Below the pieces are notes generated by a model. It worked only from the letters and a program-made list of their open reading frames with translations, was not told the origin of the DNA and ran no database searches. The translations under genes were made by a program, and so were the position numbers. From Aegotheles albertisi (taxonomy: Eukaryota), in contig CM078459.1 in NCBI GenBank assembly GCA_039906565.1, positions 18,787,066 through 18,851,065 of the forward strand: 64,000 bases of DNA, given 5' to 3'. The number at the start of each line of letters is the position of its first letter. Position 1 is the first letter of the stretch. Positions 1-64,000 of this stretch are shown one piece after another.

Positions 1-1773
1 TCTACTGCATGAGAAAAACATGCAAATTCTGCTCTCTTAGTGTGAGCTTCCTCTACTCTGTCTTTTCTTAAAATGTGAAATGCTTCATAATAATTAAAGC
101 TCTAGAAAACAAGCGTGGCTTTTTTTCTCCCTCCAAGATCTCTGTTACAGTGAACAGTACTGATACAAAGGACCAAGAGAGGGGAAAAAGAGCATTGGAA
201 TACATTAAGAATCATGAAGCTGCCTGGAAAAGAAAAAAAAAAAAGAAAAAAAAAGAATTAAAATACTGATTAAATTCAGTAATCTAGTCTTCATTTTCTT
301 GTGTAGCAGGAGACCCTGGCCCTGCCTCAACACCAGCCTTGAGGGCCGTATGAAGGCAGGGCATTCTGTACCCTATCAAACCACAGCAGTGGGTAGTGGG
401 CCTCCATGTCCACCTCCACATCTCCAATATGTGCTAGTTCCAGCTCCTCCAGAGGTAAGACAGGAGGCCTGATGAAATCCTCCCGCAGATCAACAATTGG
501 ATCACACCTGATAACGAACAGGTAAGAAAAAATTCCCTTGAATTTCCCTTGTAATCCCTTAAAATTCCAGTGAAAACAGAAGTAAGGCACTATGCAAGTA
601 AAAGCTGAGCTAATGATCAAGATCCAAAGATCACCAAAGTCTCATCTCCAAGCCCTTCACTTAATTTATTATAGAAAACATACTTCTATTTGTTCTGATA
701 ATAATACCCTCAGAAAACCAAACTGAAAAAAATCTCATACATCCAAAACTACATTTAACATTGCAAGCATCAGATGTTTTTTAATATATTAGTTTGTCAA
801 TAACTTTCTAAGACAGGAGACTTAATAATTCCTCTTAAGATACCATTAAACCAGCTAATATCTGTCATTTAGCCACTGTTTGAAACTGCTGACAATGCTG
901 AAAAAGTGAATAAATATTTTCCTATCATGTAAAATACAGAAAACTTTTATAGCACCAGATAAGTTGTGGAATTCTACTTTACTGACACACTCTCTCTCCC
1001 TCTTTCCATTTGAGGGAACAGACATAGGGCTTCGTGGTGAGATAGCTGCTAGCAGAGTGGACAAGGAGGTAAGCGAGTTCTTAATCCTTAACAGCAAAAT
1101 CTATTGAAGTGCTTACGAACACTTTTGGCTAACAAACATAATTTATATCTAGTAATTGGGAAGAGCTATGAGCCAACGCACAGCCAGTTACAGTGGATTC
1201 AATGACATGCTTACATGCCAGTAACATCACAGCATTGTAATTCCAGGCCTTTTTGTCCTAATGTCTTGGATACTTCATCACATTCAACACTAACATTGCT
1301 CTTCATCTAAACAGAACCAGGTATATGGGAGAGAACTGACAGAAGATGCTGCTGTAGATACAAGACCGTACGATTTTGCCATGTGAATATCTGTGATGAA
1401 GTACTACCACTGTAATGACCAGCACCCCATTTCCACAGCTTCAAGTGAAGTTATAACAGAACACTGTAAAACTGTATGCACTTTTTCAGGTAGAAAGATT
1501 TTGAGAACAAGTACACTGCCACTGAATGCAATTTCATTTTAAACTGTGTAAAACGTTTCTGCTGAAAACAACAGAAGTTCGACTCTCAATAACCACACAT
1601 CGTGAGGAGGACACCAACTTCTATGCACACAACTGTGACTTAGGACTTGCCCTTTAAACTTGCTGTGTTCTGTATGTTGCAAAGAGTTGGCTTACTTTCA
1701 GGTATGACAGATCGTATGCAAGAAAAAAAATATATCTTAATTTATGTACATCAAGGAATTCTAGAAGTTTTAC

Positions 1774-2151
1774 CTGTTCAAGCTTTTGTAAGAGTGGATC
1801 GCTGTAATCTGATTTATTCTGAACATCCACTTCACTGTGAACAAAGTCTGTTTTAGAGGTTTCTCTGTTACATGCTGCTGCTGGAAAAGATGTTTCAGGG
1901 GTATATTGCTGAAGTGTACAAGAGCTGCCAGACTCATCACACAAGGAGTCATCACTTCCTGAACAGCTGTCTGAAAGACGCAACACTTTGGCAGGGAAAG
2001 CTGTGATGTTTTCAGGTCCAGATAACAAATTTTCTTTGTTAATTTTCAAACCAGTAAAATTAGGATCTAACAAGACTCCAGCCCGGGAACTACTGGACAT
2101 CCAGTGTGCAATGAAGTTTTGTTCACTACTTGGATCTTCAGCAGTTGGCAT
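1774..2151 (-). CDS. CENPJ: CENPJ/CPAP first coding exon (N-terminus). Start codon at 2151..2149 on the minus strand. The exon ends at 1774 (minus) and is followed by donor GTAAAAC.
   Basis: The minus-strand ORF translates to MPTAEDPSSEQNFIAHWMSSSSRAGVLLDPNF...SDPLLQKLEQ. This aligns with the remembered human CENPJ N-terminus [35 protein letters not shown]...KDPLFKKLEQ. The donor lies immediately after LEQ. The 5' UTR exon is presumably in the upstream CpG island. Confidence 0.6.
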
Positions 2152-3329
2152 CTTGTAAATTGCATTCCAATGTATTTGCTGATACAGCATCAACATAACA
2201 ATACTACATTATGTAGTGTTAGGACAGTAAAAGTTTCAAAGTTCCAGGTATTTGGTATGGATGGCTACCTGCTTTTAGCACCTAGAAATTAAGCAGATAA
2301 ACAAGATAAAAAAAATCTACAATAACAGATTCCCAGTAAAAGATAGTTACTGTCTTATAACCAACCTAGTGTATTTATAAAAATAAGTCACAATCTGCTT
2401 TTCCCTGGGCAATAGAAACAATTTGGACGACGAGTAACACTTTCTGCGCAGGAAGTCGGCATAATCCAAATTTTACTCTTATTATTTATTTATTTGAATG
2501 CAGCTAATATTCAAGCTGTGTATAATATTCTCTTCAGTAGTAAAAAGAGGGATTCAGAATTTTTTTTTAAAGTCTGCAGCAAAAGAAGAGAGGTGATTTG
2601 AGAAGTTGAAAGAGAGACTTCCCATGCAGGACCCCCGTATTAATGCAAAGCTTCAAACATGTACATCTAAATGCACACATTTTACTGAACATGTTTCATT
2701 GCAGTGCTGATCATTTTCATGTCTTCCTTAGTGTCTCATGGAAACTCTACAACCATGCTGCCCATTAGCTTCTTCCTCCCAACCAGCTTCTGTTTTTAAA
2801 TCCATCAAAAAAGAAGTTTGAAGACTGCAAAGGTTTCAGGGATAACCAAATCCCTACAAGCGCCATAAAACATGAATGAAGGTAGGCAGGAGACCCAAAG
2901 TGACTTCCTCACTTAGGAAGAAAAAGAGACAGAGCTGCTGCCGGTGGCAGCAAGAGCCTGAGCACTGAGCCCGGGCACCTCAGGCTGGTCTCAGGGCTAC
3001 GGACTCTGCCTGGGCACACGGTGTGATGGGGAACACGGAAGAAAGGGGCCAGGGGAAAAAGGACAGACAACCACAGCAGCCCAGGCTCAACAGTCCTGCT
3101 GATCAGGAAACAGCTTCTGAAAGCCCAAGCCACCATGCTGGCTCTCACTTAGCTTTCCCACCAGAAAAGGGGTTTGTGCTTCCAACCAGAGTTCGGCACT
3201 GTGACTAGGAGAAACGGTGGAATTCCCTTAACAAAACGTTTCCCAATTGCCCTCTGTTCTGAGACGCCACTGGAGGCTTCCCAGGGAGGTACAGACCCCT
3301 GCACAGCCAAACCCAAGCCTACGGGGCTC

Positions 3330-4520
3330 ACACGCTGTTTCTCCCGTCACCTTTCCGAGACCCTCCCGTGGCAACCTGCCAGCTCCAGGCTTCCCCTCCA
3401 CCTTCGTGCCAGCCGAAAGAGCTGGCAGGGCTGAAGCTGACCTGGCCCGGCCCGGGAGGGCGCGGAGGGACGAAGGGGTCCCAGGCGAGGGGGCAGGCCC
3501 GGCGCCTCCCTCCCCTCACGGCCGCCGCCCCAAACGCGGCGCTGGCCGCTGCCCCGGCCCCGAGGCACCCGCACCGCGACAGCTCTGACCCGCGACCCCT
3601 CGCAAGTACCGGGGCGAAAGCACCAGCGCCGCTCGTCCGGCCGCCGCCGCAGGAAGGCTTCGCTCCGGCTGCCACCCCTCTTCTTCTGTTACAAACCTGC
3701 CGCCATCGCACAGGCTCCCGGCGCCACCGGCTGGGCACCGCCCCGGCGCGACGCATGCTGGGAGATGTAGTGCCAAGCCGCCGCCTTCCCAGCCTCGCTG
3801 CGAGGCGGTGCTTCGGCCCTCGAACTACAACTCCCAAGAGCCTCAGCGGCGAAAAGGCCGTTGGCCGGCATCAACAGGGAAGTAGTGGCCCCGCAGTCGT
3901 CGCTGCCCGGGGCTGCTCAGGGCGGAGAGGCGGCGGCGCTCAGGGGGAGGGGTCTCCTTCGGGCAGCTGGGCCTGCGCTCCGCTCCTCGGGACGGCCCAC
4001 AGGGGGAGGCGGCTCACGGGGCCTCCCCGCGTCGCCGCTGGTGGCCCCTTGGAGAGCCGGGGCTTCTCCTCGGGCGGCGCCGCTCCGGAGGAGGCGGGAG
4101 GCCCTGTCCGCGCAGCGTCCTCCGGCGCGGGGCGTGAGGCGGCGCCCGGCCCGGTTCCGGCCCGCGAGGTGTCCGCAGGCCGTGCGGGCGGTGGCGTTTC
4201 CCGCGGGGGTGAGGCTTTGGACTTTTCCCGTTAAACAGTTGCCGTGAGGGGGGCGCGGGGAGAGGAGCGGGTGAAAAGCATCCCGTGGCGTTCGGGGTTC
4301 CGTGCTGCGGGCGCTCCGGCTCAGTGGGGGAAGGAGCGACCGCCCCAAGGGCAGTGCCATCCCCCAGACCGCGCCGCACAGCCCGGGCTGTCACCCGGCT
4401 TCGCAGGAGCAACCCCGAGCTCGGGCTGTGGAGCCCAGGGCAGCCCTGTGGGGTGCCCACTGCTGGTGCCCGTTGTCACCGCTGCTCTCTAGTCCACAGG
4501 GCTCTTCCCGCTGACCTTTC
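3330..4520. promoter_or_regulatory. CpG island, putative bidirectional promoter for CENPJ (-) and PARP4 (+). Non-coding first exons of both genes probably lie here.
   Basis: About 1.2 kb of very GC- and CpG-dense sequence lies between the divergently oriented first coding exons: CENPJ ATG at 2151 (minus) and PARP4 ATG at 9564 (plus, preceded by an acceptor at 9557). The long six-frame ORFs here are GC-composition artefacts. Confidence 0.6.
3824..3842. promoter_or_regulatory. ZNF143/SBS-like motif (ACTACAACTCCCAAGAGCC)
   Basis: The sequence resembles the extended ZNF143/THAP11 consensus ACTACAAYTCCCAGCARTGC. Such sites are typical of bidirectional CpG promoters. Identified by eye only. Confidence 0.35.
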
Positions 4521-4659
4521 CATCGCCTTTCCAGCACGTTACTAACGCATTGTCCACATGAGTGTCCTCAGGCTGGATTCCACATTAACAGTGGGAAGCT
4601 TCTGTGCTAGAAAATGCCAGGATTTGTACTTGTGCATCACGTCTGGCCCCTCTGACATC

Positions 4660-5135
4660 GTCAGTGGGAAGACTTCAGAAGGGCAACAGAGCTGGGGAAG
4701 GGACTGGAAAATATGTCTTATGGGGAACGACTGAGGGAGCTGGGGGTGTTCAGTCTGGAGTAGAGGAGGCTCGGGGGACCTCGTCGCTCTCTACAGCTCC
4801 CTGAAAGGAGGTTGGAGTGAGGTGGGGGTTGGTCTCTTCTGCCGTGCCCATAGTGAAAGGACAAGAGGGAATGGCTTTAAATTGCAGCAGGGGAGATTCA
4901 GATTGGACATGAGGAGCATTTTTTTCACTGTAAGAGTGATTAGATATTGGAATAAGTTGCCCAGGGAGGTGGTGGAGTCACCATCCCTGGAGTCGTTCAA
5001 GAGGCATCCGGGTGTGGTGCTGGGTGATATGGGTTAGTGGTGATGTAGGTAGGGGTTGGACTGCATAATCTTGAAGGTCTCTTCCAACCTCAATGATTCT
5101 GTGATTCTATGATTTTATGATTCTAAGACACAGCA
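4660..5135 (+). mobile_element. CR1 LINE 3' fragment (ORF2 C-terminus plus 3' UTR with an ATTCTRTG microsatellite tail)
   Basis: ORF 4822..5037 encodes [46 protein letters not shown], the canonical CR1 ORF2 end. It terminates in atgattctgtgattctatgattttatgattct. Confidence 0.85.
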
Positions 5136-8100
5136 GAGGTTTGTTTTCAGTTTAACCGCACACTGAAGGCCTTACAGGACCACGGATTATTCATGATCTA
5201 TTGTTAGACTATAAAAAAATATTTTTGGCTCTGTATCTGTGCTAAAAACATAATCCATTGCTAGTGATGGTGTTGAATTTGTGGTTTGATCATGCAGTGC
5301 AAGCTTGTGTGAAAACTCTTTGAGGCTACTGGGGCCTTATGGATCTTTACCAACATAAATTAAAACTGTAAGAATTAAACCAGTGTTAATTGTCAGCAGT
5401 TCCATTTGCGTAACTTCCTTATCCAGTGCTGCAACAATACAGTATTCCAGTTATAAAGGTGTTTATCAGCAGTTAATTCTCAACACACAGATGAAACACA
5501 ATAGTTTTCTGATTTTGAATTCTGGAAATTTTGCCATTCAAAAAGAATAAAGCCAAATTCAGCTAAAATTCCTTGGGAAGTTTGGTTCTCTAGGGAAACA
5601 GAGGAAGAGAGGCTATTATTCAGTGGTAGCATTCATCAACAATGAAAGAGACTAAAATCTTTGCTCAAGAGAGAGAAAAACTGCTGGGGACAGGCTTTGA
5701 ACAGGTTTAAACGCAATTTCCTGGTCTCTGTCAGGCATTCCAAAGTTCACTCGTGCTTTAACAGTGGAAATCTCTTCCTCCTAAGTGGAGTGAGCATTAG
5801 TGTTCCTTATTGTGCAGTACACTGCACTTTGCTTGGTGTATTTATCTGACTGCGTTCCTGTCCCTTCAGGCATTTTACAGGGAGGTATGAGAGTGTCCTG
5901 GCCCTTCCTACCTACAACGCCCAGGCTCTCCCATTGTACCTCACCCTGTTAGGGAAACAGGAAGATCTTTCAGGCAGGGCAGCTGCCCGAGCAGGTGCGT
6001 GTAAACGATCTGGCTCCCTCAGAATCTAAAGAGAGGAGTGGAATCAGGGGTCATTTAATAAGTCTTGTGCTGGGAACCAAGAAGGAGGGGGGAGTCTTTG
6101 CAGGCAGGCTTGGAGGAAATGAGTCCTGCAAGTTTACGCATTCCTTTCTGCTTACTGGCTGGCCTACAGCTTATTTACAGATCAGTTCTCACAATTATTT
6201 TTTTTCTGTGTTCTTAGCAGCTTGATTTTTATAAGCAAATGTAATACCAGATACTTTGTGGAGTTTACACCACGTGTAGCTACAAGTTTCCGTTGCTTCT
6301 GTTGTTTTCTGGATGAGAGGTGAATGTATAGTCAGGGCTGATGCTTGCAGTTGGTTGTATGTATTTCATTACCTTCTAATAAACTTTCTGTTTCGGCTGT
6401 GCAAATTGAGTTCATTATTTCCTGAGGGACAACTTCTGGTGATACTTGAGCAGTATCCAGAATCTGCTTTAGAGACTATATGGAGAAAACTAATGCACTC
6501 AGAGCTGTAGCAAAGCGGGAGGCAGTACCCAGGTCTATACTATGATTATTAAAGCAAGCCTTTGGCAGTGGCATATTTGCCCTTATATGTGCCTCAGATT
6601 AATCTATCTTGTTTGCAACAAGGTTCAAAATAAAATTGCTAAAAGCAGCTTAAAATAAGATTTTACAAGACAAAGTAGAGCTTCTTAAAGGTGCAGTTTC
6701 CCACAGAGCCAAGTTAGAACAAGGCTGCATCCTAAAACATTTTTATCAAGTCATATAACATAGTACCTTATGAAAACCTTTTAGTTAAAATATGGAGAGT
6801 TGTTTTTTTGTGTGTGAGCAGAGAGTACTTTTATGCCAAAAACACTGCTAACACCATAAAAAGCAAAAACAAGCTACAAAATACAGGTATAGAATTACCC
6901 CATGTGCCCGTTGATCTGTTGTCTGCCTGACCTAAATGTACGTGTTACCATTACAGTTGTCAGTTCTATCAGGTGTGTAGTGCAGTAGATGATTTGACCC
7001 TTCCTATAGGTTACCTTTCTGAGATGAAATTATATAGACGTGTATAAAATTGTCTCATATTCCTGATTTCCTTGGTTTTCATGGAACCCCAAATTAAAGT
7101 GAATTATGTTGCTCTCTCTCCTTGACTAACTACTTCTTATTTTTTAGCTTATAACTTAAGTTATTCCACAGTAGCTGGCCATCTGATTCCTTTTTTTACT
7201 GCACTGGGGAACAACTTCACTTGCACACACTGAAAATCCAATAGGCAATAGAAGAAAATAAACACATTCTTTAAATGTAGTATAAGTAATGTACTCTAAA
7301 TCCCGCCCCAAAATCACCGCAGGCTAGTGTGTTTTGTTTAGTTTTTTTAATCTGAAACCTTATCCTAATCATCTGCTCTAGACTTCGGTCCTTGGTAAAT
7401 TACTCAAACAATAATCTTATCGTAGATTGTGAAGTGCTGTTGTCAGCACCATTTAAACATTTCCTGTGCATTGTTACTGTGTTTTGCTTTATTCTCTCTC
7501 CACACTGCAGTGGAATCTTTTAGCAGGGTTGATGTAAAGCTTTTGTTGACCTTCTAAAGGCTTTGGTGCAATTTGACCAATACTAATTTTTAAGCCAGAA
7601 GAACCTATACGGTAATTAAATCCTTTGGGTTTAGTCCTGAGAAACTGGTGAAGAAACTTCTCTGATAAATGTTTTCTCATTTCCACATACCTAGCACAGG
7701 AAAATGTGAAGTGGTAAATGAATGCAAGTAGTTGAAACAGTGTCTGCATTCCTTTTTGCAGTCTTTAATGGAGGTGTTGTTTATAGAAGCAGGAGGATAG
7801 AAGCTTAAGCAGAATTTACAGCCTGTCTGGGAGCTCTCACAAATTCGGAGAAAGGTCATTTTTGCTCCAAATGGCCTCCCCAAGATACATAGCACTTAAT
7901 ACTAGACATTTTTGGCTAACACGAGAACTGCTTTCCTTTCACACTTACTTTTGAACAGCAATTTATCATTTGTTTGCCTCACTCTCTGAGTCCAGGATGA
8001 ATTTGGAGAGGCCAGTTATTCTAGAGTGTCAGTTTTGTCCAGTTGTCTCACAAATAACGTTTTTTAGCCTTAAGTCACTGTGGAACATTTACGTCATCTA

Positions 8101-9563
8101 GTAGCTTTTCTAGAAATACAAAGAGTCAGAGTAAAGCCAAAGTCTTTACCAGTGACACCCTCTGGATGAGATACAGCCATGGTGTACTGGGATCCAAAGA
8201 ACCATTGGTAAAAAGAATCTGTGACCTGAATATTTTGTTTTACAAGCATGTGTTCTCTTCACGCTAGTTACTGTAGCGTTAGCAGTGTGTTTGCATTAGC
8301 AGTTTGACTTGGAGCAGCAATGTAATTTTAAGCCAAATCTTTTGGTTGTCAGGAGCTGCCTTATGTTGATTAAGTTCTCAAGATGGTTTTGAGGTGTACA
8401 ATCTGAATGCCTTTCAGAGAAAGCTATGCTGGGGGCTGCGCTTCACATAAGCTTAGTGGGGACACTGGTCTGGGCTTCTGTCTGAACCCAGGCAGTCATA
8501 AGGCTCTCTAGCTTGCACTTAACACTGATTTACCACTGAGGGGCTCTGAAAACCTTGAAAGCCGTGAACTGCTGAGTAGTTCATAAGCTATATAAAGAGC
8601 TCAGTGCTCTGTATGGTGTTCACATTACATTATAATTACCATTCTTGTCAGTTTTTAACATAACTACGCTCGTAGGCATTCAGGAAAATAAACGTGCGTA
8701 GATGTTACATTTTAATCACTTAAACCAGACACTGCCATTATATTTAGTTATCATAAATTCTACTCCTGTTTAAATAAAACTTTCCCAGCCTCTCTTCTCT
8801 TAGCATAGTTTGTCACAAATGACACACAGCCAATTTTCATTCAAGTTGTTTTACAGACAATTTGGGTTGACACGGCTGAGAAGAGCAGCAGTCCCCCTAC
8901 TTCCATCTCCCCTACCTCTCCATCACTTCCACTGCCACACTGCTCTTTTTTGTAAATTTTTGTCATAGGGCAGAGGATGAATTCAATCAGAAAACAGATC
9001 TGGATTAAAACTGGCCTCTTGGTTTTGGGGGGTTTGTTGTTGTTGAGGGTTGTGGGGTTTTTTGCTGTGTTGGATTTAATCTGAATCAGTTTTCCAAAGT
9101 TCTTTTTAGATGTTGTGGGATGGGTTCTTTTATATTTACACATTATAAATTAGTGAGTGGAAACATGAAAAACAGTTTAAATTGTTGAAAAAGAGAGTTA
9201 CTTTATAATGGTACAATGTGAAAGGGGAACTGAAAAAGAGATTTTTCCAGTTTAAATTAAGATAATTCCACATTACTGGCAGTGGGTATTAGCAGCAAGA
9301 GATCAAGACAAGTTGATTTACTTCATCCATGACTTTACTGAAACTGTAGGTGATACTACATTTTCCACATTATTAAAAAATCTATAAAACTGATTAAGAG
9401 ATATTCTGAGTGGATTTGATTACCATACTAATAAAATGGGATTTGTTTTCAAACTTTAACTAGAGTTGCAAAGAATATATTTTGTGAGAGACTATTTAAA
9501 TGGATAATGGAAATGAAAGTTTTCTCAGAAAAAAATATTCTTTTATCTTTTAACAGGAGGGCA

Positions 9564-9689
9564 ATGGCAATCTTTGCAGACTGTGTGTTCTTTATTAAAG
9601 TTAAACACTTACCCATTCAGGAGAAGAGCAGGCTGAAAGTGTCGATACAAGAAAATGGTGGAGTAGTTAATTTTGTGCTTAATCACAAG
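9564..9689 (+). CDS. PARP4: PARP4 coding exon 1 (MAIFADCVFFIKVKHLPIQEKSRLKVSIQENGGVVNFVLNHK). The exon begins at acceptor 9558, so the upstream 5' UTR is spliced on.
   Basis: Matches the human PARP4 N-terminus MVMGIFANCIFCLKVKYLPQQQKKKLQTDIKENGGKFSFSLNPQ (BRCT). Donor GTAAGT at 9690. Acceptor ttttaacag ends at 9557. Confidence 0.85.
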
Positions 9690-11873
9690 GTAAGTTCTAG
9701 ATTGATTTCTGGTAGGAAAATATCAAGTGGTGCAAGTGTTGTAGAGTGTTAATCTTGCTACATGTAGAGAAATAAGAACTGTAGAGATTATGTCTCTGTT
9801 CACTATTTAAACAGAAATATTCAGTTTACATTTTTAATGCATCTGGCTCTGTTGTACTGAAATGTCACATAAAAAATCCACAAAAGAACCAGGGAGGGTT
9901 TTTTCCTGGATAAAATTGCCATGCTGTTATTCTCTCATTGTTAGAGAGGGGAAACTCTGAATAAGGAGATGCGTCACTGTACTGGGGTCTGGTTATGTTA
10001 CTGTTAATGCAAGCATTTGGTTACAGAGTGAGGAAAAGATGGTTGTAGAGTTAGAAGTCTGTGATATTGCAGTTCTTTATTTAATTACAGCTTTTAATTT
10101 TGAATATATATTTAACATGCAGCATGGATAAATCAAGGAGCCTGTTTGCATGACATGCTCAGCAATGAAATCAGTGGACTGCATCTATACTGGTACATTC
10201 CATGCCTAGGAATGCTCACAGGGACTGTGGCCAGCTGGCATGGCTAGGCCCACACCTATGCTAGGAAACCCTTTTGGTCCTCAGGATTGAGTGTTCATAC
10301 CCTAACTGCCTAATGAGAATGGTCACGGTGATGTTCTATCTCCCAAGCTGTGCCTGGAAACTGGGAGGATGTGAGCTGGCAGAAGCTGTAAGTGTGCCAA
10401 GGAACGTGCTAATGCCTTAACAACATAAGTATTCACATGCCAGTGGCAGTGAGTGATCTAATATTACCTAACTTAATAGTGAAGACGTAATGCTTTGTTA
10501 CTTCTGCCACTTGAAAGTGACATTTATTTCCTCCTTCTGATAGGTAGTAATTAGAGCAAGTTCATAAATATTGTCATATTAGAGTCCTTACTCCTAATCC
10601 ATCCTGGGGAGAACGTAATGCCTTGTGTTATGAATTCAACTTTTTGTTTTCTCTGGATACGGTTTTTTAATTTTGAGAAGAGTACAGTTAAGTGAGTTAA
10701 TTTCTCCCTTTCATTCTTGTGTAACGTTTCCTAGTACAAAATCAGGTGAATTACTTTAGATCCTACTGTTGTATATAGCTCCCATAGGTGATTGTCATTT
10801 TATAAATCTCAAAAATTATATACGCTGTCCTCTAGTGTCTCCGGTTTAAGTTGTGCATAACATAAGGTGTTGACATTGAAGGAGAAAGAAAAGAATGTGC
10901 AAAGAAAAGGAGTATTGCAGGTACATTATCATCTTGTTCAGAGCCCAGCAGTTTCCTGGTGACTCTGACAATGCACATCTGTTTAGGAGAGAAAGTGAAG
11001 ACTTGAAAAATAGCATATCAAGGTCGAGCAAGAGTATTCCAAAGATGTGATAGATTTCTTTGTGCTGTAAATTCAGGATCTTCCAGGAGGTGTTGACACA
11101 TCTCTTTGTGGTGGCTGTGATCTTGTAAAGAAGCAAGGAGTGGATTATAATTAAGGCTTATGTTTATCCCATCAAACTACTGATCTCCAGATATGATCTG
11201 GGCAAAAAAGTCAAGGAAATTCCTTCATAAAAACAATAAAATTTAAAAAAGGCTTTGCTAAAAAAATAATTACTGAAAGTAGCAAATGAACTAAGAGTTA
11301 ATGCAGTACAAATAGGTATTAATTAAAATCTGTATTTTGAACCATCTTAATATGGTGGGAAGAGAGATACACCAATACCTAAAATTTGTGAGCTCTAGGA
11401 TGCTAAGAACAACTAACAAATGGCCAACCTGTTCAGGGTAAATTTTACCCAAGCTTCAGAAGTTATGATTAAAGATTGAAAAGACTCTCAGGACAGATCT
11501 GGGCTCAGTGCTACTGTATCAGGGAAGAGCTCTTATTTTTTAAAGCTGTACTTTTGTCATATGTAACAAATAAAAATACAAGCATTTATCATCCTGTTTC
11601 CAAGTAAAGTAGATCTAATTTCTTCTGATGTAATAACCTTTCATTTCTCTGTGTCCATCAGTTCTTGCATGTTTAATGTTAACTGTTCAAAGGGCAAAAT
11701 CCACTGCCTCTTAATGACCATTTTATTTTATTTGACTTCTCTAAACATTTTTATTTTGTCCTAACTATGCAGAAAGTTTTCATTTTCAGCATATATATGA
11801 TTCCAGTAAAAGAATGTATGATTCTTTATAAGGCCACCAAAGCATATTGCGATTATTCAGCGTTCCACCCAGC

Positions 11874-11909
11874 TTTTTTTCTTTCTTTTTTTTTTTTTTT
11901 TTTTTTTTT
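11874..11909. repeat. Poly(T) tract (about 24 uninterrupted T plus interrupted T/C run)
   Basis: agctttttttctttcttttttttttttttttttttttttaaaac. Confidence 0.95.
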
Positions 11910-12325
11910 AAAACACTCTTACTCCAAATACCTTTGGGTTTGTACCATGTTGACCACAACAGAACTTGGCCCATTGTTGGACCTCCTATGTGCTGTTTGA
12001 AAGCTGTAAAAAACAGTAGGCAACTGGTCACCTTCATCTCTTTGTAGTTACTGTAGAAAAGTGGACACAGTCTGAAGACACTGAAATGTCACCTGAAAGA
12101 GTCCTGCTCTCTCTGCTCTCTGTGGATGAAGGGCAGAGGTATCATGTTTCTAAATTGGATATTTCAATTAAAATATGGTCCAAAAAGGTTGTCTGTTTTT
12201 AAATGTTTCCTTTGGACTGTAGGATTGTACCAGTATGAATTGCAAATGAACAGTATTAATTTGGATTAATATTGTAGTTACGTGTGCAACTGTAGTTACA
12301 ACTGTAATTGTAACCTGTCTTTCAG

Positions 12326-12521
12326 AGTACACATGTTCTTGTGGATACTGCTGGTGTCCTGAGCTGTCGTGATCTAAAAACTGTTCAGAAGTACCAGATC
12401 CCTGTTTTGTGTCCAGATTTCATTTGGAAATCAGTTGAGAACGGGAAGCTTTTGGAGATTGATGCATATAAGGTTCATAAATCACCAGATGACACTTCTG
12501 ACCAAGGGCCAGCCAGCCAGG
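12326..12521 (+). CDS. PARP4: PARP4 exon (STHVLVDTAGVLSCRDLKTVQKYQIPVLCPDFIWKSVENGKLLEIDAYKVHKSPDDTSDQGPASQ), phase 0 in / 1 out
   Basis: Acceptor tctttcag. Donor G|GTAGGT. Similar to human ...ANPDFIWKSIREKRLLDVKNYDPYKPLD (end of BRCT). Confidence 0.85.
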
Positions 12522-13975
12522 GTAGGTATATTTGACACAGTTTATTCGTCTATCAGTTACTTTGGGAAAGAATGTTTTAGAAGATGAGTATTTAGAATCA
12601 GCTTTGAAGAAGTCAGCAACCATGGCAACTGGCAAGAAAGTTGATTAAAAAAAATCAGAATTTTGGAAAAGAAATATTAGTTCAATTCTGTGGAGTGTTT
12701 CTGTTGATGTTTTTTTCTTTCAATGAAACTTCAAATAACCCTTCAAGATGGAAATGTGGATGAAAATATATATTAAAAAGAACAAAAAAACTACTCCAAT
12801 GGCTGTCTTTATTTGACTCTACTAGAAAAAAAATGACAGTAATCTGGAAGTTTTAGTTAATTTCAACAGACCGCAGTGGATTTTCAGTGCCTTTGTGAAG
12901 TGTTATGTTTTGAAGACAAAATTACGAGAAAATAAAATAGCTAGCGAGCAGGTTAACATGGGCTATAAATATTTAATGCATTTTTCTTTAAAATAGAAGA
13001 ACTTCAAGCATTCCAATACATAATATGGTTCATATGTAAACAATTCTGTGTGGAAGGAGAAAAGACAAGTGTTCATTTTAATGCTGTAAGACAAGCCAAA
13101 TAACATGAAAAAGAGATGAGAAAGATAATTCTATTTAATGTGTACAGTCAGCAAAAAATCATCATCCTTTGATGATAATCAAAGTTAGTAGTGTTTTAAT
13201 TCTGCATTTTTTCTTCCTAGTAACTGCATTTTTTATTTCTATTTACTTTTACATCTCTTGGATTTTGCTTGGATGCTACTCTTTCCTTTGAGTATTTTTA
13301 AAAGTAATTACTTTTGACATAACATATTTTATTTATGAACATTATTTCCTGAATCAGTACAATTTTCAGAACTGTGTGTAAGAATCAGGACCGCCACACT
13401 CGTATGTTTGCTGTGTCGTTGAGTCTATTGGACAGGTGTGTTTTTGCACAGCGTGGCTGAAGCTGGGTAGATCCATTCAGCAGCAATCCTAAACAGTTTT
13501 AAGCTAAAAGTAAAATTGCATTCATACACTATATCTATACAACTTCCAAGAAAAAGGCAAACCAACTAAAAACTCCCCAAACCAACATGAGCCATGGAGG
13601 GATAGTTCTCAGGCTCTGTGATCAAGTGGCGCAGTGTAGCTCTCAGCTATGCGCCCTAATTCTTTTTCAACTTCCTATCACAGAAGGGTGGTGGGAATAA
13701 GCACCAGCATAGCCTGGGGAGGTACTTATTCCAGCAGTGAAGCAGCTGGGACAGTTGCCCTTCAGTACTTGACTCCATATCCTGCCAGTTATATGGCTGA
13801 ATAAAATGTGACCTTAGAAGCTATTAACTTACTTCAACATTTAAAATGTTTATGAGTATTAAGTAGTAGTATTGTTTAACTTTTGTAGTTATTTAGTAGT
13901 AGTATTGTTAACTATTGAGAAGTTAAATTAGAGATACTAAATACTATACCAAGTAAATAAATGTTTTGATTGCAG

Positions 13976-14099
13976 ATGTGGAAGACATGTCATCTTCTGA
14001 AAACAAAAGTGCCACAAAGATAAATGAAAAAAACTATTCCAACTTTACTGTTATTGAAGATAGTGAGAGCAGAATTGAGTCCAAAGTGGGGACCCACAG
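13976..14099 (+). CDS. PARP4: PARP4 exon (DVEDMSSSENKSATKINEKNYSNFTVIEDSESRIESKVGTH), phase 1 in / 2 out
   Basis: Acceptor ttgcag. Donor CAG|GTAAAG. Acidic linker region, less conserved. The phase bridges the flanking exons correctly. Confidence 0.75.
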
Positions 14100-15109
14100 G
14101 TAAAGTAAAATAAAAGATGTATTTTGATATATCTGTATTGATATTTCCATAATCAAAAAAAAAAACCAAAACAAAACAAAAAGCAAAATAAAAAAACCCC
14201 ACTTGTCACTGTTTGTGACTTCTGGAGATGGATGTCATCTTAACAATGTAGGGGAATATGAAATTATTCTTTCTTCATATTCTGTATTCTGTGTGTATGA
14301 ATTTATAATGGCTTCTTTTGTTTCTTTTTTCTTTTTAACCTTCAAATTTGAGTGTGGAAACTGATTTTACTTTGTCTTGTCTTAGTGTACACCTACAGTC
14401 CAACTCCCTAATACATGCAAAGCTTCTACCAACTCAGGAAGCATTCGTATGGCTCAAGCTTTGAAGCTCTGTTTCTCATCACAATTTTTTTCTTTTCTTG
14501 GTTCACACGGGTATTTGCAATCCAGTCTGATTCATTGTTTTAGAAGTGCTGAGCACCTCTTTCTCTCATGAACATCTTAGGGAGAGCTGAAAAATCAAGG
14601 TAACCGAGACTGCTCTTAGCCAATAGGGAAACAGTATTGTTATAACTGTTTCTAATTATTGAGTTAAAGGAACAAAACCAGCTCCAACACTCTTAAATCT
14701 ATTAACAAGATGCAGCTTTCACGTTTAGAGAGTGCTGTTCGGTCAGTGGGTAGGTATTTAGTTACTCTGTGGGAATGTAGTAGAAGTTAGACTTTGCCTA
14801 AAAGTCCTTGTGCTGAAGGATATGACTACACATATATATCCTAAGGTGAAAGTCAGGAATAAGGGAAGAATTAGCTTCAAACAGCACAGGTAGCTATTAA
14901 AAAATTAACATGTAACCAGGCAATGAAAATACATTTATTGTGTTGCTTCTGTAGTTTTTCTAAAGAATGAAGATTGAAATCTAGTCTTCATCTTCAGGTT
15001 TGCACTAGACATTCTGGCCTGTTAGTGCAGCAACTTGTCTGAGTGGGATTTAATTTCTCAAGTTTTTTACTGGGCATATATGATTTTAATTACTCTGATT
15101 CCATTTCAG

Positions 15110-15188
15110 ATTTTACAGTGAAAATGATCAAGACACTCCTTTTTTCCCTGAAGATTTTGAAGTTGCAAAATACAGTGTCCTTGAAAAA
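15110..15188 (+). CDS. PARP4: PARP4 exon (R)FYSENDQDTPFFPEDFEVAKYSVLEK
   Basis: Matches human PQDFEVAKYNTLEKV. Acceptor tccatttcag. Donor GTAAGC. Confidence 0.85.
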
Positions 15189-15733
15189 GTAAGCCTTTCT
15201 GTTATTGTGAAAGAATGTAGGAGAATCAGTAGATGAATAAAAGGTTTGCAGTTTTATACACATCAACAATAAATCTTCTATGTTATCATGTCCTGCAGTG
15301 CAAACAGGATTGGAAAGTACTTTAATGCTTTCTGTCTTTCAGAGCAGCCTAATTCTACCCAAATAAAACTTTTCTATTATCGCTGTAGTGTTCTCATCAA
15401 AGTAATTGAGCAGAATAATATGTTTGCTTCTGACAAGATACATTTTATCATGGCTGTTATGTGTTAAATCTAATTTAAATTTTAAAATTTTATTAAAAAT
15501 CTTTCAAAACACAAAAATGATGAAAATCTACCACAACTAGAGAGGAGCTTCTGCTTGTTACTATGATACAAATAATGAATAATTCTGCTTCTAAGGCCAG
15601 ACATAGTGTGTGGTTCCAAATGAGGTGAAAAATAAGTAGGACAAGGGAAAGTACTTGGGGCAATATCGTGTGGATGAAACATACTTAAGCCCCCTGACAC
15701 CCAATTTATTGCTTTATTTATCTCTCCATGTAG

Positions 15734-15847
15734 GTTAACTCCAATAAAAGCAAAGATTTTGTAGTTGTTGAATTACAGTGTTCCCAAGAGCCTTATGAGT
15801 TTCCGTTTCGACTATATGCACACTTCGGTGCATCAAATGGAACGAAG
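15734..15847 (+). CDS. PARP4: PARP4 exon VNSNKSKDFVVVELQCSQEPYEFPFRLYAHFGASNGTK
   Basis: Matches human VGMEGGQEAVVVELQCSRDSRDCPFLISSHF. Acceptor ctccatgtag. Donor GTATGA. Confidence 0.85.
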
Positions 15848-16561
15848 GTATGAGCCACTCACTGACATTACCTGTTTTTTCTTTATACACATTGAACATA
15901 CCTGTTCAGAGAGCTTCAGATGCTTTTCATTCTTACTTGCAGGCTAATCCTTAAATATAGTTAATAGGAAGTTATTCTTTTAAGCTTTGATTTATAGTTG
16001 GCTGTTCTACTCTCTGTGTGTGCTTACAACTTGCTCAGAAGAACTGTTTTGGGACTTGGCAGCAATACATCATAGTCCTGGCTGCACCTGCCTCATAATC
16101 ACATATATTGTCCTGGCAATATCTAGGCTGTTTACGTGCTGAAATACTATAGCAGGTGATATTCTGGACATACTATTGAGAGACTTTAGGGCAGCTTAAA
16201 TGTGTTTCTCAGCATCCAAGTTACGTGTGCACTCTGGTCTAGCACTTGGAGTCTGTGTAATTGTAACAAGTCAAAGGAGCTGTATCAGGGATGAATTTTG
16301 AATAGCTCAATTGATAGAATCAGTTATTCCAGCACACGTTTCAATGAACCTGTCTTGTCACTGTGGGGTTTGTTTATGGAGCCTTGTGCTTGTTCTTTGT
16401 GTCCCATGAACCCTCATGAAAGCACTGCCTTGCTGGAAGCCTGTTAAATCACAACCCAGAAGTTAAGTGTGGATTGTCAGCTTTAGAGCAGTGTCTAGTA
16501 AAAGTGATTCTTTAAGCCTCTATATAGTTTCTTTGACTAATTTTACTCTTTCAATTTACAG

Positions 16562-16708
16562 AATAACAAACAATTCATAACTAAGACTGCTGACGAAATA
16601 AGAGAAAAGTATGAGACTTTTATTGCAGACCTCAAGAGCCAGGATTTCCTGCTCAGAGAAACTTTTCCACCAGAAGCAGAATCTTTAGCTTCTACACAGT
16701 TGCAAAAG
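16562..16708 (+). CDS. PARP4: PARP4 exon NNKQFITKTADEIREKYETFIADLKSQDFLLRETFPPEAESLASTQLQK. The 3' end requires a GC donor (AAG|GCTTGT).
   Basis: Matches human QFAIKKTSEDASEYFENYIEELKKQGFLLREHFTPEATQLASEQLQA. The next exon starts in phase 0 with LLLEE. No in-phase GT donor exists before the in-frame stop, so a GC-AG intron is inferred. Confidence 0.65.
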
Positions 16709-18055
16709 GCTTGTACAACTTGCATGTTTACACTTTTCTTTCCTTAATGATTTGCTTTAATTTCCAATTTGCTGAATGTGGTAAGCATTGTCTAGATTAC
16801 CATGTGACAGCCATAGGTTAAGGAAAACTGTTACATGTAAATGTTTTTAAAATAATTTTTTTTTTTAATATTGGGTGAAAGTCCCAAGTACTTAAACACA
16901 TTAAAAGCAAATGTAGTCATATTCACTATAGGATGTTTTTTTTCTCCAGAGATGCATTATCAGCTAATGTGATACATAAAAAGTGATGTGCTAATCTAGC
17001 AAACAGAATTATTGTGTGATGTATGGCTTTGATTGTCAGAATTATTCTGCACACTACACAGATATCACAGGCTTGAAAGAGATCATATTGGAATTAGTAA
17101 CACGACTCCCCGCAATGGCAACAGCAGTTGGATTCTGCTCCCTAAAGATACTTTTCAATGTTTTACGGCTATTTAAAATGGCTGTAGTGTGACAGATTTT
17201 TTTTTTTCACATTTACTTTCTCCCTGTACTCACTTATCTATTTCTCTCTTCTACCATGCTTAGCTTCTATTATAGGGCACAACTGGCACATAGATTATAT
17301 CCAGCAATGTTGAAAGGCCCACGTATGTCCACTAGTGTTCTCAGAAACTGTGTGGTTAATGCCATATAAACAAGTAATGTAGAATGTTCAAACTTGTGTG
17401 AGAATTTTTTAATGGCATCAAGTTTAATGGCAGCTTCTGGAGTTGTAGAACAGTGAGAAAAAGTTCAAGTTCCTCAGAAGAACGTGAGAAAATCTGTTTT
17501 AAATCTGTTTTCATAACTCTCTTCAGTGTATGAATTGCACTGATTTTCATGGCCTTTCTATTCACCTGTAGCTTTGCTGCTCCAGTTTTTTATTTTCACA
17601 GGAATAATGTCTGTCCCACTAGAGCTTTCTGAACTAGAGATCTAGTGTCATCTGTCAGAGATCTTATAAAACACTGGCCATTTTGAACCATCTGTTCTTT
17701 TATCAGCTGTGCAAAAAAAAGGAAGTGGCTGGGGTCTGCAGACTATTATGTCCATGTACCTGATAGTACAATGTACTCAGGATATCAAGCAAATAAACTT
17801 CTGTCTTCTCCAAGACTTTGTCTCAGTTTTCAAGACAGGTCATGGCCACCTGCCTGCTGTGCTGTCCACCTGAAAGAATTTATAAAAGCAAACTTTCCCT
17901 TCAGTTTGATGGGACTGAAGTGATTATAATAAGCATGAATGAACATTGCACACTATTGTTTATGAGAATAGGAAGGTTTAATTATCAATGTGAGAACTTC
18001 ACTGCCATGACTTGCATCTTTGTCTTTTCACTGAATTGTGTTTGTTTTACTACAG

Positions 18056-18193
18056 TTACTTCTAGAAGAAGCCATCCATTCAAATGCTATATGTCAGGAA
18101 GTTAGTGATTTTGTGGAACTGATCTGGGCAGAAGCTATTGGCCACCTGGATAGTTTACTACTTGAATCAGTAAACAACATAAGCCTAAATGAT
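18056..18193 (+). CDS. PARP4: PARP4 exon LLLEEAIHSNAICQEVSDFVELIWAEAIGHLDSLLLESVNNISLND
   Basis: Matches human LLLEEVMNSSTLSQEVSDLVEMIWAEALGHLEHMLLKPVNRISLND. Donor GTAAGT at 18194. Confidence 0.9.
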
Positions 18194-18204
18194 GTAAGTT
18201 AGTT

Positions 18205-18314
18205 CTTGTTACTCTGAGAGGATGAATATGTAAATAATGTTACTCTGAGAGGATGAATATGAATAACTCTTGTTACTCTGAGAGGATGAATATGTAAATA
18301 ATATGTAAATAATC
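18205..18314. repeat. Minisatellite: about 3 tandem copies of a 31-38 bp unit (GTTACTCTGAGAGGATGAATATGTAAATAAT)
   Basis: cttgttactctgagaggatgaatatgtaaataat / gttactctgagaggatgaatatgaataactctt / gttactctgagaggatgaatatgtaaataatatgtaaataatc. Begins 12 bp after the donor of the PARP4 exon ending at 18193. Confidence 0.9.
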
Positions 18315-19251
18315 ATTGGTAGCTTTTGCAAAAACTGAACCATAGACCTAAAAAATTCTGTACCTCAATGCATCGATATGTAAGAATATGATAAAACTGT
18401 TTTCACTAACTCTTCCCACTTCTAATTAATTTGCAAGAGAAATAGCACTCGTATTAAGAGAAAAAAAAAATCTCTGGATCTTTGAAGGACAATAATTAAG
18501 AAGTGGGTTACTGTTCAGTTAGATTAACAGTCCAATTTTTTTCCAAAGGCATTTGTGAGACAGAGACCAGTCTTGGATCAATATTGAACTGCAGTAAGAC
18601 ATTGCTATGCAGCCTCTAATGTCATCGTTTTACTAGCTGTTCCCTGTGGTTCATGTAAATTAAAAAGCATTTTGCCTTTTTCCTCCTGCCTCGAGGAGAC
18701 AAAATAATATAGAGTATTCTGTGAAAGAGGAATATACAGATACAAGCAAATCTATATTCTGTATGTCTGGACAAACTGTCTAAATCATTACTTTTGCTTC
18801 ATCTGTAGATTTCACTTTGTAAGTAGGACTTCTACTCTGCTTTATGTATTTTAAGATGAGCTAGTGCACTTAGATATTTAGTAAGAAATTTATTATTCTC
18901 TACTTTCTGTTTCATCAATGCATTAAAGCTGACAATATAAATCAACATTGTAAGGAACATTATCTTTCAGTGTGATTCATAATCCATTTTATTTCAGGGA
19001 GGTTATTTTACTGTCTCTTAGCTCTGCTTGAGGTACTTTGCAAGTGCCAGTATAAGAGCAGAATAATATCCAACTTTTAAGTACTGTTTTCGTATCCTAG
19101 CTGCAAGAAAGTATTTTGTGAATGTTGCATTAACAAGAGTTAAAGTTCTGTTTCAGTGTGGAATTAAATGGTCCATTTTCCATATTTATCATTTTGTGCT
19201 CTTTCTGCAGTTTTGCAATAGCTTTCAGTTTAATATTCTCTTCTTTTAAAG

Positions 19252-19425
19252 GTGAGCAAAGCAGAAGGTATTTTACTCCAAGTAAAGAATGCACTGGATG
19301 AGGGAGCTGAGGAGGTGGCACTACAAGAGATGATGATGGAATTCTATCAAGTTATACGTCACAAAACTGAAATAGACTATAAAGTTTCCAAAAGGCTGTT
19401 ATCTAGAAAACAGGACCTGTGTCAG
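19252..19425 (+). CDS. PARP4: PARP4 exon VSKAEGILLQVKNALDEGAEEVALQEMMMEFYQVIRHKTEIDYKVSKRLLSRKQDLCQ
   Basis: Matches human VSKAEGILLLVKAALKNGETAEQLQKMMTEFYRLIPHK...LLAKKADLCQ. Donor GTAACT. Confidence 0.9.
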
Positions 19426-21466
19426 GTAACTTTTCCAGATTGCTAGAAAGCCCTGATCTGCACTGTGCTAAACCAGTTTTGAACATGCTCACTAGATAAA
19501 TTGACAGAATAGTTTGCACAGCTAGTCACAGGCTGTCAGTTTTAAAAAATAATATGTTGGAATCTTATGAATAGAGTAATGCTCTTGGGGGGAGTGCAGT
19601 GTTTTGAACAGGAAGAGCAGTTGCTGTCAAGGTGCTGACAAGGGTTTCCATTGCATCTTCAGCTGGATCAAATGAGAATCACAGAACTGTTGTTATCATC
19701 CAGCTGACCCTAGCCACTACTCCAACATATATGTAATCAGTTTCTATTGATTATCTTAAACTGTATACAGAATATATCTAAGCTATCATAACTATATACA
19801 AAGACTTTTCCATGTACCCTTTCCTTTCCTGCATATGCAGGAACAGTTTCTAGGGATTATTTAAAATTACCAATCTATGTACAGCTTGGTCTGTTCCTAC
19901 TTCTGTGGCACAAACTGCTTGGGAGAGTTCCCTGGACCACCTGGATTGTTAGTGCAAGAAGTTAGTCAGCACATCTAAACAGGTAACATCGATCAGTTGG
20001 TCTAAGCACAGTGGGCCTGCCTAGGGGAATCTCCAAGGATCTCCCACATAGCTCCCTCTTAGCTCCTGTGTTAATTAGTCAGTTCCTTCATTTTAATCTG
20101 GCTAGGAGTTCAGTGAATTGGGACTTCAGTTACTCTGCTGCAAGTCAGTCCATTGTCTCGTCATTGCAGAAACTAGCTGGGAAATGCTCAGCCTGCTGGA
20201 GTGATTGCTGGTGTGGTATGCTGAGTGCGCACACAGAGGCAGCCCTTGTGCCCAGCAGCAAGGGCTGGCTGCTCTGTAAGGGCAAGCAGACGGGGCTGGG
20301 GGTGAAAGTGGGCAAGGCCAGGGCAGTTAAATCACTGGCAATGCTTCTAGTCCCATGGTACCCAAACAGGAAGACCAGAGCAGGTGACAGTGACTGCTGG
20401 TGACAGCAGACAGGGTCAGTTCAGATTGCCTCCTCATTATGGCTTGTACGGCAGGTTCAAGGTCAAACTGGGAAACTGAGTCCACGAGTCTGGGTCAGAA
20501 CCAGGGAGGTGGGAGGCTGGATGATGGCATATTGGCAACATGGCTCAGCCGAGACCAGCAGCAAGAACCTAAGCTCAAAGGCATCTCTTGAGCAAAGGAG
20601 GGGCATGAATCTGCTGAGTCTTCTCACAGCTCTCTTCCACAGCTGCACTGTCAAAGCTGGCCCTGAGCACAAGCAGCCAGCCCTCTGGGGAGGAGAGAAG
20701 CAGTCAGGGCTCTGAGAGCTACACCACTCTTCTAACTATAGAGCAAACTCAAATGTCCTCCTTGTATTGCGGTTATAATGTAAATTCCCTAGCTTCTGTC
20801 AGAGATACCTCTTTCCATTGCCAAAGAATATCCAGAAGTCAGTCTTCTGTAAGCTACAAAATATAAAGGGAAAGAGAGGTAAGGAGGCACCTTACTGTTC
20901 TGAAAGAACAAATGGTAGTAGTGCCTTTAAACTTGAAAATCTTTTGATAATTAAAAACTTGATATTTCTGATATTAAAAAAAATCCTATGTCTCATAAAG
21001 CTTACCCGTGGCTTAGTGAACTGTACAATCTTTTCATCCTTCTTTCTGCCACTCTAAGAAAATTACGTTGTTGTGTTGTGCTACTGTCCTGGCTGGATTG
21101 TGACATCAGGGACAATGCAACAGATTCTAACAAGTAAGGATTGTCTCATAAGCAAAATCAAAATGGTAACCAAGCATGAATACTGATTTGTGGAGCTGTT
21201 ACAACCAGGCTCCATCCAAAGCTTGATTTGGAGTTGCAGAGAAACAGTTTACCACTATTTCTCATAAGCCTTTTTCTTCTGAATTATTTTAAGGGCATTC
21301 TAAAGCTGTTTGCTCTTGTTCCAAACTGTATCTAACAAGTGGAAATGTTCTTTTGAATATTCCATTTCATTGTTACTACACTGTAACTATATAATTCAGT
21401 TTGGTTTGCATGTTTCCTTAATTAAAATGTATCAATTATTCATAAATTTCTGTCTGTGTTTTTTAG

Positions 21467-21627
21467 TTAATCAGAGACATGCTTAATATATGTGAAACAA
21501 ATATGTCGTGTCCAAACCCATCATCGTTGGCCAAATATCGGGCTCTGAGGTGCAAGATTGAAGCTGTTGACTCAACGAGTTCTGAATTTCTCAATGTTGA
21601 ACAACAAGTGTTAAAAAACAATTACAA
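21467..21627 (+). CDS. PARP4: PARP4 exon LIRDMLNICETNMSCPNPSSLAKYRALRCKIEAVDSTSSEFLNVEQQVLKNNY(N)
   Basis: Matches human LIRDMVNVCETNLSKPNPPSLAKYRALRCKIEHVEQNTEEFLRVRKEVLQNHHSK. Donor GTGAGT. Phase 2 out. Confidence 0.9.
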
Positions 21628-24217
21628 GTGAGTGTTTAACAGTTACACAATTATTCCAGTAACATTCAAGATATAGTGCACAAAATAACTCTAAAGAGGT
21701 CTGAATTATCAGGTTTTGTTACTGTGCAGTGTTGATTGTGCTAACGGGATTGCAGAGCTGGCGTATTTACCATAACCTACACTAGAATGAAATGGAGGTA
21801 AATTTAAAAACAAACAAACAAACTGAAAATTATAATATTGTTCAATTGTAGTGGGTTTTTTTTCTGGGTTGGTTTTGGTTTTTTCTTAAATGTGAAAAGC
21901 TGTGAATTTATAGGAGCTATTAAAATAAGATATATGTGGTCTAGGCTTGTTTACTCTGCTTCTCAGAATTTATTTCAAGACATTTTACAAAATAAACAGA
22001 AGTAAAATTTTGGGTTCTGCTGAGTAAAACATAAAATTTTTTTCTGTGAAAATAAACTTGATGGGGGTGGGAGGCAATACCCAGTCACCTTTTGATTATG
22101 TACAGAACATGCCATCCCTTTCTAGTTAGCTTTCAGTTGTGTGAAAAAGATGTATTTCTGTACTCTGCAGATTTACATATAATTCTATTTAATATTCTTG
22201 ACATTGGCTTCTAACTGGACACAGTGTCTCTTTTGATTAATAAAATTTGATAATGAGTATATATAGAGAAATTAAAGAGAAGGTGGTTCTAGAAATGGAA
22301 TAATCAATGGTTAGATCATTAATACAGGGAAGAATGAAGTTTGCTTCAATTACACATATATAGTCACTCCAAATTTGTTTTTACTGAATAAATCTGATGT
22401 TAGGCAGCTAAGGTCTAAACCAGGAACTACTGGTTGCTAAGTGGTTGTACCCAAATATATATTGCTCAAGTATGGAAGAAGTACTGTGCTTGGAACACGC
22501 AAACTTCTCTTTGTATTCAGCAAAGTTCAGTAGTTGATTTTCACTTGACATTTTGTCTTTTTAAATTGCTTAAAATTAATATAACAGTAGTTTATGTGAC
22601 TCAGTTCTACCTGATAGTTCTTTGTGATAGAAGCAATTGAGTAAAATGAGTGAGCAATTGAGTAAATTGAGTGGGGAATTCGTTGTTACCTGAACCCGTG
22701 GGACTGTTCTTTGTAGATAGCAATTATCTATGCTAGGGCCTATATACAAATCAATAAACTAATTAATTATAAGCACAGGATTTTCCCCAAAATCCTTGAC
22801 TCTACTCTGGCACAATAGGTATGTCTAATGACACTGCAAGAACTGGAGCATATTTAGTCCTTTTGCAGTCTCTGCATTTGCAATCTTAGTTTTTAACCTA
22901 AACACAATTTTAAAAAACTTCAACTGCAGTAGAAGCATGCTGAAGGGTCAGGGTCCAAGTGAAGTTCTTAAAAAGAAAAACCAAAACAACAACAAAGAAA
23001 CAAAAACCAAACCAAACAAACCCCAAACCCCTTAATATAAAAAAGTTCATATAGCAGCTTCATAAATCAGGACATAATATAACCCTAATCCTCAACCAAA
23101 GAAACCACACAGTTTGAATAGAGCTCAAAATACAAAAGAGGCTATGTCCTACTTAGCAATATTTTACCATTTAGGAACTCAAAATTCGACTGAAGCTTAC
23201 TGAGTCTTGAAAGCATGAAGGAGTGATTTGTAAATGAGTCTTTATGCTTTTACTTTCCAGGTACTACCTACTTTCAGTATGTAAATGTAACATTGTGATC
23301 CTTAAGTCCTCTTCTCAGTTGCTTCGTAAACCCAGAGGTTCCTCGCTGGGTGACAGTTAGGAATCCTAGAATCCTAAAATTATCTTCTGGGTATTTCATA
23401 GGTTGTCACTATCTTTACACTGTTAGGAGCTCAGTCCTTAGTCCAGAGTCTGTCATCTAGGGAAGTATACTCCGAGCATGTGCTTAAGCAGAGGGAAGGT
23501 AGTGAACACACTCTTCTCCACTCAGGCCTTTACACTGCATAGAGCGTTCAGCTGGTAAGGATAAAGATAAAAAGAGGTAAAGAGAAAATCTGAATCTTTT
23601 GCTTTGTGCAGTCACAAGAAGGGAAGGACATAAATCCTGGTGACAGCTCTAGCCAGTAACTACTGTATGTAAAATGCGTGAATCTTGCTGGAGGTGTGAT
23701 TGCAACCCAAGTTGCAAGTTTTCTTCCTCTCGAGTGTATTTCTTAATTGGAAGTTATTACCTCCATATAGTCTGAACTGTGATGCTAAGATGTTTGTAGT
23801 TCAGCCAAGACAGTGAAGTCTCTGAGTGTTCTCACTAAAAGAAATTTTAGTACGAGAGAAATTTGCTGGCATTCTGAGCTGCATAGAGTTATAGGGGGTT
23901 TTGTATGTCAACATTTTTGCATTTAGATCCCAAAATGTCAAATAAGATAATTTCATATGACTTTAAGCATGAGAACACATTTTTTTTTCTCCCTAAGTGT
24001 CTAAATAGGTCTTGAACTTAGTTTTTAATATCTGATTGTTGTCTTATGCTATTTTTTTAATAATTTCCACCCAAATTGCTAACAACAAAAAAAAACCTCA
24101 CCCAACTTGAATGTTGCTTTGAGATTTAAAATAAGACTTTCTGTTTTAGCAGTGTATTGATCTTAAATGCATTTTCAAACTCATGAGATCTCAAAGACAG
24201 TTTCAAATTTCTTGCAG

Positions 24218-24355
24218 TGACTGTCCAGTGAGAATTTTACAAGTGTATAGAGTTGGCAGAATAAGTGAAACAGCAGAATTTCTGAGCAGTCTTGGAAACA
24301 TTGAGTCCTTATTCCATGCATCATCTGTGCGCAACTTCATGGGAATTCTTTCCAG
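24218..24355 (+). CDS. PARP4: PARP4 exon, start of PARP catalytic region (DCPVRILQVYRVGRISETAEFLSSLGNIESLFHASSVRNFMGILSR)
   Basis: Matches human SPVDVLQIFRVGRVNETTEFLSKLGNVRPLLHGSPVQNIVGILCR. Acceptor tcttgcag. Donor GTAAAA. Confidence 0.9.
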
Positions 24356-25613
24356 GTAAAAATTTACATTCCTTGTTTTGTGACATTGAATCAGGCTTAA
24401 CTTAAATATATTTTGACTTTTAAATTTATTTATTTTTGTGAAGCCTTTTTGCATTATGTTTAACCTGTTTTTTACTGTTAACATTTATATGAACATCCAT
24501 ATACTTATACAGACCTTTGGATGGAAAATCAGTCTTTTGTAATGGTAAATTTATTTACTGTCCAGGTGGATTAGACTTGAAATGCAACTATTTGGATATG
24601 ATGGTGAGGAGTGTGGTTTAAATCCAGATGAAAGACGAGAAAAATGGAGAGTGTAGGAAAGCAATGGTTGTGTGGAAAATTTATTCTGTTTTAGGAAAGA
24701 ATTGCATTGACAATGTCCTCCTTCCACTTCTGTATGTTATTACCCCATAACTGCTTTATTTGGCATATTTTTAGATTATTATAGTTTCCTGGAATAACAG
24801 AATATCTAGTTCTATGATAGAATACCATAGATTCACTCAGGCATGGTAACGATGGTAAAATAATATAACCTCTAGTAGCCTGACATATTTAAATTCTCAT
24901 CATAGCACATATGCAGTGAATACCACTGAAAACTTAAGGATATTTTAAAAAATGTATCTCGTACATAACACCATCAGAATTAAAATACCTCAAAAGTCAT
25001 ATTAGCATTCTGTTTTCCTTATACTACAGATTTTAATTGTGAGTTACAAAACTGTTGAACTTATTTAAATACTGTGTCTTTTTGCATTCTTTGTATATAA
25101 AATGTTTTCCATGGGCATCAATCGGTAGTAAATCAAATGTCTCATAAACAATCTAAGAACGGTATCTCCACACGTAATAGGTTTGCAAATCAAACATCAG
25201 AAGTTTCCAAGTATCCATTCCACAGCATTCTACCTTTAAAACTCATACTTTCTTAGATACAAAAATTGTATATAGTTTTTTTGAAACTGGATACAGCACA
25301 GTTGATAGAAATGTAGGACTGCTCATCTAATAAGAAAAAAATTATTTTGAATGTTTGGCAATGAAGCTGGAAAATGTGTTGTTTTTCTGCTAAATGAAGA
25401 AAAGCTAACAATGTCTTGGGGATTAATATGACTTTGGGATTTATTTTGTTAATGAATAGACTTTATTTTTCTTGAGTGTCTATGGATGGTTTCTGTATAG
25501 TGTGTTCTGTTTTAATTCTCTGTGGTTCATAATTGCACAATGTGTATTAGCCCACATACTGTATGCAAAAGTATTTTGTACTTCATTCACTCTGTGACCT
25601 TCTTTTTCTCTAG

Positions 25614-25712
25614 AGGTCTCCTCATGCCAAAAGTGGTTGTTGAAGATCATGGCCTAGAAAGAACTGACATTGGGAATCTGGGCAGTGGCATTTACTTCAG
25701 CGATTCTGTTAG
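25614..25712 (+). CDS. PARP4: PARP4 exon (R)GLLMPKVVVEDHGLERTDIGNLGSGIYFSDSV
   Basis: Matches human GLLLPKVVEDRGVQRTDVGNLGSGIYFSDSL (PARP catalytic core). Donor GTCTGA. Confidence 0.9.
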
Positions 25713-25928
25713 GTCTGAATAATGACAGTATCTGTTTACTTTATCCTTTCTGTATTCTTTTTACTTTTCAAATTAAGTAGATACAATGCAGAATACTGTC
25801 AAGGTAATTTAATTATAAATTTTATTCCTGTCCATCTGTTCAAAAGTACTTGTGTACCCTTGAACTGCTGCAATGTTTACATCAATATAAATGTTAACAA
25901 AATGTACATGATCTTTCTTTACATATAG

Positions 25929-26112
25929 TGCCAGTATTAAGTATTCTTCACCCAGTGAAATGGATGGAACCCGGCTCCTGGCAGTTTGTGACGTTGCACT
26001 TGGATCCTGCTTAGATTTGTGTGAGCGAGATTATTCATTAAATAGTGCACCATCGGGCTATGACAGTGTGCATGGAGTCCGTAAAACAGCAGATACCTCT
26101 TCAGACTTTGAG
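25929..26112 (+). CDS. PARP4: PARP4 exon SASIKYSSPSEMDGTRLLAVCDVALGSCLDLCERDYSLNSAPSGYDSVHGVRKTADTSSDFE
   Basis: Matches human STSIKYSHPGETDGTRLLLICDVALGKCMDLHEKDFSLTEAPPGYDSVHGVSQTASVTTDFE. Donor GTACTG. Confidence 0.9.
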
Positions 26113-26763
26113 GTACTGATCCTACTGATCCAATTTACTAGGCAGTAATGCACAAAATCACTTTTTGTCTGTCTTGCAGCTTGCAAAGAGTGTATGAAAC
26201 TTACAAGCCTCTAAATTGCTATTTGTAAAGAATTATTGCAAGAAAATAGTACTTAAAAGAAAGGTGTAAATATATTTTTTATAACTGAATCATCATATAA
26301 ATATATGGTCTGTGATATTTAAATTATTATTTGGAAGCAATATTCTACTTTGTATGGAATAAGAAATCACTACCATGGAAGGTTCATTGTTTTGTAAATA
26401 AATCCAGCTGATAAAAATCCCTGTCATTATAGATTGGTACTCTGAGGCAGGGATGATAGCTGTAGTGGCACACTGACAAATACATTTGCTCTCTAGATAT
26501 CCACCAGTTTTGTACTTTTTTGTTCTTAGTTATTTTGAGGTATGATTGTGCTTTATGGAGTGTGGAGAATACAAATTAAGAAGACAAGAGATGCAAGCGG
26601 TAGTGATACAGAGATGAGGGGAGTGACAATAAAAGCTGTTAGATTCTTAATTATTTTTCAAAAATAATGTGTCATTGAGGTTCATCTCAATCAATTTGCA
26701 GTGTTTTAGATATTATCTACAGCTTTGTTTTTATTGTAAAATACCTTTATTTGTTTCTAACAG

Positions 26764-26920
26764 GATGATGAATTTGTTGTGTACAAAACCTGTCAGGTTA
26801 AAATTAGATACGTTGTTAAGTTTTGCCTTGGTGAAGATCAAATAAAGCCATTTCAGCCTGCAACTGGGGTGGATCTGGAGCAAGACAACAATGAGTCACA
26901 ATGTCATTTACAGAATGAGA
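26764..26920 (+). CDS. PARP4: PARP4 exon DDEFVVYKTCQVKIRYVVKFCLGEDQIKPFQPATGVDLEQDNNESQCHLQNE
   Basis: Matches human DDEFVVYKTNQVKMKYIIKFSMPGDQIKDFHPSD (end of catalytic domain). Donor GTAAGA. Phase 1 out. Confidence 0.85.
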
Positions 26921-27264
26921 GTAAGAAATGTTTTCTGTTTGTATATTGACTTGCTTCCAAAGTTTCCTAAATACTTATCAGAACCCTTTTGTATGAAGTT
27001 AACATCATAAAAAATAATTTGTAGTTTATTTGCGGATGTTACCAAATTAATGATTACCGTGTGGCATCTGTGTAGCATCTGTTTAACAGGTTTCCTGTAG
27101 GCATAATTACGAACAACAGTTGCAACTCCTCCTGTCACAGTGTGTTTCAAGAGAAGCACAGGAAGCACTTTTGCATAAATCATCAGATGGTCTTTAAATA
27201 ATTCAAGTGCAAAGTTCTAAACAAAGACCTCGTAAGACTTTAAAGAACTATCATGAACTATCCT

Positions 27265-27870
27265 GGCCTGTATCAGAAGTGGTGTGACCAGCAGGAAGGA
27301 GTAGGGAGGTAATCGTGCCCCTGTACTCGGCACTCGTGAGACCGCACCTTGAGTACTGCGTCCAGTTCTGGGCACGACAGGATGGGAAGGACATTGAGGT
27401 GCTGGAGTGAGTCCAGAGAAGGGCAACGAGGCTGGTGAGAGGTCTGGAAAACAAGCCTTATGGAGACCGGCTGAGGGAACTGGGGTTATTTAGCCTGGAG
27501 AAGAGGAGACTGAGAGGAGACCTTATTGCCCTCTACAACTACCTAAAAGGAGGTTGTAGTGAGGCTGGTGTTGGTCTCTTCTCCCAAATTGCTAATGACA
27601 GGGCAAGAGGAAATGGCCTCAAGTTACATCAGGGAAAGTTTAGGTTGGATATTAGGAAGAAGTTCTTTACTGAGAGGGTGGTTGGGCACTGGAATAGGCT
27701 GCCCAGGCAGGTGGTGGAGTCACCGCCCCTGGGGGTGTTCAAAAAACGGGTTGATGAGGCATTTGAGGCCATGGTCTAATGGTCTGATGATTAGGAATAT
27801 GATGGGATAAAGGTTGGACTTGATGACCCTGGAGGTCCCTTCCAACCATAATGATTCTATGATTCTATGA
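27265..27870 (+). mobile_element. CR1 LINE 3' fragment in PARP4 intron
   Basis: ORF 27435..27779 encodes [38 protein letters not shown]...[39 protein letters not shown]. It ends in atgattctatgattctatga. Confidence 0.9.
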
Positions 27871-28062
27871 ACTCATGGTCCCTTAGACAGCCTACAGCTC
27901 AGCAATACAACTCAAGTATTCGTAACAGAAAACTGAATGTTACTTTTGTGTTGTGAATTGCATAAATAAACACTGACCATTGATACAGGATTAGTTTCAA
28001 TCATGTTTTCCGAATGTATATTTAAATAAATATCTTTTTAATCTCTCAAACTCTTTGTTTAG

Positions 28063-28187
28063 GCTATGCATTACCAAATGCAGATCTTTTGAATCCTGTT
28101 AAAACTGGTCTTCAGGACAGATTGGGAAATCCCATCCCTCTGGAAGGTATTTATATCAAGGGGAGGATAATAGACTTCGTAGCACAG
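28063..28187 (+). CDS. PARP4: PARP4 exon (S)YALPNADLLNPVKTGLQDRLGNPIPLEGIYIKGRIIDFVAQ
   Basis: Matches human YQLPDAKTSSSTKAGLQDASGNLVPLEDVHIKGRIIDTVAQ. Donor GTAAAG. Confidence 0.9.
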
Positions 28188-29860
28188 GTAAAGTATGCTC
28201 TTTATTGTTGTTTTCCATAACTCAGCCCTGAAAAAATAATTTGTTCATTAAATAGTGCTTCAGACAAAATGCTATTTAGTGTTCAATTCTTTGCAAAAAG
28301 AAAAAAAGGGCACTTCAGTCTCTAAATGAAGGAAAGTCCTGAAAGTGGAAACAGTTTTTATTCTTAGAGATGTATAGTCAAATTCCAAAAGCTCTGTAGG
28401 CAGTGAAAGGCTTGACTTTATTTCTAACTCTGTTTTCTGCCTATGTGTAATCAAGTTACCATTGTAGAGAAATTTTCCGCAGTAGTGTACCCATTATGTT
28501 CCCTTTAAAAGACCTTCTTGGTGACCTGTTTGCCAGCTGAATGATAAACCAGTGAGAGATAGGATAATTAAAGGTTTATGGAAATGTATTTGTGTTTGTT
28601 TTTGGCAACCTAAATTAGCTGTCATGAGTAAAATATCAATCAATACAAAAGAACTTGCTATTCTAACCTGCTAGTTAGCTAAGCAGACAAAAATAAGGGC
28701 CCACCTTGGGTTTTAGTACATATGCCCTAAGAACACATTCTGTCATGTCACAGGTCTTTCCCAATCCTGGGGCGTAATTCCACAATCTGCCCCTCTGCTT
28801 CAACTGTATCCTGCCTGATGTAGTCTTGATCATGCTATAGCTATGGTTTTACTGAGTTCTGTCACATGTGTGCCTCTCCACAAGAATCAGGAGGTTTCCA
28901 ATGCTGAAAAAGTAAATAATGTTTTTTACCTGTTGTTGCTAAAGCCTTAAAAAGAAAGCAGGGGAAAACGGGCGAGAAAAGGGTTTGAAAGAATTGTCTG
29001 CAAATGAGTCTGTGCTTAAATTATTCTGACACTCACAACTGTTGCCTGATCAGTCTGATTCCTTAGAACAACTGTTCTCATGAGGGATTATTGGGGGCTT
29101 CTTTTGTTTGTTTTTTTTTTATTTTTGTTTTCTTTTGGTCTGGTTTCCTGTGGAATGAATTACTATCTGGTGGCATCTATTCTGTGACCCACTCCATCAA
29201 AGCAGAAGACAGTCTGTAAGGCTGAGGTACAGAGCATAAACCAGAAATTATCAGATGACAAGGGACAATAAGAACAGCAGCAGAAGGGAATGAGAAACTG
29301 CTAGTTTTGTTATAACACATGGGAAGTAAACAGAAGAGCAGATGCAGGAAGAAAGTCAGATGCAATCTGCCACCTAAGAGAAGTTCTGTCATTAGAAGAT
29401 GGATACCATACATAGAGAAATAACACAGGCTTTTCCAAACATCCCTTTTAGTATATCATAAAAATAGACCAATTTTTTGTGGAGATTTACTCTTCCTTCT
29501 TGAAACTATTATAGACATATTGCAGCGGTGACTTCTTTTGTAGGCAACAGCTTGACAGCTCCAGCTCTTTCAGTATATCACATAACCTTTAGAAGGTCAT
29601 GGTTTACTCTTCTTCTGGAATAGATTTGATTAATGATTTAGGGATTAAAAGTTCTACAATTCCCTGCATGTTTCTCGAGATACCTATTTGTCATGCACTG
29701 ATGAATGTTTAAGTTTCATTTCTAAGGTACGAATAGAAGTTCCAGTTGTGGCATACCTATTGACGTTCTGCAGTGCAAAGCACTTATGTTGTTGCACTTA
29801 GAGTACTGTTGGTTTAATCACATTTTAACATTACAGTTATGCAAAAAATACTCATTTCAG

Positions 29861-29992
29861 GTAGTAATGTTTCAGACCTACACCAATCAAAACAGTAAAC
29901 CAATTGAAGCTAAATATGTCTTTCCTTTGGATGACAAAGCTGCTGTTTGTGGATTTGAAGCTTTTATCAATGGAAAACATGTGATTGGAGAG
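29861..29992 (+). CDS. PARP4: PARP4 exon, VIT domain start (VVMFQTYTNQNSKPIEAKYVFPLDDKAAVCGFEAFINGKHVIGE)
   Basis: Near-identical to human VIVFQTYTNKSHVPIEAKYIFPLDDKAAVCGFEAFINGKHIVGE. Donor GTAAAA. Confidence 0.92.
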
Positions 29993-30213
29993 GTAAAATG
30001 TTACTGTACTTTGCCTTTGATGTAGCTTTTTCAGTCTCAAGATCTGAAAGCACTTGTTTAGTAATGATGTGCAACCCTAATTTTGTTACCTCTCATGTCC
30101 TTTGTTGTTAGCACTTGACTGAATTTCAAGGTAGTCAAGTCATTTAAGAGAATATTGGTTAAGTTTTCTGTCTATAGAGGTGAAATTACTTATTTTGGAA
30201 CAATCTTTCATAG

Positions 30214-30300
30214 GTTAAAGAAAAGAAACAAGCACATAGGGAATATCAGAAAGCTATCAGTCGGGGTGATGGAGCTTATCTAATGGACCAGGATGCACCG
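30214..30300 (+). CDS. PARP4: PARP4 exon VKEKKQAHREYQKAISRGDGAYLMDQDAP
   Basis: Matches human IKEKEEAQQEYLEAVTQGHGAYLMSQDAP. Donor GTATGT. Confidence 0.9.
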
Positions 30301-30765
30301 GTATGTTGAATATCGTGGTTTAACACCTACTTGAAAATTTTGCAGTTGTCAAATTACAGATTCTTTGCTGAATCATGTCTTTGTTTGGAAACTCCTTTTT
30401 ACTAGGACTTATTTGGACCATACATTTGATTATTTTTAAAAACAACCATTGTTTCTTTAAATACCTGCTATGGCTTAAATAAAACAGGTATTTCTCTTTC
30501 AGGTGGATTCTTTTTTTTTTTTTTTTTGCAAAAGATCAATTTGTTCAGTTACTATTGATCAGTTTTTGTGAGAAATTAAGGAATTATTGAAAGTTTGACA
30601 ATCCATATTATAGTCCCATTTTTCCTTACACTTCACCAAAGGCAAATAGTAGTTTCTGTGTTAGCATTTGGTTTCAGTGTGCCTAAACACCAATTAAATT
30701 ACTGTTTTGGAAGACATAGGCTTTAATGATGTCATTTAAGCTAGTTTTTGGTTTTTGTTTTTTAG

Positions 30766-30930
30766 GATATTTTTGTAATAAGTGTTGGAAACTTACCTCC
30801 AAATTCTACAGTTGTGATCAAAATCACCTATATCACTGAACTGAGTTTTCAGCATGGTCGTATCACCTTTCATATGCCTGCTTCTATGTCACCATGGCAA
30901 CAGGACAAAGCATTAAATGAAAACACACAG
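30766..30930 (+). CDS. PARP4: PARP4 exon DIFVISVGNLPPNSTVVIKITYITELSFQHGRITFHMPASMSPWQQDKALNENTQ
   Basis: Matches human DVFTVSVGNLPPKAKVLIKITYITELSILGTVGVFFMPATVAPWQQDKALNENLQ. Donor GTTTGT. Confidence 0.9.
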
Positions 30931-31735
30931 GTTTGTTAAAATACAATCTTAAAACGGCATCTTCTTATTTTGAAGCAGAAGTTCTGTGCTTAGGGGATTG
31001 TAGTTACACAAGAGGCTTCAGTAAGTTTGTTTTCCTTTTAATTTCTTCTCATTTGTTAGAAGATAATTGTTTGTAACCATTCTTGTTATAAAGCAACATG
31101 AACACAAACTTAGGAATGCTGTGATTGGTAGAAAGCTTCTTAAGTGTCTCTGAGGTTGTGTTTGCTCCTGCAGGACTTAGATAGTTGAGTTGCCACATGT
31201 TAGATCTCATCTTTTGAGTTACCTGCTGTGTTGCTGTTCCTCCTTTGGCTTGAAACAGCAGCTGAGCATCTGCTGAACATTGTGCTATTATCCTCTGCTT
31301 CAGGGACAAGGTTGCTCACCTGTTTCCTGGATGCCCTTGATGGCTCCTGAATTCTTCAGGTGGGAGGGGAGGTCATCTCAGTGTTTAAATGCCGGCAGAG
31401 AGCCAGCGATGGTCTTTGTGGTCCTAGTCTCTGTGAGATCATATAGGTATATCATATGTCTGACTGTTCAACAATCATGTCTTCTGTTTCAGAGCTCTAA
31501 TATACTGAGTTTTGAAGTTCAGTTTGTCCTTGGGAGAGAAACATTCACAGGTTCATCTGAATTTTAGCTGCTGTGATGCTCAGATAACAAAGCTGTATGA
31601 TTAAATGAAGAGAATGCCATGCAATCCCAACTTAGATACAATAAGAGAAAGGAACCCCAGGGTCATGAAAGTGTCAGGAATGACATACAAATGTTTCATA
31701 ACTGGTGCAGTTAAAAAGTATTTTTTTCTTTGTAG

Positions 31736-31782
31736 CATACAATAAAAAAAGTTCGTGTTAAACAAGTAAAACCACTGAAAAA
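31736..31782 (+). CDS. PARP4: PARP4 micro-exon HTIKKVRVKQVKPLK(N)
   Basis: Acceptor tttctttgtag. Donor AA|GTAAGT. The phase (0 in, 2 out) is exactly what the flanking exons require. Weak similarity to human DTVEKICIKEIGTKQS. Predicted from phase and position rather than strong homology. Confidence 0.55.
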
Positions 31783-33860
31783 GTAAGTTGTTTTCATCAA
31801 TATCGTTGTCGGCTTTATTTTATCAATACCTTAAATTATTAAGTTAAAACATCTGATTTAATGTTTTTTCTATTTATATGGAATATTTGATGGTAAATTG
31901 CATTATCTAGTCTAATTTCACCTTTGACTCTAATCTGTTATTATGCTTAGATAGGTAATATCATAGGGGAATAACTTTTCATTATTACACTCTTCTTCTT
32001 CACTAGATAATACCTTCTGTTTCAGAAACATTTCTGTTATTAAGGATTATATATAGATTCCCGAGTCACAAAACTTCATGAGACCGTGATCTTAATTTTT
32101 TCAATATCGCTGCACTTAATATTTTAGCCTTTCTTTGCATTTGCATTTTAAAGAAAAAAATTGCAATTATCTGAAACTATGATGTTGCTGATAAAGTAAG
32201 AGTTCTTGGAAAATGAGTTATTATAATACATTTCTGTGTGTGGCTATTCCCAACCAGAATAACCAGCAATGCAAGTAGTAGTAGCAATAAATGTGTAAAA
32301 ATGTAATGCTATTCATATTTCCATATTAAAAAAACATGAAAAGTGCTTTTCCTGAGCATGTCCTAATTTCTCCTCTGTTCTATCTGCAAAGCAGGCACAA
32401 AACTGCATCTGTTATAATTTTCTAAAGTTGTATTTAATCTTGAAATAGTGTTAGTTGAAATACTGTCCTGAGCAGCTAAAGATTTGATACTATTTCTGCC
32501 ATATATCAGGAATAAATTAAGAAGTTCATACACTACACATCCTGTTGTAGAAAAGGTATTTAAAATTATAAATGTGAATAAAAATTGGGAAATTCTTATG
32601 AATGGTTATTGTGTGAGGATGGAGATCAGGTGTCTCTATCTCACTCTTTGTGGCTTCAGGTTCTAGAGGGAGCAGCACAAAGACATCCAAGTTAGTTGAA
32701 AACTTATTAATATTATATTAATAACATAATACATTTTTCTGGCTGCAGGCTGGTTCTCTCTGCAGATACTATGGGGCTGTGCATATGTATTGCAGGTTTC
32801 ATCCACAAGCATCTTAAGGATAATGGAGATGTGGCTGTAAACAGAAAATAATTGTTCATATGATATGCAGAGTATACACAGATTCATTGTACATTAATAA
32901 TAATTGAGGTTAGGACTCAATAGGAATAGTCAGGAATATTTATTAAAACGGGCCCATGTAACAAAAATGCTGTAAGACTGACAAATGCAAGGCTACACTT
33001 AGATGAAACGATTGCAGCCCTACGCGTCTACATCTTGGGAGATTATATCCTGGAATACAGCGACTACTGGTAACCCAGGGTTTATTACTCACCCAGTGAG
33101 TCAACAACCTGGAGTGAACAACCACTGTGGTACTGTGGCAAAAATGCCTAATGCAGTCCTAAAATACACAAACCAGTAAGTAGTGAAGAGAGAAGATTAT
33201 TTTACTTTGTCAGGCAAGACAAAAGCCTCAAAACCAAACAACAATAACAAAAAAACCCAGCCTCAAGGCCTCATACATTGACCTCTGCCTGCAAAATGGG
33301 AAGTGATTCCATGATGTTGTATGTATCTTTTATATATCTTGTATTGTATAGTTACACCTATCAGATTGCTTTTTAATGTCATCACAGAGATAAATTAAGA
33401 AGCAAAGACTGGATATTAAAGCTGAATAAGAAAAAAAGACATGCAGTTGTAGCAGTGAGGTTTGGAACAGTTAACCAGGGAAAACTGAACTTTCCTCCTC
33501 TGAAATCCAGTTTCGCTGTCTGTTATGAAGCTTTGCTTTAGAATATAAAGCATCAGGTTAAATGAAGGTATAATTGGCTAGAATGCTATGTAATGTCTTA
33601 TAGGGGAGATCATGTCAGATGGCCTCTTGATCCCTTCTAAACTTTTTAGCTATGAATACACATAGTGAATCAGCATAGTTATTCTTTGGGTATCCTAGGG
33701 ACAGAAATTCGTCTGACTAGTTCAGTATTCTCCACTTCCAGACAAAGATTTAAAAAGTACAGGAAACAGCTTCTTCTCAAGGAGATATCATGGCATGCAG
33801 ATTAAGCATCTTCCTTGAAGTGCCATTCAGGTTGATTTTTTTTCTTTTCCCTTTATTTAG

Positions 33861-33942
33861 TTGCTTTTCTGTGGATATGTCTATTGAGATGCCCTCTAGT
33901 ATTGAACGCATACATAGCTGGACACATGCACTTAAAATAAAG
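33861..33942 (+). CDS. PARP4: PARP4 exon CFSVDMSIEMPSSIERIHSWTHALKIK
   Basis: Matches human SFSLTMSIEMPYVIEFIFSDTHELKQK. Donor GTAAAT. Confidence 0.85.
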
Positions 33943-34361
33943 GTAAATTAATGTCACTGTAACTATGCCTCTGCCTTGGGAGTTCTGCTGTGTATTAAAA
34001 ATGGAACTTTTATGCTAGAAAACGTTTGTGCTAGATCCGTCTGGCTTTGTGCACAGTTCATTTTGCAAACAGCTTGGTCCTCTATTTCTCTTGGATAAAA
34101 ATTTCTGTTGTGCTTGAAGCCCTTCTGTTGTGGTTGTCTTTTTACCTAAAAATATATTCAGTAGAGTGAATGATATTTTAAAGACTGCAATACATAAATA
34201 GAAACTGTACCTTGTAAAATTTCCATAACCTTTTCGGCAAAAAGCTTTGGGACTACCCCTATTAAATCTACTCTCATCATTCCCTGTTCTCACAAAGTAA
34301 ATAATATTCATTGTATTGTTATTAAATAAATATTTAAATGCATGTTTTTCTTGTCTTCTAG

Positions 34362-34499
34362 AAAACAGACTGCAAGGCTGTAATTAAGACTGTGGAGAAC
34401 AGCTCCTTGGATGCTAGTGGCTTTGTTCTAGATGTCTGGATTTCTCAGATCTACCTACCTCGAATGTGGGTAGAGAAGCACCCCAACAAAACGAGTGAG
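34362..34499 (+). CDS. PARP4: PARP4 exon KTDCKAVIKTVENSSLDASGFVLDVWISQIYLPRMWVEKHPNKTSE
   Basis: Matches human RTDCKAVISTMEGSSLDSSGFSLHIGLSAAYLPRMWVEKHPEKESE. Donor GTACTG. Confidence 0.9.
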
Positions 34500-36117
34500 G
34501 TACTGCATAGATTTTACTGTTCATGAGGTAACACTGAATAAGCTAAAACATAATAAACAGGAACAGTTTAGTTTTGATGAGTAAAGGATGAAGAAAAATG
34601 TCACACCATGGACAGTGGTCAATTTGATTTGTTTTTTTAAGCTCAATATTCTCCAGAAATGAGTTTTCTTTTCCGTTGCATAGAATCTTGTTGCTTTTGT
34701 TTTATCCTTTGCCTTGTAAAACAGTAAATGTTTCAAAACAGTTTCCAGCCATTTCTGTTACAACACTTTTTTCTAACTATCCTGCTGCTGTCTGTATTTC
34801 ATGGAAATGTGACTACAGTGTTTGATACAGATGTTGCATTTGAAGCAGTGGAAGTGAAAAAATAAGTCATGGCTGAAGCTGGAACTAAGTAGCTTCAGAC
34901 CCGTGCTCTTTACAACATACACACAAATATTTATAGAATCTGTCAGTGTTTTATTTTAAAGCATTTGCCCCCCCAGGAGATTTTTGTATTCTGTTGTTGT
35001 TACTACTGCTGTAGTGATTATTCTCAAAGGCATTTGAATATTTTCTTTTTCACTAAGTGAAAAGGACATAGCTAGCACTTCCAGCGCTCTGCACTACCGA
35101 GGAATAGAATCCAGCTGCTGTGGCTAAGTCTCAGAAGAGCTCATTATCACCACTGGAGAACATTAATAAAAGGTTAGGTAGGAAAGGAAGGATCAGTTAA
35201 ACCCCTTTTACCTTCACCCATAGTAACTCCTTGCCTGAGAAATACATTTAAAACTTAAAACACATGATTCCAGGTTATTAGAAGCTGTTTCATTGTCCCA
35301 CATTTTTTGTGAAGTCCCTGGCATTTGTAGTTATTTTCAGCTCCTTTTTAATTATTTTTTTTTCGTAAGATAAAAAGCTGCAGAGGTGAAATACAGTCTT
35401 AATGTTACCAGTCTGTTAATTCAGTGTTGAAATTGATTAAAATAAGTAAAATGACAGCTAAGACTGTTTTCTCCCCAACAATGATGTCTTTTATTTTAAT
35501 TCCTTTTAATCAGATCAGAGTTGCTTAGTTTAAATGTATAAGTTTAGGAATTCCTTTCTGATGACTGCAATAATACTGATATTCCCCCAAGGAAAGAAGA
35601 AAGAAAGAGATTCATATTTGTGTTTCCAAACTGAAAACCTTTCCTTTCCTATTGGAAACTTCACTCCTTCAATTATTTTATTTTATTGTTCCACTCTGTT
35701 CATAGCAAGGACAGTTTGCACTTCTGGCTTACGTATTTTTGTGATTCTGGTGCTTCTCACAGACTGATGGTGGCAGTGATGATTGTAAAAGATGATATCT
35801 GTGGGGGTTTTTTTTAATTTTTTTTTTTAACTTATAGAAGAGAATCCAGTGTTATTTACAGAAGAGTGAATCAGATAAGAACACGAAACCACAAAATTCC
35901 TTTTTGAGTTTTTCATGTGATACCTGGGATATAGGTAAAGGACAGGGAAGTTGCACTTTTCAGGCATTAAGAGTAAATGTCATGTATTTGTTAAAAGTTC
36001 GTAATATGGCTATATTCCGCTCTCATTCCATAATAAGGAAAATTAAGATGCTTGGGTACACTTGTAATGAAATCGTATTTGTCCAGTGCACTGATGATTT
36101 TGTTTCTCCCTCTATAG

Positions 36118-36313
36118 GCTTGCATGCTTGTATTCCAACCACAGTTTGAAACAGCATTTGAAGAAGAGCAGCTGTCCAGTGAAGTTATTATTTTATTAGA
36201 TTGCTCGAATTCTATGGCAGGTTCAGCTCTACACCAAGCAAAGCAGATTGCTTTACGTGTTTTGGAACTATTTGCTTTCAGACAAAGAGTGAATGTAGTC
36301 AAATTTGGCACAA
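36118..36313 (+). CDS. PARP4: PARP4 exon, vWA domain start (ACMLVFQPQFETAFEEEQLSSEVIILLDCSNSMAGSALHQAKQIALRVLELFAFRQRVNVVKFGT)
   Basis: Matches human ACMLVFQPDLDVDLPDLASESEVIICLDCSSSMEGVTFLQAKQIALHALSLVGEKQKVNIIQFGT. Donor GTGAGT. Phase 1 out. Confidence 0.92.
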
Positions 36314-36539
36314 GTGAGTTTCTCTCCTTTTTACCTGAGAGCCACCTTTTACCTTCTTGTTCTGGCTTAATTTTATGCACATCATTATTATCAAACCAGC
36401 ATAATACACTGAACTGCAACCAGGAACATGTAGCAGTATGGAATATTTCTACTCTGATATTCCAGTCATAAACTTGTGTTTCCATATGTTGCTACATGCT
36501 TAATATTTTAATGCTCTGAATATTGATCTTTATTCACAG

Positions 36540-36607
36540 ATTTCACAGAATTTTCTTCCTCAATGAATGCTATAAATGATTTGGCATCACTGAAGGAGTT
36601 TATTACA
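36540..36607 (+). CDS. PARP4: PARP4 exon (N)FTEFSSSMNAINDLASLKEFIT
   Basis: Aligns with human GYKELFSYPKHITSNTMAAEFIMS. Acceptor ttattcacag. Donor GTAAGT. Confidence 0.8.
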
Positions 36608-36830
36608 GTAAGTAAATCAGTTTGGTTGTATTCTAAAGAATGTTTTTTTGTATGGGATGCTTATAAATGCAAAACTCTGTTATGCAACTCTTCCTCTTTT
36701 TTTCTTTTTCTGTAGTCCAGCTTCTAAGAATTTTATGTAATTTTGTCTATTTTAAGTCTATTTTCCCTAGTAACAAGCACAGCCACATCTGAATATTAAT
36801 TGCAGTTTGGTTTTAAGTGACTGTTTAAAT

Positions 36831-37125
36831 TAGAATCACAGAATGGTTTGGGTTGAAAAGGACCTTACAGATCATCTAGTTCCAACCCCCCCTGCCATGG
36901 GCAGGGACACCTCCCACCAGACCAGGTTGCTCCAAGCCCCATCCAACCTGGCCTTGAACACTGCCAGGGAGGGGGCAGCCACAACTCCTCTGGGCAACCT
37001 GTGCCAGTGTCTCACCATCCTCACAGGAAAGAATTTCTTCCTAATATCCAATCTAAATCTCCCCTCCTTTAGTTTGAAACTACATGCCTTCATAAAAAGT
37101 CCCTCTCCAGCTTTCCTAACACAGT
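36831..37125 (-). mobile_element. CR1 LINE 3' fragment (minus orientation) in PARP4 intron
   Basis: Minus ORF 36872..37093 encodes [43 protein letters not shown]. The plus strand starts with tagaatcacagaatggtttgggttgaaaaggacc, the reverse complement of the CR1 3' end. Confidence 0.9.
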
Positions 37126-37701
37126 AATCTCTTTTCTAGGATAAATAGAGGAAAAGGGGAATAGGGATGGTTTCTCACCTCTTAAGGATCACAGGACACC
37201 CAGAAAATTGGGCAATCAGCAGATTTAAAACAAAACCCAAACAGTCCTTTTCATGCATAATAATAAATAGCTTAACTTATTGTCATCCTTAACGTTGAGG
37301 CTAAACTGTAATTGATTTCAGAAAGTGGGTTAGGCAAATTAGAAGTGAGAGCTGTAAGTAGCTTTTAGATACAATCATCTGGATGAAAACTCCAGTTCAA
37401 GAAGTCCCCAAACTACTGATTACTGAATCCTCTGAAAACAAGGAATAGAATTTACCATTTTATCTATTTTAGCTGTACCTTTTGCCTAAGCCAGAGAAGA
37501 CACAGGAGTAGATGGACCTTAAGCTCTATTTTCAATAGTAATTATGGAAAAGCAGGAACAAATATAACTTAATAATTAATTATTTATATTTGGAAACCAG
37601 GAGTCGCGTATAATGAAATAGAGATTAAATTATACATTATATGTTATATTAGGAAAAAATAAATTAAACTAAAACTAAAATTGGAATACTTTACTTTTCA
37701 G

Positions 37702-37889
37702 TCTGCTACTGCAACACTTGGAAACACTGAGTTATGGAAGACCTTACGTTACTTAAATCTGCTATTTCCTTCTCAAGGACACCGTAACATTCTTCTTATA
37801 TCAGATGGACACATTCAGAATGAGAGTGTGACCTTCCAGATGGTGAAAGATAATGTTCAACATACGAGGTTATTTACATGTGGTGTTGG
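37702..37889 (+). CDS. PARP4: PARP4 exon SATATLGNTELWKTLRYLNLLFPSQGHRNILLISDGHIQNESVTFQMVKDNVQHTRLFTCGV(G)
   Basis: Matches human ATPTMGNTDFWKTLRYLSLLYPARGSRNILLVSDGHLQDESLTLQLVKRSRPHTRLFACGIG (vWA). Donor GTAAGT. Confidence 0.92.
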
Positions 37890-38074
37890 GTAAGTATGAA
37901 GTTAGCTAGGAATTGCATTTGTTTAAAATAACTGATAATTTATTCAAAATGAATGGTTAACAAGCTGAGGACTGTCAGATGCCCAAGTCTTGCAGTACTA
38001 ATTAAAACCAAAATATTTAGAAATAGTATCAGATGAACAATTCAATAATGACATAAAGAGGGTTTTTTTGTTAG

Positions 38075-38174
38075 TTCCACAGCAAATCGACACATGCTGA
38101 GATCTTTGTCCCAGTATGGTGCTGGTGCATTTGAATACTACGACCCGAAATCCAAGTGTAACTGGGAGGCAAAG
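38075..38174 (+). CDS. PARP4: PARP4 exon STANRHMLRSLSQYGAGAFEYYDPKSKCNWEAK
   Basis: Matches human STANRHVLRILSQCGAGVFEYFNAKSKHSWRKQ. Donor GTAAAT. Confidence 0.92.
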
Positions 38175-39293
38175 GTAAATCTATAAAACAGTTAAACATT
38201 TGGTAGAAGGAGAGGTGCTTGTCTATTAAGCCTTCTTTTATTTTAAATATAAATTGTTACTAATTGAGAAAGAGAAGTATTTAGTTTGACTATTGCAACG
38301 ATGCCATATTTTCAACAGGAACACGTGCTACAGGAAGGGACATGAGAGCTGTAGAGAACCCTCAGTCCTCTGATAAGAGAGGGAATTTGTCACTGTAGTT
38401 GCCCTACCTTCTCATTCAGATTGGTCACTGAATGCGTAAAAGAAAATGAGGAAGCCATGACTTGTTTTATTTTTTCTATTCTTTTTGGGAGAGCTGCTGT
38501 ACTTTTCTTGTTAAGTGCAATAACACCAACTTAGAAAAGGTTTAAGAAATGTCAAGCTATATAAATAATTGTCCCTGAATGGAAAAACATGGCTTTACTT
38601 TGTCATAGGTCACAGTCCATCTGTAACATTGTCCTTGCTATAGTGGTGATGCCTGTAGCAATTGTATTCTGTAACTTCTGACTTTCGATGGATCTAGAAG
38701 TTTCAGGCAATCTAGGACCCCATGTGCAGTGTTTTTCAGTTTCCATGTATAGTTATGTGTCTACAGCACAATCCTATGTCTGAATCTGGTCCCTCCTGGA
38801 ACAGTGACAGTAAAGAAGGTGCTGCAGTAAGGCTAGTATCTGGCATACTTTTTCCTGGGGGAATGGATGAAAGCATAGATTTCCTCTCTTGCTGTACAGG
38901 CTGTCATCTGAGTGATGTATGCAGAACTATCCAGAGCATGGAGATGTGCAGAACTATTCACATGTCTCGGAGGTCACACGCAGGAGATGGTGCTCAGTGT
39001 AGCAGGCTATATTCCCCAGCCTGATGAATAGAAACTTTACTCTCAAATATCAACTTTCACTTAAAAGAAATATCATTATTCCAGAAGCCAGAACAATAAT
39101 GACTGAGTGATTCTCCTTATTACCTCCAAACACTAGACTAATTTTTATCAGTGATAGTATGTGGCTTGTTTTAATTGTTAAAAAAAGAAATTAGTTCCAT
39201 TCATATGCAAAATATTATTTTCTACTGAGAGATTAGTTTTCCTTTGAAAGTCTACTAGCAAACAGATCTAATTTGTTTTGCTTCTTTACACAG

Positions 39294-39464
39294 ATACAGA
39301 GCCAGGTATCTAGAATATTTTCTCCAGAATGCAGATCAGTTTCTATTAAATGGCAACAATTTGATACAGGTGCACCAGAGCCAATGCAGGCTCCTGCTCA
39401 AATACAGTCGCTATTTAACGATGAGAGGCTTCTTGTCTATGGATTCATCCCTCACTGTACTCAG
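39294..39464 (+). CDS. PARP4: PARP4 exon IQSQVSRIFSPECRSVSIKWQQFDTGAPEPMQAPAQIQSLFNDERLLVYGFIPHCTQ
   Basis: Matches human IEDQMTRLCSPSCHSVSVKWQQLNPDAPEALQAPAQVPSLFRNDRLLVYGFIPHCTQ. Donor GTAAAG. Confidence 0.92.
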
Positions 39465-39869
39465 GTAAAGTCTGGAATACACATGAACTACTGGATAGAA
39501 ATTCATATGTAAAACAATCACAAAGGATGTATATTATTTTGTATTCTATATCCTCTATGCAGCATGCATATAGCTTCTTTTTCATTGCTAAATATCATGA
39601 AGTTACTATTTAATTGTCATTATTAGTCTTGCCTCTAAGAAACAGAGAGAAAAAGTTACCTAATTTAATGTTCCTATCATTGTGCTTTGATAAATACAAG
39701 GTCCATTTACTTGTGACTGTCCCCTTGTTATAAGGGGAAGTATGTATAAACCCAGGCATTCAAAGACTTACAGATCTGAGTTATATTTGGGAGACAGAAC
39801 AGCATGCATGTGTGCTGGTAACATAGCATGACATAAAGAAACAGTATTTTTTTCTTTTTTTCCTTTTAG

Positions 39870-39950
39870 GCCACCTTAAGAGCACTAATAAATGGCCAAG
39901 AACTACAGACTGTGGTGTCAACCACTGAACTACAGAAGACAACAGGAACA
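39870..39950 (+). CDS. PARP4: PARP4 exon ATLRALINGQELQTVVSTTELQKTTGT
   Basis: Matches human ATLCALIQEKEFCTMVSTTELQKTTGT. Donor GTGAGT. Confidence 0.9.
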
Positions 39951-41823
39951 GTGAGTTTGGCCAACATTCTTTGTATGTGCTATAGAGAGACAAGCTACGT
40001 GCCGCTTCATGCTCTTTTGAAGGAACTGAAACCCCTGTTTTCAGCAGCTCTTGCACTTTTATTTTTGCTTCTGATGTTTTAACATAGACCTTCAGTTTTC
40101 AGACTTTTAAATGGAAACTGACTTACATGGAAGTGTCACCTTTCTCTGTGCTTTCTAACAGAAAACTTAAGCTTCTCTAGAATAGAATAAGCTGCTGCTT
40201 ATACTGGCAGCCTGTTTGGGTTCTGACTTTATCCTTGGGTTGTCCGTGCTTCAGGCAACCACTGTGAAGAAGTTGCTGCAGCATTCTCTTTCATGTTGTA
40301 AATTGTTCACGTGTGGAACATCTCATTGCTAGTAAGTAATCTCTAGAAATGTATGGAAAAAGACAGTAAAGTGTTACTAGCCTTTCCTCTGCTTCGCTAA
40401 CAATGAAGTGAGGAGTCTATGCAGAGGAAAACACAGCACCCATCTTGAAAAGGAAAACAAGCAAAAAAGAACCATTTATTAAATCTAACAGATGTCTACT
40501 CTTGAAAAATCAAAAGAATAGTCAACTTGCAATAATAATTCTGATATGATCATCACCCCTTCCCCACTAAGGGAAGCTCGTTTGTTCAGAAATAGAATTT
40601 TTTTTTCCTTATTTAGTATAATCTACTTTGAAAGCTACTATCGTGGGCTGGTTTCCATGCACATGTTGGTTGTGTTGGCTTCTATAAGGTCAGTTAGTTT
40701 CCAGGGACATGCCCTTCTACAGGCAAAAAAACCTGGCAAGCAGAAGCAATGTATTTGCTTGCCATAATAAATTTTTACTTTTTTTAATAGAAATAGCTGT
40801 AGTACAAATTCCAGGTGCAGTTAATAAAGTTTTTAAAGGTGTAAACTGGAATGACAAAATGATAAAAAACATGGTCAAAATTAGAAACAAATTGATGCTT
40901 TAGATGAACTCTGAGAATTCCTGCCTGTTTCTTTTCCAAATTTACCCTAGCTCAAAAAATAACTATTTGCTTAAGAGGTTTTCTTCAGAAGTGGCTCTTT
41001 TTGGTATCTATCATATTCTTTCAAAAATGAGACAGTGGGAATATTTTGGCAATTGTAACACAATTACAGCTGGAATATACAGCTGGACTTCACCACACTT
41101 CCCCCACAAAGTTCCCTCTCTTTGTTAGCTTTAACATATTGAAGACACCAAAATTGTCTTCTTTTCTATGAAAGAGTGGTTTAGTTAAAAAAAAAAAAAG
41201 TAATTTCTGGTTAGTACATTTCTGTATGTCCCTTTTCTGTGTACAACCCCCCAAAAAATTACTTGATCATGGTAGACCTAATGAGTTTTTTAAAGTTGAA
41301 CACTCTAGACTGACTTTACTTTCCCGCCAGATTCTGTATTTTTATGGATAGGATTAATTTACCTAACTTCACCTATATAGATATTGTTGTTTAAATCTGA
41401 CATAGTTGTCCAGGCTCTGTTTACAGTCACTGAAGAAAAATGTGTACATCCAGAAGGGGCGTTCTTCCTACCTGTTTTAGTTAGCTGTTTCAAGTTGGAT
41501 TAATCACCTGGTGGAATTTTTCTGTTTGTTTGCATGCTTGCTTTTTTTTCCTCACCCTTGATTCTATAGAGAGAATGAGCACAACAAGTAAACCTGGGTA
41601 TTTTTTCGTTTGCTGAAATTAAGTAAAATAAAAATTTACCTTAGGTGCAGGTTGTCATTGCTTTTCAAATAGAAAATTAGCTTGACCCTTCCTTAGAGAA
41701 TGGGATTCTGTGTAAATATGGAAGCTAATTGCTTGAATCTGGACCTCAAAAATGAAAGGAAGAAGAAGAAATTTTTTTTAAAAAAAGTTACTACTCTTCT
41801 CATCAGTTTTGGTTTTTTTGTAG

Positions 41824-41904
41824 GTGCTGCATAAACTTGCAGCGAGAGCTTTCATTAATGACTATGAAGATGGGATTCTTCATGAGAGTGAAACAGAACA
41901 TGAG
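41824..41904 (+). CDS. PARP4: PARP4 exon VLHKLAARAFINDYEDGILHESETEHE
   Basis: Matches human MIHKLAARALIRDYEDGILHENETSHE. Donor GTTTGA. Confidence 0.9.
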
Positions 41905-42702
41905 GTTTGATAATCTGAAATAAAAACTATATATATATTTAAAATGCTAAATAGCAAACATTTCAGTGAAATAGAGAAAATTTTCTTGCTTTGTTAAACA
42001 TAACTAGGAGGCTGCAGTCCTAATATAATTTCAATGTTAAAGTTACCATATAATAATATCCTCCCAGATAACATCTTGAAAAGTTTTGGGACAGTCTTTT
42101 CTTCTTCTCCATTATAAGAATGTCCTCTATTAGCATAATGTGTGCATTTTTTTCCTAATCTATAACCTGTCATTGTAGGCCATTGGTGATTCTTCTTTTC
42201 CTATAACATGTAACAGTCTAGTCTTGTGAAGATCAATACATATTAGTCCAGTGAAAGTTCATAGCTTTTGTATAGAATATGATGGAAGATAATGACCTGT
42301 GTTTTACAGATAGACAGACTGAATGATCTGGTAATCTGTTAAAAAATTAATTTGAGCTAGTTAAAAACTTCCAATATTGCCATCTTGGCTTATTTGAGAA
42401 TTTAGATGAATTCTTCATATAAAATACAGCTGCTTCTTACATTAGAAGAAAGATAGAAACAAAAGAAGTGTAACTAGAGGAAAAGCATGTTCCTGACCAA
42501 ATCTGAGTGAGGGAGTAGAGAAAGGCAGAAGGGAGCAGACAGTTAGGCAGGCCAGCATATTAATACGAGCTCTTCCTTTTACATGTCCCTATTTAGAGTC
42601 TATAAGTGTGTTTATAGGTACGTGTTCAGTTTTGACATCAACATTTCTTCTAGCTGATTGTATTTTTTCTACCTGTTCTATTTGTTAATACTTAACATCT
42701 AG

Positions 42703-42798
42703 ATGAAGAAACAAACCTTGAAAAACATGATTATTCGCCTCAGCTTGGAGAACTCAATTATAAGCCAGTTTACAAGCTTCATTGCAGTTGAGAAAAGG
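42703..42798 (+). CDS. PARP4: PARP4 exon MKKQTLKNMIIRLSLENSIISQFTSFIAVEKR
   Basis: Matches human MKKQTLKSLIIKLSKENSLITQFTSFVAVEKR. Donor GTATGT. Confidence 0.92.
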
Positions 42799-43789
42799 GT
42801 ATGTTTTCTATATATCTTGTTCCTACTAGCTTCTCTGTCAAAAGTTTCTAAATTCTGTAACCTTGTACATATCAAAACCAGTTTCCATTTTGCTGAACAA
42901 TGATTATTCTTTTACAACAGAGCTAAAATTATTATTTTTTACATTATTTTGGTTTCTTTTGCAGTATAGCAACTTACTTTCTTTTCTCTCTCTTATATTG
43001 TTTTTCCTTACTTTACAATCAAAGTTTGTCAATCTGTGTGTTCCTGTTGTGATTTGCTACAAGGGTTTGTAATTCCTGATAGTGCTGTGGGAGCCAGGCA
43101 GGTCAAAGGACAAGGCCAGATGAGAAGTACCCTTGAATCCTTGATGCATAAGCCATGGAACCCTTTCTCATGAAAAGTAAGGATGCCCAACTACAGCAAA
43201 CTGGCCACTCTAGCCATGGATTGCTGAAGTGATGGATTTTGTATTGGCAAAAGCCATTCCAGGGGAGTCTGTATCAGGTGGAAGTTGCAAGGAAAGCAAA
43301 ACTTGAAAAATCTCTTTTTAATGTTGCAGTACACTATGGACTTTTTAATTGATTTCAGTATTACAACAGTGGTAGAAGAAACAAAAGCCTTATAGCAAAT
43401 GGAAAGAAATACATGTGCATGATAACCTTGACATTCAAGGATCAGCAAAAAGAGTTTTCAAATGGAAAGCTGTATTGTGATAAGCAAGATGATCTCAGTT
43501 GGTTTAAGTATTAGGTGGGGCACAGAGAATGGGAATTAATCTGACCAAATATACATGTGTACATTTAGCAGTAAGTCAGTCACATTTGCCTTCCTCTCGT
43601 GGTCAGTGGAAATAAATAGATATTTCTAGAGCTTGATTCATCTCATCCTGGAGTTAAATAACTAAATCAGTTCAGATTAATTTTCTCAAGAGGCCTTTTC
43701 TCAGCACTGATTATAGGTGTTACCTGTAGTCACTGTTTCAGATTCAAGAATCACCTCCTTCGAGTTCAAGAGCTGTCTATCCCAATGAA

Positions 43790-45065
43790 AGTCGGGCAAA
43801 AATGCCAGGAGGCCTGGCATGAACATGGACAAACAAGGAACTTCTGGAAAAACTCAGACATAAAAAGGAAGTAAACTGACAGTGGAAGCAGGGACGAGTA
43901 ACTTGGAAGGAGTATAGCGACGCTAGCTGAGCATGCAGAGACATCGCTAGGAAAGCCAAAGTCCACATGGAGTTGAATCTGGCAAGGGATGCCAAAGACA
44001 ACACAGTGGGCTTCTCTTAAGTGTCTAAAGTGGCAAAAGGAAGACTAGGGAAAATGTAGACCTGCTGCTGAATGGGGCAGGGGAACTGGTGACGCAGGAC
44101 ATGGAAAAGGCTGAGGTACTGAACACCTTTATTGCTTCAGTCTTTGCTAGCAAGACCAACCTTTGAAAATTCAAGGCCCCAGAGAGCAAGGGGGAAGTTT
44201 AGAGGAAGATGTACTCTTGGTGGAAGAGGAACGGGTCAGGGAATCCTTAAGCAAACTGTGGACATACATAAGTCCATGTGCCTTAGTGGGATGCACCCAC
44301 AAGTGCTGAGGGAGCTGGCTGATGCTGTTGTGAGACAACTCTCAAAAATCTTTGAATGATCATGGCAATTGGGAGAATTGCCTGAAGACTGGAGGAAAGG
44401 AAGTGTCACTCCTATGTTCAGGAAAGGCAAGAAGGAGGACCCACAGAACTACAGGCCAGTCAGCCTCACCATGATCCCTGGGGAGGTGGTGGAGCAGCTA
44501 ATCCTGGAAACCATTTCCAGGCACATGAAGGAAACCATTTCCAGGCACATGAAGTCATGAGAAGTAGCCAACATGGATTCACCATGGGGAAGTCATACTG
44601 GACCAACCTGATAAACTTTGAAGATGAAATTAGTGATGTGGTAGATGCAGTGGATATTGCAGGGGAGAGCAGTGGATATTGTCTGCCTGGACTTCCGTAA
44701 GCCTTCTGACACTGTTTCCTATATGATGCTTATACAGAAGCTGATAAAATATGGGCTGGATAAGCAGACAGTGAGGTGGATTGAAAACTGGCTGCATTCA
44801 GCCAGGCCCAGGGGGTGGTGATCAGTGGCAGGAAGTCTAGTTGAACACCCGTGATTACTGATGTACCCCAGGGGCCAATAGTGGGGCCTGTCCTGTTAAA
44901 AATCTTCATTAGTGTTCTGGATGATGTGACAAAGTTGTACCCTCAGCAAGTTTGCTAATGACACAAAACTGGGAAGAGTGGGTGATAGACCAGAGGGTCA
45001 TGCTGCCATCAAGAAGTGCCTCAGTAGGCTGGAGAAATGGGCTGACAAGAACCTCATGACATTAA
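43790..45065 (+). mobile_element. CR1 LINE internal fragment (about 1.3 kb, ORF2 endonuclease/reverse-transcriptase region, frameshifted) in PARP4 intron
   Basis: ORFs 44132..44359 and 44369..44560 encode ...GMHPQVLRELADAVVRQLSKIFE and ELPEDWRKGSVTPMFRKGKKEDPQNYRPVSLTMIPGEVVEQLILE. Downstream frames read FTMGKSYWTNLINF...DFRKPSDTVSYMMLIQKLIKYGLDKQTVRWIENWL (RT motifs). Several frameshifts. An internal 24-bp duplication lies at 44505-44552. Confidence 0.85.
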
Positions 45066-46267
45066 AAAAGAACTTTTACAGCTTTTTACAGTGTCCAAAA
45101 AGTTATTTTGTATGGTATATTAATATAAATAAGAGTAGGCCTGAATGAAGAATTCGGTGGAGATGCTGAGTAAAACAAGGATACCTTTTCCTATTTTTAC
45201 TGTTTCTTGATGTCTACTTTATTATGAAAAGCAATACCAATAGCGTATGTACATTATAAAAAATAGATTTTTCTGGAAATATTGCTTTCATGAGTAATAA
45301 CTCTCAACATTTGTAATTAAAGATCAAAAGACAGACATGCATTCCTAAAAACATCTGATTAAAAAGCAATTATAAAATGCAATGATGTGAAGTTATTCAA
45401 AATTCCCAGGTCAAGGACTACTTTTTAAACCAAGATCACTCAACTGAGTCAATTTAAATATCTTTCTGTAATGCACCTCAGTATTCCATCTGGTACAAAA
45501 CAGAAGCAATATTCGGGGAAAAAATATGTTGCAGAGTAGCAAAGAAACACCTGTGTGATTTCATGAACTGGTTGTTTACAAAGGGTGTCAACAGATCATT
45601 GTCTCTCCTGATTTTTATGTGTCTGGTTTTGCAGTTCTTCAAAAGATTTGGTTTCCCCTTGTCAGTATGATGCCTCTCAGGAATCAGACTTCTAGAATGT
45701 TATGTTTTAATTATGTCTGTAAATATAATAGCTTTCATCTCATTTCTAGTCTAGGATGACTTTTTTTGGCCCAGTGGAACAGAAAATTGCAGACATTTTA
45801 AGGCAAAATCACCTACATAACACAACGCAGTACCATGCAATATACCCAAAGTATCCCATCCAGCTTGGCACTGTTATCATACTATGCAATTTGTCTTCCT
45901 AACATGATTCTGCAGAATGCAATGTGTTTTAGCACATCTATAATGCTGCTTATGTTTGACAAAAAGACCTGCCTAAGATTTGGAATTGATTTAAATTATG
46001 TGGATTTGAACAAATTATACATACAAATACATACTGTCCACCTTTAAATTTCATGTGAATCTAGTTAATGACAATACGTTGTCTCTCAAAATAGTAAAAA
46101 ATGTGAAGTTACATTTACTGGGTTTTGTATATACTTAGTATTTTTAATGTGCTGCATTATCTGCTTATTCCCCGTTTTCAACACATTTCAAACTCACAAA
46201 AAAAATGCACCGTCTCTATAATGCCAGAGAATTTTCCGGTTTGTAACTGTGATGTATTTTAATTTAG

Positions 46268-46414
46268 GATGCTAATGAAACTCCTTCTGCTGATGCTCCA
46301 AACATCTTGGAAATTATAGCTCAAGAAGATGTAGATTTTTTACCTTATATGGACTGGGATGGAAAGTCAACAGAATTTGGCTGTTTCTTTTCAGAAGAAA
46401 TTGCCTTTGCCCCG
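46268..46414 (+). CDS. PARP4: PARP4 exon DANETPSADAPNILEIIAQEDVDFLPYMDWDGKSTEFGCFFSEEIAFAP
   Basis: Matches human DENESPFPDIPKVSELIAKEDVDFLPYMSWQGEPQEA. Acceptor ttaatttag. Donor GTAACT. Confidence 0.85.
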
Positions 46415-47472
46415 GTAACTACATTTAATATATGTTCTTATTGCTAACATTTTTGGTATATTATCCCGTTGTGGTGCTGTATTGTATATGTAAACATGTA
46501 GCAATCATTCATGAAATCTGTTCAATTTTAAATTATTTTTAATATAATTAATCCCACACAAGTACTGTGTGGAATTCTACTATAAACACAAAAATTTCGA
46601 GGAACCTGTCCCAAAAATAAAGTACACTTAAAAATATCGTGAGTGCAGCAGAAGTTTTGAGAGACAATGTGATAATACAGACTTCTTTTCCCTCCCAGAA
46701 GAAACTAACACCTGTTAGAGCATTCTCTCATAAGAATATGCTAGTGTAGTAGGAGCCTTAAATTCTACTCCTAAGAAACTCAGGGGGAGAGGAGGGGAGT
46801 TTCAAGGAAAATCAAGGTATTTATCCGTAAAAAAGCAGAGAGGTACAGCCAAAGCAGCGAGACTACAGGGAATGAAGATAAGCATGACTGTAAGAAGAGG
46901 ACATATTGCTAGTATGCAATGGGACAATCTCTGGGATGATGAGGGAGCAATGAGAAAAACTTGAACTAGTAGAATTGGATGTTTGCTAGTTATGGTAGCT
47001 CTCTCTTGGCCTTGGAAACTACAAGAGATGCTTGCATCAGTTAGCCAGCAAGTATAATTCTGTCAGTCTGTAAAGTCTTAACAGATTAAAGCTTTACATC
47101 TCAAAATTGTGTAGGTGACTCAAGAAAATAATTTAATAGACAAATAATGATGTTGTGCATGACCATGATGTGCATTTAATACCACTCAGGAGCATCATCT
47201 CAGCCTGTAGTCTGTAATGTATTAAGATTGTGAGTTATTTAGAATGATAACTGGATGTGTGTTCTGTATCTAAGGTCAACTCATACAAAGCCATTTTCCT
47301 GATCCTTTGGCCCAAGAATTCCTAGGCAGAAGAGTACCAAACATATACATTAGCATGTGGTGATGGTATAGCCCAGGCTCACTAGCTTGAATGCAGCAGC
47401 TACTGGACCTCAGCTGGTACATGTGCCAGAATTGCAGCAGAAGCAGGATCCATACCTCACTTTGTGTAGATC

Positions 47473-47554
47473 TACAGGGTGTTTCAAAAAGATGGACCCA
47501 ATTTCAATGACAGGATGCTTTGAAATTGGGTCCATCTTTTTGAAACACCCTGTA
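47473..47554. mobile_element. Perfect palindrome (35-bp arms, 12-nt loop) flanked by TA/TA. Putative Tc1/mariner-type MITE (Galluhop-like).
   Basis: TA|CAGGGTGTTTCAAAAAGATGGACCCAATTTCAA-tgacaggatgct-TTGAAATTGGGTCCATCTTTTTGAAACACCCTG|TA. The arms are exact reverse complements. The TA flanks are consistent with a Tc1/mariner target-site duplication. Explains the mirrored ORFs 47387..47596(+) and 47410..47667(-). Confidence 0.5.
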
Positions 47555-47595
47555 TCTTCTCTGTATGTACCACTATTGTACAGCAGAACTTTATA

Positions 47596-47765
47596 GAATA
47601 TGCTGAGTTGGAAGGAACCCTCCAGGATCATTGAGTCCAACTCCTGTCCCTCTGCAGGACACCCCAAGAGTCACACCATGTGCCTGAGAGCATCATCCAA
47701 ACGCTTCTTGAACTCGGGCAGGCTTGGTGCTGTGACCACTGCCCTGGGGAGCCAAATTCCTTGGC
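47596..47765 (-). mobile_element. CR1 LINE 3' end fragment (minus orientation)
   Basis: tatagaatatgctgagttggaaggaaccctccaggatcattgagtccaa...gggcaggcttggtgctgtgaccactgccctgggg is the reverse complement of the CR1 3' terminus. Confidence 0.8.
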
Positions 47766-47839
47766 TTATAATCATTGTTATATTTATTAATCATTTGTAT
47801 CTTAATTATGTAAAATACGTCTCTGCTCATATTTTGTTA

Positions 47840-50040
47840 CAGTCAAACTTTTCTCTGAATTTGCCTGTGTAAGGTAGAACAGGGTAAGAAATTTCTACTT
47901 TAACTGACATATTACTTTAATTTTGAACATACGAGTGACAATATAATGATACTGCACACACTATAAGAAGAAATACTGTTTTGATTGAAAAGAGAAAAGT
48001 ATCTTACTAACTCTGGAATTACTTTGTTTACCTGTAATTTTACTGGACAGGCATGTTTCCAAGAAGTTAATTCAGCTTCTTTACTAAGTGAGGAAGTTGA
48101 ACCTGAAAGACTCCTATTTCAACCAGAAGTTGTTCCTGTTGGTGAAAAGAGCATCTCACCAAAAAACATTCTGCAGGGCTCTGGAAATGTTTCTGAACTT
48201 GGAAGTAGTACTTGCGGTTTCAAATCAAATTTCAGTTTTGATGGAAGTATCACAACAGAGAAATCATCTGGATCAAGGTCACCTTTACCATGTGCCCTTA
48301 ATCTACTGAAAGTCGCTGAACCCGTCTTGTCATTTGGTTTTGGAGAAATTCATCAGACTCTACAAGATTCACTTCAGACTCCTGGATTTAGAAGAACAGG
48401 TGTTTGTGGGGGTGTTCCTAAACCTGCTCCTCCTCCTCCTCCTGCCTCTTCTTTTCAAAAATCGGTGGGAGACATGAAACCAGCTTTTTATTCTTGTGTT
48501 CCTCCAATGGGTTCAGCATTGTTTGGTTCACCTATTCCCATATGCGCAAATTCTGGAGAGACTAATGTTGGAAAACAAGTTGTTGTTCTTTGTGCTAATA
48601 AAAAAGAAGCACCGCTACGGACAAAGTGTAAGAAAAAGGCAGTACGTAAGCATGATGATACGGCTCCTGAAGAAGGATCTACTGAGGAGTTTAAAGCTGT
48701 GGTGAGTCTTCCATCATTATATATATTTTATATATTTTTTATATATCTTTTATATATAGGATGCTGCACATCATGTTGAAATCCAACCTGAATTCAGCTA
48801 ATGAAAGCTTCCTTAAGCGTTTGCATTTCAATGTTCATGGATGTACAGCCAAAAAAAGAACATGGGAAGGCTGGTGATGAGGCCGCTTTCCAACTCAAGA
48901 AATTACTTCGTATCATCTAGTAATAGCTATATGGGTCAATCTTGCTGTTTTATGCCAACATGAAGGATTCAACAAAGTCTTCCAGTCAGTTCAGTAAATA
49001 CAAATGAAATTCCTGAGCTCCAAAATCAGTACCCATCTTCTATTCATGCATTGCCTAAAAAATGAGTAGAAGGAAAAAATATCTTTGGAGATAAACATTG
49101 TGTAAATTATTTTGTTTTCTTTGCTTTCAAACTGATTTTATAAAGAGAATGATGACATCAAAGTCATGCTATTTTTTGTTCCTTTCATGGGCAATCCATC
49201 ATGCTTAAGAAACAGTATAAAATCAGAGCCAACAAGTGGTGATAACATCTCAAGAGTCAAATTTTACTCTGTATTTGCCCAGTATAAGGTAAAATAGGGT
49301 AAGAAATGTTGGTTTCGAACAATACGTTTTTACTTTCATTTTGAACATACAAATGACAGTATAATGGTAATGTGCATAATACAAGAACACATACAGTTTT
49401 GATTTTCACATACAGTTTTTGATCTTTTTGAATCAAAGAGAAAAAATGTCTCCCTGACTCTGGAATTATTTCATCCCTTGTAGTTTTGCTGAACAGGAAC
49501 TTCCTCCAGCTGTAACTCATGCTTGTGCAAATGCTTTCCTAAGCGAGAGAGAATGAACCTTTTCATCCAGAAAAAGAGGTTTCTTTTTAAAAAGAGGAGT
49601 GTTTTTTAAAAACGTTTAAATGCAATTACTTTGTATTAGGATGTAGTAGCTGCATGGGTAATGGTGATAAGATTCTTAGTTAACATTATCCTCTCCAGGG
49701 TCAACCAGGGTGCCTTAGAACAACAGCTAAAAAAAGGAATCAACAGAGAATTGAGTTGCCTTCTGTAAACTGGAAAGAAATTTTTGCACTCCAAAATCAG
49801 GTACAGTACCCATAGTCTATTTTGTGCACTACTTAAAAATACAATATAGGTAGAAGGAAAAAAATTTTTTTTACTTTAATCCTGTCCTGAGAAAAAGTAA
49901 AATACATTTATAAAAATGTTTATAAACAGATTTTACAAGTGTATGATGACATCAGTCATTCTGTGTTTTATTGTTTTCACGGGCAATTCAGCAATGGATA
50001 AGTAAGGAACAGTATAAAATCAGGGCAAACCGGTACTAGT
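47840..50040. repeat. Diverged tandem duplication. Copy 1 (about 47840-49245) contains the 651-nt PARP4 exon. Copy 2 (about 49246-50040) is the same unit lacking the exon.
   Basis: Pre-exon blocks match (aggtagaacagggtaagaaatttctactttaactgacat...ttgaacatacgagtgacaatataatgatactgcacaca vs aggtaaaatagggtaagaaatgttggtttcgaacaat...ttgaacatacaaatgacagtataatggtaatgtgcata). Post-exon blocks match (ctccaaaatcagtacccatcttctattcatgcattgcctaaaaaatgagtagaaggaaaaaat vs ctccaaaatcaggtacagtacccatagtctattttgtgcactacttaaaaatacaatataggtagaaggaaaaaaat). Unit ends match (catgggcaatccatcatgcttaagaaacagtataaaatcagagccaac vs cacgggcaattcagcaatggataagtaaggaacagtataaaatcagggcaaac). Confidence 0.7.
48051..48701 (+). 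CDS. PARP4: PARP4 large exon (217 codons) encoding the poorly conserved Ser/Pro-rich region (ACFQEVNSASLLSEEVEPERLLFQPEVVPVGEKSISPKNILQGSGNVSELGSSTCGFKSNFSFDGSITTEKSSGSRSPLPCALNLLKVAEPVLSFGFGEIHQTLQDSLQTPGFRRTGVCGGVPKPAPPPPPASSFQKSVGDMKPAFYSCVPPMGSALFGSPIPICANSGETNVGKQVVVLCANKKEAPLRTKCKKKAVRKHDDTAPEEGSTEEFKAV)
   Basis: Open 651-nt frame bounded by acceptor ttttactggacag and donor GTG|GTGAGT. Phase 0/0 fits the neighbouring exons. Position and Pro-rich composition correspond to the human PARP4 low-complexity region. Residue-level homology is weak. Confidence 0.7.
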
Positions 50041-50482
50041 ACACCTCCAGAACCCTTTTTTACAGCCTCCATCAGTTTGCAGCTTGGGGGCTTCCTGAGT
50101 CAAATATAAAAACATATAGGGGAAGCTAAGTGGATGCAAATAATACATATTATGCAAGAAAATAAAAAGTATTTAGGTTTTAGAGGGTTAGACTGAGAGA
50201 TGTTGCAGCAGAAACTTCCCCTGGACAGTCAGACCAATTGCTAGGGAAACTGCATGGAACTGTACTGTCCAAGGATCCTGCAGATAGGAGTCAGAGCAGG
50301 TAATGTTTAGCTTTGTTGGTTTTGGTATGTCCCGTGTGGTGGGAAAATTCCGTGTTCTGCATAACCCATTGCCAGTTTGGTGAGCTTATCAACTTAAGGG
50401 GTAAGGTCATGATCAGCAGTCAGCTTGTGGGTCACACAGTCAATATTAAAGTAAGTAATAAACTGAGGGAGGTTTTCAAGAG

Positions 50483-50599
50483 TATTACATGATCCGAGGG
50501 AAGAAGCCACTGTGGAAGGCCCTCAGTGGAGACTGCACTCATAATTGGCAGAGATTGGCAGCTCAGCATGGTGGTATGTTGAATTCCCTTTGGCTGGGA
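50483..50599 (+). CDS. PARP4: PARP4 exon YYMIRGKKPLWKALSGDCTHNWQRLAAQHGGMLNSLWLG
   Basis: CTHNWQ and MLNSLWLG|DGSWNL align with human CTQHWQDAVPWTELLSLQTE|DGFWKL. Acceptor tttcaagag. Donor GGA|GTACAC. Phase 0/0. An additional small upstream exon equivalent to human FLQIKCDTKDDS could have been missed. Confidence 0.5.
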
Positions 50600-51794
50600 G
50601 TACACCCTGTGCACTAGATTCAGTAGGTCTTCCAGGTGCCCCAGCTTCATGTTCCTTTGTGCAGCAGAGTCCACTTAGTATTTGCATCCTCATGACTATT
50701 TCTTGCTAATTTTTTTAAGCATTGTTTCGTTCTGTGTGTAATTAACTTTATTTTACGTAAGGAGCTTGCATCTGAAAGTAGTAAAAGTATAACCAGCCTC
50801 AGCATTAAGAAGAGATGGATATTTTCCCTCTATTTTTGACAGGACACTTGTATCAAATTATTTCTAAACATTGAACCATTACCATATGCCACATGGATAC
50901 AGTGGGGATTAGAGTAGTAGACTTGTGATTGACTTTTGTGAGAATTAACTCCCAAGGAGTGCTTCAAGATATTTTGTTTTTCACAGAATTGCCAACTGTT
51001 GAACTTCAAAAAGGAAAGTTTCTCATGTTTTTTACACTAATTGAACTTAATATTCTACAGATTTAAATTTTTTACATAGTTTGGATAATTATTATCTAAA
51101 CATCTATTTAAAAGCATGTATTATCTACAGTTACAGTTTTCTAAGACATAAAGCTGCAAGGACAAGTAGAGGTTCAAAAGTATTTAATATTGAAGAATAA
51201 GCACTTGAACATCCTGTTGAAAGCCTGTCTTCTATCTGACCTGAGGGTAGCAAACTATTTAGCAGATAATTTTAATCATGAGAGTTGTCTAAGTTTTGGC
51301 AGGGAAAGCCAGATAAAATAGGATTGGTTTTGTTAATACTGCATTTAACAATATATATATTAAACTTTGCCTTCACAGCAGAGGAGAGGGATCCTATATT
51401 GTTTCTTTTGAGTAAGAGGAATGCTTATTTTTTTAGCACCTTTAAAAATAATTTTCAGAAGGATTTTGTTTGAAATGAATTTGAAAACGCTAGTGTTTTC
51501 ATTGTGCATACTTTATATGGGAGTGATTTTGAAATTAATTTGTTTAAGGGTTTTTTACAGGGTAGGCTAACTACAGCGTTCCAGGTCAATTACAGACACT
51601 TGATGGTATGTCAAAGATTTGTGAAGTTTAGCATTTGAATCACCTAAATTGATTATGTGGATTACAGTTTTTGTGTTTGTGTAAGCTTTAAAAAAAATAT
51701 TTAAAGGAATTCTCCTGTGTCTGTTTTGTTCTTGCCAAATACATTTTCAGTGTCCTGGATCTTTGGCTTATCCATATATTTGTTTATTCCATAG

Positions 51795-51897
51795 GATGGC
51801 TCTTGGAATCTCGGTCCGCAGTTGGGTAAAATCTTGAAATTTGATGTTGATCATTTAATTAACGATTGCCTTATTAAAAAAGGCATTCAGTCACTTG
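51795..51897 (+). CDS. PARP4: PARP4 exon DGSWNLGPQLGKILKFDVDHLINDCLIKKGIQSL(G)
   Basis: Matches human EDGFWKLTPELGLILNLNTNGLHSFLKQKGIQSLG (MVP-interaction region). Donor G|GTAAAT. Confidence 0.88.
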
Positions 51898-52771
51898 GTA
51901 AATACCTTTCTGACATTAAAAACAATACATTGTGTTTTATTTCCTATGTGTATGTGTTATTACTCTGTATGTATACTGGAACTCTCAATAACTTATGCTC
52001 AGAATTTAAATGGATCTCTTAACTTAAAGGTTTCAAAAGTGCCTAATTTTAAGAATACAGTTTCTTCCCAACTTCTCTCACAATAGAGTGTCCTGATTGC
52101 CAAGCACATTTCCTGGAGAAATGTGTGCAGGATGTGAGATAGTTGGAATAGCAATAGGGGTTCTTTTATCTCAGTTACTGTATCTGGTATATTAATATCT
52201 ACTAAGGAAAAACAGGGAAGAAAAGTCTCTCTTAGGAGAGAGGCAGAAATCACTTCTGCTTTTCACATTTCAAATAATATGAATAATATTGATATCATTC
52301 TTACACACATGTGTGCTGTCTGCAGCATTCAGTAGCACTCTGCCTACAGACACTTTGCTGTTTGATTCTGTCAGTTGGTGCTCTTTGCTGGCAGCAGACC
52401 AGAAAACTTGGGGGCGGGAAAGGCAATTCCTTCTTTCTAAATTATTAGAGGGTGCAATGCTTCACGAAAGAACAAAAATCTTACAAGTTTCCCGTAATTG
52501 TATGTATTAAAATCAAAGTAGATTAGAACCCAAGCAAACACAAGCTGCAGAGATCCCAACAAAGCATTACCAAGTTTAAGTTTGAAATCCAGGAGCATGT
52601 TTGTCAAATCACTAATGTGAATACTCTTGATAGTAGTGATTGTATGGTGAGAGAATTCATTAGGGCAATTGATGTTTTAAAGTGATATGGAGTGCTTTGC
52701 AGAAAGTAACCTTTTCTGTTGTCAAGGAATCATTTAAATAGTAATACTGCTTCCCTTTTCTTCTTCCCTAG

Positions 52772-52904
52772 GCCCAAATCCAAAAGAGAAGCTGCTGCAG
52801 TTGATTGCTACTCTTCTTGTGCTACAGTTCATACGCTGCACAGAGAAATTGAAAGGGATCGTTTTCAAAACACTGATGAAACTGGATGATTCATCTAATT
52901 CAAG
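52772..52904 (+). CDS. PARP4: PARP4 exon (G)PNPKEKLLQLIATLLVLQFIRCTEKLKGIVFKTLMKLDDSSNS
   Basis: Matches human GVKGRECLLDLIATMLVLQFIRTRLEKEGIVFKSLMKMDDPSIS. Donor GTGTGC. Confidence 0.9.
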
Positions 52905-54288
52905 GTGTGCTTTTAAATAAAATCTTAGAATTTAATGTAGTAATATAAAACTTCTCAACATACAGAAGATGAATTTCATTATGGAGGGTCAGTGACTACA
53001 CTACAGGGTACGGCTGTAGAAAGGGGAATGGAAGGTATTAATCATATTGGTGGCGTGTGGTTTCTTTTAAGAGGGTGGATGGAGGAAGGAATACTTTGCA
53101 AAATATGATACAAAATCTGAGAAGTATAGAAAGTAATGAAAGGTATTTTATACTTAATACAATCATTGAATAATTGAGGATGGATATGACCTCCGGAGGT
53201 AATCTCTTTCTTAAAGCAAGGCCAGCTCAGATGTTGAATAAGTTGTTCAGTCTTGCCCAACTAAGATTTAAATATCTTTAAGGATGGAGATTTGCCAATC
53301 TCAACTTTTTTAAGGGCAGCCTTTCCCAGTGTTTAATATCACTTATTTTATATATTAGGAAGAAAAATTTTATCGGCGTTTTCCTTCATGTAACTTGTGT
53401 CTGTTGGCTTGCACCCTTTTTTAGGATTATATTTATGGCATGGTGTTCTTCACAAGCACACACCATACAATATTATGGACAAGACTTTTGAAATTATTAG
53501 AGCAGATGATTGTTCACAGCACAACTTCCACCCTATCTTTTAGCTGTGGGGAGTACTGCTGCTGGCTCGTTGTGAACCCTGCCCACCGCACTTCTGTATG
53601 TCCCCCTGCTCTATGATCCTTTGAATATAGGGTCCCTGCATCTGGGAGTGAAGTGAACAATTATCAGCTGGAAAGTTTTTTTGGTTTAAAGATAAAAGGC
53701 TTAAAAAAAGCATGAAGAAATAGGCCTCTAGTGAATCGGGATTGCCCCAGCCACCAACAGATTCCTTGTGCCAAAATGGGAAGCCTTACACACTTCATAC
53801 TTTACAGGGCATGTAGGAACAGGATAAAGAAACAGTCAGGAGTGCCCTGGAAATCCTTCTCCCTCTTTTGAAACTCCTTGACAGAGTGAAAAAATGGTTG
53901 TGTAATTTTGGCTACTTCGGTCAAGAATACAAATAACATTGCAGACGGCTGGCTGAAAGCAATTCTAACATACATGGAAGTACAAAGGGAGGAGTCGGGT
54001 TTGCCTTTATGAAATGCATGGTACTTGACTGCAGTGGTTGGAATAGTGCAAATAAATGCAAGCAATGATTAAGAGTCTATATACTTCCCATATGGAAGAT
54101 TCTAAAAAGATAGGGCAGCTCAGATGATGATGCTTTCTGCATCAGATGATATTTTATACAGGCTGGATCATAGTGCTAGAGAAAATTTTCTCATTCAAAT
54201 AATTATCATTAGAATAAATTATATTCTTCTTGCTCATTTGGTGGATTTACAAGATTTTATTATAATAAAACTTCATTTCTACACACAG

Positions 54289-54439
54289 TGGTGCTCATTG
54301 GGCTTTTGAACTTATCAAGAAAGCAATAGAGTGGGTAAGAAGAGTTGAGAAGCGATTTCCATCTATTTGCTATCGACTTGAACTTGGGAAAGACTGGGAT
54401 TCTGCCACCAAGAAGATACTGGGTATCGAGCCTATCTAA
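54289..54439 (+). CDS. PARP4: PARP4 terminal coding exon (S)GAHWAFELIKKAIEWVRRVEKRFPSICYRLELGKDWDSATKKILGIEPI*. Stop TAA at 54437-54439.
   Basis: Matches human NIPWAFEAIKQASEWVRRTEGQYPSICPRLELGNDWDSATKQLLGLQPI... The chicken-type frame stops earlier than human. Confidence 0.88.
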
Positions 54440-54623
54440 TATCAGTTCTCTTTCTACTTAAAATATTTCATCAAATAATGCTTTAAGATAATAACAGAGT
54501 TAGCTTTCCCTGTAGTTTTACATAAAAAGTTTAGATTGAGGACATTTGATTTTATATTATTACTGAATTATTATTTTATTATTACTGAATAATTCTTCTC
54601 ATAGTCAGACTTAAAGGTATGGA

Positions 54624-54629
54624 AATAAA
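54624..54629 (+). terminator. Candidate PARP4 polyadenylation signal AATAAA
   Basis: First canonical AATAAA downstream of the PARP4 stop codon (about 185 nt 3' UTR). An earlier non-canonical signal cannot be excluded. Confidence 0.3.
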
Positions 54630-56959
54630 GGGTCTTACAGTCTTGATTTGACATATATGTACTATTTTACTTACCTGTAACTGCTAAGAATACCTTAATA
54701 TTTCTTTTTTTACAGTAATCATTTTGGTTGATTGCACATTATAAAAGCACTTTTATAATATCTTCGTTTTGATTTCTCCTAAAATCTTATGTACTTCTTC
54801 AATGGCATGGTAAAGCAAGCATAGTGTAGTAATTCAGTTAAGCATGGCAGATGTTTTGACAGATACAAGAATATCATAAACAAAGAACTAATAAATATCT
54901 TCATAAAATATCAGTGTTTGCAATTGGATTGTTTTTTAATTCCTACAGTGTGCCTTGAAATGCAAACAGCAGAACAGTTATTTTTCCTCCTGCACTGCTT
55001 TTCTTATCGGTCACAGTCCGTTTGTGAGTATATAGGTCAGGAAGAAGTTCTCTCTCTTTTTTTTGTTGCTGTTACTCTGTATCCTGATTTTATTCTATTT
55101 TATATATATTTTATACTGGACCAGACACTGGAACCTAATAACTAAACCAGACTAAAGGGGATTTATTTTCATTTAATGGGCTTTTCACAGGTGTTTAAGT
55201 GAACACATTACCTCTTCTAAACTAAGGAGCTGCGCAGAATCACACCTTGGTACTTAGTGATCTGAGGAAATGTGGTTACGAGACACAGTACAATTACACC
55301 AAGGCGGGATCCAGTGTGCACAGAACACACCATGCAGTTGTTTGTCCAGCCATTGAAAATACTCTGGAGCAGAAGTTCCACAGCCAGCTTAGCCGGTGTG
55401 TTCCACTGCCCTTGCAAACAGAGACTGCTCCCCAGCAGCAGCAGGGAAGTGTTGTAAGAGGTTACTAAGGAAAATTCTGGAATGTCTCTCATAGATGAGT
55501 ATTTGAGCAAACATCTGCTGAGGATGGAGTAGATACACGTGATCTTGTAGAGGAGGTTGCCAAGAAGGGGTATCCTGAGGTCCTTCTGTTTCTAAGGGTC
55601 CTTGTTTTCATGTGTATAACAATACCAGCTCTTTTTAGTAGCAAGTACAAAGGAAATACTTGTACTGCACTTCCTATTTGAGAAGAGCTTGGGTATGGGT
55701 TTCTTAAGAACTAGACTCCTTACTGTAGACAACGCTAAGCCAGCTTCTAAATCTGCTGTGAAGTCTTTGTATACTCAAGGGCTGTGTTACCAGCATTACC
55801 TTGGAAAGGAACCGATTGAATTTATACTTTTCTCTCACTGCAGTTAATTTTCCTATGAACTATGGAGCTGTATGAGGCAGTTGGGTGTTCTCACTGTCGC
55901 ACACAGCACACTGGAGCCGGGGTCTCGCCTCAGGGATGAGAAACCACTTGTGAGATGGGGCCTTTGCTAGGGCCAGTGCCAGGGGTTGTTCAGCAGGCAC
56001 AGGGGCTGGGGTGGCTTGTTACAGGTTTGTCTCTTTTCCTCCGGATTGTTACATGGAGAGGCTGTGCTTGCCTGCAGGTGGGCATTTTAACGCGTAATTC
56101 CATGAAATGTGAAAGGATTCCTGTTCCCAGTGAGAGACCTCGCCCTGGGGCACCCCTGCCCACCCTTCCTCCGTGTTCCCCTTGCCCTGCTGAGGGCACA
56201 CATGTTATAAATGACTTTGAGGCATATAGCAATTAATCAGGTTTATTAGGCAATAGCAGGCAAGCAAACAGCGCTGGGTGTGCAGGGAGTCACCGCTCCA
56301 CCAATACACACACCTTCATCAACACTCCACTCGCTGTATGTGTGGTTACATGTTACATATTCAGTGCATTACCTAACACACCTATACATATTCATGACCT
56401 ATCCCCGCTTCGTATTATAGTGAGTTTAAAAGTCATTTTCATGTTATTACACCTGCGCAGTGCTTCCTGGTGGTCGTGGGCAGGGGTCTCCAGGGATGAA
56501 GTAAGGGTCTTCCTCAGTCTTGCACTTTTCACCCCTTTGTGCTGAGCATGCTCACTAGTTTCTTAGCCACAGTCCAGTCACAAGGCTGGTTCCCACTGGT
56601 TTGGGACCCAAGGTGTAGGCACAATGTTACGGTTACTCCCTTTATCAGTGGTTGTGTCCTTGCCTCCCTTTTATCCATAGTGCTGTATCCTCCCTTTTTG
56701 CCTTGACAAGCATAATAAATTTCAAGCGAGCAGTATGCATTGATTAGCGAGCAGCTCTTCACAGATCATTCTTTAACCCATTCCTTAACTCCTAATTCCC
56801 TTACATCAAGTTCAGTGTGCCGTGTCGGTTTCTGTAACCGCAGCACATCTGTGTCTGGCTCGGTTTTCATCCCGTTTGCTCGTAATTCTCCTCTTGCCGG
56901 CCTCAGGTCTTTCCCACAGTTACAGGCTTGGTCCAACTGCCGATTTAATTGACACGAAT

Positions 56960-57499
56960 CATTCTTTAGCCCGTAACACACGTGCTGTGCTCGGACCGGG
57001 GGGTTCGGCACACGCCCGCTTTTACCGTGGACCAGCCCGGCCCGCCCGGGCACGGCACCAGCGGCGGGAACGCGCCCCCGGGGCTCAGCCACCGCCTCCC
57101 GAAGGGCCGCCGCGCCAGGGGCCGGCCCCAGGAAGAGCCCCCGGGGCACCGTGCGGGCGCGCAGCTCCGGCGGTCACCCGGCGCTCGCCTCTCGCCGACA
57201 GGACCGGGGCCGTGCAGCGCAGCACCCGCCTCTGCGGCGGGCACCGGGCTGGAGGGGAGCGCAGCCCGGCCGGAGTGAGCGGGGCCGCGCACAAGGCGGG
57301 CCCGGCGGGAGCGCGCGGGAGCCTCCTGCTGCCGCCCCCGCCACGCGGAACTCGCGAAGTCTCCGGGCGCGGGGCCCCGCCCCCGTGCGTCACGGGCTGG
57401 CGGGGCGGCGATTGGCTGCGGCGCCGCCTCGCTCCCCCCGCGCGCGGCGGTGGATGTCGCAGCCGCTTTTCCCCGTTGTCGTTTGAAACTCGGCCCAAA
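56960..57499 (+). promoter_or_regulatory. MPHOSPH8: MPHOSPH8 CpG-island promoter / 5' UTR. GC box at 57371-57385, CGTCA (CRE-like) at 57388-57393, inverted CCAAT box GATTGGCT at 57410-57417.
   Basis: Very CpG-dense sequence ends at a Kozak-context ATG (AAAATGG) at 57500. The CCAAT, Sp1-like and CRE-like elements sit 85-130 bp upstream of the ATG. The island continues through exon 1 into intron 1 (to about 58100). Confidence 0.6.
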
Positions 57500-57736
57500 A
57501 TGGCGGCGGCGGGGAGCGGGGCTGAGGCGGCGGCGGCCAAGCTGGAGGGGGCGGAGGAAGAGGAGGGGACGGCGGCCGCGGCGGAGGAGGACGAGGAAGA
57601 GGACGGGGAGGCTGGCGGCGGTAGGGCGGGCAAAGCGGCGGGCAAGGCGGCTGCAGCCGGCGGGGAGAGCGAGGAGGAGGAGGAGCAGGAGGACGTGTTC
57701 GAGGTGGAGAAGATCCTGGACGTGAAGACCGAGGGG
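57500..57736 (+). CDS. MPHOSPH8: MPHOSPH8 coding exon 1 (MAAAGSGAEAAAAKLEGAEEEEGTAAAAEEDEEEDGEAGGGRAGKAAGKAAAAGGESEEEEEQEDVFEVEKILDVKTEG)
   Basis: EDVFEVEKILDVKTEG matches human MPP8 EDVFEVEKILDMKTEG immediately preceding the chromodomain. Donor GGG|GTAAGC at 57737. Confidence 0.85.
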
Positions 57737-57869
57737 GTAAGCGCCCGGCCGCCCTGGCCGCCTCCTGAGCGGGGCCGGCGGCTGCCCCGGGTCGGGTTTC
57801 GCCTCCTCCCGGAGGAGGTGCGGGTCGGAGCGGTCGCCATGCGCCGGCACGGGGCGGGCCGGAGTGCGC

Positions 57870-57900
57870 CCCCCTCCCTCCCTCCCTCCCTCCCTCCCTC
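57870..57900. repeat. (CCCT)n microsatellite, about 7.5 units
   Basis: cccctccctccctccctccctccctccctc sits in MPHOSPH8 intron 1, about 130 bp downstream of the exon 1 donor, inside the CpG island. Confidence 0.9.
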
Positions 57901-60900
57901 GCCGGGCGCCCCGCGGGCAGGGCCGCGCTCGGGCGGGTTTCCCTGGGCAGGAGCTTCGGGAGCTGGTGCCGAGCTCAGCGGGACCGGGCTGAGCGCCCTG
58001 CGGAGCCTGTGAGGGTCTCCCAAAATGAGGGAGGCTCCTTCCGATTGAAATAACCAGCTGCAGCCACCTCTGTCCAGGCACAACCACCGCCTCTCGGCTG
58101 GCTCTGGAAGCAGCCCCGGCTGGTGGGACTTCTAAAATGTTCTGAACCTCAAATACCAAAAATCATCAATACCAGTGTGGGTTTTTAAGATGATTCTGTG
58201 TCTTACAGTTGTTTATTTAAACTAATTTTAACTAATTTATGGGATTTATTTTAGGCTTCAGTCAGGTGTGTGACAGTATAGAATTCTGCCTGTTCAGTGT
58301 AAAACATCAGGGTTTGGAGAGCCTTCAGATTAAGAATTTCTTACATATTTGTGATATCATGCTTAAGTTGAAATATCTTGATGACTTAAGAATGTTGTGG
58401 AGGGGGGTCAATACCGTTCCACACACACAGAGTATCAGCATACACTGAGCACAGTATTTTAAAAATGTCATTAGCATGTGCTGGTGGAAAGGTGTCTTGT
58501 GCCTCCTCTTTCTATTACCACCCTCTTCCTTCAAGCAGCCCGTTCTGCAGCAGGTTCTGTGCTGTGTGCTGGGTCAGTAAATAGCTTTGCTGTATGCGTG
58601 TGCCTTTCCCAGTGTGTGCTGGTTTGACATGCACTCCAGTTGCACCAGGTCACCTTTCCCTTGCTCTCAGGTGAGGGCCACGTTCCTGTGCTTCAGAAAT
58701 ACAGGGCAAGATACTCACACCTAGGCCTGACTTCCAGAATGGCTGAAGAAAGCTGTGTGTTACATTCAGTGGAGTTTATTTTACATGGTCTGCTTTAGAC
58801 TCACAGTCTCCAGCTTGCAGATTCCCAAATCTCATACAAAGTCCCCGAAGGTACACTGGGTCAGCCACTGTCCGGCACTGCTAAGGCCAGTCCATGCGTC
58901 CCTGTGTCCCAGCTGCAGGGGCAGGGGAGCTGGGGAGCACCACACAGAGAAGCTCTTGCCATTTGCAGTCCTGATGTTGCTGGAGCTGGTAGTGGTAGCA
59001 TGAGAGAGACAGCACTGTGGGGGTGGGATGAGGCTGGAGAGTTAGACCTGCTAACAAATGAAACATTTAACATGTCCTGCTTGAGAGGACAAGCAATAAA
59101 AGTTTGGAAATGTCTCCTCTCAGTATATCTAGGAAGCTTTTCATACTGCACTGAATTTCTTCTGCAACAACAGGCTCCAGCCCAAATTGTGACATTGCCC
59201 AGTGGAGATGGGAAACCTTAACTCCGCTGTTTAATGATGTGGTGATGCCCCTTTCCATAGGAGTTGTTTCTAGCCCATGATGAGTTCTCAGAGAAGTATA
59301 AAAATGCTTGGAAGTGTTCTATTATTCGTAAGTGATACAGAAATAAAAAATAACAATGTTGAATAAAATAATGCTGATAGGTGAGCGTAGGGCTGTGTGT
59401 GTATCTTCAGTATGATGATCAATCCCCTGCCTTCACTTAAGCTTCATTTTTGTATCACTCTCTGTGTACTGGGTATAGAATTGTTCAACAGCTGAATATT
59501 CTTACATTTGCACTAGGCTCTATTTTATCCAGCTTTCTCAGTTAATTAAAAAAGGACTTGTAACTTGTTTTGTACCAGTGTTACAAGGGTGTAGCAGTAA
59601 CTGTGCAGCTGGGTGAAGTCCCAGATCTGAAATGGCATAGCCCGGTACCACCGGGGAAGGTGAGAGGCGGGCTGTAGGAACCAGCCATGTGGGAAGGCAG
59701 CTGGGAGTCCCCACAGAGAAGTAAGCTGAACGTGAGTCAGCAGTTCTTGCAGCAAAGAATGCCAACAGCATCCAGCAGTGTAGCCAGCAGAGGTGAGCAG
59801 ATGCTTCTTGCTCGCTTCCAAGCACTGCCGAGATGCATGTGGAGTACGGCGTGAGGTTGTGAGTTCCCCAGGGCGGGAGAGGTATGGACATGCTGGAGTG
59901 AAGGGTTATGAAGGGTTCGGGGAGCTGGAGCATGGGAGGCTGGCCGAGCTAGGTCTGCTCTGCCAAAAGAAGGGAATAATCAGGGATGGTCATAGTGGTA
60001 TCTCATTTGCTTAATGAAAGGGTGTAAAGAGGACAGGGTCAGATCCTTTTCAGAGATGGACAGTGGGAGAATGAGAGAGGCAGTGGGCACAAGCTGGGAC
60101 GCAGGGAAATCTGTATAGATAGAACCTGACTGGGCAGGTTTCTGAGCAGCCTGATCCAGCTGGTCCTGTTTTGAGCAGGGCATTTTACTTTCTAGTTCTG
60201 GAGACCCCTTATAACCTACATTGTTCTGTGACTGTAGTAAGAAGGTCACTAGTCCCTTATTTTGTGAATAACCCCTTAGAAGGAAGAGAGAGAGAGAGGT
60301 CTTTGAAAACTGAATCAAGTTCCTGAATCAAGTTCCTGAATCAAGAGCATATGGTTAAGCTAAACCATAAGAGACATTACACTGGTGTATCTGAATACAG
60401 GCTATCTGTTTATGTGTCTGTGAAGCAGAACACAGAAGGTTGTAAACAAAGTTGGTTACTAAAGTTTAATGGCATATATATGCAGACCTTGGTAAAAGGT
60501 TAATGGTGCTCAGGCAAAACCTTAAATTTATGGATATCAGTACATTTAATAGTAAGTGTCAAATGGCAGTTCTTTGGAAGCTTTCCTTCTCCCGACTTGG
60601 TTAGCAGTGTAGGATCATTGCGAGTGTTACCAATCTCTTTGTGAAAGAAAGAGATACTATCATTTTGCCTCTCCAAAGGTGCTTTCCTTAGTACATTCAC
60701 TAATGTTTTTTTATTTAGGAAGTAAGTTCAGGAATGGCTATGTTGCCATTATTAGCTTTTTTTATATGGAATATGGATTTTCTTAAATTTGGTGCCAGCT
60801 TTTGTCATACATCTGCTTAAAGAGACTGCAGGTTTAATCGCTAAAGGTGACCACATTGATTCCACAGGACACGTCTCTGCTTGGTGCAGGAGGCCCTGAG

Positions 60901-61845
60901 TTTGCCACTTGTCTGGCTATATCAGCAACATGATGAGTCCAAACTAATAACCTGCCCTCAGCAGGAAAAGGCGTACGTCTTGGGACACCTAAGGATTAAG
61001 ACTACTTAAAGTATTAATAATTTGATGGAAATAATTTGTGGACAATACAATAATTTGGTGGAAAGCTTTCGGGTTTTTGTTTGGTTTTTTTAGTGGTAAA
61101 AGACTTCCTAATCTAGTGAAAAAACAAGATAGAGACTAAAAGGTGCAATTTCATCCTACGGTAAAGTTAAATACTCTTGAAACAATTTGTTTAGGGCTTT
61201 TGTATGTAAACTTTTACCAAAATCTTTGTAACTAACTCCACTGAGATGCACGTGCTCAGACTTTGTCTAGGTTTAGCTTGATCTCACTGGTGGTTTATTT
61301 TGTTGTTTTCTGATTGTTGGTATTTCAGTTTATCAAAGGTGGCACTAATTACAAATCTAACAGAAGTTGTCAATTCCAATATAAAACTGGGTGGATGGTG
61401 CTAATGCATTATAAATCTGAAGCGTTTACACCAACTTCTTCAGCACAGAGAAGCAATTCAAGCTTGAAATTTTTATAGAAGAAATATTAAAACATTAAAA
61501 ATAGTTTCATAACTGTCAGAAAATCCATTTCAGTAAAATGACTGGGAATTTATGATCTGTACATTATAGCTGTGGTTCTGAACAAATTTTACATATTACA
61601 AATATTTTGGCTAAAACCACTTCAACTATGGAAATGTTTTACGGTCTACTTAGTATGGAAATAATTCTGGGAATTCTTATGGAAATAATTCTGGGAATTC
61701 TTATGTCAATATTGGGCTGAACTCCCATTATATTATATTAATTTCTGTATACACAAAATGATGTATCTGCCAAGATCCCCAAGAACTGAGCTGGTGATAC
61801 AGTACTGTGCTGTGTTGTATTAAATGCTGGGCTTTTTTCTTACAG

Positions 61846-62001
61846 GGTAAAATTCTTTACAAAGTACGGTGGAAAGGATATACCTCAGATGATGATACCT
61901 GGGAACCAGAGGTTCACTTGGAAGACTGCAAAGAAGTGCTGCTTGAATTCAGAAAAAAAGTTGTGGACAATAAGCCTAAACCTGTCAAAAAAGACATACA
62001 G
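61846..62001 (+). CDS. MPHOSPH8: MPHOSPH8 exon 2, chromodomain (GKILYKVRWKGYTSDDDTWEPEVHLEDCKEVLLEFRKKVVDNKPKPVKKDIQ)
   Basis: Near-identical to human MPP8 GKVLYKVRWKGYTSDDDTWEPEIHLEDCKEVLLEFRKKIAENKAKAVRKDIQ. Acceptor ttttcttacag. Donor GTGTGT. Confidence 0.93.
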
Positions 62002-62883
62002 GTGTGTTTCACCTTCCAGTATCTTACACTGAAGACATATTCCCCATCCAGGCTCTGCTAATGGGAGAGGGAAGATGTTTGGGATATGGAATTAAGAAGG
62101 CTTAAAGAATCTCATCGATCTAAAAGTGGGGTTTTTTTCATTTGAAACTGAATATTGTTGCTACTCTCTGGTTAGGGAATTTTTTGTTAATTGACAAGTT
62201 TGCTTGTAGAATGTAAATTCATCTGAACTTAATTTCAGTTTTTTAATGAGACTATAAAAATTATGTATGGTCATTTATTTTGTTTATGACAACATAAACA
62301 ATGCCCTTTCCCTACCCACATGCATATTGTCTTGTCAGTGAGGCTGGGCACTACTCGATTCACCCTCCTGCTTTTTGTAGCAGATTTTTGCATGTTAATC
62401 ATTAAATTTGGTAAGATAAGAATACAGAAAAATTAACTGCAAGAAAGCAATGTATGACTTTTTTAACTGCTCAGTCAGTTTGAAAAAGAAGCATAAGAAT
62501 CTTTCTTGAAAACTAGTACCCTACTTACGGGAAATCTGTAGGTAAATTTTACAAAATCAGGTTAATTGTTTTTGATGTAAAATAGTTCAGATTTAGTTCT
62601 GATCTGGAATCTGGTTCTTGAGTGTCTTACTGGTTTACTTGTCTTCTTTGTGTGTTGATTCTCATCCAAGCAGTTAGTAATTTAATTTGGTAAGTGAGCT
62701 AGGGTTGTGTTTACAAATTTTACAATTTGACAATGAGGAATGATGTTTGCAGTGATTAAAAGATTAAAGTGTTTAAAAATTTACTTTTCCCAAGCACCAC
62801 CACTAGCATTTTTGTATAGTTTACACCAAAGTGATACACTTTAATGGGGAAATTAATCTTTCCTTTTTTTCCCTGCCTTTTAG

Positions 62884-63726
62884 AAGCTATCTCTAAACGA
62901 TGATGTATTTGAAGCAGAATCTGACAGTGACTGGCAAAGTGAAACAAAAGATGATGTTTCACCAAAGAAGAAAAAGAAAAAGTCAAAAGATGGAGAGGAT
63001 AGAAGTCCAGATGATCTGAAGAAGAAAAAGTCTAAGTCTGCAAAACTCAAAGAAAAATCCAGAACAGAATGTGAAAATTCTTCAGATACTTTGGTTTCGG
63101 ATTCAAAACCAAAAAAAAGGACTTCAGAAACCAAGGAGGATTCAAAGGACCCAAAGAAGCAAAGGAAAGAAGACACTAAAGACATCAAGAAAAAGAAGGG
63201 AGAAGTTAAAGATTCACAAACAAAATCTAAAGAAGACAAAAAGTCACGAAAGGAGAAGCAGGGGGATGTTCAGATTGACTCAGAATCAAGTACTTTAGAA
63301 GATATATTTTCTCAAGGACCTGATAATGAAAATTTAGACTTGAATTCTGAAAATAAAGATGAGAAGCAAAAGGTAATAAGTGGAGAAGAGAGATTGGAAC
63401 AAGAAATTGCTGAAAAAGATTCCATTGCTGATAGGCATCTTGATGGATCAGCAAGTAATGAAGATGACAGTATTGATGTTAAGGTTAAAAGAAAGAAGAA
63501 AAAAATTCAGAAAGCTGAAGGTTATAAAGAGGAAGGTAGAAAAGTAGAAACTCAAGATATCTATTTAGAGAAGCAAAGCATGTACAAAAAGCAAAAAGGT
63601 CAAGAAAAAGTAAAAATGGTACCAGGAGAATTGGAGAAAGTGTCACCTGCTCCTTCTCCAGTGCAGAAGGGTTTGAAGTTGAGCGCTGATGAAAGAGGAC
63701 GCAAGTCCACTGATTCAGCTGGGGAG
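62884..63726 (+). CDS. MPHOSPH8: MPHOSPH8 exon 3 (281 codons, Lys/Ser/Glu-rich): KLSLNDDVFEAESDSDWQSETKDDVSPKKKKKKSKDGEDRSPDDLKKKK...GLKLSADERGRKSTDSAGE
   Basis: Matches human MPP8 RLSLNNDVFEANSDSDQQSETKEDTSPKKKKKK...SPDDLKKKKAK... and ...PKGRRLSGEERGLWSTDSAEE. Acceptor cctgccttttag. Donor GAG|GTAAGC at 63727. The gene continues beyond the window. Confidence 0.88.
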
Positions 63727-64000
63727 GTAAGCAACGATAAGGCATTGGAATGGGGGTTAAGTCAAACATATTTGGGGTACAGATACATCAAAAGGCAACT
63801 GGTCATGATATCGAAGAGAAAAATACAAATTGAAAAGTTAATGAGCTAAAGAAAAGCCCACTGCACAGTGTATAGGAAAGATTGAAAAAAATCTGGATAC
63901 ACTATAAAGGAGGGAACACTTCAGGAGAGAAGAGTGTCTTTGAACATGAAAGTATGAATTTCTCCTGTATGTTAAGTGTACTTACTTAGAATGAAATTTA

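What the first reader, a model, noticed from the sequence alone, without database searches (positions are those of the whole stretch)
47473..47554. Perfect 35-bp-arm palindrome with TA/TA flanks in a PARP4 intron: candidate Tc1/mariner MITE or hairpin RNA precursor
The two arms are exact reverse complements over 35 bp and are separated by a 12-nt loop. The structure is bounded by TA on both sides, the target-site duplication signature of Tc1/mariner elements. Arms beginning CAGGGTG...AAAAAG resemble Tc1-like inverted repeats. The complete absence of mismatches suggests either recent insertion, maintenance of a hairpin, or gene conversion between arms. Such a hairpin transcribed within the PARP4 pre-mRNA would be a perfect about 35-bp dsRNA stem, long enough to be a Dicer substrate. 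A CR1 3' fragment lies immediately downstream (47596-47765).
Basis: seen in the sequence. Interest (0 to 1): 0.6.

Follow-up and report, generated by a model that had tools for sequence, protein, structure and literature searches.

The report
Tiny palindromic mariner-type transposon relic
The perfect 35-bp palindrome is real and is a 78-bp "ends-only" remnant of a cut-and-paste (Tc1/mariner) transposon sitting in a PARP4 intron; it is not the known chicken Galluhop family, and its ends closely match a transposon family found in termite DNA, which hints at an insect-to-bird transfer, but the element itself is most likely an inert passenger.

Summary
Arms 47473-47507 and 47520-47554 are 100% complementary over 35 nt with a 12-nt spacer. 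This is the only strong inverted repeat in the 64 kb, and the RNA hairpin is -60.8 kcal/mol (z -11).

The outer TA of each arm is the flank, so the element proper is 78 bp (47475-47552): two 33-nt terminal inverted repeats (TIRs) around 12 nt.

The TIR is homologous to the ends of a TA-flanked Tc1/mariner family in insect DNA:
- 29-30 of the first 31 nt match copies in metagenome contigs that look like termite host DNA.
- 31/34 nt match a copy in the Cryptotermes secundus genome.
- More distant elements match less: a cockroach relative 19/31, an aphid rosa element 21/31, Galluhop 16/31.

The insect elements encode a DUF4817-HTH plus DDE_3 transposase with a D(86)D(46)D triad, and 31 of 33 distinct ends are TA-flanked.

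The palindrome is therefore a MADE1-like, TIR-only derivative of a mariner-type transposon inserted at a TA. It is not Galluhop.

Not shown: other copies in the host genome (no vertebrate genome was searchable), an empty site, or any small RNA. The identical arms only limit its age to under about 18-30 Myr. The hairpin-RNA reading rests on structure alone.

Verdict: new member of a known kind, moderate interest.

The parts
47473..47474 (.). Left TA: presumed target-site duplication. It also forms the outermost pair of the palindrome.
   Evidence: In the related insect family 31 of 33 distinct element ends are preceded by TA.
47475..47507 (+). Left terminal inverted repeat, 33 nt: CAGGGTGTTTCAAAAAGATGGACCCAATTTCAA. 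Homology to the C. secundus TIR runs one base further, to 47508.
   Evidence: Matches 29/31 to the termite-contig consensus, 30/31 to the 3'-type ends, and 31/34 to C. secundus L035.
47508..47519 (+). 12-nt spacer TGACAGGATGCT. It has no convincing counterpart in the insect elements.
   Evidence: The only hit is a 13-nt match at E = 0.06, judged to be chance.
47520..47552 (-). Right terminal inverted repeat, 33 nt, the exact reverse complement of the left one.
47553..47554 (.). Right TA: presumed target-site duplication.
47475..47552 (.). The whole non-autonomous element, 78 bp, with no coding capacity.
46268..46415 (+). Context: putative upstream PARP4 exon (open frame, AG acceptor, GT donor). 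The boundaries are inferred and the phase does not join directly to the next listed exon, so the exon map is incomplete.
48051..48720 (+). Context: putative large downstream PARP4 exon. It lies inside a 264-codon open frame (47985-48779), with an AG acceptor at 48049-48050; the 3' boundary is approximate. The element lies about 500 nt upstream of it.
   Evidence: No database homologue was found, so 'exon' is an inference from ORF length and strand.
47590..47770 (-). Context: CR1 LINE 3' fragment on the minus strand, about 40 bp from the element.

Best explanation
The palindrome is a 78-bp non-autonomous 'ends-only' derivative of a Tc1/mariner-superfamily DNA transposon. It consists of two identical 33-nt terminal inverted repeats around 12 nt of spacer, and it was inserted by transposase-mediated cut-and-paste into a TA dinucleotide in a PARP4 intron. 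Its architecture is that of human MADE1 (2 x 37-bp TIR + 6 bp). The TIRs are the binding and cleavage sites of a transposase supplied in trans by an autonomous relative. The closest detectable relatives are about 1.3-kb elements and 350-580-bp MITEs in termites. Those elements encode a roughly 350-aa transposase with a DUF4817 HTH, a second HTH and a DDE_3 domain carrying a D(86)D(46)D triad. Termites and birds cannot share such an element by descent, so the lineage must have entered the vertebrate germline horizontally, either directly or through intermediates. Today the copy is most probably immobile and neutral. When PARP4 pre-mRNA is transcribed it will fold into a perfect 35-bp hairpin, but nothing indicates that this is used.

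Shown: the structure, the TA flanks, TIR homology to transposase-bearing elements, and the non-identity with Galluhop.

Inferred: transposition as the insertion mechanism, horizontal origin, present inactivity and neutrality.
For: Structure.

TIR homology. An exact 20-mer scan of metagenome contigs gave 31 loci. In 25 of them the match continues to about position 31, is preceded by TA, and in most has an inverted partner 349-582 bp away that is also TA-flanked (alignment A1). The other 6 loci (4 distinct sites) stop at the 20-mer, as expected for chance hits. Across 33 distinct insect ends the consensus equals the window arm at 29 of the first 31 positions, and 31 of the 33 ends are TA-flanked.

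Link to a transposase. L032 has a TA plus TIR about 170 bp upstream of a frameshifted transposase ORF. L033:335-1647 is a TA-flanked 1313-bp element carrying ORF P0281, and its 3' TIR contains GACCCAATTTC as in the window. L035:2336-3650 in the Cryptotermes secundus genome (GCA_002891405.2) is a TA-flanked 1315-bp element whose TIR CAGGGTGATTCAGAAAGATGGACACAATTTCAATTG matches 31/34.

Transposase class. DUF4817 and HTH_32 are found at the N-terminus. DDE_3 is found in 17/20 members. The profile matches the Sleeping Beauty catalytic domain 5cr4 (E = 5.6e-5), with the three acidic residues aligned. Named homologues are 'Tc1-like transposase DDE domain-containing protein' from C. secundus, Coptotermes formosanus, Blattella and spiders.

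Specificity gradient of TIR identity: cockroach 19/31, aphid rosa 21/31, Galluhop 16/31.

Precedent for TIR-only palindromic mariner MITEs: MADE1 (PMC1784062).
Against: Only one copy is seen, and no vertebrate genome could be searched, so amplification in the host is unproven. There is no empty orthologous site, so TA duplication is inferred from the family rule; because TA is itself palindromic it cannot be distinguished from part of the arm. Homology rests on 31-34 nt per arm. Inside that, the window element and the insect elements are unrelated, so the immediate parent is unknown. No transposase of this family was detected in any vertebrate source among the top hits. The host species of the window, and the termite origin of the JGI/ENA metagenome contigs, are inferred rather than read from a record; only L035 is from a named termite genome.
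Confidence: 0.85

Rival explanations
1. Solitary in-situ deletion product. A full-length (about 1.3-kb) element of this family once inserted at this TA and was reduced to its two ends at this locus by abortive gap repair after excision or by internal deletion. On this reading the 78-bp structure was never itself mobile and there is no MITE family.
For: No second copy exists in 64 kb. The 12-nt spacer has no counterpart in relatives, as expected for a deletion junction or filler. Internal-deletion derivatives of many sizes exist in the insect family, from 349 to 582 bp.
Against: It requires the parent's two TIRs to be identical over 33 nt, whereas the two ends usually differ at 1-4 positions in the insect copies. 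TIR-only mariner derivatives such as MADE1 are known to amplify (PMC1784062). Absence from 64 kb says little for a family that might have hundreds of copies per Gb.
Confidence: 0.2
2. Functional hairpin RNA gene. The palindrome is maintained because the intronic transcript is processed by Drosha/Dicer into small RNAs, as a mirtron-like or MADE1/miR-548-like miRNA or an endo-siRNA.
For: The hairpin is a perfect 35-bp stem with a 12-nt loop at -60.8 kcal/mol, which is pri-miRNA-like in size (my own knowledge, not tested here). It is transcribed in sense within PARP4. There is a precedent in MADE1 giving rise to hsa-mir-548 (PMC1784062).
Against: No Rfam family reaches its gathering score, and the hits are to unrelated long-hairpin plant MIR models. 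No paper in the library contains the arm sequence. Arm identity needs no selection. No expression or conservation data could be obtained.
Confidence: 0.05
3. Assembly or library artefact, or contaminating insect DNA stitched into the scaffold.
For: Perfect palindromes can arise from chimeric reads, and the closest relatives of the arms are in insects.
Against: Artefactual fold-backs duplicate the neighbouring host sequence, whereas here the arms are foreign TIRs. They are bounded exactly by TA...TA, with unrelated host sequence resuming on both sides. Contamination would give whole foreign contigs, not a precise 78-bp insertion inside an intron next to a CR1 fragment. The spacer and positions 32-34 differ from every insect copy retrieved.
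Confidence: 0.02

Closest known systems
MADE1 (human Hsmar1-derived MITE, source of hsa-mir-548)
   Same: Same architecture. It is about 80 bp, made almost entirely of two mariner-type TIRs (37 + 6 + 37 against 33 + 12 + 33 here), is a near-perfect palindrome, often lies in introns, and forms a stable hairpin when transcribed (PMC1784062). TA flanks are expected for MADE1 as a mariner derivative (my knowledge; not checked in the paper).
   Different: The sequences are unrelated (13/31 TIR positions, from my recollection of the MADE1 consensus). The parent transposase is of a different lineage: DD34D cecropia-type mariner against a D(46)D DUF4817-bearing lineage. Copy number and small-RNA output are documented for MADE1 but unknown here.
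Termite Tc1/mariner family with DUF4817 + DDE_3 transposase (Cryptotermes secundus 'Tc1-like transposase DDE domain-containing' / 'DUF4817 domain-containing' proteins, and MITEs in termite-like metagenome contigs)
   Same: The TIR matches 29-31 of the first 31-34 nt, both have TA flanks, and both begin CAGGGTG.TTCA.AAAGATGGAC.
   Different: Insect copies are 349-1547 bp and carry subterminal and coding sequence that the window element lacks. Beyond nt 31-34 there is no similarity. The host is an amniote rather than an insect.
rosa / Visitor (DD41D) and maT (DD37D) families of Tc1/mariner
   Same: These are also DDD-type transposases with TA duplication and TIRs of about 32 bp. The aphid rosa TIR AAGGGTGTCTCAAAAAGAACGCCGGATTTRAA shares the AGGGTGT.TCAAAAAGA...ATTT.AA pattern (PMC5490172). 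maT TIRs start with CAGGG (PMC8472432).
   Different: The related insect transposases have 46 residues between the second and third catalytic D in 13/13 sequences, not 41 or 37. TIR identity is only 21/31.
Galluhop / Mariner1_GG (the mariner family and MITEs of chicken and turkey)
   Same: It is a mariner-type DNA transposon with TA duplication and abundant MITEs in Galliformes (PMC5556988).
   Different: Its TIR is GAGGGTGCTCTGAAAGTAATGCC (16/31 identical). Its MITEs are 500-600 bp. There is no BLAST similarity between the element and the Galluhop consensus, and no Galluhop copy in the window.

Membership tests
Tc1/mariner-derived non-autonomous element (MITE) | Terminal inverted repeats homologous to those of a transposase-encoding Tc1/mariner element | tested here: met
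   Identity of 29-31 over the first 31-34 nt to the ends of L033 and L035 (elements with a transposase ORF) and L032.
Tc1/mariner-derived non-autonomous element (MITE) | TA target-site duplication | tested here: inconclusive
   TA is present on both sides and complementarity stops just outside it, and 31/33 relatives are TA-flanked. However, no empty site was available, and TA is self-complementary.
Tc1/mariner-derived non-autonomous element (MITE) | Small size and no coding capacity | tested here: met
   78 bp.
Tc1/mariner-derived non-autonomous element (MITE) | Multiple dispersed copies in the same genome | not testable with these tools
   No vertebrate genome is searchable. There is no second copy in the window. 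Window ORFs are absent from the contig collection.
Tc1/mariner-derived non-autonomous element (MITE) | Autonomous partner, present or past, in the same genome | not testable with these tools
   Every organism-named eukaryotic homologue among the top 120 transposase hits is an arthropod.
Galluhop / Mariner1_GG | Sequence identity of the TIR and subterminal regions to the Galluhop consensus | tested here: not met
   Consensus taken from PMC5556988 supplement 3. BLAST gave only 10-12-nt chance matches, and the TIR matches 16/31.
rosa / Visitor (DD41D) | 41 residues between the second and third catalytic aspartates of the transposase | tested here: not met
   Tested on the insect relatives, because the window element encodes nothing: D(86)D(46)D in 13/13 sequences. 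The acidic residues were assigned by alignment to Sleeping Beauty 5cr4.
IS630-Tc1-mariner transposase (for the insect relatives) | DDE_3-type catalytic domain preceded by HTH DNA-binding domains | tested here: met
   DDE_3 in 17/20 members, best E = 3.6e-9. DUF4817 and HTH_32 at the N-terminus. Profile hit to SB100X.
Known miRNA / hairpin RNA family (Rfam) | Score at or above the family's gathering threshold | tested here: not met
   Best hit is MIR5070 at 46.1 bits against 100. All hits are below threshold and driven by structure.
miRNA or endo-siRNA precursor (functional) | Small RNAs of defined size mapping to the arms | not testable with these tools
   No expression data. Only the fold is known: a 35-bp stem, 12-nt loop, -60.8 kcal/mol.

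The most novel reading that the evidence does not exclude
The element is the footprint of a so far unrecorded horizontal transfer of an arthropod (termite-lineage) D(46)D Tc1/mariner family into a bird germline within the last few tens of millions of years. It left MADE1-like 78-bp palindromic MITEs that standard avian repeat libraries miss because they are so short. On this reading the copies are dispersed in transcribed introns and supply ready-made 35-bp hairpins from which lineage-specific small RNAs could arise.
Probability: 0.25. Interest if true: 0.6.

Novelty: new member of a known kind. Interest (0 to 1): 0.4.

Why it matters
DNA transposons are scarce in bird genomes. Chicken is described as having only two DNA-transposon 'species', Charlie and Mariner1_GG/Galluhop (PMC4992247), and only a handful of horizontal transposon transfers into birds have been reported (PMC5556988). 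A TA-flanked element whose ends are 90-97% identical to a termite transposon family would be an additional arthropod-related invasion, and a possible dated marker for the host lineage. It would also be an avian counterpart of MADE1, the textbook case of a palindromic MITE that became a miRNA family. For PARP4 itself the insertion is probably of no consequence.

Tried and rejected
(1) Galluhop/Mariner1_GG membership was rejected on sequence.

(2) Known RNA family: Rfam at E <= 10 gave only sub-threshold, structure-driven hits.

(3) Literature search for the arm sequence as DNA or RNA found nothing relevant. The metagenome contig prefixes were not found in any paper, so 'termite gut metagenome' remains my inference.

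(4) Getting orthologous or independent assemblies of the locus failed. The search for homologous proteins with the large exon returned nothing. Exact look-ups of two window ORFs were not on record. Host species, empty site and read support therefore could not be addressed.

(5) Viral and prokaryotic genome collections had no TIR match with three different patterns. This gives no hint of a viral vector, and the metagenome hits are not bacterial.

(6) Origin of the 12-nt spacer: only a 13-nt match (E = 0.06) inside one insect element, dismissed as chance.

(7) DD41D/Visitor membership for the parent family failed on the spacer length. The primary Visitor paper (PMC7486958) is not held, so its TIRs and host range could not be compared.

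(8) The argument from 'no mismatches' to selection or gene conversion was rejected by a simple rate calculation.

(9) The splice phase of the two flanking putative exons does not join. The exon map around the element is incomplete, and 'intron' rests on gene extent and strand.

Full report
OBSERVATION

The sequence at 47473-47554 is TACAGGGTGTTTCAAAAAGATGGACCCAATTTCAA - TGACAGGATGCT - TTGAAATTGGGTCCATCTTTTTGAAACACCCTGTA. The repeat finder gives two 35-nt arms that are 100% complementary and 12 nt apart.

The element proper is therefore 78 bp (47475-47552), with 33-nt arms. Complementarity ends immediately outside the TAs.

The structure is far beyond chance. The 33-mer with up to 3 mismatches occurs only at these two places, and no shuffle produced a match. 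It is the only strong inverted repeat in the 64-kb window; the runner-up is 29 nt at 76%.

As RNA it folds at -60.8 kcal/mol (z = -11.3). As DNA it folds at -41.5 kcal/mol (z = -13.8).

CONTEXT

On the + strand the window encodes, in order:
- a BRCT-like exon at 9.5 kb (below Pfam's cut-off);
- a PARP catalytic exon at 25.9 kb;
- VIT exons at 29.7-30.9 kb.

This is the PARP4 domain order. A chromodomain gene starts behind a CpG island at about 57 kb.

The element lies between + strand open frames with splice-site-like edges, 46268-46415 and 48051 onward. It is most likely intronic and transcribed in sense. The exon map is inferred, and the phases of these two frames do not join directly.

About 40 bp downstream is the 3' end of a CR1 LINE on the minus strand. 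CR1 content and gene order suggest a bird, but the species could not be established.

WHAT IT IS

The element is not Galluhop. The published Galluhop consensus (PMC5556988, supplement 3) has the TIR GAGGGTGCTCTGAAAGTAATG... and shares no BLAST-detectable similarity with the element.

An exact 20-mer from the arm was scanned against the metagenome contig collection and hit 31 loci. Six of them (four distinct sites) match only the 20-mer, have no TA and no partner; that number is about what chance predicts.

In the other 25 loci:
- the match continues to about position 31;
- it is preceded by TA;
- in most it has an inverted, TA-flanked partner 349-582 bp away.

These are classical MITEs of several size classes.

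Over 33 distinct ends the consensus is CAGGGTG[A/T]TTCAAAAAGATGGACTCAATTTCGTA... The window arm agrees with it at 29 of the first 31 positions. It differs at one A/T polymorphic site and at one site where the window's C also occurs in insect copies. Thirty-one of the 33 ends are TA-flanked.

LINK TO A TRANSPOSASE

The MITEs carry the 5' part of an ORF with a DUF4817 helix-turn-helix. Longer copies link the same ends to a full transposase:
- L032 has TA plus TIR upstream of a frameshifted ORF running through IFSDEATFH and FQQDGAPPH.
- L033:335-1647 is a TA-flanked 1313-bp element carrying ORF P0281. Its 3' TIR contains GACCCAATTTC, as in the window.
- L035:2336-3650, from the Cryptotermes secundus genome assembly, is a TA-flanked 1315-bp element. 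Its TIR CAGGGTGATTCAGAAAGATGGACACAATTTCAATTG matches the window arm at 31 of 34 positions, including the inner CAATTTCAAT that the metagenome copies lack.

The transposase belongs to the IS630-Tc1-mariner group:
- DDE_3 is found in 17 of 20 aligned members.
- A profile of the family matches the Sleeping Beauty catalytic domain (5cr4, E = 5.6e-5), with the three acidic residues aligned.
- Named homologues are 'Tc1-like transposase DDE domain-containing' or 'DUF4817 domain-containing' proteins of C. secundus, Coptotermes formosanus, Blattella germanica, spiders and other arthropods.

The catalytic triad is D(86)D(46)D in all 13 sequences that keep both motifs. This fits none of the published DD34D, DD37D, DD39D or DD41D classes, and 'DD46D' does not occur in the searchable literature. 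The TIR motif resembles that of rosa/DD41D elements (PMC5490172) and starts with CAGGG as maT elements do (PMC8472432).

TIR identity to the window arm falls off with distance, which calibrates how specific the match is:

| Source of TIR | Identity to window arm |
|---|---|
| Termite-like metagenome contigs | 29-30/31 |
| C. secundus (L035) | 31/34 |
| A Logan contig of unknown host | 26/31 |
| Aphid rosa element | 21/31 |
| Blattella germanica | 19/31 |
| Galluhop | 16/31 |

No match exists in the viral or prokaryotic genome collections.

MECHANISM

The best-supported reading is a TIR-only, non-autonomous derivative of this mariner-type lineage. It would be mobilised in trans by the family's transposase and integrated at a TA.

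The boundaries of the palindrome coincide exactly with the transposon terminus plus TA. This is what distinguishes it from a generic genomic palindrome or a fold-back artefact.

The architecture, 33 + 12 + 33, is that of MADE1, 37 + 6 + 37 (PMC1784062).

A family shared at this level of TIR identity between termites and an amniote cannot be vertical, so a horizontal introduction, direct or through intermediates, is implied. This is an inference from 31-34 nt per arm. The interior of the element has no counterpart in the insect copies, so the immediate parent is unknown.

WHAT IS NOT SHOWN

1. Copy number in the host genome. No vertebrate genome is reachable with the tools, the window holds no second copy, and look-ups of window ORFs failed. 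An in-situ deletion of a once full-length insertion therefore remains a live alternative, which I put at about 0.2.

2. The empty site.

3. Any function. The perfect arms do not call for selection or gene conversion: two CpG-free 33-nt arms remain identical with P > 0.05 for about 18-30 Myr at 1.5-2.5e-9 substitutions per site per year.

4. Small-RNA production. The hairpin has pri-miRNA-like dimensions and sits in a transcribed intron, so processing is conceivable by analogy with MADE1 and miR-548. But Rfam gives only sub-threshold, structure-driven hits, and no paper contains the sequence. I put that reading at about 0.05 and an assembly artefact at about 0.02.

VERDICT

The Tc1/mariner origin holds. 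The Galluhop suggestion does not. MITE amplification and the hairpin-RNA function are untested.

This is a new member of a known kind, a MADE1-like mariner MITE. Its unexpected feature is a close relationship to a termite transposon lineage whose transposase has an unusual 46-residue D-D spacer. Interest is moderate.

Noticed in passing
L032, L033, L035 and proteins P0270-P0389 (alignment A2): The arthropod transposase family behind the TIRs has a D(86)D(46)D catalytic triad in 13/13 sequences. [quoted passage not shown] The string 'DD46D' is absent from the searchable literature.
   Followed up: partly
L005:648-1224, L012:1448-2024, L025:825-1406: Some insect MITEs of this family (577-582 bp) carry the same 70 nt or more at both ends, meaning two inverted copies of the 5' end. 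The family therefore repeatedly generates long-armed palindromic derivatives, which is relevant to how a perfect two-arm mini-element could arise.
   Followed up: partly
L035 (C. secundus NEVH01016946.1:207189-213034): The termite copy with the best TIR match sits on the opposite strand inside the range of a gene annotated with ArgoN/PAZ/Piwi domains. In other words, a transposon lies within an Argonaute/Piwi-family gene.
   Followed up: no
P0291: A 207-aa fragment of this eukaryotic transposase is deposited as 'MAG: transposase, partial [Pseudomonadota bacterium]' on a 668-bp contig. It is most likely host-insect DNA binned into a bacterial MAG.
   Followed up: no
P0266: A 245-aa protein joins the DUF4817/HTH N-terminus of this transposase family to a complete TXNDC17-like thioredoxin domain. 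It is either a chimeric gene model or an exonised transposon fragment.
   Followed up: no
window 3000-4500 and 56800-58000: There are two GC-rich CpG-island-like stretches with very long spurious ORFs on both strands. The second precedes a chromodomain gene (FEVEKILDVKTEG at about 57.6 kb; chromo exon at 61798-62058), which looks like MPHOSPH8 lying head-to-tail after PARP4.
   Followed up: partly
window 4735-5034, 27288-27776, about 44000-45150, 47590-47770: Several CR1 LINE fragments with recognisable ORF2 C-terminal translations are present. No Galluhop or other DNA transposon copy was detected anywhere in the window.
   Followed up: partly
window 47985-48779: A 264-codon + strand open frame, presumed to be a large PARP4 exon, found no homologue at all in the 5.8-billion-protein collection. 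Vertebrate proteins may be essentially absent from that collection, or this exon may be very fast-evolving.
   Followed up: no

Follow-up and report, generated by a model that had tools for sequence, protein, structure and literature searches.

The PARP4 gene in the window, by which is meant the whole 64,000-nt stretch of DNA analysed, contains an intragenic tandem (segmental) duplication: two adjacent, collinear copies with a similarity far above chance. Very probably it goes back to an old event in bird PARP4 in which two exons, a large one (A) and a small one (B), were doubled together and afterwards decayed in a complementary manner, such that exon A of copy 1 (A1) is now spliced to exon B of copy 2 (B2). 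As an intragenic tandem duplication with complementary exon decay it adds a further case to a known class of events and is not a new type of element. The features are the following, the decayed counterparts of the two exons being designated A2-psi and B1-psi.

46268..46414, + strand: preceding PARP4 exon, given for context (DANETPSADAPNILEIIAQEDVDFLPYMDWDGKSTEFGCFFSEEIAFAP, phase 0-0).
47841..49254, + strand: first copy of the repeat unit (1414 nt), made up of left arm, exon A1, an intron, the dead B1 and right arm (self-BLAST, boundary motifs, multi-species alignments).
47841..48050, + strand: left arm of copy 1, the intron directly 5' of exon A1 including the acceptor AG at 48049-48050 (77% identity to 49255-49497, and alignment).
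48051..48701, + strand: exon A1, the large exon in its functional form (651 nt or 217 codons, phase 0-0), which encodes the linker that joins the vWA region to the INT domain.
48702..49698, + strand: predicted intron A1-B2, 997 nt, largely two exon relics and the duplication junction (splice sites and Phaethon model).
48934..49029, + strand: B1-psi, dead copy-1 homologue of exon B, 96 nt (alignment, translations, tblastn, relative-rate test).
49250..49260, + strand: duplication junction, where the end of copy 1 (..CATCTCAAG) meets the start of copy 2 (AGTCAAATTTT..).
49255..50052, + strand: second copy of the repeat unit (798 nt), made up of left arm, the relic of exon A, the functional exon B2 and right arm (self-BLAST, boundary motifs, multi-species alignments).
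49497..49616, + strand: A2-psi, what is left of exon A in copy 2, corresponding to its 5' ~120 nt; the acceptor homologue in front of it is intact (AG at 49495-49496), and a TGA lies at 49554-49556.
49699..49800, + strand: exon B2, the small exon in its functional form (102 nt or 34 codons, phase 0-0), with AG at 49697-98 and GT at 49801-02.
49801..50052, + strand: right arm of copy 2, the intron 3' of exon B2 to the end of the unit (76% identity to 49129-49233, and alignment).
51795..51899, + strand: next PARP4 exon, given for context (DGSWNLGPQLGKILKFDVDHLINDCLIKKGIQSLG), in frame after B2.

The exon map of the gene is collinear with PARP4 from 9564 to 54436, and the gene adjoins MPHOSPH8, as in other birds. 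The spliced window exons match the human PARP4 chain 11jf_P at E=0 and the Pfam families BRCT, PARP, VIT and VWA; the order of domains is that of PARP4 (BRCT, PARP, VIT, vWA, linker, INT-homologous C-terminus). In the spliced C-terminus there was no Pfam match, the PARP4_MVP-ID model being seemingly outside the Pfam set searched.

Self-BLAST of 47000-51000 yielded four collinear direct matches: 47841-47986 with 49255-49404 (77%, E 4e-23), 47989-48051 with 49435-49497 (77%), 48990-49079 with 49761-49863 (69%) and 49129-49233 with 49924-50030 (76%, E 7e-14). The copies abut head to tail at 49254/49255: AGTCAAA starts at both 47841 and 49255, and in multi-species alignments the right ends match at 49246-49254 and 50043-50051. 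Over 465 non-exonic columns the copies show 75% gap-free identity (p-distance 0.247). The tandem repeat described from the sequence before this analysis is thus real, and the ~750 bp given for its unit was fair, copy 2 having 798 nt. In self-alignment the similarity is collinear over the arms; it is neither a simple repeat nor a pair of interspersed-repeat insertions. The content of the unit is PARP4 intron and two PARP4 exons, as seen in the alignments. BLAST found no further copy of the repeat within the 64-kb window, and no extra copies of the arms were found elsewhere in the six bird loci compared (L001-L006, see below). No Rfam family was found within 46000-52000, and a repeat search revealed no inverted repeat at the unit ends; by this result and by its content the unit is without the terminal hallmarks or genes of a transposable element. 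A CR1-like fragment (47592-47753) and an 80-nt palindromic element (47473-47554) lie near the repeat.

Exon A1 has an open frame, as had been recognized from the sequence; it is preceded by AG and followed by GTGAGT from 48702, and its orthologue is included in the NCBI Phaethon model P0107. It lines up collinearly with the one exon A that single-copy loci have, and in loci with and without the duplication exon A has a similar length of 217-231 codons, 217 in the window. The linker that it encodes evolves fast; the open frame is kept in four lineages although dN/dS is ~0.8-1.5. No Pfam domain was found in exon A1. A protein search with exon A alone also gave a null result, which was a false negative: a longer C-terminal query matched bird proteins with exon A.

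In copy 2, 49513-49616 aligns with exon A at 48068-48170 (local alignment, score 25.5, z=6.3), a score reached by 0/500 shuffles; in the multi-species alignment copy 2 reads ELSLAVADVYANAFLSGRE followed by the stop, where exon A reads ACSPAVGDVYSADFLSGKGE. The counterpart of roughly 48171-48896 is absent from copy 2, which amounts to the 3' ~530 nt of exon A, the donor and ~195 nt of intron, and homology between the copies picks up again only at about 48897~49620. Aligned globally, copy 2 49498-49620 had no stable placement under either permissive or strict gap costs; its placement was settled by local alignment with shuffles together with the multi-species alignment. The relic, its TGA and the deletion breakpoint are common to the window, Phaethon, the crested eagle and a Logan contig from a bird, and in all four of these loci the acceptor (a pyrimidine-rich tract and CAG/G) is kept. 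There is no donor homologue, only a poor GT (AGAG/GTTTCT) downstream.

Exon B2 encodes GQPGCLRTTAKKRNQQRIELPSVNWKEIFALQNQ, with which the vault-binding INT domain begins at its N-terminus. It matches the PARP4 proteins of Micrurus (SVDWPQLFKLQNQ/DGFWQL), Gekko, emu (P0108) and Phaethon, and in human PARP4 it matches AVPWTELLSLQTE/DGFWKL. On the human protein exon B aligns to residues 1570-1582, where INT begins. INT itself comprises residues 1563-1724 of VPARP (PMC5665922). It is intact in all loci examined, as B2 in those with the duplication. B1-psi in the window, by contrast, lacks the acceptor AG (where ~40 nt present in the other copies are missing) and the donor GT (a 6-nt gap), has an in-frame TGA at 48961-48963, and the conserved tryptophan of exon B is replaced (SVNTNEIPELQNQ). 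In tblastn the Phaethon protein is 50% identical to B1-psi, with a stop, vs. 73% to B2. In the relative-rate test B1 shows 20 unique changes vs. 6 in B2 in the window (p=0.009), and across comparisons 20-25 vs. 4-6 (p<0.01). All copy-1 B1 sequences have the 6-nt deletion and the loss of the tryptophan in common, while the disabling lesions differ by lineage: the window has lost the splice sites and gained a stop, the Logan contig has a 1-nt frameshift, and in the eagle the acceptor region is deleted. Phaethon B1 keeps AG, GT and an open frame of 96 nt (32 codons) and could therefore be a used exon there.

Judged by sequence, A2-psi and B1-psi are thus exon relics, with exon homology, disabling lesions and lost purifying selection, the latter measured for B1 vs. 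B2. Neither has what would be expected of an alternative exon, namely a frame that is open and agrees with its paralogue in length and phase, and both splice sites: A2-psi is a ~120-nt stump with a TGA and without a donor, and B1-psi of the window has a TGA, 96 instead of 102 nt, and neither AG nor GT. The NCBI-predicted Phaethon protein joins A1 to B2 (EEFKVV/EPSRCF...LQNQ/DGSWNL) and skips both relics. This predicted gene model, together with protein homology, suggests that A1 is spliced directly to B2 across the 997-nt intron; in the single-copy contig L003 the spacing between A and B is ~550 nt. As far as can be read from the sequence, the duplication contributes no residues to the present protein.

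The loci compared were those of blue jay (L001), Phaethon (tropicbird, L002), a contig of the bobwhite assembly (L003), crested eagle (L004), the Logan contig (L005), kagu (L006) and Gekko (L007), and of emu only the protein P0108. The two-copy architecture is also present in tropicbird, crested eagle and L005, and the junction sequence at 49250..49260 is identical in these three. In a K2P neighbour-joining tree of 621 non-exonic columns the sequences group by copy and not by species, the copy-1 clade and the copy-2 clade having 100% bootstrap each; the K2P distances are 0.25-0.32 between paralogues vs. 0.11-0.16 between the window and its orthologues in other birds, a ratio of about 2.2 that would fit a duplication on the avian stem. 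Gekko and L003 have one A, one B and no direct repeat. The left arm of L003 is closer to copy 1 (11/14 diagnostic sites) and the right arm leans to copy 2, and its single copy may reflect a secondary collapse instead of the ancestral state. It was considered that L003 could be a crocodilian or turtle contaminant, which was largely rejected because its coding-site distances are at bird level. Blue jay and kagu are without this part of PARP4 altogether; large PARP4 deletions are found in several birds (eagle, kagu, jay). It should be mentioned that the coral-snake PARP4 (P0027) has its own, nearly identical tandem repeat of ~65 residues in the preceding exon region, which, known from the protein sequence alone, could be an artefact of assembly or annotation. 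Our literature search found no description of this PARP4 duplication, nor of PARP4 loss in birds.

The preliminary description had read the repeat differently, as a duplicated single-exon unit of which copy 2 lost exactly the exon and ~70 nt of intron, the acceptor being fused to the post-exon sequence. We consider this very improbable. The acceptor homologue in copy 2 is indeed intact and the frame behind it stops early, as had been noticed, and 49505-49577 can be weakly aligned to the post-exon sequence 48782-48859 (score 17). This alignment is, however, not significant (z=1.7, 31/500 shuffles reach the score), whereas that with the 5' part of exon A is significant and obvious in four species; copy 2 therefore neither "precisely lacks" the exon nor "runs straight into" the post-exon homologue. 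The unit also holds exon B2 and, in copy 1, its dead twin, both of which had been missed and which argue against a single-exon unit. What stands of the earlier reading is that the event was old and that the copy of the large exon decayed; that the unit comprised one exon does not. Practically negligible is the probability that the two blocks are independent insertions of a transposable element flanking the exon by chance. Transposable elements are found nearby, namely the CR1-like and the palindromic one, but against insertion stand the nature of the unit as native gene sequence with two PARP4 exons, its occurrence once and in the same position in Gekko and L003, the lack of any other copy in the window or in L001-L006, and the exact head-to-tail abutment without inverted repeats.

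Whereas a two-exon duplication with complementary decay explains the relics as remnants, they could conceivably be active: the A2-psi acceptor, or B1 in some birds, would then belong to a regulated alternative or "poison" exon, either with unproductive splicing that adjusts the amount of PARP4 or by giving INT another N-terminus. The acceptor kept in four bird loci and the splice-competent B1 of Phaethon would fit. We nevertheless find this decidedly unlikely, since A2-psi has only the poor GT, B1 is broken three ways in three lineages and evolves without constraint, and the Phaethon gene model skips both. As to two coding copies in other birds, B1 is open with splice sites in Phaethon; the second copy of exon A is a relic in four bird loci. 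It had also been proposed that the repeat marks a hotspot of recurrent structural instability which shaped the variable, low-complexity linker of PARP4. In its broader form this would mean that the linker/INT boundary is recurrently unstable in sauropsids, with independent duplications in birds and, upstream, in the coral snake, a possible recombinational collapse in the bobwhite-assembly lineage, deletions in eagle, kagu and jay, and B1 of the tropicbird maybe providing an alternative start of the vault-binding domain. The snake repeat, the possible collapse of L003, the large deletions and the dN/dS of about 1 in exon A are consistent with a hotspot, but direct support was not obtained: the bird duplication adds no coding sequence, exon A is similarly long with and without it, the snake repeat could be an artefact, and one old event conserved across a bird radiation argues for stability since. 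We regard both the hotspot and its broader form as unlikely.

The history that we prefer, a two-exon duplication followed by complementary decay, can be pictured as follows. The duplicated segment would have extended from ~210 nt upstream of exon A to ~250 nt downstream of exon B and would thus have held both exons, of which A survives only in copy 1 and B only in copy 2. A and B together have 753 nt; therefore reading all four exons would add 251 residues in frame, but such an in-frame four-exon intermediate is something that we purely infer. In a single deletion the downstream A would have lost its 3' four-fifths together with the donor and some of the intron; it carries the common stop codon. 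From the upstream B the conserved tryptophan and 6 nt would have been lost first, followed by a decay differing by lineage, which in the window would have removed acceptor and donor and brought in a stop; this order of events, too, we infer. Both relics would now be mere parts of the 997-nt intron. One working exon was kept per copy, and therefore a normal protein would still be made. We read the duplication as a fossil that left the A-B intron about twice as long, any present function being conjectural.

The locus offers a clean case, datable though only loosely in absolute terms, of an in-frame multi-exon duplication that was neutralised inside a gene: each copy lost a different exon, which would have restored the original mRNA with a longer intron made of exon relics. 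For annotation it should be kept in mind that the relics can mislead gene predictors, notably through the intact acceptor at 49495-49496 and, in some birds, through a B1 that is still splice-competent, and that the real 102-nt exon B2 sits within an apparent "repeat". The known function of PARP4 is unchanged by the finding.

Descriptions of PARP4 (vault PARP) give it folded domains with disordered stretches in between and, at the C-terminus, an INT/MINT domain (PMC5665922; PMC12280208). A duplication of exons A/B is not described in either paper. The gene in the window conforms to the described protein in encoding BRCT, PARP, VIT, vWA, linker and an INT-homologous C-terminus. Exon A lies at the position of the variable region between vWA and INT, and the human protein has a longer region in the place of the bird linker exon.

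Tandem exon duplication and alternative homologous exons were reportedly treated by Kondrashov & Koonin in 2001 and by Letunic et al. in 2002. Such duplications can give rise to mutually exclusive or alternative homologous exons (PMC8373072). Like these, the PARP4 case involves an exon-bearing segment doubled head to tail in the same phase and with homology of the flanking introns. Unlike alternative-exon pairs, however, two consecutive exons were duplicated together, and each of the two pairs in the window now includes a relic, so that the original exon set is restored and no new isoforms arise. There is also a resemblance to duplication-degeneration-complementation, the reciprocal loss in duplicated genes that is said to have been put forward by Force et al. 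in 1999: decay is complementary, and both copies are needed for the full original function. The difference is that exons within one transcription unit are concerned and not whole genes or regulatory modules, and that no subfunction has been partitioned, the spliced product being the ancestral one. Finally, A2-psi and B1-psi can be compared with intronic pseudoexons (PMC8819188): they are exon-like, have partial splice signals and are presumably ignored by the spliceosome. But whereas most of the pseudoexons described are of chance or repeat origin and were noticed once mutations activated them, A2-psi and B1-psi are relics of once functional exons, the orthologues of which can be traced in other birds.

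PARP4 is nearly complete in the window, on the + strand. Its collinear exons (9564–54436) were located by tblastn with a 1724-residue human PARP4 query, and the spliced peptides have Pfam matches to BRCT, PARP, VIT and VWA and match the full-length human PARP4 chain 11jf_P (E = 0). The duplication sits between exons 46268–46414 and 51795–51899, the zone that lies between the vWA part and INT, the vault-binding domain at the C-terminus. A GC-rich, CpG-island-like stretch (56800–58050) is followed by exons for a chromodomain (KILYKVRWKGYTSDDDTWEPEVHLEDC) and a lysine-rich region (61798–63846), which are the start of MPHOSPH8; in parallel, the downstream gene in other bird loci has Chromo and Ank domains.

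Self-BLAST of 47000–51000 yielded four collinear direct matches, and no third copy of the unit was found by self-BLAST in the 64-kb window. The features, all read on the + strand, are (A, large linker exon; B, small exon):

47841–47986 and 49255–49404, direct match 1 (77%, E 4e-23)
47989–48051 and 49435–49497, direct match 2 (77%)
48990–49079 and 49761–49863, direct match 3 (69%)
49129–49233 and 49924–50030, direct match 4 (76%, E 7e-14)
47841–49254, copy 1 (1414 nt)
48934–49029, B1-psi, the copy-1 homologue of exon B, dead
49255–50052, copy 2 (798 nt)
49497–49616, A2 stump (about 120 nt, with TGA at 49554–49556)
49699–49800, exon B2 (AG 49697–49698, GT 49801–49802, 34 open codons, phase 0-0)

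The copies adjoin: AGTCAAA starts at 47841 and at 49255, and the right ends correspond at about 49254 and 50052. They differ at 24.7% of 465 gap-free non-exonic columns (K2P 0.31). The self-BLAST matches, the adjoining copies and this divergence bear out the preliminary description in that the diverged tandem repeat is real and far above chance. An assembly artefact was rejected because the copies are about 25% different and the architecture is conserved in four species, a simple repeat because the region holds only small microsatellites (e.g., 48717–48758), and a transposable element because there are no other copies in the window or elsewhere in the bird loci L001–L006, the unit has no inverted-repeat ends and the content is native exons. 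A search of 46000–52000 found no Rfam family. A TA-rich microsatellite, (TTATATATATT)n with about 3.8 copies at 48716–48758, just 3' of the A1 donor, is what had been described as AT-rich intron.

Sensitive tblastn showed that 49762–49800, inside copy 2, reads SVNWKEIFALQNQ, which matches human AVPWTELLSLQTE, a stretch immediately followed by DGFWKL. Exon B2 joins DGSWNL at 51795 in frame, and the PARP4 proteins of Micrurus (...SVDWPQLFKLQNQ|DGFWQL) and Gekko (...AISWPQLSELQNQ|DGYWQL) read correspondingly. The NCBI model of the white-tailed tropicbird, Phaethon lepturus, reads ...EEFKVV|EPSRCFITTEKERIQQRIEWTSANWKEIFALQNQ|DGSWNL, and therefore the large exon is spliced directly to exon B in that model, whose B segment aligns to 49711–49800 at 73%. 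Since human INT comprises VPARP residues 1563–1724 (PMC5665922), exon B encodes the N-terminal start of INT. Its twin B1-psi lacks the AG owing to a gap of about 40 nt and the GT owing to a 6-nt gap, and in the window it has a TGA at 48961–48963 and Thr in place of the conserved Trp. Because B2 and its twin both lie inside the copies, the duplicated unit held two exons, A of 651 nt and B of 102 nt, together 753 nt and in frame. At present A1 (48051–48701) and B2 are functional, and between them B1 and A2, in that order, are dead; judging from the tropicbird model and homology, A1 would be spliced to B2 across an intron of 997 nt (48702–49698) made from the relics.

It had been proposed that the second copy precisely lacks the exon, its acceptor homologue running straight into post-exon sequence. 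Neither statement held. Global alignments of copy 2 after the acceptor were unstable, and local alignment with shuffles was decisive: 49513–49616 aligns to exon A at 48068–48170 (score 25.5, z = 6.3, 0/500 shuffles), whereas for the post-exon alternative z is no higher than 1.7. Since, in addition, homology between the copies resumes only at about 48897 and 49620, copy 2 retains a stump of exon A. The acceptor (AG 49495–49496) is kept, and the reading ELSLAVADVYANAFLSGRE* parallels ACSPAVGDVYSADFLSGKGE of exon A, a homology that is obvious once other birds are added. Absent from copy 2 is the equivalent of about 48171–48896, which comprises about 530 nt of exon together with the donor, plus about 195 nt of intron.

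By within-locus self-similarity and collinear alignment to the window, the same architecture was found in three further loci, from Phaethon lepturus (L002), Morphnus guianensis (crested eagle, L004) and a Logan contig of run SRR9860178 (L005). The A2 stump, its TGA and the deletion breakpoint are identical in all four copy-2 sequences. The 6-nt deletion and the Trp loss are common to all copy-1 B sequences, but the disabling lesions differ between lineages:

window, both splice sites lost and a stop gained
L005, 1-nt frameshift
L004, acceptor region lost
Phaethon, frame still open, AG and GT kept

B2 is intact in every locus examined, and unique changes number 20–25 in B1 versus 4–6 in B2 (relative-rate tests, p<0.01). 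In K2P neighbour-joining of 621 non-exonic columns the copy-1 and copy-2 clades each have 100% bootstrap; K2P is 0.25–0.32 between paralogues versus 0.11–0.16 between the window and other birds' orthologues. Both the duplication and the A2 deletion are therefore older than the last ancestor shared by the four birds; under a clock, the age of the duplication would be roughly double that of the ancestor.

The locus of Gekko kuhli (L007) contains a single large open frame for exon A (14770–15729) and a single exon B (16484–16597), and shows no direct repeat. A contig of the Colinus virginianus assembly (L003, AWGT02003719) likewise carries a single A and a single B without self-similarity, so duplication is the derived state. 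It should be noted that the L003 record is labelled UNVERIFIED_CONTAM. The same label is borne by the gecko protein, although that one is encoded on a 173-Mb chromosome, so the tag is probably assembly-wide. The coding distances of L003 are at bird level (third-position K2P 0.16, versus 0.084 for window–Phaethon and about 0.7 for gecko), and the quartet grouping is unambiguous (gecko, L003 | window, Phaethon). If L003 is truly from bobwhite, the window would not be galliform, and together with L002 and L005 it would form a near-polytomy. L003 is on a long branch, with intronic K2P of 0.35–0.39 to all other birds versus 0.10–0.15 among those (for the window, 0.39 to L003 and 0.145 to Phaethon). 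At several conserved positions (EIFDLQNQ, DVDYL, FKSLMKL) it agrees with emu and not with other birds, and it reads YMSWEEEP, resembling mammalian proteins. In the left arm L003 is closer to copy 1 at 11 of 14 diagnostic sites, and in the right arm it leans to copy 2, but with the states interspersed 10:10. This pattern may fit a single copy that is ancestral as well as one produced secondarily by recombinational collapse, and the single-copy state of L003 may thus not be ancestral. Its origin has no bearing on the reading of the window.

Next to the duplication lies an 80-nt perfect palindromic element (47473–47554; 35-nt arms, 12-nt loop, TA on both sides), which resembles a miniature element of the Tc1/mariner type; the corresponding position in L002 and L005 lacks it, and the insertion is therefore lineage-specific. 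A CR1-like fragment just upstream of copy 1 (47592–47753), also absent from L002 and L005, matches 27813–27860 on the opposite strand, which adjoins a CR1 ORF remnant (27411–27776); further CR1 reverse-transcriptase remnants lie at about 4735–5034 and at 44000–45150. A PARP4 fragment from Micrurus carvalhoi (P0027) has two near-identical tandem copies of about 65 residues (EADEDQSGDTLDHLEPVAIHDVDILPYIDYSTGEILENENMILHSCSMPAYYYED.IS.SDIPVQ) at residues ~225–355, corresponding to the exon directly upstream of exon A; these copies reflect either an assembly artefact or a recent duplication that arose independently.

Several birds seem to have an eroded PARP4, the neighbours CENPJ and MPHOSPH8 being intact. 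For the exons of the catalytic domain, and for numerous others, tblastn gave no match in the eagle (L004), blue jay (L001) and kagu (L006) loci, the entire CENPJ–MPHOSPH8 interval of the kagu is only about 15 kb, and NCBI grades the three models LOW QUALITY. In L005 the last exon (9311–9499) is interrupted by an in-frame stop (RRVER*FPSICY). This suggests that PARP4 was lost repeatedly in Neoaves; no account of PARP4 loss in birds turned up in a literature search.

Exon A of the window, L002, L005 and L003 has a dN/dS of about 0.8–1.5, and in these four lineages its frame of 217–231 codons is open with only in-frame indels, which is compatible with a spacer in which length and frame would count for more than sequence. 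Long disordered regions bridge the folded domains of PARP4 in cryo-EM (PMC12280208). Exon A alone had no match in a word-indexed protein search, and a longer query found the orthologue-bearing proteins P0107 (Phaethon) and P0111; a negative from such a search is unreliable for a fast-evolving, low-complexity query.

The feature is an ancient tandem duplication of two exons within one gene, since resolved by the complementary decay of the exon copies. It adds no sequence to the present protein, and its practical relevance is to gene annotation. Events of this kind are already known, and the present case is a fresh example.
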